Shown: positions 1-32,000 of the stretch, in pieces | Layout of the letters: each line of letters opens with the position of its first letter | How positions within the stretch are numbered: position 1 is the stretch's first letter | NCBI RefSeq assembly: GCF_000020025.1 | Contig: NC_010628.1 | Coordinates: forward strand, 2,490,001-2,522,000 | Direction of reading: 5' to 3' | DNA length: 32,000 nucleotides | Origin: Nostoc punctiforme PCC 73102 | GTDB lineage: Bacteria > Cyanobacteriota > Cyanobacteriia > Cyanobacteriales > Nostocaceae | Notes under the pieces: generated by a model | Database searches by the model: none | Told to the model about the DNA's origin: nothing | What the model saw: the letters and a program-made list of their open reading frames with translations, nothing else | Position numbers and translations under genes: made by a program

Positions 1-1452
1 AATGAACATCTTTCGTACCATTTCTTCATAAAACCGAGGTGCAAAACCTGTAGACACGTTATCAAGATAGCCACCTTCTGGAAAACGTCTGCCGTCTGGG
101 TAGAAATAATCGCCTGAGTTCCCCTCATACCAGTAATAGATATTGTGTTCGGGAAGATCCGAGTCATAAGCCCATTCCGCCCGTTCTCCATCGGGATTGA
201 AGTGGTTGTACACCACATCTAAAATCACGGCAATTCCATAACAATGGCACTCTCTAATAAAATGCTTCAGTTGGTCTCTGCCGCCAGCACTGTATTCGAG
301 AGCGAAGTAGTGAGATGTTTCATAGCCCCAATTTACTTCGTCTCTAAATTCTGACATCGGTAAGAGTTCAACCGCGTTAACCCCCAATTGTACTAAGTAG
401 GGGAGTAAAGCGATCGCATCCTCAAAGTTTCCTGGTCTATTTTGACCATATCCTAAAGCCCCTACGTGGAGTTCATAAATTACTAGATCCTCGACACGCT
501 GAGGAACAGGACGTTCTAGTGAAAATTCATTACTCCAGAACTCCTCCTCTGGAATAAATTCTAGTTCTGGCCAGACTGGTTCTTGAAAATGTCTAGTTAC
601 TGTATCCGGATTTATGACTACAGAACAGCTTTTAGTCCCATCCAAATCTTGATAATTTCCTGAAAAAGGTCTGTCCTGTGTATCGCTATATCTATTAGAA
701 AAAGGTTTACCGTCAGGATTGATGTTACCTTTACCAATTTGACAGCGAGAATATAAATCAGTGCGATAAACTACCCTTCCCCCTTCATTGACAATTCTAA
801 ACATATAAGGAATATGGTCAAAGCGGGAGAAATCAGCAAGTTCTGATGATACTGTGACATCTGTTTGCCAAATACCCTCCTCTGTCCTGGACATGGGAAA
901 CGGCCCAAGGTTGGGATCCATACCAAAATCAGGATCTTCTCGAAAAACATCGTCGGCAATATAGCCACTGCTGCGGTTGCCAAACACAACTTCTACATTC
1001 CGAGCATTTGGTGCCCAGACAGCAAACCGTAACCCAGGCTGAGATTGACCAGGAAAATGATATAGTTGCGCGCCTAGTCTACGACTATAAACTAGATAAT
1101 ATCTTTCTTGCTGAGGCTGATTGTTGTTAGGCGATTGTAACGTAAAACTACGATAGCGATCGCTAGAATTGCGATCGTTAATCTCAGTCGGAATTCCCCA
1201 CAAATTATTTCCGGCTGGACTATCTAGCATCACACCCCAGCGGAATAACCAACCAATTTGGGAATCATCCAGTTCAACCGTAGTTTGAAAGCCAGGACAG
1301 CCATCTTCAGCAATGATTGGCTGCATTTGCTGCGATCGCCATTGTTGAGAATAGCGACCGTTTTCATCCCAACTGCCAATTAAGCGGGGGTTGTTAAAAA
1401 TTGCTCTTCTAAAACCTGTGAAATAGGTAAACTGAACAGTAACTGTAGCCAT
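1..1452 (-). CDS. Alpha-amylase family (GH13) glycoside hydrolase, branching-enzyme/TreZ-like; N-terminal 484 codons, 3' end lies beyond window start
   Basis: Not in the ORF track because no stop falls in the window. My hand translation from the ATG at 1450-1452 stays open to position 1. It reads MATVTVQFTYFTGF...RFAVWAPNARNVEVVFG (E-set/CBM48-like)...GVNAVELLPMSEF...VILDVVYNHF (GH13 conserved region I). Confidence 0.8.
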   Translation of the reverse strand, partial: MATVTVQFTYFTGFRRAIFNNPRLIGSWDENGRYSQQWRSQQMQPIIAEDGCPGFQTTVELDDSQIGWLFRWGVMLDSPAGNNLWGIPTEINDRNSSDRYRSFTLQSPNNNQPQQERYYLVYSRRLGAQLYHFPGQSQPGLRFAVWAPNARNVEVVFGNRSSGYIADDVFREDPDFGMDPNLGPFPMSRTEEGIWQTDVTVSSELADFSRFDHIPYMFRIVNEGGRVVYRTDLYSRCQIGKGNINPDGKPFSNRYSDTQDRPFSGNYQDLDGTKSCSVVINPDTVTRHFQEPVWPELEFIPEEEFWSNEFSLERPVPQRVEDLVIYELHVGALGYGQNRPGNFEDAIALLPYLVQLGVNAVELLPMSEFRDEVNWGYETSHYFALEYSAGGRDQLKHFIRECHCYGIAVILDVVYNHFNPDGERAEWAYDSDLPEHNIYYWYEGNSGDYFYPDGRRFPEGGYLDNVSTGFAPRFYEEMVRKMFI

Positions 1453-1514
1453 AATGGCATCCTTGAGGTAATTAGGTTATAGTTTTCAGATTTGTCACCA
1501 TCACTTTTTGCAAG

Positions 1515-2015
1515 TTACGCAACATGTATAGGCTGAGTTTTCTGACCTGTTAAATCTGTCTCTAAGGGCGGTGGATTATCTTGATCAACAAAGCCTTGGC
1601 TAATTTCCACAATTCTGTCGTCTGGGTCAGCAATCCAAACCGAACGCCATCCAGGGATATAGTCATCAAAATTAAGGGGTCCCAAGGTGATTTTTGCATC
1701 ATTGCCCATCTCTGCCAGCTTAGTTGCAATATCATCGACTTGAAAAGCAAAATGACGCCATGTAGGGTATTGTGGACCATCCCTATCAGATGGTGAAACA
1801 GGAGATTCTCCTTGTGCCTGAAAAATCTCAAGATACATTTCACCCAATTTAATAAAAATTATTTGCTGGTCGCCAACTGGTACGACACGCGATCGCACAA
1901 AGCCGAAATATTTAGCATAAAACTTTTCTGTGGCGATCGGGTCTTTACAGTTGATTGCCATGTGAGAAAATCTGAGCAAACCCATTATTGCTTCCCCCAT
2001 AGAATTTAGACTCAT
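1515..2015 (-). CDS. VOC (glyoxalase/bleomycin-resistance/extradiol dioxygenase) family protein
   Basis: The 166-aa ORF has the motif RFSHMAINCKDPIATEKFYAKYFGF...HFAFQVDD typical of the VOC fold. The start is uncertain: an internal ATG near 1985 has a better GGGGAAG Shine-Dalgarno-like (SD-like) sequence. Confidence 0.75.
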   Translation of the reverse strand: MSLNSMGEAIMGLLRFSHMAINCKDPIATEKFYAKYFGFVRSRVVPVGDQQIIFIKLGEMYLEIFQAQGESPVSPSDRDGPQYPTWRHFAFQVDDIATKLAEMGNDAKITLGPLNFDDYIPGWRSVWIADPDDRIVEISQGFVDQDNPPPLETDLTGQKTQPIHVA

Positions 2016-2036
2016 ATATCAAAGACTTAACCAATA

Positions 2037-3569
2037 TCAAACATGTAGACGATGCTCATCCTTGATCAGATCAGAAACTCTCTCCGCAATCATTACAATA
2101 CCTGTATGACAGTTTCCTGATGGTACTACAGGCATCACACTGGCATCAGCTACCCTAAGTCCCTGCACACCATAAACGTGCAACTGAGGATCTACGACTG
2201 CCATATTATCTAGTCCCATTTTGCAAGAACCAGCTTGATGATGATAAGAATCAGCCCTGTGCTTGACAAATGCTCGTAGCTGCTCATAAGTTTGCACATC
2301 CGATCCTGGCATCAGTTCTTGTTTGACCCAGCTAGAGAAAGCCTTTGTAGCAAATATGTTACGAGCTATTTCCACACTTTGAATTAACCGCTCAAGGTCA
2401 GCTTGAGTACTGAGATAATTGGGGTTAACAAGCGGTTTATCTAATGGGTTACTGCTTGCCAACCTAATCCAGCCGCGCGATGTGGGGCGGACAACACCAG
2501 GCAAGATACTAATAGCATTGGGATAGTTTTGACCAATAATGATGTCAAAAGGGACGTGAACAAAACCAAGTTGCAAATCTGGGCCAATCCAACCTGGTTC
2601 TGACTGACAAAATAACGCACTTTCTGACAAATTCAAGTTAGGTGGTGGTACTAGCTGCGTTGTTTCATAAATTACCCCAGTCAGGACATGATTGTGAAAG
2701 TTTTCGCCTACACCTGGCACATCCGCTACTACAGGAATGCCAAACTCTTGCAAGTGACTAGAACTGCCGATACCAGAGAGTAACAACAGCTTAGGAGACT
2801 CCAGCGCACCAGCACAGACAATTACCTCGTAATTAGCATAGGCAGTTTTAATTTCACCATTCTGTGCGTACTCCAAACCGTTACATCGCTTACCGGAGAA
2901 CAGCAACCTCGTAGCTTGCGAGTCCGTACTGAGAGTAAGATTAGGTCGCTTCAAAACCGGGTTTAGATAAGCATCTGCCATACTATGACGCTTACCGTTC
3001 TTGATGTTTATATGATGCCAACCAACCCCTTCCATTTTTGGGCCATTAAAATCTGGTGTGTAGGGGTAGCCTAACTCTAAACAAGCATTAATAAATACTT
3101 CAGATGTAGGATTCGGATTATGCAGTTTGGCATTGATGACATTAAGTGGCCCACCTTTACCAGCCCACGGACTAGAGTCATCTTCTTGGTTTTCCAACTT
3201 CTGGAAGTAGGGCAAAACATCTTGATAAGCCCAACCGGGACAGCCATTGTAAGCCCAATTATCGTAATCGGATGTATGCCCCCGGATATGCATCATAATA
3301 TATAAATTACTGCTGCCGCCTGGTATCTTACCCCGTGGTTCATGGGTGATACGCCCCTCCAAACTTGGTTGTGGAACACTGGTATAGTCCCAGTCTATTT
3401 CTGAGCCAAGCAACGTAGGCCATATTGAGGGGTTATCGACAGTTGGGGGAATATTAGCCCCGCCAGCTTCTAAAACTAGCACCTTAACTGCTGGATTTTC
3501 GCTGAGGCGATTGGCAAGAACCGATCCCGCTGAACCAGCCCCGACAACAATGAAATCAAATTCACTCAT
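2037..3569 (-). CDS. GMC family FAD-dependent oxidoreductase (choline-dehydrogenase-like)
   Basis: [21 protein letters not shown] is a Rossmann FAD motif, and the C-terminal part (HQAGSCKMG...VVD..L.V.G...LRV.DAS.MP) is GMC-typical. I set the start to the ATG at 3567-3569 (MSEFDF), which is preceded by GAGAAGGGG. The track start at 3584 is a non-ATG codon. Confidence 0.9.
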
Positions 3570-3596
3570 ATAGCCCCTTCTCAAATTGATAGGGTT

Positions 3597-3977
3597 TTAG
3601 TCCAACCTTTGATTAACAAAAGGGTCAAACGGTCGAGTATCATGGAAGTTAGCCATGTAGACAATTTTGCTGTTCTCCAAGCGGAAATAATTGGCGGTGT
3701 TTGCCTCGATTGGCACACCACTGGCATTAGCGGCTGAGATGTGAGAGACGACGCAAGCCTCGTGGCCATTAATGACTATTTGTTTTGGCAGGTTTTGGAA
3801 TTTGGAATAACCCTTCTTTATACCGCCAACAGCACCCTGTAAAACACCGACCCCCTCAATATGACCTGCTAGCTGTTCATCTACAACCACATTGTCATCA
3901 AACAGCGTTAGCCAAGTATCCCAATCGCCAGCATTGACAACTTCGTAGTATTTGTTAATGATGTCTCTAGTGTTCAT
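3597..3977 (-). CDS. SnoaL-like / NTF2-fold protein
   Basis: The 126-aa ORF begins INKYYEVVNAGDWDTWLTLFDDNVVV, the characteristic N-terminal pattern of SnoaL-like/ketosteroid-isomerase-like proteins. Confidence 0.7.
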   Translation of the reverse strand: MNTRDIINKYYEVVNAGDWDTWLTLFDDNVVVDEQLAGHIEGVGVLQGAVGGIKKGYSKFQNLPKQIVINGHEACVVSHISAANASGVPIEANTANYFRLENSKIVYMANFHDTRPFDPFVNQRLD

Positions 3978-4145
3978 TTATTTTCTTCTTAAGCTTCCTT
4001 CGTGTTTTAGTTCATTAAATTAGGTATTATTTAGCCTGAAGTTTATCTAGATAAAAAGCGTTCATGCTTACCTAAAACACCGATTCACTAATACTAAAAA
4101 CTAGGTTTATTCAAGTTAAGCCAAGGAAATTTAGGTCTTTCCAGA

Positions 4146-4170
4146 AATAAAAACTGGGGGTTTTCCCCAC
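4146..4170 (-). terminator. Weak candidate intrinsic terminator downstream of the cupin gene
   Basis: The minus strand reads TGGGGAAAACCCCCAGTTTTTATTT. This is a 4-5 bp G/C stem followed by a T-rich run, about 120 nt after the stop at 4287. The stem is short. Confidence 0.3.
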
Positions 4171-4286
4171 AATTAAAATTACTGAATTGGTGTTATGTAA
4201 AGGATTTCAAAGATTTTTTGAATGCTCTAAGTACACTTAATCTAGGGAAACTTGAGTTTAGGCTAGAAAACAGCTAAACATTTACT

Positions 4287-4793
4287 CTAATCAGAAGCTT
4301 GCGAAGATGGAGGAATGATTTCTACTCCGTACTTTGGAGAGACCGCTAAAATTTGTTCCAGCTCGTCGGGTCTGACAGGAGGAGAGAGAGTAAACTCACC
4401 TTCTGCTGGGACACCCGCTTCTGCAAAAAATTTTTCTAACCCTGCTGGTGTCACCCAAACAAGCATTTTTGCTGGCGTAGAGCCTCGGTTGATAAAACTG
4501 TGACGCTGACCTTTGGGAGAGTGAATGAATGTTCCAGCAGTGGCAACAATGGTCTCGTCGTCAAGATGGAACTCAACTTCTCCATCTCTAACAAAAAATG
4601 ATTCGTTTTCGTGAGTATGTCTGTGGGGAGGCGGTCCGTTTTGTGGTCTAACCACGAACTCTACGAGCGCATAGGTTTCCCCAGTATCTTTACCTACTGC
4701 CTTTATGGTACACAAATCACCAAAAAACACCCAGTACTTTGGATCTTGACCTTGACCATCTTGCAACCATAAAGTGGCTTGATTAAGCGTCAT
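4287..4793 (-). CDS. Cupin domain protein
   Basis: The 168-aa ORF has two cupin motifs: PPHRHTHENESFFVRDGEVEF and GTFIHSPKGQRHSFIN. AAGAGGAAA lies upstream of the ATG. Confidence 0.8.
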   Translation of the reverse strand: MTLNQATLWLQDGQGQDPKYWVFFGDLCTIKAVGKDTGETYALVEFVVRPQNGPPPHRHTHENESFFVRDGEVEFHLDDETIVATAGTFIHSPKGQRHSFINRGSTPAKMLVWVTPAGLEKFFAEAGVPAEGEFTLSPPVRPDELEQILAVSPKYGVEIIPPSSQASD

Positions 4794-4863
4794 TGTGATT
4801 TTCCTCTTAAGGCATTACTAAACTTTTTCTAAATACCCAAATCCTTAAATTCCTCTTCCTGAC

Positions 4864-6147
4864 TTACGGAATATCAGGAAGTCCATAATCATAAAATCGG
4901 TGTTCGCCCCAGGTTTCACGATGAATGAGACCTTGCGAATCGACTACTGAGAACGTTGACTCGATGGGCTTGCCTTGGAAACGATCAGCAATCCAATCTG
5001 CAATATAAGCCCATTCGCTTGGGCCTAGGGCGCTTGAAGGTCTACTGTGAAGCGTATGTCCCTCACCTTTGTAGAGCAGCAACTCCTTCGGTGTGGTAAT
5101 TTCGTTTAAGACATCAAAAACAGATTCGATCGCGGCAAAATCATCATCCTCCCCTGCGACAACGAGATAGGGGCACTTCAATTTTGCTCCCAGCCCTTCG
5201 GCATTGATATGCTGAATAAATTTGTCAAACTTTTCTTCATCCGTATAACCTGACATATACATAAAACGAAGCTTGAATGAGGGTGAATACATATTGAAGG
5301 CTGTTTTTTCGCCCCTTTCGTAGCTGGGGTAAGCAACAGCACAAGCTTTAATGGCGGGGTCACTCACGGCAATTTGCGTTCCCCAAATCGAGCCCATACT
5401 TACGCCGCGCACTGCAATCCGGTCGTGGTCTAGCTCATTTTGCTGACGCAACCAAACCAGCACTGCTTTCCCTGCCTCGTAGAATCCTGTTTCTGTGACA
5501 AAAATTTCGCGGAGGGCACTGCTAAATTGCCCTGGTCCATCAAACATGAAGACTGCGATGCCGCGACTGAGAAATTGATCGCCATAGAGTGCAACGGAAA
5601 TTTCTTTTGTGCTGTCCATTCCACCAACTGTAATCACATATGGCACGCGGTCACCCAGTTGATAGTTGGTTGGTAAGTGTAGCCAGCCTGGTATCGACTT
5701 GCCTTCGTAGGGAATTTCCGCCTTACGCACTACATGATCAGCATACTCAGCATATTTGGTATAGCAGTAGTTTTTACGCTTCTCGTACTCAAGATTTTGT
5801 TTTGTTGGTTCAAAAATCGGCCACTGGGCCTGTCCATACAAAATCGCGGCAATAAAGTAATTTTCCCGCGCTGCAACTGTATGTTCTAGCTTCTCTAGTT
5901 TCTCGGCCTGTGTTTGCCGATGAACAGCAGCAGCACCGTACTCACGGGCGATGTCGTTGTACTTTTTGACATTCTGTTCAACCCGGATAAAATCGCCAAG
6001 TGCTCCGATGCCACATGGAAATAGGGCAAAATCAATATCCCCCTGATCCCAAGTCACGCCTACAGTTCTGATGATATTATCTAGAATCCAGCGTTGTTCT
6101 TGGAAACGCTTTATCCGGTTTTCCACTTTATTTGACATTACTGGCAT
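4864..6147 (-). CDS. Alpha/beta hydrolase (FrsA/DUF1100-like or C-C hydrolase-like)
   Basis: GVSMGS is a nucleophile elbow (GxSxG), with DD and H near the C-terminus (GEDDDF...GEGHT). I set the start to the ATG at 6145-6147 (MPVMSNK), preceded by AGGAG. The track start at 6189 is TTG. Confidence 0.7.
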   Translation of the reverse strand: MPVMSNKVENRIKRFQEQRWILDNIIRTVGVTWDQGDIDFALFPCGIGALGDFIRVEQNVKKYNDIAREYGAAAVHRQTQAEKLEKLEHTVAARENYFIAAILYGQAQWPIFEPTKQNLEYEKRKNYCYTKYAEYADHVVRKAEIPYEGKSIPGWLHLPTNYQLGDRVPYVITVGGMDSTKEISVALYGDQFLSRGIAVFMFDGPGQFSSALREIFVTETGFYEAGKAVLVWLRQQNELDHDRIAVRGVSMGSIWGTQIAVSDPAIKACAVAYPSYERGEKTAFNMYSPSFKLRFMYMSGYTDEEKFDKFIQHINAEGLGAKLKCPYLVVAGEDDDFAAIESVFDVLNEITTPKELLLYKGEGHTLHSRPSSALGPSEWAYIADWIADRFQGKPIESTFSVVDSQGLIHRETWGEHRFYDYGLPDIP

Positions 6148-6195
6148 GATGATCTCCTGTGCATTAAATGTGGACGTTTTTGCGTCCAACCCATC

Positions 6196-7092
6196 TTAAG
6201 CAGTAGCTAAAGCAGCGATTGCACCAAGATGTTGTATCAAACCTAAGGCATCCTCGCTGACCCATATTTCTTCAATCTGGCCACCAGTAAGATGGAAAAG
6301 GTCATTCCCTACATCTTTCACCGATTTGCCAGTCGGGGCAATACCGAGAAACTCCCCTTTATGGGTGCCGGTCAGCCAGTAACGACATCCTATCTTTTGT
6401 CCCTCAACAATCTGACGCTCAACTGTGAATTGGACATCAGGGAAAGCGTTACGCAGCCCAGCGACAAATTGCTTCATCCCGTTACGTCCACGAACTGGGT
6501 CTGGTAAGGTAGGAATTCTAAAAGCGAAGTTGGCAGCCATAATTTCATCTATGGCCTCCAGTTTTCCTTGATTCATTACCTCATCAAAGTAACGACTAAC
6601 AGTTTCTTTGTTGACTTCTGGTGAGGTTTGTTCCGGTGGTGTTGGGGCTGTTTGTCTTGGGAAAATACCTTGACTGATCTGTTGAATCAGCCCCAAAGAG
6701 TCCTCATTAGCTATGACTTCGGCAATTTTGCCATTAACGATGCGATGCCAACTCATGCCCTCGAGTAGGAATGATTTGCCCTGGGCAGGAATGTCCCCTA
6801 TGACTGTAGGAAATGGCTTACCAGTATGATTCCCCCTTGCTGTCCAACGAGTCAAGACCATATCTCCCTCAGCCAACACATCTTCCATAGCAAAATGAAT
6901 ACCAGGGAAAGAGTCAATGAGCATATTAACCAGACCCTTGTATCCTTCAACACCACGAAATGGTTCGGCGTGAGTGGGAAGTGTAAAAATAAAATCAGGG
7001 CCACAAATCTCCTCTAGGGTGGTTATGTTCCCTTCATTGAAGACTTCATAGAAATAACGGCGGACAATCGCTTTATTTGCATCTGTAGACAT
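6196..7092 (-). CDS. Fused tandem ester cyclase (two SnoaL-like polyketide-cyclase domains)
   Basis: There are two homologous halves. The first is NKAIVRRYFYEVFNEGNITTLEEICGPDF...GMSWHRIVNGKIAE. The second is NKETVSRYFDEVMNQGKLEAIDEIMAANF...LFHLTGGQIEE. I set the start to the ATG at 7090-7092 (MSTDANK). The track's longer ORF runs into the IS630 inverted repeat. Confidence 0.75.
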   Translation of the reverse strand: MSTDANKAIVRRYFYEVFNEGNITTLEEICGPDFIFTLPTHAEPFRGVEGYKGLVNMLIDSFPGIHFAMEDVLAEGDMVLTRWTARGNHTGKPFPTVIGDIPAQGKSFLLEGMSWHRIVNGKIAEVIANEDSLGLIQQISQGIFPRQTAPTPPEQTSPEVNKETVSRYFDEVMNQGKLEAIDEIMAANFAFRIPTLPDPVRGRNGMKQFVAGLRNAFPDVQFTVERQIVEGQKIGCRYWLTGTHKGEFLGIAPTGKSVKDVGNDLFHLTGGQIEEIWVSEDALGLIQHLGAIAALATA

Positions 7093-7190
7093 AGGTGATA
7101 CTCCGTTGATTAAAGTTGATTCAATTCTGGGAAATTTCAAAATCTGGCAGAGCCTTCGGCATATTCTAGTAGTCTGCCAAGCTAACTTTG

Positions 7191-8357
7191 CTATGTTAAA
7201 TTTGGATATAAACGCTCCATTTTTCGGCGAGCATCTTTGGTTTGAAAACCCCAATAAACACTAGCTTTTTGCTGATTACGTTTTTTCTCCCAAGCGGCAA
7301 TCTCAGAAGTTAATGTTTCTGCATTAGGAATACGCCGTTCTAAACATTGGCGAGATAAAACAGATAATTCGATTTCTACCTGATTCAGCCCTTCGGGTTC
7401 GCCAGTTGCTTCAAGTCGGGGAACCCGCCCAACGCACTGGCTCACCAAGAAGCGTGTTTAGGAGTATAGTGAAACTCTAACTTTTGAATAATTCGACGTG
7501 CTTCTTCTGGTGGAAAAACTTCATATAATGCATTGGGTGTATGAATATTCAAGTTATCAACTACTAAACGAATAACATCGGCATCTCGGTAGGAAACATC
7601 TACTAAATTTTTCATTTGTTTAGCAAAATCGGCTTTAGTTCGACGTTCTGTAACTTCGATATGCCGCCATCCAGCCAAGGGTTGAAAACATGCGAATAAA
7701 TTTACTGTCCCGTTACGTTTATACTCAAAATCATAACGTTCAGGTTGCTCTGGCTGTGGTGGCAAAGGAAGTCTTACTTCTTCTACTAATTGGTATGGAC
7801 GTTCATCAAAGCAGACTACAGGGCGTTTAGGATCATAAGGCTCATTGTATAATCCAGCACATCTTCCATTCGGAAAACATATTCTGCGTTAACTTCAGGA
7901 ATACACCATTGTTCTTTCAACCAAGGCTTAATTTCATTTTTTTTAAAGTTTGACGTACTGTTTCATCTGAGATTGAATCTATGATACCAACGTTCACTAA
8001 ATGATCTGCTAATAATTGCATTGTCCAACGCACTCTTCCTTCTGGCGGATTAGAACAAGCTGTTGCAATCAAAAATGCTTCTTGCTTTTCATCTAATTTT
8101 TTATGTTTTGGTGGATGAACTTCATCCTTTAAAGCAAAATCTAACCCTCCAATGACAAATTTTTCTCGTATTCGTTGCACTGTTGCAACATGCGCTCTAA
8201 CTATGCTAGCGATCGCTTGATCCGTTTCTCCTTCGGAAGCCATCAAAAGAATGTTTGCACGGCTTATGGTTCTTGCCTTATGCTTACCTTTCTTAATTAT
8301 CGATTGCAGTTGGGAAACTTCATCTTCATTCAAGTCAACAATGTACTTTTTTGCCAT
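7191..8357 (-). pseudogene. IS630-family transposase, disrupted
   Basis: The HTH part (7917-8357) ends at an A8 run (7937-7944, heptamer A AAA AAA). The -1 frame continues [32 protein letters not shown] further 1-nt shift near 7850 is needed to read [17 protein letters not shown]...HYTPKHASW. The expected continuation LNQVEIELS follows only after a 56-nt insertion. Confidence 0.8.
7389..7444 (-). repeat. 56-nt hairpin-capable insertion inside the transposase (small dispersed repeat-like)
   Basis: On the minus strand TGAGCCAGTGCGTTGGGCGGGTTCCCCGACTTGAAGCAACTGGCGAACCCGAAGGG sits exactly between HASW and LNQVEIE. It contains the inverted pairs GCCAGT/ACTGGC and CGGGTTC/GAACCCG. Its length is not a multiple of 3. 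Boundaries are accurate to about 2 nt. Confidence 0.5.
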
Positions 8358-8396
8358 GTTACACCCCGTTTTTGGCTATTTTACCAATTAGAGGTT

Positions 8397-8849
8397 TTAC
8401 TTAGCAAAGTTACCTTGGTAGACTACTAGTGAGTCCACAATGTAAAGTGAAATCACTGGCTTCTGGGTTTTTGGCGATCGCTTCACCACCCAGGTTTGAT
8501 TCGCATCGGCAACAATTCGTTGACTTTTAGCTGTTGGTGGCTCCCAAGTGCTGGCTTGCCAGTTGACAATAACTTTAACTTCTGTATGGTCATTGCCAGT
8601 CGATGTAGACGCCACTTTTTTGAGAGTGTGTACTTCATCAAAGAAAATACCAGTTACACGCTCATACCAACCCTTAAAGCCATCAAAGCCATAGACTGTG
8701 CCCTCAGGAAAGCGCATTTCTAAATCTTCTTCAACTAGCAAGGGAACATATTCCTCAACTGGAACGTGAGCGTCGAGTTTCATATACCAATCTGTTGCCA
8801 GTTGCTGAATTTCCAAATCAGTTAGGGGTGCTAGATTACTTACTACCAT
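8397..8849 (-). CDS. NTF2-like/SnoaL-like small protein, native 3' end replaced by IS630 sequence
   Basis: The 150-aa ORF has a short alpha+beta-type composition. The fold assignment is weak. The last 9 codons and the stop (VVYQGNFAK*) are encoded by the IS630 right inverted repeat. Confidence 0.55.
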   Translation of the reverse strand: MVVSNLAPLTDLEIQQLATDWYMKLDAHVPVEEYVPLLVEEDLEMRFPEGTVYGFDGFKGWYERVTGIFFDEVHTLKKVASTSTGNDHTEVKVIVNWQASTWEPPTAKSQRIVADANQTWVVKRSPKTQKPVISLYIVDSLVVYQGNFAK

Positions 8850-8898
8850 TATTTTTCGACCAGGGAATCAGTGAACACGTTACTGAAATTTGCTTAAA

Positions 8899-10605
8899 CT
8901 ACTGTCCGCAGCTAATGCCTATCATTTCCGGGTGAACATTTGCCTCCAAAACCACATCGATAAGAAATGGTCCCTTGTGGGCTAATGCCTGTTCAAGAGC
9001 TGGGGCTATCTCTTGTGCCTTCTCGAGGCGCACACCCTCAACTCCCATAGAACGCGCTATTTCGACAAAATTAATCTCTGGCTTAGATAAATCAAAACTC
9101 AGGGGATATTCGTGCTGTGGTATATCCCGCTCTTGCCAGTAAGCTTGGATATTCACTTGTAACAACCTATAAGAGTGGTTATTACAGATGACAAATTTGG
9201 CATCTATATTGTGACGAGCAGCTGACCAAAGTGCCTGAATTGTGTACATAGCAGCGCCATCACCAGTAAACCCAATTACCGTTGTGTCAGGATTGGCCAG
9301 TTTGGCTCCAATCGTTCCCGGAATTCCCACACCTAAAGAACCACCACGGGAGAGGAAATAATGCCCTGGTTTGGTTGGTGGTAGATAACGCGTCAAATCA
9401 GGAGAACAGGTGAGAGCTTCATCGAAGATAATTACATCCTCTGGTAATTGCTTTGCCAGTTCTGCCGCGAAGCGAGAAAAGTGCAACGGGACAGCATCCC
9501 AATTTTCTCGATCAGCTTGCAACTCACGCTTATGGTTCTCTTCTTTAGCTTGGGCAATATCAGCAGTTCGTGTCTTAGCAGTTTCTTTCTGCTCTGATGT
9601 CATAACTGCTGACAAAACTTTTGCCAGATGAGCAAGAGTCAATTTTGGATCGCTAACTAGTCCCAAATCAACTGAGTGATTTTTAGCAATCTCATAAGCA
9701 TTCAAATCAATATGGATGACCTTGGCTCCCGGTGCAAAAATATTACCCAGTTCTGGAAATACTTCTGGCAAAAGGTAAGTACCACAAACTAAGTTTACAT
9801 CGCCTCTATTGGTGATGGGTCGGCTTTGATAGCCAAACATATGCCCTGTCATACCTTGATAAAGAGGATGAGCGTGACTCATGTTCAATTCGCCAGCATC
9901 AACTTCCCAGACTTCTGCGCCCAAAAGTTCAGCAACACGGGTCAGTTCATCTTGTGCGCTAGAATAAGCCACTCCATCACCCACAAAAATCATTGGCTTG
10001 TGAGCAGATGCCAACATAGTTGCTGCTGTTTTGAGCAACTCCTCATCTGGCAAAACTTTGGTGGATGGTATAGAAGTTGGTCTGACTTCCTCAACTGCGG
10101 GAGCATCCAAAATATCTACTGGTAGACAAACATACACAGGCCCCATTGGTGGAGTGGCAGCAATCTTAATAGCCCGTCGCAAAACCCGCAGCAATGAAGA
10201 TGGCTCCATCACCATTGTTGACCACTTGGTAACTGGCTCGGCAAAAGCTACCAAGTCTCCTGCCATTTGAGCATCCATTGCCTGATATTTGATGCCTGCA
10301 TCACCACCAATGACTACAAGCGGTGAGTGACCTCGGTATGCTTGGTAAAGTGCGCCGATCGCATTCCCTAAACCAGGGGTACTATGAATTTGCACCAAAG
10401 CAGGCTTTTTAGTTGCCCTAGCATAACCATCTGCTGCCATCACCGCAACGGATTCTTGCAATGTCAAAATGTACTTCAGGTCTGGATATTCCCGAATAGC
10501 ATCCAAAAATCCTTCTTCCGATGTGCCGGGATTACCGAACATATAATGGATGCCATCTGCCAAAAATTGTTCGAGAATTGCAAAGCGGCCTGTTTTGTTT
10601 GTCAT
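8899..10605 (-). CDS. Thiamine-diphosphate-dependent enzyme, benzoylformate-decarboxylase-like
   Basis: The PYR domain reads FGNPGTSEEGFL...YILTLQESVAVMAADGYARATKKPALVQIHSTPGLGNAIGAL...HSPLVVIGG. The ThDP/Mg motif is GDGAAMYTIQALWSAARHNIDAKFVICNN. The pattern resembles my memory of Pseudomonas putida MdlC. I set the start to the ATG at 10603-10605; the track start at 10623 is TTG. Confidence 0.8.
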   Translation of the reverse strand: MTNKTGRFAILEQFLADGIHYMFGNPGTSEEGFLDAIREYPDLKYILTLQESVAVMAADGYARATKKPALVQIHSTPGLGNAIGALYQAYRGHSPLVVIGGDAGIKYQAMDAQMAGDLVAFAEPVTKWSTMVMEPSSLLRVLRRAIKIAATPPMGPVYVCLPVDILDAPAVEEVRPTSIPSTKVLPDEELLKTAATMLASAHKPMIFVGDGVAYSSAQDELTRVAELLGAEVWEVDAGELNMSHAHPLYQGMTGHMFGYQSRPITNRGDVNLVCGTYLLPEVFPELGNIFAPGAKVIHIDLNAYEIAKNHSVDLGLVSDPKLTLAHLAKVLSAVMTSEQKETAKTRTADIAQAKEENHKRELQADRENWDAVPLHFSRFAAELAKQLPEDVIIFDEALTCSPDLTRYLPPTKPGHYFLSRGGSLGVGIPGTIGAKLANPDTTVIGFTGDGAAMYTIQALWSAARHNIDAKFVICNNHSYRLLQVNIQAYWQERDIPQHEYPLSFDLSKPEINFVEIARSMGVEGVRLEKAQEIAPALEQALAHKGPFLIDVVLEANVHPEMIGISCGQ

Positions 10606-10681
10606 GGATTCTACCTTCTGCAACCATCAATTGCATACAGTGTTTATCGTGCAGTACCATCCAGATATTTAAAATCCGACT

Positions 10682-11533
10682 TTACCAGCCATAGCGCTTG
10701 AGTCCTTTTTCTAAGACTTCCACCAACTTCTGACCAGTTAGATAAGAGTCTGGCGTAGAGCGCCCCGTAATAAACGGATAGTCAACAATTACTGATGTTG
10801 GCCTGCCGACATTGCCATGATACTGTCCGTCTGGCCCTGTAGCATCACGGAGTATGTATTCTAGAGGATAGAATGGCGTGCCAAAGTTAATATTGTTCAG
10901 ACATGGGTCGATGTTAGTACCGTTAAATCCCGTACCATCTTTGTAGTCATATTCCAGGCAATGGCCTGTGACGTGTTTACCCCAAATAATGCTCTTGCGA
11001 TCGCCAATGTCACGGGCAAATGCCAGACACGCAACGCCGTAACATTCTGCGGCGACTGGCTTACCCATTTGGTAAAAACTGAGGATGAGATCGTGTACTC
11101 TCTGGTTGTCAGCTAAATCAACCATCGGACCACTACCACCAACAATGAGAATGGCATCGTATGTTTGTAAATCTCTTTGCCGCACTTCATCTAGTAATCT
11201 GTAATATTCCTCCATTTCCCGTAAGAATTTTGGTGAACTCCAGTAAGGTCTTTCTGGGAGCCACTCTCTAAGATTTTTTGGGTTGTTTAACCGTGGATTG
11301 TTGGTGTCATCTAGTTGTCTGACCTTATCAGCCATATCTTGGGTGGTGACTGGTCTGCCTAATGGTGGGTCAACAAAAGTAGGGTCCATGCTTACCCCTA
11401 GTGCTACAGGTCTTTTACCATTTGGGGTGGCGAAGTCAACTTGATACCCAGCTGCATCAAAGGTTTCTAGGGGACCCACTAGTTCTTCTCCCCAGTAACC
11501 CCACTCTGATAGCACAATCAGAATCTTGGTCAT
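10682..11533 (-). CDS. Class I glutamine amidotransferase-like / DJ-1-PfpI superfamily protein (long form)
   Basis: The 283-aa ORF has ILIVGGSGPMVDL and a nucleophile-elbow-like AAECYGVACL. AAGGAG precedes the ATG, and the gap to the upstream gene is 4 nt. Confidence 0.65.
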   Translation of the reverse strand: MTKILIVLSEWGYWGEELVGPLETFDAAGYQVDFATPNGKRPVALGVSMDPTFVDPPLGRPVTTQDMADKVRQLDDTNNPRLNNPKNLREWLPERPYWSSPKFLREMEEYYRLLDEVRQRDLQTYDAILIVGGSGPMVDLADNQRVHDLILSFYQMGKPVAAECYGVACLAFARDIGDRKSIIWGKHVTGHCLEYDYKDGTGFNGTNIDPCLNNINFGTPFYPLEYILRDATGPDGQYHGNVGRPTSVIVDYPFITGRSTPDSYLTGQKLVEVLEKGLKRYGW

Positions 11534-11537
11534 CGGA

Positions 11538-12209
11538 TCATCTCCTTTGTGTTTCTAAGCAACGTTGTTCTTGAGATGCGATTTGGTGAGCGATCGCATC
11601 AATAAAGGCATACACATCATGTCCGGCTCGTCCTGTTACTAAGTCTCTATCAACCACAATATTTCCCGGATCATTTGGTTGAGAATTTACAGGTGGCGGT
11701 ACGTAAACAGCACCAGCATTCGCAATATCCGCCAGCACCACTTCATGACAGATTACCTTTCGTCCTCGGAGTAGTTCTGGCATTGGAGTCAGTAACCACA
11801 ATCCATGACAGAGTAAACCTTTGATAATCTTGTGATTTGCCATTGCTTGAGCAAAAAACTGAATTGCTGGTGCAGTACGAGTTTGCTCTGGACTAATCTG
11901 CTGTCCTGGCGGTGGTTGAAAGTAGCGCAGACGTACACTGGTGTAGTTAGCTGCCATAATTACGGCCGCATATTCATTCACATCTACGCTTTGAAAGTCG
12001 ATATTGACATCTAGATATTGCAGAGATTTACCAATTTCATCCACATCACTAACAAATTGTACAGTTTCATTTCCCCAAAGCCGAGACATGAAATGCACAG
12101 TCGCCCCAAGTTCCTCAAAGTGTTGCCGATAAGCTGCAATTTCCTCAGGAATGAACTCTGTTTCTACAAGGATGGCGACTTTCTTTCCTTCTAGCATTTG
12201 GGTCACCAT
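11538..12209 (-). CDS. DJ-1/PfpI family protein
   Basis: The 223-aa ORF has KKVAILVETEF...LLCHGLWLL (Cys-His nucleophile elbow). AGGAG precedes the ATG. Confidence 0.7.
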   Translation of the reverse strand: MVTQMLEGKKVAILVETEFIPEEIAAYRQHFEELGATVHFMSRLWGNETVQFVSDVDEIGKSLQYLDVNIDFQSVDVNEYAAVIMAANYTSVRLRYFQPPPGQQISPEQTRTAPAIQFFAQAMANHKIIKGLLCHGLWLLTPMPELLRGRKVICHEVVLADIANAGAVYVPPPVNSQPNDPGNIVVDRDLVTGRAGHDVYAFIDAIAHQIASQEQRCLETQRR

Positions 12210-12219
12210 AACTTATCTC

Positions 12220-14235
12220 CTAAGTCTTGGGTGTAAATTCCACAATGATTTCTGCTTCTGAACCAAGTTCAAATTCTTTCTCTCCCAGTTCAATTTGAAA
12301 ATTATCAGGGTCGATTGTGGTGCGATCGCTACCATTAATGCTGACTCTGTTAACTTCCAAAGTATTAGGTCTAAAAAAATCTGGTAAAACATTGAGAGAG
12401 CGCTGGCGACAATGTTTGTCAGGTTTGAAATACAAACAGAAGGGTTCTTTTGTCACATAACTACTGATATAGATATGAGCCAAATAATTTAACTCAAAGG
12501 CATGGTATCCAGAAATTGCATGTCCGCCTTTTTGTGCATATTGCCCTACAGTAGTTGCATCTCCACTCTCACTGACTCGGAAGAAAATACCTTTATTGTC
12601 TTGGTCGAGAAAGAATAGATTCCAAAATGCGGCAGTTTCTCGTGCTAACCGCAAATACTCTTGTTTTTGGTCATTATCTTCATGACTGCAACCATGAAGA
12701 ATTAAGTAGGCTAATAGGGCTTGTTCTTGTTGCCAGAAGTCTTTAGTGTTGAACCAAGGAAACTCTAGTGGCGTTCCATTTTGAGGGTTACGTTCTAAAG
12801 TATCAAAGATTCCACCCCTAAATAGATCTACGCCAATCTCTGCCATCTTCATGCCTAAATTGTCTGCTAGCTTCATCAATTTATCAGCTAAACGTTGTGA
12901 TTCTTCGGCTTCTTGCGCGTTATCAGCAGCAGATTGGGCGGCTAAGGAGTAATAATAGTTAGCAACACGAGTCAGGTTCCAGGCTATCTTCAAATTGTGT
13001 CCGATAACGGCACGATTTTGTTGCCACCGCCAATTATGGTCTGGTTTCCAATCTCGCAAAAATCGCTCATTCACAAATGGAACGTTGGGATCAGGATCGG
13101 GAAATCTATCGGCAATGATTGTGGAGGCTGTTTTGAGAATCTTTTTGCAGGTTTCTAAAAATTTCCCGATTTCTTCATGACCATGATCAGTTAATGGCAA
13201 AGGTTCTAATGCCAAAATCACGTTAATTAAATAAGCCGGTATATGATCCCCAATCGAGTTCCAATTTTTTCTGGCTTGGTTATCACCAAGAGCAGGACTA
13301 TCCCAATTTAACGTCACAGAATCAAGGTGTGAGAAATAATCACCGTAAGCATGTTTACCGTACTCTGATTCTGGATCGATGAAGAAATCATTAAAGACAC
13401 GAACAGTCCGCTTGATATCATCAAGTACTTCCCAATCTAAAGTGATTCGATAGTACTGAGCTAATCCAGCTAAGGCGTAAATTTGTTCGTAAAGCGGGAT
13501 TGTATCTCTATCATCCTCATTGAGAGAACGTATATACAACTGATAACTGTACTTTGTCTTGCGCTTGCCAAATGCCCAAAAACAATGTTTGCCATCAGAT
13601 GTCAAACTGCGAAAAGTTTCACGTTGGTATTGAACTCCAGCACGAGCCGCTGAAAGATAGCGTTCACCTCCAGTTAGCAAGTAAGCAGAGGAAAGACCAT
13701 AGATCAGCCTGGAAAGAGTAGCACATTCTTGAATCTCATCATCTGTTGGTAAACCGATGATGTTTAGGTTAGTTCGGTAAAGAGCAAAATCATCGATTTC
13801 ATAGGTTTGTTTATTTGGAAATAAAAAGCCTAACCAACTATCTGCTAGGCGGGCAATTTGGGTCAGCCACCAATGAGTTTGCTCAAAAACTAATTCGTCT
13901 TGACCTCTATATGAATTTAGTAAGTTAACAATGCGGGCATCATATTGGCAGCTACCATTATTTTCTTGATACACCCCTTGCAGAACTACTAAGCTATCCG
14001 ACTGGATGTATTTTCTCACTAAATCTGCTGGTGAGGACTGATGAAAATCTTCAGGATTCGGGACGCGATCGCGGTTTATACCATCTAAATTTTGTAGAAA
14101 TTGAAATCGTGTTTCCCTACCAATTGCAACCTCGAACTCATCTCCACTACGGCATTTAATACTAAATTTTCCTTGCTCCTGTGCAATATCCGTAACTTTG
14201 CCCATCAGAGTTGTGTTCACAGTGAATTTTCTCAT
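12220..14235 (-). CDS. Large protein with probable AGE-type (N-acylglucosamine 2-epimerase-like) alpha/alpha-barrel core
   Basis: The 671-aa ORF is rich in Trp/aromatic helical repeats. The C-terminal GGHAISGYHAFELNYL resembles the conserved YH..R/E element of AGE/cellobiose-epimerase/YihS enzymes. It has extra N- and C-terminal domains. I made the assignment from memory, without a profile search. Confidence 0.4.
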   Translation of the reverse strand: MRKFTVNTTLMGKVTDIAQEQGKFSIKCRSGDEFEVAIGRETRFQFLQNLDGINRDRVPNPEDFHQSSPADLVRKYIQSDSLVVLQGVYQENNGSCQYDARIVNLLNSYRGQDELVFEQTHWWLTQIARLADSWLGFLFPNKQTYEIDDFALYRTNLNIIGLPTDDEIQECATLSRLIYGLSSAYLLTGGERYLSAARAGVQYQRETFRSLTSDGKHCFWAFGKRKTKYSYQLYIRSLNEDDRDTIPLYEQIYALAGLAQYYRITLDWEVLDDIKRTVRVFNDFFIDPESEYGKHAYGDYFSHLDSVTLNWDSPALGDNQARKNWNSIGDHIPAYLINVILALEPLPLTDHGHEEIGKFLETCKKILKTASTIIADRFPDPDPNVPFVNERFLRDWKPDHNWRWQQNRAVIGHNLKIAWNLTRVANYYYSLAAQSAADNAQEAEESQRLADKLMKLADNLGMKMAEIGVDLFRGGIFDTLERNPQNGTPLEFPWFNTKDFWQQEQALLAYLILHGCSHEDNDQKQEYLRLARETAAFWNLFFLDQDNKGIFFRVSESGDATTVGQYAQKGGHAISGYHAFELNYLAHIYISSYVTKEPFCLYFKPDKHCRQRSLNVLPDFFRPNTLEVNRVSINGSDRTTIDPDNFQIELGEKEFELGSEAEIIVEFTPKT

Positions 14236-14881
14236 TTTTATTATCCTTTCGGTGTTATTTCAACCAAATACTTTTTATTGCTGTTTGGAGATATCATGGC
14301 TAACTATTTGTAACGATATATCCAAAGCAAAATCTTGTTTTCAAGAGTTATGAAAAAACTAAAAATAGGTATTTTCAACAAGTTTCGTCAATGATTAATG
14401 AAAGACGGTTTTGCGAAACGCTAGAAAGAAAGATTCAGATTTACTTGACGATTCGGAGTTGAATCTATATTTTTTTCACAAAATGAATATAAATTCTGAA
14501 ACATAGCAATCCTAAATCATTTCTGAAAGCTTCTCTTTTTTATTTTCTACGAGACCTATGCGTTTACGGAAGCCGACACACCACAAGGCGTTTACTTAAT
14601 TGCTCAAAACTCTCAGATAGAATAGCTATAGTTACTTTTGTAGTGAAAATGAAAAAGTTTTCAAAAAACTTTGCTGCGTATTGAAATTTACCTTAATTTC
14701 CTCCGACTATAATTGAGTCAATCGGCACTAATTCTCTATCTATGGTTAGAGAATTATGAATCGTTAGATGTAGATAACCTTCTTTAAAAAAACTATAAAA
14801 ACTATAGCGGTTCTCACTTGAGTGGGATACAGTGTGGGAGGATGGAGTATATCAAGAACCATCTGCATCGATATCCCTCTT

Positions 14882-15296
14882 TCAAGAAACCGTATTTGCT
14901 TCGGGCTGAGGAATGAGTTCAAAACCTAAAGCTAAAGCCTTTTTTTGTAGGTTATTGATAACTTGTTCTTGGTAACGTTGTTCATAATAATCCATGCCAA
15001 TATCTTGATAGTTACCTCCAGTTGTCCAAAGTAGGTAAAAAATTCGTGCCAGCTTATGAGCAGTAGCAGTGATAGCTTTGGGCGTGCCAAGTCGAGAACG
15101 TAAGCGACGATAGAAAGCACAACTCGGCAGAATTGCTCTTGCCAGCTGTTTGTGTGGCTATTCGGAAAGCATTGGCAGCAGGGTTAACCACCAAGCGAGT
15201 TTAAGAACTTTTAACTTTACCAACAGTGATGCGATTACAAGGGCAAAGACCAAGTCAAGAAGTAAAGTGTTTAACAGTTGGGAATCGGGTAAAATC
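14882..15296 (-). pseudogene. IS110-family transposase, C-terminal remnant
   Basis: My hand translation reads DFTRFPTVKHFTS*LGLCPCNRITVGKVKSS*TRLVVNPAANAFRIATQTAGKSNSAEL. After a frameshift it continues CAFYRRLRSRLGTPKAITATAHKLARIFYLLWTTGGNYQDIGMDYYEQRYQEQVINNLQKKALALGFELIP...*. These are typical IS110 C-terminal motifs, interrupted by two in-frame stops and one frameshift. No N-terminal half is present. Confidence 0.7.
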
Positions 15297-15373
15297 GGTT
15301 TTGGTTCTGGAATTAGGTCGCTGAGAAATTCATATTGGGCACATGTCAGGTTGCTAGGGTATGCTTTACTCAT
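15297..15373 (-). pseudogene. IS5/IS4-type (DUF4096-like) transposase N-terminal stub
   Basis: MSKAYPSNLTCAQYEFLSDLIPEPKP resembles the conserved N-terminus of cyanobacterial IS5-family transposases. Similarity stops abruptly where the IS110 remnant begins. Confidence 0.4.
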
Positions 15374-16164
15374 GTCACTCTATCGGTGCTGTTTATTATC
15401 TATTCACAGCTTATACTGAGAGAGCTTTTTTACACCCTTTCCGACTTTTCAAACATTCTCTTAGAATCCAATACCTAAAACTCTGTATTTTCTAAATGTG
15501 TAAACCTTATATCTATATTTAAATTTGGCAAAAATTATTTTTATTTCAATCCATCTATTGGATGATGATTTTTAAGAAAATAAGGTTCTTCCGGTACTTT
15601 TATGGTGATTACTAAAGAACCGTAAATTTTAGTAACTACATTTTAATGAGGCTCATCCTTAAAATATAGATTGCGTAAGTCTTACAGCAGTTTCACTTGT
15701 ACTCAAATAATCCAAGCATCATGATTTATACTAGGGGCACAAATAATTCCAATTGATGGAAAAACATTTAAGGGTACTATGGAATTTGTTCATCAATCAC
15801 CTCGACATGACGATGATATTATTTGTTGGGGTAAATGTGCCATTTCCCACACTTACCATTAAACCATTATACCCTACAAAACTTTCTGGCACAAGGGATG
15901 CCGAAAACGATCGCCTACGGTGGGCGGAACGCCATCGCCTGCTTAGATACTCTCCCTTATTTCATCTATTTCAGCAAACTCATCCTCGATTGCGCGAACT
16001 GAGAATTATTACAGTTTACAATAATGATTATTATTTTTACTGAAATCTATGTGACCTGTAAATTCAACTACCGACAAGCCATTGAACCTATTTCAACGTC
16101 CCCGTCGTACTGCAACCCTGGGGCGAATGGTGCGGAAAACTACCCTGACTGTAGATGATCCGAT

Positions 16165-17325
16165 CTATCCAATGTTTGTGATGGAAGGTGAATGTAACTT
16201 TTTGGCTTCCTGGCTTAGGCATCCAGGTACTCTAGTTGTGAACTTATCAGCTGGACTTAGAGCAACATTGCCCCAGCGCATTACAGTTGCAGCAGCGTTA
16301 GACACTGAACCAATAGAGTATACAAGAACCAAATCGTTTTCGTGAATCTTGCCTAATTGTGCGCCGTGGTAAAGATTAGCAATGGGCAGCATTGGCCCAA
16401 TATTTGCATATTGGGGATAAAGGTTAATCGTCCGCTCCTGCTGGATGCCTAATGCTTCGGTACAGAGGGAGGAATACCAGGCAGTGGGTGTATTAAAAGC
16501 ACAAAATTGAATTTGCTCCAGGGTAACACCAGCCGCAGCGATCGCGCCCAAGCAGCACTCACGCAAATAATTTACAGCAGTCTCGCTCAGTACTTTGTTG
16601 GTGTGCTTGCCTGCTCGGATTAACATCCTTACATTACCCTCAGCATCCGTAGTAAATTCATTATAGAAGGTGTCGCAAGTTGCACATGTGTTCACAATTT
16701 TGGTGCTAATAATTCCCTGATTTTGTTTGAGCGCGCCAACCACAAAGGCTCCAGCACCGTCACCGAAAAACCATGAGAGAGTATCATTTTCATCAGTAAA
16801 GCGAGAGTAAGTGCAAGAGACTACCACCAACACATTACGATACTCTCCAGTTCGCACCAGCGCAGTAGCATTTTGCAGCGCAACCACAGCATTAGAACAG
16901 GTTGAATCAAGATTCCAAGCCGCACCGCGCAGATCGAGTTGAGCAGCAAGGAAAGCCGCATTGCCAGGTAGAATATTTTCTGGCCAAAGTGAAGCAACAA
17001 TCATCAAATCGACCTCTTCCGGAGACAGTTTTGCCGCTGCCAAAGCGTCCCTTGCTGCGCCATACTCTAGCGTGAGCGATGACTCCCCCGGACCCAATAT
17101 TCTGCGCTCAACAGTACCACGGAAAGGATCTTTGAGATACGGTGACATTTTTAATTCAAACTCATTGGTGGGGATGGAATCACCAGGCGAAAATACCTTT
17201 GATAGACTTTTTTGTTCAGCTGTTGCCACTAAATCTGGGTAATTCTTTCGCCAATAATCATTAGTGCGAACAACACTAGGAAAGTTGACTGCAATTGACC
17301 GAATTCCTACTGGTGGATATATCAT
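16165..17325 (-). CDS. Atypical KAS III-like (FabH-fold) condensing enzyme/acyltransferase
   Basis: The 386-aa ORF has an ATG preceded by AGGAG. It shows thiolase-fold blocks: NLDSTCSNAVVAL (Cys), FFGDGAGAFVV and YANIGPMLPI (Asn). The His block of FabH (MHQAN) aligns to AFNTP. It has a roughly 30-aa insertion near the N-terminus and a roughly 35-aa C-terminal tail. Confidence 0.75.
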   Translation of the reverse strand: MIYPPVGIRSIAVNFPSVVRTNDYWRKNYPDLVATAEQKSLSKVFSPGDSIPTNEFELKMSPYLKDPFRGTVERRILGPGESSLTLEYGAARDALAAAKLSPEEVDLMIVASLWPENILPGNAAFLAAQLDLRGAAWNLDSTCSNAVVALQNATALVRTGEYRNVLVVVSCTYSRFTDENDTLSWFFGDGAGAFVVGALKQNQGIISTKIVNTCATCDTFYNEFTTDAEGNVRMLIRAGKHTNKVLSETAVNYLRECCLGAIAAAGVTLEQIQFCAFNTPTAWYSSLCTEALGIQQERTINLYPQYANIGPMLPIANLYHGAQLGKIHENDLVLVYSIGSVSNAAATVMRWGNVALSPADKFTTRVPGCLSQEAKKLHSPSITNIG

Positions 17326-17340
17326 AATAAATCTCCTGAA

Positions 17341-17500
17341 AAAGTGAGGAAGTGGAGGATGCGGGGAAGAGGCAGGGGAGCAGGGGAGGATTAGGGGACA
17401 AGGAGGACAAGGAGGAATTATTGAACAAGTCTCTTCCTTGTCTCCCCCCTCTTCTTTGTCTCCCTTGTCTCTTCTCTATGCCCAATGTCCAATGCCCAAT
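17341..17500. repeat. Purine tract, then pyrimidine tract (imperfect long palindrome), then a tandem heptamer
   Basis: 17341-17416 is almost all purine and includes ggacaagga ggacaagga. 17431-17478 is almost all pyrimidine (ttccttgtctcc...tttgtctcccttgtctc). 17478-17500 is atgcccaatgtccaatgcccaat, about 3 copies of TG[C/T]CCAA. Confidence 0.6.
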
Positions 17501-17505
17501 TAATA

Positions 17506-19266
17506 TTACTTTCCATGAAAAATGAGACTGTTAATCCTACTACCAATGGGTGCTGGACGAGTCGGATCAATAATCACATCAACAACGAATGGAATAGTCA
17601 AGGCTAGTGCTTTTTCTAAAGCCGCTTCTAGATCGCACTCCCTGCTTACACGAATACCATCGGCTCCCATACCACGGGCAATCATCACGAAATCCGGGCT
17701 GGGAATCTCTGCATCCACATTGTGGAACCCCTCCATGTTCATACCTTGGTCGCACATGTTGTAACGTGCATCATTGAGTACAATCCAGACAGCAGGAATT
17801 TTGTGTTTGACGGCGGTAGTAATTTCGTTGTTCATCAGCATGGCACCATCACCGAGAATGGCTACAGCTTTGCGATTTCGCGCCAGTGCGGCACCTAAAA
17901 TACCCGTACCAGCATGTCCCATTGAACCAAATCCAGTACTTACCCGGTAACGCCCTGGTGCAGCAAATCGCAGTATATTTGTTCCCCAAGCAAAGGAGTT
18001 ACCAGCCTCGGTCATGATGATTGCATCGCTATTCTCGACAATTACCCTTTGAATCGCATCCATCAAAAATTCAGGACGTACTAAACCTTCCAGATGGGAC
18101 TTGATGACCTCGCGTTCAGGACGGGGTAGGGGTAACACTGATGAAGAACGAGAGATTTCTGGAAAATACTTCAGTATAGCCCTGACAAAAGCTCCGATAT
18201 CAGACTGAACGGAGAATGTCTCTGCATACGGATAAGCAGCTCCCGGTACTTCTGGGTCGATATCCACATGAACAAACCCCCGTGAAGGAACCATGACTGG
18301 GTTCCAAAATGAAGTAAATTCACCTAACTTAGTTCCCAAAACCAGTACGCGCAAAGGACGCTGTTCCTGCATATATTTGAGAACAGAGTTTTGCCCGCCG
18401 AAGCCAGTCACACCGACAAACTGAGGATGATCCTCAGGAAAGATACCTTTACCACGAGCTGATGACATCACCGCCGCTCCGGTTCTCTCAGCAAGTTGAC
18501 GAATTTCTAAAGCTGCATCTTTAGCACCAAAACCGACCCAAATGGCAAACGGCGCTTCACATAGCAGTTGTAAACATTTGCTGATAGTATCTTCTCCAGC
18601 CGTCACCAAAGTTGGTGAAAAATTCACATGGGGTAATGGTGTTGTTAGCAAACTTGTCTGGATGGTTCTGGGAATACTAATATGGGCGACAAAGCCACCT
18701 AATTTCCCTACACCTAGTGCCAGCCTGCGAGCAATTTCAGAGAGTTCCGAGTTGCATTCAACGGTGGTAGCATAATGAAATAATGTGCCTGAAGTAAAAA
18801 TGCCTGTATTAGACATTGTGTATTGGCTGGTTTCTTGAAAAGCCCAGCGTCCGCGCTGTGTTGCAGAGGTGCAAGGTGATACGAAAATAACTTTTGCTCC
18901 TTCCCAACGAGCCGCAAACAGCCCAGTCAAGGCATTAGTAATACCTGGACCGGTTGTGCTGAACACTACAACAGGATGTCCGCTAGCAAAGTATGACTCA
19001 ATAGCTGCGAATGCTGCTCCGGCTTCATGACGAAATTGCAGCACCTCGATTGAGCTTTGCTCTAGGCTAGCTATGAAGGGTGTGATTCCCCCTCCGAACA
19101 GACCAAAAGCATAGCGGACTCCCAAATTTTCCAGCGTCTTCACTAAAGCTGCTGCAACAGTTAAATCGCTTGTCTGTTCAATTGAGAATAGATCCGATTG
19201 GATAGCAGTGTTTCTCTGCAACTGATCCAATGAATTTAAGGTTTTGGTAATTGTTTCTACGTTCAC
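17506..19266 (-). CDS. Thiamine-diphosphate-dependent enzyme, acetolactate-synthase-like (candidate carboligase/acyloin synthase)
   Basis: The 586-aa ORF has a GTG start. It reads FRHEAGAAFAAIESYFASGHPVVVFSTTGPGITNALTGL (PYR domain with catalytic Glu) and has the ThDP motif GDGAMLMNNEITTAVKHKIPAVWIVLNDARYN. Confidence 0.85.
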   Translation of the reverse strand: MNVETITKTLNSLDQLQRNTAIQSDLFSIEQTSDLTVAAALVKTLENLGVRYAFGLFGGGITPFIASLEQSSIEVLQFRHEAGAAFAAIESYFASGHPVVVFSTTGPGITNALTGLFAARWEGAKVIFVSPCTSATQRGRWAFQETSQYTMSNTGIFTSGTLFHYATTVECNSELSEIARRLALGVGKLGGFVAHISIPRTIQTSLLTTPLPHVNFSPTLVTAGEDTISKCLQLLCEAPFAIWVGFGAKDAALEIRQLAERTGAAVMSSARGKGIFPEDHPQFVGVTGFGGQNSVLKYMQEQRPLRVLVLGTKLGEFTSFWNPVMVPSRGFVHVDIDPEVPGAAYPYAETFSVQSDIGAFVRAILKYFPEISRSSSVLPLPRPEREVIKSHLEGLVRPEFLMDAIQRVIVENSDAIIMTEAGNSFAWGTNILRFAAPGRYRVSTGFGSMGHAGTGILGAALARNRKAVAILGDGAMLMNNEITTAVKHKIPAVWIVLNDARYNMCDQGMNMEGFHNVDAEIPSPDFVMIARGMGADGIRVSRECDLEAALEKALALTIPFVVDVIIDPTRPAPIGSRINSLIFHGK

Positions 19267-19337
19267 GATCGCCTACTTTAATTTTACAAAAAATAAATTA
19301 ACTGGGGAGTAAAAGGGAGATAAAATAACTAACTCCT

Positions 19338-19365
19338 GTACAGACGCGATTAATTGCGTCTCTAC
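19338..19365 (-). repeat. Near-palindromic hairpin downstream of the CoA ligase stop
   Basis: gtacagacgcgattaattgcgtctctac has AGACGC/GCGTCT core arms with flanking GTA/TAC. The following sequence on the minus strand is only moderately T-rich. Confidence 0.5.
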
Positions 19366-19367
19366 TT

Positions 19368-19390
19368 CTAACTCCTAACTCCTAACTCCT
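19368..19390. repeat. Tandem heptamer (AACTCCT)n, about 3.3 copies, overlapping the 3' end and stop of the CoA ligase
   Basis: ctaactcctaactcctaactcct. A further partial copy lies at 19331-19337. The same heptamer occurs at 24048-24061. Confidence 0.8.
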
Positions 19391-20909
19391 GCCTTTTTTC
19401 AACAACCTGAGATATTGATTCCTGACGTAAAAATCGCTTTAATACTTTACCAGTGGAGTTTTTTGGAATTGAGTTTACAAAGTTAATTACACGGGGAACT
19501 TTATAAGCTGCCATCCTTTCATAACAAAAATCAATGATTTGTTGTTCGGTGATTGTCTGACTAGCTTTTAGGATAATATTTGCTTTGACAATCTCGCCTT
19601 TGAGAGGATCGGGAACGCCATATATAGCTACTTCAGCTACTGCTGGGTGTTGATAAATGACATTTTCAACTTCTGTTGGATATACCTTGAATCCAGAAAC
19701 AACGATCATGTCTTTTGAACGGTCAATTACGTAGAAAAAACCGTCTTCATCCATCCGACCAATGTCGCCAGTATGTAACCAACCATTTTTAATTACTTCT
19801 GCGGTTTCAAAAGGGCGGTTCCAATAACCAAGCATGACGTTGGCACCCTTAATTGTTATCTCGCCTAACTCACCTATTTCTACCTGATTACCATCACCAT
19901 CTACAATTTTCATTTCCACATTTGCAATGGGTGTTCCAACGCTACCTAGTTTGTAGTTCAAGTTGTGGTTATAAGCAGCAAATGGCGATGTTTCAGTTAG
20001 GCCATACCCTTCATGGATGACAAATCCAAACTTTTTATACCAATTTTCTGCTACTTGCAATGGCATTGGTGCTGCTGCTGAAAAGTAATAGCGGATGTTT
20101 TCCAGGTTATAGTTAGAAGTATCCATGTTCAGTAGTTTAATGAATACTGTCGGCACACCAAATAGCATTGTTACTTGATGTGTAGTGATGGTTTCTAGAA
20201 CTTGATCTGGGTCAAATCGACGCTGTAAAATGATAGTCGTACAAGCAGAAATACCAGCATTTAGAATTGCATTTTGTCCAAAACAATGGGATAAAGGTAA
20301 GAAAAGCAGTAAGCGATCGCTCTTTTGAATGCGATAGCAACAATTAGCACAATAGCTATTAAAAATAACATTGCCATGAGAAAGTGTAGCACCTTTAGGA
20401 AAGCCTGTAGTACCTGATGTATAAAGGATGCTTGCAGGATCATCGCGACTCATTTCAACGGCGCGTGCTTCAGGAGAAGATTTTGCCATCAGTTGTTTTA
20501 GACTAATACCTTTATTGGCTCTACCTTCTGCAATCAAAATATGTTGCAATTGAGGTAAGTCTGGCTCTTGAATATACTCGGTTTGCGACTCTGTTGTAAT
20601 AATTGCTTTGGCAGCACAATCGTTGAGAATGTATCTAACTTCATCGGTTTTGAGCATAATGTTGATTGAGACAGCAACCGCGCCAATTTTCAGAATGCCA
20701 AGATAAGAAATTACAAATTCTGGAATGTTTGGTAAAAATAAGGCTACACGATCTCTACGTCTAATATCCAAACTGCGTAGACCGTTAGCAACGCGATTTA
20801 CCATTTCATCAAGGTCTTTGTAAGTAAAAGATTCTTCTTCAAAAATTATGGCTGGTTTGTTGGGGAAAAGGTAGCAACTAAGCTCTAGATTTTGGGCAAT
20901 ATTCATCAT
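19368..20909 (-). CDS. AMP-dependent acyl-CoA ligase (4-coumarate/cinnamate-CoA-ligase-like or fatty-acyl-CoA-ligase-like)
   Basis: Adenylate-forming motifs are present: LYTSGTTGFPKGA, HEGYGLTETS, GWLHTGDIGRMDEDGFFYVIDRSKD and GKVLKR. AAGGTGA precedes the ATG. Confidence 0.9.
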   Translation of the reverse strand: MMNIAQNLELSCYLFPNKPAIIFEEESFTYKDLDEMVNRVANGLRSLDIRRRDRVALFLPNIPEFVISYLGILKIGAVAVSINIMLKTDEVRYILNDCAAKAIITTESQTEYIQEPDLPQLQHILIAEGRANKGISLKQLMAKSSPEARAVEMSRDDPASILYTSGTTGFPKGATLSHGNVIFNSYCANCCYRIQKSDRLLLFLPLSHCFGQNAILNAGISACTTIILQRRFDPDQVLETITTHQVTMLFGVPTVFIKLLNMDTSNYNLENIRYYFSAAAPMPLQVAENWYKKFGFVIHEGYGLTETSPFAAYNHNLNYKLGSVGTPIANVEMKIVDGDGNQVEIGELGEITIKGANVMLGYWNRPFETAEVIKNGWLHTGDIGRMDEDGFFYVIDRSKDMIVVSGFKVYPTEVENVIYQHPAVAEVAIYGVPDPLKGEIVKANIILKASQTITEQQIIDFCYERMAAYKVPRVINFVNSIPKNSTGKVLKRFLRQESISQVVEKRQELGVRS

Positions 20910-21080
20910 TGAATCACCTTAATATCTTAATTCGCAATTTGTCATTAAAAAATTTTTGCTTTGCTGATTGAGAGGATGAATTAGTCTCACGCAGAGGCGC
21001 AGAGAACGAGAAAAGAGAAATAAGGGAGTAGTTACATTGAAAGGTATAAATTAGTACCCTAATTCAGCAACACCAATTTT

Positions 21081-21094
21081 TAATTACAAATTAC
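21081..21094. repeat. Two copies of heptamer AATTAC[A/G], overlapping the PAL stop codon
   Basis: aattacaaattacg. The PAL TAA stop (21091-21093) lies inside the second copy. Confidence 0.7.
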
Positions 21095-22800
21095 GTTGAC
21101 TTTAAGCTCGAAAAAATATGCTCAACTGCTTGCACAATTAAACCACCACCAGCGATATCAGCTGAAATCCGGGCAATATGCTCATCTAAACATTGCTCGT
21201 TGTCGTTCCAAATGTATGGACGCACAGACGTTAGTGGCTTTCCAACTACCTCGCAGACTGCTGTGTATAACTGCACAGTATTGGGTGAGAGGCATGTACG
21301 TGCATCATAATGACCTTTCATCTTATATGTGCGGAGGTCAACAGCTTGAACTCCAAACATCAACGCGATCGCCATATAATTCTGAAATATGTCTACGGAA
21401 CGACGTGTCAAATTTGCGGAAATATAGCCTTGGCTGTTAATATTTTGATTAAATTGCTCGGCGTGGGTAGGAAAGCGATCGGCTAGGGAATTTCCATAGA
21501 AGCTCAACAGTGGCATAATCGAGTTTCCACTGATTTGCAAACCTTTGAGTCCCATATTAACTTTGCGATCGCTATTACCAACTAAAGAGGGTGGTAAGCC
21601 GTTGCTAAACTCTGGCGAGACAAGAAGTGCAATCTGCACATCGATGTGTTTGGCCAATAGCCCTATGTAATAACGTAGGCGATCCATTGTCACACCCACA
21701 TACTGTCCGAGAAAATTGCCGCCGTGATAACTAACTTGGTTCTCGACATCAATCAATGGGTTATCGGTGACTGAGTTCATTTCTACCTCGATTTGCTTGG
21801 TAATCTCTGATACCCCATCAACGATTGGCCCTATGAACTGTGCCAGACAGCGGAGAGAATAACGATCCTGTATCAGATCTTTACCACGGTATTCGTGTTT
21901 ACCATCCAACTCTTCACGAACTAAAGATGAATCTTTCAGCAGAGAAAACATTTGATCTGCTGTCCATAGTTGACCGGGATGTGGCTTGCACTGATGAATA
22001 AACGGGTGGAAAGATTGATTCGTTCCGTATAAACCTTGGATGGCTAAGGCGTGTACACCCATTGTCAGAGCGAGCAAAACTTTCGCATCGTACACACAGT
22101 TAGCTGCAATACCTGTCATGACTGAGGTGCCATTCATCATTGCTAAACCTTCTTTCGGTTGCAATTGCAACTTTGGCAAACCCAAACGAGACAAGGCTGT
22201 AACGGCATCCATTTCTTTACCGTCGAAGTCAACTGTAAAGCTAGGATCTAGACCGATTAGTGCCCCAGTAATGTAGGATAATGGCACCAAATCGCCGCTA
22301 GCACCGATAGAGCCAAACTCATAGACATGGGGTGTCACGCCAGCGTTGAGGAAAGTTTCAATCCGCTGAATAAGTTCGAGTCGTATACCAGACGCACCAT
22401 ACAAATGTGAATTTGCACGTAAGAGCATAGCTGCACGCACGTCTGCTAACGATAATTTGTTTCCTGCGCCGGATTTCAGAAACCAAATTAAATTAGTCTG
22501 AAGTTCCGCTGCTTGTTCGCGAGAGATGACAACATCTGCCATACCGCCAAAGCCAGATGTCACCCCGTAAATTGGCTGTGCTGTTTCGACTGCATTGTTA
22601 ATGTAATCACAAGATGCTTGAACACCCCGAATGACATCTGCATTATCAGTTAAGCGCACCTGTGTTCCATGACGAGCAACATTTACAACCTCGTCGATTG
22701 TCAGATTGCGATCGCCTACAGTTACGATTGAATCTGAACTATTAGTGAAAGGTATTTGCCAAGAACGCGTTATGTTCTGTTGTAGAGATGTTATATTCAT
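21091..22800 (-). CDS. pal: Phenylalanine ammonia-lyase (MIO-dependent aromatic amino acid ammonia-lyase)
   Basis: The 569-aa ORF has the MIO-forming triad in GSIGASGDLVPLSYI and the Phe-Leu selectivity pair in NLIWFLKSGAG (PAL-type, not the His-Leu of TAL). Its length and sequence agree with my recollection of the characterised N. punctiforme PAL, and it is very similar to Anabaena variabilis PAL. Confidence 0.93.
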   Translation of the reverse strand: MNITSLQQNITRSWQIPFTNSSDSIVTVGDRNLTIDEVVNVARHGTQVRLTDNADVIRGVQASCDYINNAVETAQPIYGVTSGFGGMADVVISREQAAELQTNLIWFLKSGAGNKLSLADVRAAMLLRANSHLYGASGIRLELIQRIETFLNAGVTPHVYEFGSIGASGDLVPLSYITGALIGLDPSFTVDFDGKEMDAVTALSRLGLPKLQLQPKEGLAMMNGTSVMTGIAANCVYDAKVLLALTMGVHALAIQGLYGTNQSFHPFIHQCKPHPGQLWTADQMFSLLKDSSLVREELDGKHEYRGKDLIQDRYSLRCLAQFIGPIVDGVSEITKQIEVEMNSVTDNPLIDVENQVSYHGGNFLGQYVGVTMDRLRYYIGLLAKHIDVQIALLVSPEFSNGLPPSLVGNSDRKVNMGLKGLQISGNSIMPLLSFYGNSLADRFPTHAEQFNQNINSQGYISANLTRRSVDIFQNYMAIALMFGVQAVDLRTYKMKGHYDARTCLSPNTVQLYTAVCEVVGKPLTSVRPYIWNDNEQCLDEHIARISADIAGGGLIVQAVEHIFSSLKST

Positions 22801-22857
22801 ACACTGGTTATTCTCAAATTTTAACAGGCCTCTATCAAGCCTTTCGGAATGTATCTT

Positions 22858-22911
22858 AATTACGAATTACGTTAGGTAGCGGGGCGTAGCCCATTACGAA
22901 TTACGAATTAC
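22858..22911. repeat. Tandem heptamer (AATTACG)n interrupted by a 21-nt insert
   Basis: aattacgaattacg (22858-22871), then ttaggtagcggggcgtagccc (22872-22892), then attacgaattacgaattac (22893-22911). The array abuts the FabH stop at 22911-22913. Confidence 0.8.
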
Positions 22912-23912
22912 TATAGACCCCACTCAAAAATAGCAGCACCCCAAGAAAGTCCTGCTCCAAACCCAGCTAAAGCAACAACATCGTGCGCTTTAATTTGCCC
23001 TCGCCGAACAGCTTCATCCAAAGCTAGGGGAATTGAAGCAGCAGAAGTATTTCCGTAATTTGCTAAATTGCTAATGATTTTTTCATCAGGAATTCCTAAA
23101 CGTTGAGCCACAGCCTCTAAAATCCGCTGATTGGCCTGATGCATCAATAGCCAGTCTACCTGTTTAACATCCAGACCTGCCCGGAATAGTGCCTTTTCAA
23201 TAACTTCAGGGACTTTTTGAATAGCAAATCGGTAAACTTCTTGTCCGTTCATTGCAATAGGTTTATATGTACCTTGACCAACGCTAATATTATCAACAAG
23301 TACTTTCTCTTCCTCCTGGAATTCCAATTTCAAATGCTGATTTTGCGTGCCATTAGTATGAAGTTGAAAACCAAGGAGATAATCATATTCACTTGCTTGT
23401 AAAACCACTGCTCCTGCTCCATCACCAAATAGAATGCAGGTACGTCGGTCAGACCAATCTACCCACCGTGAAAGAACTTCAGCACCAATGAGAAGAACAT
23501 TTTGATAAGTACCAGTCCGCATAAATTGGGCAGCAGTTACCAAACCAAAAACAAAACCAGAGCAAGCTGCTGTTAAATCAAAAGCTACAGCTTGGGTAGC
23601 TCCGAGTCGAGCTTGGATTTGACTGGCATTACCAAACAAATCATCAGGAGTAGATGTAGCTAAGATAATTAAATCTAAGTCTTGTGCTGTTATACCTGCC
23701 ATATCTATGGCTTTTTGAGCCGCTTCAGTAGCCATAGTTGTGAGCGAGTTTTTGGCTGGAAGAAGATGGCGACGGTGAATTCCTGTGCGAGATTTGATCC
23801 AATCATCACAAGTAACCACCATTTGATTGAGTTGATGATTATCTAAGCACTGATCTGGAACCGCAGAGCCAGTCCCTGTCAAAACAATACCTTGTCTTAC
23901 TAAGGATTTCAT
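22911..23912 (-). CDS. fabH: Beta-ketoacyl-ACP synthase III
   Basis: The 333-aa ORF has a canonical triad context: DLTAACSGFVFGL (Cys), LLMHQANQRI (His) and YGNTSAASIPLALDEA (Asn). Confidence 0.9.
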   Translation of the reverse strand: MKSLVRQGIVLTGTGSAVPDQCLDNHQLNQMVVTCDDWIKSRTGIHRRHLLPAKNSLTTMATEAAQKAIDMAGITAQDLDLIILATSTPDDLFGNASQIQARLGATQAVAFDLTAACSGFVFGLVTAAQFMRTGTYQNVLLIGAEVLSRWVDWSDRRTCILFGDGAGAVVLQASEYDYLLGFQLHTNGTQNQHLKLEFQEEEKVLVDNISVGQGTYKPIAMNGQEVYRFAIQKVPEVIEKALFRAGLDVKQVDWLLMHQANQRILEAVAQRLGIPDEKIISNLANYGNTSAASIPLALDEAVRRGQIKAHDVVALAGFGAGLSWGAAIFEWGL

Positions 23913-23973
23913 CTGCTTTAATTGCTAATTATTTTGTGTAGTTAAAATCTTTGATTCTGCTTTACCTTTGTAA

Positions 23974-24042
23974 GGTGTGTTATGCCGTAGGCTAACGCAC
24001 CATCCTAGATTTTCGGTGCGTTAGCTTACGGCATAACACACC
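23974..24042 (-). repeat. 28-bp-stem hairpin between KAS II and KAS III
   Basis: The arms are 23974-24001 (ggtgtgttatgccgtaggctaacgcacc) and 24015-24042 (ggtgcgttagcttacggcataacacacc). They are complementary apart from one G:T position, with a 13-nt loop. The hairpin starts immediately after the KAS II stop. No T-run follows it on the minus strand. Confidence 0.7.
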
Positions 24043-25311
24043 CTAATAACTCCTAACTCCTAGCTCAAATTTTTTAAAAGCTAAAGAGACATTATGTCCT
24101 CCAAAACCAAAAGAGTTAGAAAGAGCAACATCTACTCTTTGAGTTCGACTTTTATGGGGAACATAGTCTAAATCACAGTTTGGATCTGGCTGTTCTAAAT
24201 TGATTGTTGGTGGAATTAAATCAAGAGCCACACTCTTGACTGTAGCAACAGCTTCGATGCCTCCAGCAGCGCCCAAAAGATGGCCAGTCATTGATTTTGT
24301 GGAACTAATAGGAATTTGGAAAGCGCGATCGCCAAGAGCTTTTTTAATCGCTAAAGTTTCTATGGCATCATTAGCTAAGGTGCTAGTGCCGTGAGCATTA
24401 ATATAACTGACTTCGTTGGGGAATATGCCACCATCTTTTAAAGCTAGTTCCATAGCTCTCATGACTCCCTCTCCGCTAGGAGTTGGAGCAGTCATGTGGT
24501 AAGCATCACAAGTCAGACCATAACCAACAATTTCTGCATAGATTTTTGCTCCACGGCCAAGAGCGTGTTCTAATTCCTCTAAGAATAAAATGCCTGCTCC
24601 TTCTCCCATCACAAAACCATTGCGATCACGATCGAACGGACGAGAGGCACGGGTGGGTTCTTCATTTGCGGTTGATAGCGTCTTGGCAGAACCGAAGGCA
24701 GCTATAGACAGAGGTGTAATCACAGCTTCTGTACCACCACAAATCATTCCTAAAGCATGACCTAACTGAATTGAGCGAAAAGCTTCTCCGATAGCATTAC
24801 CTCCAGCAGCGCAAGCTGAAACAGTACAAAAGTTTGGCCCTTTAGCTCCTGTGTAAATTGCTATTAGTCCAGCTGCCATGTTAGCTATTGTCATCGGCAC
24901 TGTAAAAGGACTACAGCGTTTAGATCCCTGAGTCAGGAGAACTTTTTCTTGCTCCTCTACAGTATAGAGGCCGCCCATACCGTTGCCCACAATAACGCCC
25001 ACTTGAGTAGCATTAGAGTCATTAATTTCAAAACCAGCATCGGCGATCGCTTGAAGACTTGCAGAGATTCCAAATTGAGCAAAACGAGATATATGCTTAA
25101 CATCTTTGCGTTCTAGATAATCATAAGGGTTAAAGTCTCTAACTTCGCCTGCAATTCTACATATATGCAAAGAAGCATCAAATTGGGTAATCAAATCAAT
25201 TCCACTTCGTCCCGCAATCAATCCTTCCCAATATTCCTTGATGGTATTTCCTAAAGGGGTAATAGCTCCCATACCTGTAACTACAACCCGCCGGATATTT
25301 TTGCTAATCAT
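24043..25311 (-). CDS. fabF: Beta-ketoacyl-ACP synthase II
   Basis: The 422-aa ORF reads VSACAAGGNAIGEAF (Cys), YHMTAP (His), INAHGTST (His) and SSTKSMTGH. The end FGFGGHNVSLAFKKF is followed by a 7-aa tail ELGVRSY encoded by heptamer repeats. Confidence 0.92.
   Translation of the reverse strand: MISKNIRRVVVTGMGAITPLGNTIKEYWEGLIAGRSGIDLITQFDASLHICRIAGEVRDFNPYDYLERKDVKHISRFAQFGISASLQAIADAGFEINDSNATQVGVIVGNGMGGLYTVEEQEKVLLTQGSKRCSPFTVPMTIANMAAGLIAIYTGAKGPNFCTVSACAAGGNAIGEAFRSIQLGHALGMICGGTEAVITPLSIAAFGSAKTLSTANEEPTRASRPFDRDRNGFVMGEGAGILFLEELEHALGRGAKIYAEIVGYGLTCDAYHMTAPTPSGEGVMRAMELALKDGGIFPNEVSYINAHGTSTLANDAIETLAIKKALGDRAFQIPISSTKSMTGHLLGAAGGIEAVATVKSVALDLIPPTINLEQPDPNCDLDYVPHKSRTQRVDVALSNSFGFGGHNVSLAFKKFELGVRSY
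24048..24061. repeat. Two copies of heptamer AACTCCT inside the 3' end of KAS II
   Basis: aactcctaactcct. It has the same unit and orientation as the array at 19368-19390. Confidence 0.7.
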
Positions 25312-25320
25312 AAGTAAAAC

Positions 25321-25566
25321 TCAAATAAAAACTTTCTGATTGATGTAATTAACGATTTGTTGTACTGTTACAAGTTGCTTTGCTTCCCGATGAGGAATTT
25401 TTGTATTGAAAGTATCCTCTAGTGTTTGGAACATTGCTATCAAGTCTAAATAATCTGCCCCTAAATCTTGAATAAGATTAGCATCTAGGGTGATTTTTTG
25501 CTGTTCATTTGCTAATTCTTTGGCAACAACAGCTTGGACTGTGTTAAATATATCTTGTTGGGTCAT
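25321..25566 (-). CDS. Acyl carrier protein homologue lacking the phosphopantetheine-attachment serine
   Basis: The 81-aa ORF has the helix II motif LIQDLGADYLDLIAMFQTLED, against canonical DLGADSLD. The Tyr codon TAT is at 25450-25452. The protein contains no Ser. AAGAGG precedes the ATG, and its stop is 9 nt before the KAS II start. Confidence 0.75.
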   Translation of the reverse strand: MTQQDIFNTVQAVVAKELANEQQKITLDANLIQDLGADYLDLIAMFQTLEDTFNTKIPHREAKQLVTVQQIVNYINQKVFI

Positions 25567-25919
25567 AAATAACCTCTTGTGTTTGCTAGTTTGAAAGACT
25601 TGTTCAGAAAACTATTGGATGAGAACACTTATAATATAAATCTATTAAAATATGGTTACAATGGACTTTTGTTTGAAAAATGAGGAAATCCCTTAGATAT
25701 ATTTTTATTTATAAAAACCTCATTGTAGATTTAGGATTCCATATAACAATAAAATCCCTGAATTATTTAAAAAATCAGAAATCTGGAGCTTTGTTATTAC
25801 TCTATATTTATTGAATGAACTAAACGAAAGGTGTTTCCAAAATTTTTTTTAGATATTTCTTAGGATTTTCCTCACAAAACTCGATAATCTTAGGAATTTG
25901 AAATTCTGCTAACCGCTCT

Positions 25920-26480
25920 TTACAGTAATTTTGAACAAGCTCCGTACATCTCAAGAGTGGCAAAATCAAAGGTAGTGTGTCGAATAAACCACTCAAACAT
26001 CCACTTCAAATACAAGAAGGAAGGTATCAAAGCACAAAAACGTCTCTTCAAGACGCTGCGCGAACAAACCCATGTTTTGGCCTGTAACCAAATATCCTCT
26101 ATGGGATTTTGTTCTGGACAATTAGGCGCTTTAGCGATCGCAGTGTATTTTCCATTCATCGGATGGTAAGGTCTGATTAACCTCTTCCAAGAAACCTCGA
26201 ATCTCTTTGGAGGGGTGATAAGTAACGCCATCCCAAAAAATTACCAATCGCTGATCGCCAGACTCATTTAACAGATAGCGGAGGTAATCAATAGTATTTC
26301 TGAGTTGCCCTTGTCATAAGCTTTCAGCAATAAGGGACTTCCAGTTAAAAAAATATCCCGTCGTCGGGGCGCAAGGCCTTGCGCCCCTACAAATCTATAA
26401 ATAATTTGGGATAACTTATTTTTTGCAAGTCCCTAATTGTCCGTCGAGATAATCAACAGTCCCGTAATATGTCTGTTTGT
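25920..26480 (-). pseudogene. IS630/Tc1-mariner-like DDE transposase, C-terminal remnant with several frameshifts
   Basis: My hand translation gives three pieces in different frames: KQTYYGTVDYLDGQL[MITE]LLKAYDKGNSE, then NTIDYLRYLLNESGDQRLVIFWDGVTYHPSKEIRGFLEEVNQ...WKIHCDR*, then APNCPEQNPIEDIWLQAKTWV. No N-terminal half is present. Confidence 0.6.
26334..26433. mobile_element. 100-bp MITE nested in the transposase remnant
   Basis: The ends are gggacttccag... and ...tgcaagtccc (terminal inverted repeats GGGACTT.CA). A perfect 22-nt palindrome, ggggcgcaaggccttgcgcccc, sits at 26366-26387. The element is flanked by direct TAA at 26331-26333 and 26434-26436. Removing the element plus one TAA restores an in-frame ...DGQLLLKAYDKGNSE. 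Confidence 0.65.
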
Positions 26481-26524
26481 AAAAAAAGAGTTTTAGCCTT
26501 AAGTAAACCGTATTGGGGTATACA

Positions 26525-26959
26525 CTACTTTTGAGATGATATTTTAAATGCAGGCTTACCATCTTCTAAAGTTAGAAGAAGATAACACTTGCCAAATGTA
26601 TCATCATTCCAGCGATGAACGGGAATTCCAGAACAGCCTAAAGATTCTGTCATAACTTTTGGCAAATCTTGTAACGTAATATTTTTAACTGAATTCAATG
26701 ATGAAATGGCTTCTGCAAGTATAAGAACTGAACCGATTTCACTTAATCGTCTACTTTCAAGTGAAATGGTATTACCATGTTGAAGCTCATTTAACTCGAA
26801 CTCGGATACATTTAATCCAAGAAGATTGAAGCCCTTCTGAATTTCAGGAATTCCGATTTGAGTTGATGCAGAATTAATTGTAGTTGAGATAGACATAATT
26901 TCAGGAGTTTCTATTTGAGTGGATACAGACTTAATTGGAGTTGCAATTGATAGAGACAT
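26525..26959 (-). CDS. Hypothetical protein with N-terminal tandem 20-aa repeat
   Basis: The 144-aa ORF starts with two repeat units, SLSIATPIKSVSTQIETPEIM and SISTTINSASTQIGIPEIQK. I recognise no family. Coding status is supported only by ORF length and the absence of competing ORFs. Confidence 0.4.
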   Translation of the reverse strand: MSLSIATPIKSVSTQIETPEIMSISTTINSASTQIGIPEIQKGFNLLGLNVSEFELNELQHGNTISLESRRLSEIGSVLILAEAISSLNSVKNITLQDLPKVMTESLGCSGIPVHRWNDDTFGKCYLLLTLEDGKPAFKISSQK

Positions 26960-27556
26960 AATTGTTTAACCTGTTGTAATGATGTATTAGAATGAACTTT
27001 TAAGAAACACATTGCATAGAAAAGATTTTAGGTTTTAATTTTAATGTGTTTATTTCATATGTTGCACAAGTGAAAAAGGCTCTTTTCATAGGCTTATATT
27101 TTGTAGCACCTTTTTCATTCGCCAATAAATTTATTTGTTAGCTCAGTAATTAGTTGTATTTTGCTAAATCCAGCATATTTAAAGTTTGCAAAGTACATAA
27201 ACTAATTATGTAGTCTAAATATAAATACTGTTATACTTCTGAATTTTGACTTCTCAAGCGGATTAAATTTTGAATTTAGGGCTTGGTAAGGAGTTACAAT
27301 TTCTTTATCAAACAGATGAATTTTGATAATTATTAAGGTGTAATAAATAAGAAAAGGCATTTACTAGGTTTATTAGATGAGTGTTACTAACACGATGGAG
27401 GCACTTGGCAGTTCACATATATATTAAAATTCACTATTAGACTTATTGTAAAAGTCAATAAATATGCCTGCCATTATGAAGAAAATAGCGCTCATTGAGT
27501 AGTAACACTCTCAAGAGAGTAGCTTAGATTTCTGCTTTATAACTAAAAGGTAGTAC

Positions 27557-28318
27557 TTAATTTTCCTTGTTTTGTCGTGAACGTTGAGTTTTTAACTTGC
27601 TAATACCCAAGAAACTTGCAACTAAAATACTAGATATAAAAGATGAAGGTTCGGGAATAGCAGTGACTTTAAATTGTGTGGCTAATCCAAGAGTAGAACT
27701 AAATCTTGGATTAGCATTGACTGCATTAGCATCACCAGCCGCAATTACTGTAGATACAGAATCTCCCAAGACAAACTCGCTATCAAACCTGTTACCTGTA
27801 ATCTCAGGTGTAAACTTTTTGTACTCTAGTAATAAATTACCTTCTCTAGGATCATAGATGAATGGTTTTGTGAAATTGAGAACAATATCAAAGTTTTTTG
27901 GCGATCCTGCGAGTCCAATATTTTCAGAGCTTGCTTTCCATTCTCCATCAAAAACCTTTGTATAGTTGGCGCTAATATTTTCTTCAAATACACTACTTAA
28001 AGCGTCAGAATCTCGTGTTGTTGTGGAAAGGTAAAATTCGATATCTTCAATCGTAAAATCAAAAGGTGTCGTGTTTGATTCATCAGGGCGCAAAGCAATT
28101 TGAGAAATTTCTATTGGTGCAGAACCAAACTGTGAAGCATCATAAACCTGTTGAAATCGTGAGGGAAATGGAATGAGAAAACCAAGTCTAGAATTACCTT
28201 CTCGATTTTCTAATTGATCTGTTGATATGAAAGATGCCGCTTGGGCTGCATTAGTAATTCCTACAGATAATAATGCTACTTCTACAGTAAGCATTGATAG
28301 TTTATTTAAGATTCTCAT
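27557..28318 (-). CDS. PEP-CTERM sorting-domain secreted protein
   Basis: An N-terminal signal peptide (MRILNKLSMLTVEVALLSVGITNAAQAAS) is present. The C-terminal IPEPSSFISSILVASFLGISKLKTQRSRQ gives a PEP motif, a TM helix and a basic tail. GGAG lies upstream of the ATG. Confidence 0.8.
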   Translation of the reverse strand: MRILNKLSMLTVEVALLSVGITNAAQAASFISTDQLENREGNSRLGFLIPFPSRFQQVYDASQFGSAPIEISQIALRPDESNTTPFDFTIEDIEFYLSTTTRDSDALSSVFEENISANYTKVFDGEWKASSENIGLAGSPKNFDIVLNFTKPFIYDPREGNLLLEYKKFTPEITGNRFDSEFVLGDSVSTVIAAGDANAVNANPRFSSTLGLATQFKVTAIPEPSSFISSILVASFLGISKLKTQRSRQNKEN

Positions 28319-28575
28319 CGATCTAAGCTCCGACAGTGTAAATGTTTAACTCGATCTTATACTATGAAGCTGCGTCAGACCAATACAGTTCAGCTAATAT
28401 TGAAAATTGAATTTCATGCAGCTTTATTTTAATTTCTTAACCAAAACTAAAACTCTACTTAACTGAAATGTATTGGTGTAAAAATAGTACTTTACGATGC
28501 AAATAAAGCTACTATCTGAAATAGGCTTTTACCTTTGCCTTTAATCTTTATCAACAGTCCAATTTGACTAAAAAA

Positions 28576-30117
28576 TCAAGATTCAGCACTGATAAAAGAC
28601 CATTCAACATCTTCAGGTTGAATATCTCTCACGATGTTTTGTTCTGGGAAGGCTGCAAGAAAGAATCGATTCACTAACTGCTGCCAATTTTCCCATAGTA
28701 GTATCCACCACGGGAACACGAATGGATACTCTACTTCCTCAACTCCCAAAGCCTCACATTGCTGTTTCCATTCACGTTTGCAAAACTCAAGGTATTTACC
28801 ATTTCCTCCTTTTTCTATCATCGATTTCGATTTTTTTGCTGATGTGCGTAGAATAAATTTTTTGATATCTTTATTAGCAACTAGTAATTTTGAGAGTGAA
28901 CCCATGTGATAAGAAATGTTATACCCGGCATTTTGACTTGTTGGTAGCACAGGTATAATTTGCTCAAATTTACTTGGATTAATTAAGCTCATAGCAAAAA
29001 CTCTGGCTGCTATCTTTGTCAGTAATAATGTACTGCCACTAGTCATCAGCTTAGTTGCTTTTGTAGTCATACCAAACTCAGGATCTTGATCTAAAACGAA
29101 ATTAGTTTTTTTGTTGACCCAAATCCAATTTACTGCTTCAAAAGGAGGATAAACTTGTTTGAAAACATCCATTTGTCCTTCAAAACCAACACACTTGAGA
29201 ATGATATCTGCCTCAATTTTAGTTCCATCACTAGTGACGACACTATTGCTATCTATAAAATCAATACTGTCTTTTTTAAATTCAGCTTTCCCTACTTTAT
29301 GTGCTAAAAAAATAAAATCGGAAATGATGGGAACAGTTCTTTGATTAATAGAAAAACCATCCAAGTTTTCCTTCATAAAATTAGTTCCAGCCCAATCATA
29401 CATTTTCCAACTCATTTTTAATAGAGGAGCTACAGGAGCTAGTCTCATGGAATTGAGCCAAAACATTACCATGCGCGGTAAAACTATATTTATTGTCTTG
29501 GCGATGATAGTGACATGCGTGGCACCGTTAAGCAGCGCAGTCCGAGCATTTTCCATCGCAAAAGCACCGCAACCGATAATTGCAACTTTTTTACCACGGT
29601 ACTCGGAAATAGGCATATCATCTGAAATTCCATAGCGAATTAAACCTTGGAAATTTTTTTCTCCAGGGAAGTGGACTGTACGCCGTTTATGCAGTCTACC
29701 GCCAGCATAATAAATGCCATCTACTTCTAATGATTTGTTAGCATTATCGTGTTTGTAATAGACGCGGTATTTGCTGTCAGAAATATCTTCTATGGAGAAA
29801 ACTTCTGACTTAAAGATGATATGTTTACCAATCCCGTGTACATTGATGAAGCGTTCAGCATGAGCCAAAATTTCATCTCTCGGTGTAAACTCGCTTGGTA
29901 ATCCATTAGGATAATCCATGTCAAAGCGATATTCTGGTTCGGGGATTTGTACATAGCTTGACTGGTTGGCAAAGGTTCTCCAAACTCCTCCTGTAGCATC
30001 ATTTTTATCTAGAATGACAAATTCTATCCCTGCATCCTGAAAAATCTTTGCTGCTGTGATACCTCGAAAACCTGCTCCAATAATGGCAATTTTTTTGGGC
30101 TTTGTTAGTTGTTGCAT
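28576..30117 (-). CDS. Flavin-containing monooxygenase-like FAD/NAD(P)-binding oxidoreductase
   Basis: There are two dinucleotide-binding motifs, KKIAIIGAGFRGITAAK and KKVAIIGCGAFAMENA, with ATGGVW after the first. I set the start to the ATG at 30115-30117 (MQQLTK), preceded by GGAGA. The track start at 30132 is TTG. Confidence 0.8.
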   Translation of the reverse strand: MQQLTKPKKIAIIGAGFRGITAAKIFQDAGIEFVILDKNDATGGVWRTFANQSSYVQIPEPEYRFDMDYPNGLPSEFTPRDEILAHAERFINVHGIGKHIIFKSEVFSIEDISDSKYRVYYKHDNANKSLEVDGIYYAGGRLHKRRTVHFPGEKNFQGLIRYGISDDMPISEYRGKKVAIIGCGAFAMENARTALLNGATHVTIIAKTINIVLPRMVMFWLNSMRLAPVAPLLKMSWKMYDWAGTNFMKENLDGFSINQRTVPIISDFIFLAHKVGKAEFKKDSIDFIDSNSVVTSDGTKIEADIILKCVGFEGQMDVFKQVYPPFEAVNWIWVNKKTNFVLDQDPEFGMTTKATKLMTSGSTLLLTKIAARVFAMSLINPSKFEQIIPVLPTSQNAGYNISYHMGSLSKLLVANKDIKKFILRTSAKKSKSMIEKGGNGKYLEFCKREWKQQCEALGVEEVEYPFVFPWWILLWENWQQLVNRFFLAAFPEQNIVRDIQPEDVEWSFISAES

Positions 30118-30298
30118 TGATTTATTCTCCAAAGTAATATTTCACCAATTGAATTGGTATTAGCTGGGTATTTTGAATTTTGTTAGTTAAGCTTTTTCCG
30201 GGTTTCCAAATCTCCTTGGAAGGTCACTATTCTATTCATCTATATGTGCAGTGACATCACATAATTTTACTGTATTTTTTGTTGGCAGAAAAGTTTTA

Positions 30299-30393
30299 TA
30301 TAGGAATCCCATTTTCTTTTTGAAGATTGACCCTGATTGAAAGGTTGCCAGGGTTCTAAATATATCTAGCAAGTCTCAAATGGGATTCCTATA
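30299..30393. repeat. 16-bp perfect inverted repeat pair separated by 63 bp
   Basis: tataggaatcccattt (30299-30314) and aaatgggattcctata (30378-30393). Confidence 0.7.
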
Positions 30394-30424
30394 GTTCAAG
30401 TTCAATCAGTTCAGTTAAGATTTG

Positions 30425-30487
30425 TCCTCCCTAATCATACTTAAAAAGGAGAGAATTATAGTAAGCTTTTTAAGATGATTAGGGGGA
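30425..30487. repeat. Imperfect hairpin of about 23 bp
   Basis: The arms are tcctccctaatcatacttaaaaag (30425-30448) and ctttttaagatgattaggggga (30466-30487), with a 17-nt loop. It lies about 90 nt downstream of the SRPBCC stop on the minus strand. Confidence 0.6.
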
Positions 30488-30573
30488 TATTCTCAAGTAA
30501 AATACTACTAACATCAAAATCTTTTCTTAGTTTTACATTCGTGATGTTAGTATTAGTTGCACCTGCACAAATC

Positions 30574-31023
30574 TTATAATGTTGAGGCTCGCTCTACACG
30601 GGTTTTTAAGGCTTGATTCATTGCTTCAAAACCAGCCCGTGAATTACCTTCTAAGCTTCTTTTAAACAAGGGTACTAGTAATCCAGAGAAGAATTCACTA
30701 TGAAAAAGTTGTACAGAATTTGCTCCAGTTTTTTCGAGATAAAAAACATGTTCTGCATCCAAAAGTTTAGGGAGTAGAAACTTTCCTAACCAACGAAATT
30801 CTTTTTGTGGCTCTGCTTTAAGAACTATAGGTGTGAATGTCATACCTTTAGAACCAGGGGGCTGAATAAAAACATTTAATCTGGCTCCAGTCCTAACATT
30901 TCCAGTTGCCCGAAGAATGAATGGATTCCACTTAGGATAACTGGCTAAATCTGTAAGTTGTTGCCAAACTTCCTCGGCAGAAGCTTGAATTTCTATTTGG
31001 GTGTGTATTTGCATACGAAACAT
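30574..31023 (-). CDS. SRPBCC (polyketide cyclase/dehydrase-lipid transport fold) protein
   Basis: The 149-aa ORF reads IEIQASAEEVWQQLTDLASYPKWNPFI...F.W.G, typical of the SRPBCC/Bet v1-like family. GAGAGG precedes the ATG. Confidence 0.75.
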   Translation of the reverse strand: MFRMQIHTQIEIQASAEEVWQQLTDLASYPKWNPFILRATGNVRTGARLNVFIQPPGSKGMTFTPIVLKAEPQKEFRWLGKFLLPKLLDAEHVFYLEKTGANSVQLFHSEFFSGLLVPLFKRSLEGNSRAGFEAMNQALKTRVERASTL

Positions 31024-31300
31024 TTGAATACCTCTCGGATCTAATTAGTGTAAAGGCGGATTTTTCTACACAGTCGTATTAAGGAAAATGGCATTTTTTG
31101 ACATAACATCTGCTGAAGTTGGCTTTGCTACAACCACAAATCTTGATATTTAACTCGTAGAGATTGACTTGCTTTATTTAGGAAAACTTTGGTTTGCAGT
31201 TGTGACTATATTCTACATTAATTTGAAGATAAGAGGCAATTAAGCTGTCAGATGACAATCATCCTCTTTATTTAGATATCAAGAAACCTGTAAAAATACT

Positions 31301-32000
31301 TTATTTTATTGAAAACTGAGGTAATCTGAATGACTCATAGGTATCTTTTGGCTTCCAGTCTGTAATTTCTGATTGAATCAGATTGAACAGCTTACTGACT
31401 TGGTTCTTATTTCTAATATAAAAGTGTCCTTCTGGAAAGAAATGACTTCTGAACTCTTTAGTCGTATGCTGTTCCCAAGCATTAATATCTTGTTGACTAA
31501 CCATTGGATCAAATATTCCTCCAAGGGCATGAATTGGGCAAGGTAAAGCTTCAATTGGACGGGGTTGATAACTCTCGCACAGCAGGAAATCGTCTCGCAT
31601 TAGTGGCAATAAAACTTTCATCCAAGCCTCATCGTTTAACATCGATTCTGGGATGCCACCGAATCGATTTACGAATGATTTAAACTCTTCTACGTTCATA
31701 CTATTGCAAGAGTTATGAGGATAGTGAATATGAGGAGCGCGGTGAGCGCCGAGAAATAAAATGAAGGGTAGGTTTGTATCTTTTTTGCGACATTCATGAG
31801 CTAATTCATAAGCAATTAGCGCACCTAAACTGTGTCCATAAAAAGCATAGGGTTGGTGTAGATATTGTTTGAGTTGACTGTACAGTTCTGGAATTAGAGT
31901 ATTAAAATCGGTGATGCGAGGTTCACCAAAACGGTTCTCTCGTCCAGGTAACTGTACTGAGCATACTTCTACATTATGTTCTTGCAAGGACTCAGCCCAA
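31301..32000 (-). CDS. Type II thioesterase (PKS/NRPS-associated), 5' end beyond window
   Basis: VQLPGRENRF, GHSLGALIAYELA (GxSxG) and the C-terminal FFPEGHFYI are TE II hallmarks. The frame stays open upstream of the track's TTG start to the window edge (WAESLQEHNVEV). Confidence 0.8.
   Translation of the reverse strand, partial: WAESLQEHNVEVCSVQLPGRENRFGEPRITDFNTLIPELYSQLKQYLHQPYAFYGHSLGALIAYELAHECRKKDTNLPFILFLGAHRAPHIHYPHNSCNSMNVEEFKSFVNRFGGIPESMLNDEAWMKVLLPLMRDDFLLCESYQPRPIEALPCPIHALGGIFDPMVSQQDINAWEQHTTKEFRSHFFPEGHFYIRNKNQVSKLFNLIQSEITDWKPKDTYESFRLPQFSIK

Follow-up and report, generated by a model that had tools for sequence, protein, structure and literature searches.

Among described systems, one close for comparison is the cyb (cyanobacterin) cluster, for which we took the cluster of Tolypothrix PCC 9009 as reference, following PMC8777810. 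The roles of CybB, CybC, CybE and CybF are described in PMC13288894 and PMC12395478; both show that CybC produces coumaroyl-CoA and that CybF uses the CoA thioester directly, performing an O-acylation, a Morita-Baylis-Hillman-type ring closure and a 1,4-hydride shift. The substrate tolerance of CybE and CybF is very high, with 385 of 420 substrate combinations accepted, SNAC thioesters are also accepted by CybF, and nostoclides N1 and N2 have been made enzymatically with a CoA ligase, CybE and CybF alone (PMC12395478). All four signature furanolide enzymes recur in the mac (maculalactone) cluster of Nodularia sp. NIES-3585, which carries in addition a DAHP synthase, a chorismate mutase and a tyrosinase for precursor supply, and which has no FAS-like genes (PMC13288894). 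Nostoclides N1 and N2 were isolated from Nostoc punctiforme PCC 73102 itself, and the main text of Krumbholz et al. [quoted passage not shown] That assignment combines regulator overexpression, transcription and homology, and the main text contains no knockout or heterologous expression of the locus. The nostoclides and nostovalerolactone are reported to serve jointly as signals, regulating much of the specialised metabolism of the strain.

The window, that is the whole stretch of 32,000 nucleotides of N. punctiforme PCC 73102 DNA that we analysed, contains seven open reading frames, all on the minus strand, that tile positions 16165-25566 exactly:

25566-25321, minus strand: ACP-like protein, 81 aa (Pfam PP-binding, 2e-9; TIGR00517, 73 bits, cut-off 70)
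25311-24043, minus strand: FabF paralogue (KAS II), 422 aa (Pfam ketoacyl-synt N and C domains, 1e-54 and 1e-37)
23912-22911, minus strand: FabH paralogue (KAS III), 333 aa (Pfam ACP_syn_III and C domain, 7e-33 and 1e-37)
22800-21091, minus strand: phenylalanine ammonia-lyase (NpPAL, NclD, CybB homologue), 569 aa (Lyase_aromatic, 7e-147)
20909-19368, minus strand: putative cinnamate:CoA ligase (CybC homologue), 513 aa (AMP-binding and C domain, 1e-99)
19266-17506, minus strand: putative ThDP acyloin synthase (CybE homologue, ScyA-related), 586 aa (Pfam TPP_enzyme N/M/C)
17325-16165, minus strand: putative furanolide synthase (FS; CybF homologue), 386 aa (weak ACP_syn_III, 4e-17 and 3e-7)

NpPAL is identical to PDB 2NYF over 569 aa (100%), except at the crystal's MIO cofactor site, and since the main text of PMC9324945 calls that PAL NclD, the block is very probably the published ncl (nostoclide) part of pks1, made up of a four-gene furanolide core and a lineage-specific trio (ACP-like protein, FabF and FabH) that stands outside it. 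Compared with the ncl locus as given there, no sequence difference is seen, and both lie beside a Baeyer-Villiger-type monooxygenase sub-cluster; the trio and the lost serine of its ACP-like protein are not taken up in that main text. The preliminary description had treated the cluster as an orphan with no assigned product, a view overtaken by the main text of PMC9324945; the PAL neighbourhood is already known as the furanolide pathway to nostoclides N1 and N2. The main value of our analysis lies in this correction, since the neighbourhood is no longer an open question; the trio is the only new element, the furanolide core being already published.

The core is collinear with the cyb cluster, its products sharing 71% identity with CybB, 69% with CybC, 67% with CybE and 70% with CybF; all four enzyme types are present, and the furanolide synthase gene lies directly downstream of the ThDP gene. 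Both clusters follow one logic, an ammonia-lyase followed by a CoA ligase whose product the furanolide synthase would fuse with the acyloin of the ThDP enzyme. The lyases differ, CybB being a tyrosine ammonia-lyase (TAL) with the Tyr-His motif WYHK whereas NpPAL has the PAL-type Phe-Leu motif WFLK; cyb also has CybA, CybD and CybG-K, including the halogenase CybI, homologues of which are missing from the window, and the trio is extra in the window and absent from cyb. The ligase adjoins the lyase in conserved order and is 73% identical to the ligase of locus L004; cinnamate is its predicted substrate, and the succession of PAL and CoA ligase had rightly been read as a route to cinnamoyl-CoA.

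The ThDP enzyme scores 1037 bits against the NCBIfam model NF035927, 'ScyA-related TPP-binding enzyme' (cut-off 1000), which bears out its proposed kinship with ScyA of scytonemin, but under the ScyA equivalog model it reaches 918 bits, below the cut-off of 1020. An acyloin condensation of two alpha-keto acids would be common to both enzymes, whereas the product in the window would pass to a KAS III-like lactone-forming enzyme; ScyB- and ScyC-like domains were not found among the window's reading frames of at least 100 aa. The GTG start of the ThDP gene is backed by full-length alignment to its counterpart at locus L085. In the furanolide synthase the Cys-His-Asn triad of FabH appears as Cys-Asn-Asn, a pattern common to the homologues at loci L003 and L004: the cysteine is kept, asparagine stands at the decarboxylation histidine of FabH, alignment A1 shows no variation at C143, N278 or N308, and against the window's own FabH the motif HQAN has become NTPT. 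Homologues number 1245 at E<=1e-20, the named ones almost all from Nostocales or other cyanobacteria, and among solved structures nothing was closer than FabH (97 bits).

The proposed pathway would begin with the conversion of phenylalanine to trans-cinnamate by PAL, a reaction experimentally shown for exactly this protein, and continue with activation of cinnamate to cinnamoyl-CoA by the ligase, as its identity to CybC suggests. The ThDP enzyme, by its likeness to CybE, would condense two alpha-keto acids to an acyloin acid; from the nostoclide skeleton we infer that these are presumably an arylpyruvate and a branched aliphatic keto acid. The furanolide synthase, on the strength of its 70% identity to CybF, would O-acylate this acyloin with cinnamoyl-CoA as the acyl donor and then close the butenolide ring through a Morita-Baylis-Hillman-type C-C bond and a 1,4-hydride shift, so that nostoclides N1 and N2 would be the products of the four-gene core. 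Carboligation and acyl transfer by a ThDP enzyme and a non-canonical ketosynthase had been anticipated correctly as chemistry, but as a second chemistry of the cluster, when it is actually the main pathway.

Our comparison set comprised 80 related genome loci, found with the furanolide synthase. The ThDP and furanolide synthase genes are adjacent in 72 of these; all four core genes occur in the same order in 50, and a further 22 have the ThDP-furanolide synthase pair only. Among the genomes found, which are mostly Nostocales, the four-gene core is widely distributed, with lyases of either the Phe-Leu (PAL-like) or the Tyr-His (TAL-like) type. The trio is present in 4 of the 50 complete-core loci and absent from 46, six of which have a lyase with the PAL-type Phe-Leu motif; over the full set, FabH adjoins the core in 4 of 80 loci. 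The seven-gene block is kept in Nostoc C117, ChiSLP01, Atlanticothrix CENA357 and one metagenome-assembled genome, and wherever a genome shows both parts (seven of seven) the trio directly adjoins the core in the same orientation. Locus L088 has lost FabH and PAL and has a split ligase; its ACP-like and FabF genes are intact. The trio is a rare add-on limited to close relatives and not a core feature. In the window, gaps between the seven genes measure 9-181 bp and terminator signals within the block do not rise above chance, from which the genes may be co-transcribed; because of this, a functional link between trio and core is conceivable. Ka/Ks lies between 0.09 and 0.25 across all seven genes.

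The seven co-directional genes and their listed domains were recovered as first described (reading frames, Pfam, NCBIfam), and so was the fold signature of the 'ACP', but its attachment serine is missing. In the motif DLGADYLD a tyrosine (codon TAT) occupies the phosphopantetheine-attachment position, there is no serine anywhere in the 81 aa, and the tyrosine is conserved in the eight genomes examined, loci L005, L006, L007/L085, L008, L086 and L088 included. Because the attachment serine is a tyrosine in all eight genomes, the ACP-like protein should be unable to carry an acyl chain; judged by its sequence, it is not a competent carrier despite its ACP fold signature. It follows that the trio would not be a self-sufficient condensing system, since its 'ACP' cannot be phosphopantetheinylated. 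Among 1.84 billion representative proteins the ACP-like protein matches only one 50%-identity cluster at E<=1e-30, remaining matches showing at most 48% identity; its gene ends 9 nt before the FabF start, and its Ka/Ks is 0.25.

The two ketosynthases of the trio retain their catalytic residues. FabF scores 623 bits against TIGR03150 (NCBIfam, cut-off 494) and 610 bits against the KAS II chain of PDB 1E5M, and its motifs SACAAG, NAHGTST, KSMTGH and GFGGHN (Cys/His/His/Lys) are intact; FabH scores 372-414 bits against an NCBIfam cut-off of 292, with its Cys-His-Asn triad motifs intact. Both belong to small clades: FabF sequences share 78-99% identity within the clade and 70-76% with every other cyanobacterial FabF (75-100% among those others), and FabH identities of 82-99% within the clade level off at 68-77% for FabHs from many cyanobacterial orders. 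Ka/Ks is 0.17 for FabF and 0.14 for FabH against L085; against Atlanticothrix, the trio as a whole gives 0.14-0.25 at Ks ~0.5. From these sequences FabF and FabH clearly derive from cyanobacterial FAS genes, and the trio consists of diverged paralogues under purifying selection, lineage-specific and selectively maintained. We regard it as accessory because it occurs in 4 of 50 loci, its FabF and FabH form small diverged clades, and the serine is replaced by tyrosine in all eight genomes. Measured against type II FAS (FabH, FabF, AcpP) and the FAAL-cluster cassettes, the window has intact FabH and FabF residues but has lost the carrier serine, and partner enzymes and regular co-occurrence with PAL and ligase are wanting: Pfam finds no malonyl transferase, ketoreductase (KR), dehydratase (DH), enoyl reductase (ER) or chain length factor (CLF) among the seven genes, in agreement with the earlier observation that KR, DH and ER are not encoded. 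A conserved serine-less 'ACP' is a warning against taking 'ACP + KS' for a working condensing system.

Tentatively, the serine-less protein, FabF and FabH could form a functional module in which the ACP-like protein has a non-carrier role. A precedent is the mitochondrial ACP of Plasmodium, reported in PMC8547962 to lack the phosphopantetheine serine and to be retained for a non-carrier role in Fe-S cluster assembly; its lineage and context are unrelated to those of the window. Such a module might, for instance, work as an ACP mimic, docking on ketosynthases and gating chain length or flux, and this mimic may couple the fatty-acyl starter supply of the neighbouring FAAL-primed PKS (nostovalerolactone) to the nostoclide pathway. 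The role of the trio could shed light on the supply or coordination of two neighbouring signalling-metabolite pathways.

It is likewise possible that the trio serves the FAAL-primed assembly line beside it, which is nvl here and a PKS-NRPS in relatives, supplying or tuning a medium-chain fatty-acyl starter with housekeeping holo-ACP and reductive enzymes, the serine-less protein acting as regulator or docking partner. Beyond the trio the window holds four further features:

26525-26959, minus strand: conserved 144-aa protein (no match in Pfam or NCBIfam)
28576-30132, minus strand: FMO-type monooxygenase (Pfam FMO-like/Pyr_redox)
30574-31023, minus strand: SRPBCC cyclase-like protein (Pfam Polyketide_cyc2)
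31301-31987, minus strand: thioesterase (Pfam Thioesterase)

The main text of PMC9324945 places next to ncl the nvl sub-cluster, which includes the putative Baeyer-Villiger monooxygenase NvlQ, and proposes that the FAAL domain of NvlI loads octanoate as starter. Positions 28576-31987 are probably the distal end of this nostovalerolactone sub-cluster, by a putative equation of these genes with Nvl proteins. In every relative with upstream DNA visible, the trio lies between the core and NRPS or FAAL-PKS/NRPS genes (NRPS genes at L085 and L088, FAAL-PKS and NRPS genes at L086). Around the closest outgroup FabF/FabH paralogues, three of five contexts have a FAAL within ~6 kb (L089, L090, L092), L089 reading FabF-FabH-FAAL and L090 FabF-ACP-FabH-FabA beside FAAL-ACP-CylC-PKS; the other two (L091, L093) lie inside PKS or NRPS clusters, and none of the five contains furanolide genes. 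The outgroup ACPs of L090 and L093 retain DSL, and the L090 and L092 cassettes have a dehydratase partner, whereas the trio in the window has none and is joined to the furanolide core. Retention of the ACP-like and FabF genes at L088 also favours service to the FAAL-primed line. All of this evidence is synteny, however; the upstream assembly lines vary among genomes, we found no biochemical precedent for a serine-less ACP in starter supply, and the thioesterase and ACP-like genes of L085 have a DAHP synthase, suggestive of aromatic precursor supply, between them.

It is unlikely that the trio instead diversifies the furanolide pathway, for example by giving the furanolide synthase other thioester donors or lengthened cinnamoyl units from which it would make minor furanolides. 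The invariable adjacency and co-orientation of trio and core, the tolerance of CybE and CybF and the acceptance of SNAC thioesters by CybF would suit this role, but the main texts cited here report no such products from N. punctiforme, the carrier serine is absent and 46 of the 50 complete furanolide loci do without the trio.

Improbable, too, is a functionless relic of a duplicated FAS cassette, decaying from the loss of the ACP serine onwards: that loss, the far greater divergence of the ACP-like protein (at most 48% identity to any other ACP) than of FabF and FabH (70-77%), and genuine decay of neighbouring genes at L088 are as expected of it, but the low Ka/Ks against Atlanticothrix, the intact reading frames, the invariant tyrosine and FabH as the best conserved member of the block in more distant relatives (88-89%) are not.

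The preliminary description had proposed that cinnamoyl-CoA from PAL and ligase primes a dedicated FabH/FabF/ACP set towards a phenyl-terminated fatty acid or polyketide, by analogy with flexirubin and aryl-polyene initiation, and this is very improbable: the tight co-directional block kept in four relatives and catalytically intact ketosynthases under purifying selection speak for it, but the serine-less ACP-like protein, the missing partner enzymes, the 46 trio-less loci that pair PAL-type or TAL-type lyase and ligase with ThDP enzyme and furanolide synthase, the experimentally defined partnership of the cyb ligase product with a KAS III-like enzyme that takes the CoA thioester directly (PMC12395478), the product assigned in the main text of PMC9324945, a FabH whose identities across many cyanobacterial orders do not indicate a radically different primer pocket, and a lyase score of 291 bits under the FlxA model (cut-off 700) with no CLF, KR, DH or functional ACP all count against it.

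The name NclD for the PAL is compatible with lettering the seven genes in either direction. The DAHP synthase at L085 is ~20% identical to CybA, so not orthologous to it. The 144-aa protein is 74-98% identical at L005, L085, L086 and L088, always upstream of the ACP-like and FabF genes, a position it holds in each of the relatives examined, with a Ka/Ks of 0.31.

The stretch from 16165 to 25566 holds seven genes on the minus strand, separated by 9 to 181 bp, and the domains first read from it were borne out by ORF coordinates, Pfam and NCBIfam alike:

25566-25321, minus strand: ACP-like protein, 81 aa; PP-binding (Pfam)
25311-24043, minus strand: FabF, 422 aa; TIGR03150, 623 bits (NCBIfam)
23912-22911, minus strand: FabH, 333 aa; TIGR00747, 372 bits (NCBIfam)
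22800-21091, minus strand: aromatic amino acid lyase (PAL), 569 aa; 7e-147 (Pfam)
20909-19368, minus strand: AMP-binding ligase, 513 aa (Pfam)
19266-17506, minus strand: three-domain ThDP enzyme, 586 aa; 'ScyA-related TPP-binding enzyme', 1037 bits, cut-off 1000 (NCBIfam)
17325-16165, minus strand: KAS III-like protein, 386 aa; weak ACP_syn_III match, 4e-17 (Pfam)

As the preliminary description had stated, Pfam and NCBIfam revealed no reductase or dehydratase among the seven genes. Across all 569 residues the PAL matches PDB 2NYF, the phenylalanine ammonia lyase of Nostoc punctiforme, with 100% identity, the sole difference being the MIO cofactor site; this places the window in N. punctiforme PCC 73102 / ATCC 29133 or a strain that cannot be told from it. 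Characterisation of the PAL had been correctly attributed to Moffitt et al. 2007, a reference given in PMC8750797. Promoter and terminator scans returned 34 and 7 hits respectively (38.9 and 11.4 expected), at or below shuffle expectation, and Rfam, tRNA and tandem-repeat scans of the window gave no relevant match. Where the ligase gene ends, the heptamer ACTCCTA is repeated in tandem 3.9 times (19364-19390), overlapping the stop codon; the repeat resembles the short tandem repeats frequent in Nostoc genomes.

The block had been regarded as an orphan cluster, yet its product is in the literature. According to Krumbholz et al. 2022 (PMC9324945), nostoclides N1/N2 and nostovalerolactone were isolated from N. 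punctiforme, and its pks1 cluster was divided into nvl and ncl sub-clusters, the link between ncl and the nostoclides being based on regulator overexpression, transcription and homology; hence the product of the PAL neighbourhood has been assigned since 2022. The PAL is named NclD, a letter that suits a count of the seven genes begun at either side. The feature as first described is already known; new here are only the distribution figures and an ACP-like protein that is conserved yet lacks serine, together with its FabF and FabH partners.

Furanolide biosynthesis was defined on the cyanobacterin (cyb) cluster by D'Agostino et al.; the published account (PMC13288894; PMC12395478; PMC8777810) describes an ammonia-lyase (CybB) and CoA ligase (CybC) that yield coumaroyl-CoA, a ThDP enzyme (CybE) that catalyses acyloin condensation of two alpha-keto acids, and a KAS III-like 'furanolide synthase' (CybF) that forms the butenolide through O-acylation, a C-C bond-forming step of the Morita-Baylis-Hillman type and a 1,4-hydride shift. 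The source strain of this definition is [Scytonema hofmanni] UTEX 2349 = Tolypothrix PCC 9009, our locus L010 (PMC8777810); S. hofmannii PCC 7110 (L004) was considered as the carrier of cyb and ruled out on the same account. Gene order is the same in cyb and in the window, with identities of 71% for PAL, 69% for the ligase, 67% for the ThDP enzyme and 70% for the KAS III-like protein, and the collinear homology of the first two to CybB and CybC supports the proposed PAL and CoA ligase route to cinnamoyl-CoA. CybA, CybD and CybG-K have no counterpart among the window genes, which fits a simple, non-halogenated product. Carboligation and acyl-transfer chemistry had been rightly anticipated by comparison with ScyA, and the ThDP enzyme does pass the ScyA-related cut-off; the ThDP and KAS III-like chemistry, however, is not a second chemistry, as had been supposed, but the pathway itself. 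The acid activated by the ligase and the keto acids that are joined are inferred by homology.

A search with the KAS III-like protein gave 1245 homologues (E<=1e-20), the named ones almost all cyanobacterial, and scanning genomes with an alignment of these homologues (A1) gave 80 loci, numbered with the prefix L; the window's own genome is not among them, the best match being Nostoc sp. C117 (92%). Synteny across cyanobacteria holds for the four-gene core, found together in 50 of the 80 loci, but not for the ACP-like, FabF and FabH trio, which accompanies it in only 4 of these. An adjacent ThDP and KAS III-like pair alone occurs in 22 loci, ligase with ThDP and KAS III-like genes in 3, the KAS III-like gene alone in 3, and lyase, ligase and KAS III-like genes with no ThDP match in 2; some of the incomplete loci end at contig boundaries. 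The 22 pair-only loci, which include L003, L064, L066-L069, L072, L074-L077, L080-L082 and L084, lack both lyase and ligase genes for 10 kb around. Two or three furanolide-type loci occur in each of several genomes, among them Nostoc sp. C117 (L005, L084), S. hofmannii PCC 7110 (L003, L004) and Nostoc sp. DedQUE08 (L036, L058, L077).

Throughout alignment A1 the nucleophilic cysteine of the KAS III-like family (C143) is invariant and the second asparagine is retained, while alignment with FabH places asparagine at the position of the catalytic histidine ('NTPT' vs 'HQAN'). Such a set of residues gives no hint of a decarboxylative ketosynthase. Among solved structures, ordinary FabH comes closest to the protein (97 bits). 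In the lyases, the equivalent of residues 103-110 of the window PAL was compared: the window has Trp-Phe-Leu-Lys, against Trp-Tyr-His-Lys in CybB, a tyrosine ammonia-lyase. Fetched loci having a lyase (L005-L085) fall into a Phe-Leu class (n=11) and a Tyr-His class (n=43; Trp/Arg/Cys-Tyr-His-Lys), and these two classes may predict cinnamoyl- and coumaroyl-derived products respectively.

The central proposal, an orphan type II FAS/PKS primed by phenylalanine, is not supported, since the ACP-like protein lacks its serine, the trio is present in 4 of 50 full-core loci, and six Phe-Leu loci (L009, L013, L016, L040, L056, L083) have no FabH, FabF or ACP nearby, so that a cinnamate-type furanolide locus does not need the FAS-like genes. 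Where carrier proteins have DLGADSLD, the ACP-like protein has DLGADYLDLIA, the phosphopantetheine serine being replaced by tyrosine (codon TAT), and there is no serine in any of its 81 residues. The same tyrosine is found in all seven relatives (eight genomes with the window), with genes of this type at L005:1625-1870, L006:1537-1782, L085:9747-9992, L086:9743-9988 and L088:9747-9992; the ACPs of outgroup cassettes retain serine. Among 1.84 billion representative proteins a single 50%-identity cluster matched at E<=1e-30, all others being at most 48% identical, and of the best 150 representative matches 134 have the serine and 16 do not, one of the latter (P0376, 46% identical) likewise having tyrosine. 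Lacking an attachment serine, the protein is not a working carrier, and with no working carrier encoded in the block the proposal of a discrete condensing system there loses its footing.

The trio and core occur together in no more than four loci, those nearest to the window, from Nostoc sp. C117, Nostoc sp. ChiSLP01, Atlanticothrix silvestris CENA357 and a MAG; there all seven genes are collinear. That the three are housekeeping FAS genes can be dismissed, because FabF and FabH form small clades confined to block-bearing genomes, followed by a plateau at 68-77% across cyanobacterial orders, and the missing serine also rules out a housekeeping ACP. The few relatives of FabF at 78-99% are all from genomes having the block; otherwise FabF is 70-76% identical to FabFs of many cyanobacterial orders that are 75-100% identical among themselves; FabH has close relatives at 82-99% and then a plateau at 68-77%. 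Motif inspection found the catalytic residues in both, and in the comparison with Atlanticothrix the seven genes have Ka/Ks values of 0.09-0.25 (Ks ~0.5-0.8), the ACP-like gene standing at 0.25. FabF and FabH thus appear still functional as enzymes. The FAS-like genes are an infrequent addition to the core, and their carrier is dead.

Gene order in relatives runs (FAAL-)PKS/NRPS, hypothetical proteins, thioesterase, sometimes DAHP synthase, ACP-like, FabF, FabH and furanolide core. The hypotheticals include a 144-aa protein without family match (window 26525-26959, minus strand), which is 74-98% identical in L005, L085, L086 and L088 and lies upstream of ACP-like/FabF in each of these, every relative examined. 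Were the DAHP synthase of L085 (A. silvestris CENA357) a CybA orthologue, furanolide genes would bracket the trio; at ~20% identity this was ruled out. Five neighbourhoods of the closest outgroup paralogues of FabF and FabH were inspected (L089-L093), and none of them contains furanolide genes:

L089: FabF-FabH-FAAL
L090: FabF-ACP-FabH-FabA, adjoining a FAAL-ACP-CylC-type halogenase-type I PKS cluster
L092: FabF-FabH-FabA, FAAL within 6 kb
L091, L093: PKS or NRPS clusters

The cassettes of L089, L090 and L092, which belong to other cyanobacteria, may be dedicated fatty-acyl supply modules. For the nvl pathway that adjoins the block in N. punctiforme, an octanoate start loaded by a FAAL domain is proposed in PMC9324945. 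From synteny, the likeliest role of the trio, offered tentatively, would be tied to the fatty-acyl starter supply of a FAAL-primed assembly line. L088 (GCA_032153685.1, JASEJY010000006.1:213374-234666) is a decaying version of the block, which lacks FabH and PAL and has its ligase broken into two ORFs; the ACP-like gene, FabF, ThDP enzyme and furanolide synthase are intact, and a tyrosinase gene lies nearby.

Elsewhere in the window, an FMO-like ORF (28576-30132) would correspond to NvlQ, going by the description of that protein in PMC9324945. Downstream of the furanolide synthase, 1.9 kb of AT-rich sequence (14236-16164; GC 0.35-0.38) contains only short ORFs, of 37-96 aa; Rfam and tRNA scans gave no match there. 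Beyond it lies a separate co-directional set (8397-14235, minus strand), missing in syntenic relatives, although assemblies made independently (L001) also have it contiguous with the furanolide synthase. The set encodes a 671-aa protein without family match, a pair of DJ-1/PfpI-family proteins, another ThDP enzyme (nearest benzoylformate decarboxylase, 323 bits, short of the 493-bit cut-off) and an unknown protein of 150 aa. Two neighbouring short ORFs (7442-8357, minus strand) with HTH_32/HTH_29 and partial DDE_3 endonuclease domains look like a split IS630/Tc1-type transposase, probably degraded. A run of tailoring-type genes (1515-7254, minus strand), comprising a tandem-SnoaL protein (352 aa), alpha/beta-hydrolase/esterase, cupin, SnoaL_2 protein, GMC oxidoreductase and glyoxalase-family protein, may be another small metabolic cluster.

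Follow-up and report, generated by a model that had tools for sequence, protein, structure and literature searches.

The nostoclide operon and its surroundings

The 32,000-nucleotide stretch of Nostoc punctiforme PCC 73102 DNA analysed here (the window) carries an operon of minus-strand genes that reads, in order, ACP-like, FabF, FabH, ammonia-lyase, CoA ligase, ThDP enzyme and, finally, a KAS III-like gene that is the target of this analysis. The target starts with ATG, and its start agrees with those of its homologues in alignment A1. A sequence-only reading of the window had described it as the terminal gene, directly after the ThDP enzyme, and this placement holds: a 180-bp gap separates the two genes, and the target is the last of the block. 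In a promoter and terminator scan of 15300-17600, no signal exceeded what shuffled sequence would give, and the target was followed by no terminator. Coordinates are collected in Table 1.

Table 1. Operon genes, protein segments and active-site codons, with positions in the window and the basis of each assignment
Feature	Position	Strand	Basis
Target: very probable FabH-fold furanolide synthase, CybF orthologue of the ncl cluster	16165..17325	minus	386 aa; ORF, Pfam, 70% identity to CybF, AF2 model
C-terminal extension past the FabH core, residues 353-386	16168..16269	minus	Alignment A1 and model
Asn308 codon, equivalent to FabH Asn274	16402..16404	minus	Alignments; invariant in A2 and in 83/83 loci
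Asn278 codon, at the FabH His244 position	16492..16494	minus	Alignments; Asn in 83/83 loci
Cys143 codon, equivalent to FabH Cys112 (nucleophile)	16897..16899	minus	Alignments; invariant in A2 and in 83/83 loci
N-terminal insertion, about residues 30-63, family-specific, not in FabH	17137..17238	minus	Alignment A1 and model
ThDP-dependent acyloin-forming enzyme, CybE orthologue, predicted acceptor supplier	17506..19266	minus	NF035927; 67% identity to the cyb ThDP gene
Acyl/aryl-CoA ligase, CybC orthologue, predicted cinnamoyl-CoA maker	19368..20909	minus	Pfam AMP-binding; 69% identity to the cyb ligase
Phenylalanine ammonia-lyase, NpPAL = NclD, cinnamate maker	21091..22800	minus	Identity to PDB 2NYF; PMC9324945
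Canonical FabH (Cys-His-Asn)	22911..23912	minus	NCBIfam 414 bits, above cut-off; nearest ncl relatives only
FabF-type KAS II	24043..25311	minus	TIGR03150 623 bits; nearest ncl relatives only
ACP-like, first operon gene, Tyr at the phosphopantetheine-attachment Ser	25321..25566	minus	NCBIfam ACP 82 bits, above cut-off

The ammonia-lyase ties the locus to published work. Its product is 100% identical, MIO-forming residues aside, to PDB 2NYF, the crystallised PAL of N. punctiforme. This PAL (RS10365) was named NclD and, with its neighbours, was placed in the nostoclide (ncl) subcluster within the pks1 region on the basis of co-regulation and homology to the cyanobacterin cluster (PMC9324945). Because the window's PAL is identical to 2NYF and is the protein named NclD, the locus is the published ncl subcluster. 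Nostoclides N1 and N2 were isolated from the same strain (PMC9324945). The ThDP enzyme next to the target matched NCBIfam NF035927 (ScyA-related TPP enzyme) at 1037 bits, above the cut-off.

The first three genes of the operon have a narrower distribution. The ACP/FabF/FabH trio (22911-25566) accompanies the furanolide core in no loci but those of N. punctiforme and its four or five closest relatives (L001, L004-L007), and is missing from cyb and from about 70 other furanolide-type loci. The furanolide route, which uses three building blocks, has no need of it. The attachment motif of the ACP-like protein reads LGADYLDL, with Tyr kept in five orthologues (L001, L004-L007; 72-100% identity). 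Since this Tyr is conserved, the gene looks, from its sequence, like a maintained Ser-less ACP.

Transposase remnants flank the operon (15158-15461 and 25920-26231). On the upstream side, before the ACP-like gene, is an IS630-type DDE fragment; on the downstream side, about 0.7-1.0 kb past the target, is a transposase-like N-terminal fragment, near the end of synteny (15461) with a 99%-identical JGI contig (L001). Past the break, L001 has a ShlB/TPS two-partner-secretion pair instead. Farther downstream, 1515-14235 (minus strand) holds a second run of small-molecule-type genes, including glyoxalase-like, GMC oxidoreductase, SnoaL_2, cupin, FrsA-like hydrolase and double-SnoaL proteins, IS630 fragments, a benzoylformate-decarboxylase-like ThDP enzyme (8899-10623), two DJ-1/ThiJ-like proteins and a 671-aa ORF (12220-14235) with no Pfam or NCBIfam match. 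Upstream of the operon, at 27557-31987 (minus strand), are genes for a 253-aa protein with no Pfam match, an FMO-like flavoprotein, an SRPBCC polyketide-cyclase-like protein and a type II thioesterase. These genes may form the border of the neighbouring nvl (nostovalerolactone) subcluster of PMC9324945.

Relationship to CybF and distribution of the family

The closest homologues of the target are cyanobacterial proteins of 370-385 aa with 60-90% identity, and the best match in a genome-contig scan was from Nostoc sp. C117 (92%). One homologue, P0010 (L003/L009), is 70% identical to the target over 93% coverage and is encoded within the cybA-K cluster of [Scytonema hofmanni] UTEX 2349. The genes there run DAHP synthase, ammonia-lyase, CoA ligase, O-methyltransferase, ThDP enzyme (1872 bp) and KAS III-like gene (1131 bp), followed by NmrA-like, Rieske, halogenase, methyltransferase and tyrosinase genes. 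The published cybE and cybF genes (Tolypothrix sp. PCC 9009) have exactly these two sizes. Because both cluster content and gene sizes agree with cyb, P0010 is CybF, the characterised furanolide synthase.

The target and CybF (Tolypothrix sp. PCC 9009 / Scytonema hofmanni UTEX 2349) share the Cys-Asn-Asn residues, the N-terminal insertion and a short conserved C-terminal extension, and each is encoded directly after the ThDP enzyme with the ammonia-lyase and CoA ligase upstream. The two clusters differ around this core. Whereas ncl uses PAL and hence cinnamate, cyb uses tyrosine-derived coumarate; ncl lacks the cyb tailoring genes (DAHP synthase, O-methyltransferases, NmrA-like, Rieske, halogenase and tyrosinase) and carries the ACP/FabF/FabH genes that cyb does not. 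The identity of 70% falls within the range of the family, since the functionally validated furanolide synthase MacF is 76% identical to CybF. MacF (maculalactone cluster, Nodularia sp. NIES-3585) belongs to the same family and follows the same four-gene core logic as the target, a likeness drawn through its identity to CybF and its gene set; its system differs in the aryl beta-substituent. The four core furanolide genes (B, C, E and F) are present in cyb, ncl and mac (PMC13288894).

We compared 83 related loci, 79 of which had enough flanking sequence to judge gene context and four of which had too little. A ThDP gene lay directly upstream of the target homologue in 74 of the 79, which bears out the coupling to the ThDP enzyme suggested by the sequence-only reading. 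The CoA ligase and ammonia-lyase co-occurred in nearly all sufficiently flanked loci, and the order ammonia-lyase, CoA ligase, ThDP enzyme, KAS III-like gene was conserved across loci. No further conserved gene followed the target across the compared loci.

The target thus combines similarity to CybF, adjacency to a ThDP gene, clustering with an ammonia-lyase and a CoA ligase, and the Cys/Asn/Asn signature, all of which point to a furanolide synthase. We consider it highly likely that it is the furanolide synthase of the N. punctiforme PCC 73102 nostoclide pathway and the orthologue of CybF. Its identity, as the CybF-type furanolide synthase of the published ncl cluster, is already known.

The family itself extends further. 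When 1.84 billion cluster representatives were searched, members were recovered down to about 35-40% identity, among them proteins from Myxococcota, Acidobacteriota and an actinomycete. Five homologues (57-64% identity) had no intact ThDP gene upstream. Those at L082 (9989-11512), L078, L079 and L083 share 57-61% identity and the same Cys-Asn-Asn with the target and lack the ThDP and PAL partners. The L082 homologue is fused to a C-terminal carrier domain, and its neighbours include an aryl-AMP ligase, an isochorismate-synthase-like gene, two PPTases, an NRPS module and an AMIN-domain TonB receptor; by its gene content, this locus looks like a siderophore-type cluster. The target's family is therefore not restricted to furanolides, and family membership alone leaves the substrate unfixed because five homologues have no intact ThDP gene and L082 sits in an NRPS-type cluster.

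Active-site residues and predicted structure

Pfam assigned ACP_syn_III (3.9e-17) and ACP_syn_III_C (3.4e-07) domains to the target. The NCBIfam FabH models scored it well below their cut-offs (NF006829, 122 bits against 249; TIGR00747, 116 bits against 292). From a by-eye alignment to the FabH of the same operon, the sequence-only reading had proposed that the catalytic Cys and Asn are retained and that the His has become Asn. BLASTP between these two proteins paired NLDSTCSNAV with DLTAACSGFV, FCAFNTPTAW with WLLMHQANQR and YPQYANIGPM with LANYGNTSAA, and phmmer alignments to the solved FabHs 2EBD, 1UB7 and 4DFE gave the same register. BLASTP against E. coli FabH (reference sequence checked to be identical to 1HN9) equated C143 with C112, N278 with H244 and N308 with N274. 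All three independent alignments therefore place Asn278, and no His, at the catalytic position, as the by-eye comparison had it.

His244 and Asn274 of FabH are required for malonyl decarboxylation and not for transacylation, and loss of the imidazole is consistent with loss of malonyl-ACP decarboxylation. Since its His244 equivalent is absent, the target is predicted not to be a malonyl-ACP-decarboxylating KAS III, in agreement with the earlier view and with the missed FabH cut-offs.

The substitution is not peculiar to this gene. In a 113-sequence alignment (A2), C143 and N308 were invariant and N278 was at least 90% conserved, and all 83 related loci had Cys-Asn-Asn with the family motif F-F-x-F-N-T-P-x-A-W-Y (FCAFNTPTAW in the target). 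This Cys/Asn/Asn and FNTPxAW signature was derived in the present analysis rather than taken over from a published definition. Among representatives of 50%-identity clusters, Cys143 and Asn308 were nearly invariant, and Asn predominated at the His position, where Ser, Thr, Pro, Tyr or Phe also occurred; a FabH-like His-Gln pair returned only at 33% identity or below. Because Asn prevails across the 83 loci and the cluster representatives, His-to-Asn is a signature of the family.

Two side observations concern individual sequences. In a set of representatives with 33-56% identity (P0122, P0159, P0189, P0190 and P0218), some have Gln or Asn at the nucleophilic Cys, which recalls KS-Q-type variants, and others vary at the His position. 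In the window, codon 275 (16501-16503, base 16502), three residues ahead of Asn278, encodes Cys (TGT). This position is Phe in 81 of the 82 other loci and Leu in one; CybF has Phe, as does the 99%-identical strain (TTT). F275C is the one non-synonymous change between the target gene of the window and that of this strain, beside four synonymous ones, and may either be specific to the window's strain or reflect a sequencing error.

An alignment-based AlphaFold model of the target adopted the FabH fold with a mean pLDDT of 92.7 and a pTM of 0.91; a single-sequence model (pLDDT 42) was discarded in its favour. Foldseek against the PDB returned FabH, PqsBC, PqsD, BioZ and similar chains only, at 18-26% identity and query-normalised TM scores of 0.69-0.77. 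FabH was also the closest match in a PDB sequence search (E = 9e-27), and neither search found a furanolide synthase structure in our PDB copy. Compared with FabH (E. coli 1HN9 and the same-operon protein), the target has the same fold (Foldseek E ~1e-28; TM 0.71-0.77 query-normalised, up to 0.90 target-normalised), 26% identity and Cys and Asn at homologous positions. It differs in having Asn for His244, some 30 inserted residues and a tail of about 34 more and, by orthology, would use an arylacryloyl-CoA donor and an acyloin acid acceptor rather than malonyl-ACP. PqsC/PqsD, CorB, MxnB and OleA share the thiolase/FabH fold, and PqsBC entries are among the best structural matches, but these proteins are less similar to the target than true FabHs (E 1e-13 to 1e-4 versus 1e-27) and differ from it in catalytic residue sets and chemistry.

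Both additional segments had been noticed from the sequence. The N-terminal insertion, which is absent from FabH, is conserved within the family (alignment A1) and forms two helices in the model (30-45 and 55-63) with a lower-confidence linker between them. At the other end, a tail of roughly 35 aa had been proposed; the end of FabH aligns at W351-G352 of the target, which leaves 34 residues. Residues 353-360 (VALGP) are family-conserved, and the remainder is variable, with low confidence past about residue 360 (pLDDT ~55).

With an altered triad and PqsBC entries among its top structural matches, the target could conceivably be a catalytically dead FabH-like subunit that acts as a scaffold for a partner, as PqsB does in PqsBC. 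We find this scarcely credible, because the active site is strictly conserved: Cys143 and Asn308 are invariant, and NTPxAW persists in over 80 loci and in homologues with as little as about 40% identity. The four synonymous changes versus one non-synonymous change noted above also speak against a dead protein, and papers that cite the CybF study describe purified CybF as active on its own.

Proposed chemistry of the furanolide synthase

The mechanism that we propose for the target is transferred from CybF. According to papers that cite the primary CybF study, CybF with only CybE and the CoA ligase present converted an arylacryloyl-CoA (or SNAC thioester) and the alpha-hydroxy-beta-keto acid made by CybE into a furanolide in vitro. 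The steps given there begin with O-acylation and decarboxylation, continue with C-C bond formation of the Morita-Baylis-Hillman type and end with a 1,4-hydride shift; with suitable substrates, CybE and CybF also gave nostoclides N1 and N2. PMC8777810 invokes an active-site nucleophile for the Morita-Baylis-Hillman step. A minimal macBCEF construct produced furanolides in E. coli (PMC13288894). No mutagenesis or active-site residue data for CybF-type enzymes were found in the literature covered.

Applied to ncl, the pathway would begin with PAL converting Phe to cinnamate, an activity established in the literature for exactly the protein encoded in the window. The CoA ligase, by orthology, would then form cinnamoyl-CoA, and the ThDP enzyme, as an orthologue of CybE, would couple an arylpyruvate with an aliphatic 2-oxo acid to give an alpha-hydroxy-beta-keto acid. 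By orthology with CybF, the target would join this acid to cinnamoyl-CoA through decarboxylative O-acylation, close the ring by intramolecular Morita-Baylis-Hillman-type C-C bond formation and complete the reaction with a 1,4-hydride shift. The product would have an alpha-benzyl, gamma-benzylidene butenolide core. Cinnamoyl-CoA is the expected acyl donor because PAL stands in for the tyrosine-derived route.

The active-site residues can be given tentative roles in this scheme. Cys143 may accept the cinnamoyl group from CoA, supply the nucleophile for conjugate addition in the Morita-Baylis-Hillman step, or both. Asn278 and Asn308 lie where His244 and Asn274 of FabH polarise the malonyl thioester carbonyl and would stabilise enediolate or enolate intermediates. 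A bolder version treats Cys-Asn-Asn as a repurposed KAS III decarboxylation pocket. Here, Cys143 would act twice, first as the cinnamoyl carrier and then as the thia-Michael nucleophile, and Asn278 and Asn308 together would decarboxylate the alpha-hydroxy-beta-keto acid in place of malonyl-ACP. The same version makes the trio an accessory: in the N. punctiforme lineage, the Ser-less ACP, FabF and FabH could feed or modulate the synthase and so lead to products beyond nostoclides N1/N2. Taken jointly, these proposals are possible and more doubtful than probable.

The presence of ACP, FabF and canonical FabH genes, co-transcribed upstream in the N. punctiforme lineage, might instead suggest a priming ketosynthase that loads cinnamoyl-CoA onto this set, for example for a phenyl-terminated acyl chain. 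However, the target lacks the His for malonyl decarboxylation, the operon ACP lacks its attachment Ser, and the strain's known products require no chain extension. In about 70 orthologous loci, including cyb, the trio is missing, yet the target homologue is tightly linked to the ThDP enzyme. A priming role is therefore very improbable.

Somewhat less remote, though still unlikely, is a pure O-acyltransferase similar to XclB/C or CerJ, which would esterify the acyloin hydroxyl with cinnamoyl-CoA and leave ring closure to occur spontaneously or through another protein. Several FabH-fold acyltransferases likewise keep the Cys and lose the His, and O-acylation is the first step described for CybF in the papers that cite its study. 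Against this, CybE and CybF suffice for ring formation: with a CoA ligase as the sole other catalyst they reach the furanolide in vitro, according to the same papers, and macBCEF is enough in E. coli. The compared loci also have no additional conserved gene after the target that might close the ring. A furanolide synthase that performs both acylation and cyclisation, as inferred from orthology with CybF, remains our preferred reading.

The sequence-only reading had pointed in the right functional direction, toward an altered-triad enzyme with an acyl-CoA donor and an acyloin or hydroxy acceptor, which agrees with the O-acylation of a ThDP-derived acyloin acid by arylacryloyl-CoA expected from CybF. 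It did not name the CybF furanolide synthase family, and the families that it offered as examples (CerJ/ChlB6, tetronate-forming, DarB/OleA and XclB/C) appear not to be the right ones: the target belongs to the CybF furanolide synthases, which do more than transfer an acyl group. FabH-fold acyltransferases of the CerJ/ChlB6/DpsC type have Cys(or Ser)-His-Asp catalytic residues; we rejected this type for the target, which has Cys-Asn-Asn, and no CerJ or DpsC chain appeared among the PDB sequence matches at E ≤ 1e-3. The OleA/DarB type was also rejected, as the StlD/DarB model NF005293 scored 21 bits against a cut-off of 450 and OleA chains matched only at E ~1e-4. In xenocyloin biosynthesis in Xenorhabdus, a ThDP acyloin synthase is followed by the KAS III-like protein(s) XclB/XclC, which O-acylate the acyloin. 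By description, this logic of ThDP enzyme and KAS III-like acylation resembles that of the target, but the reaction of the Xcl enzymes ends with the ester, and no lactone is made.

With the odd KAS III recognised as the furanolide synthase of a published cluster, the locus requires no new functional hypothesis. What remains of modest interest are the roles of Cys143, Asn278 and Asn308 and of the Ser-less ACP/FabF/FabH trio. At the residue level, our analysis defines a Cys143/Asn278/Asn308 signature and an FNTPxAW motif for the furanolide synthase family. This signature could serve as a marker for genome mining and as a guide to mutants for what is the first proposed enzymatic Morita-Baylis-Hillman reaction.
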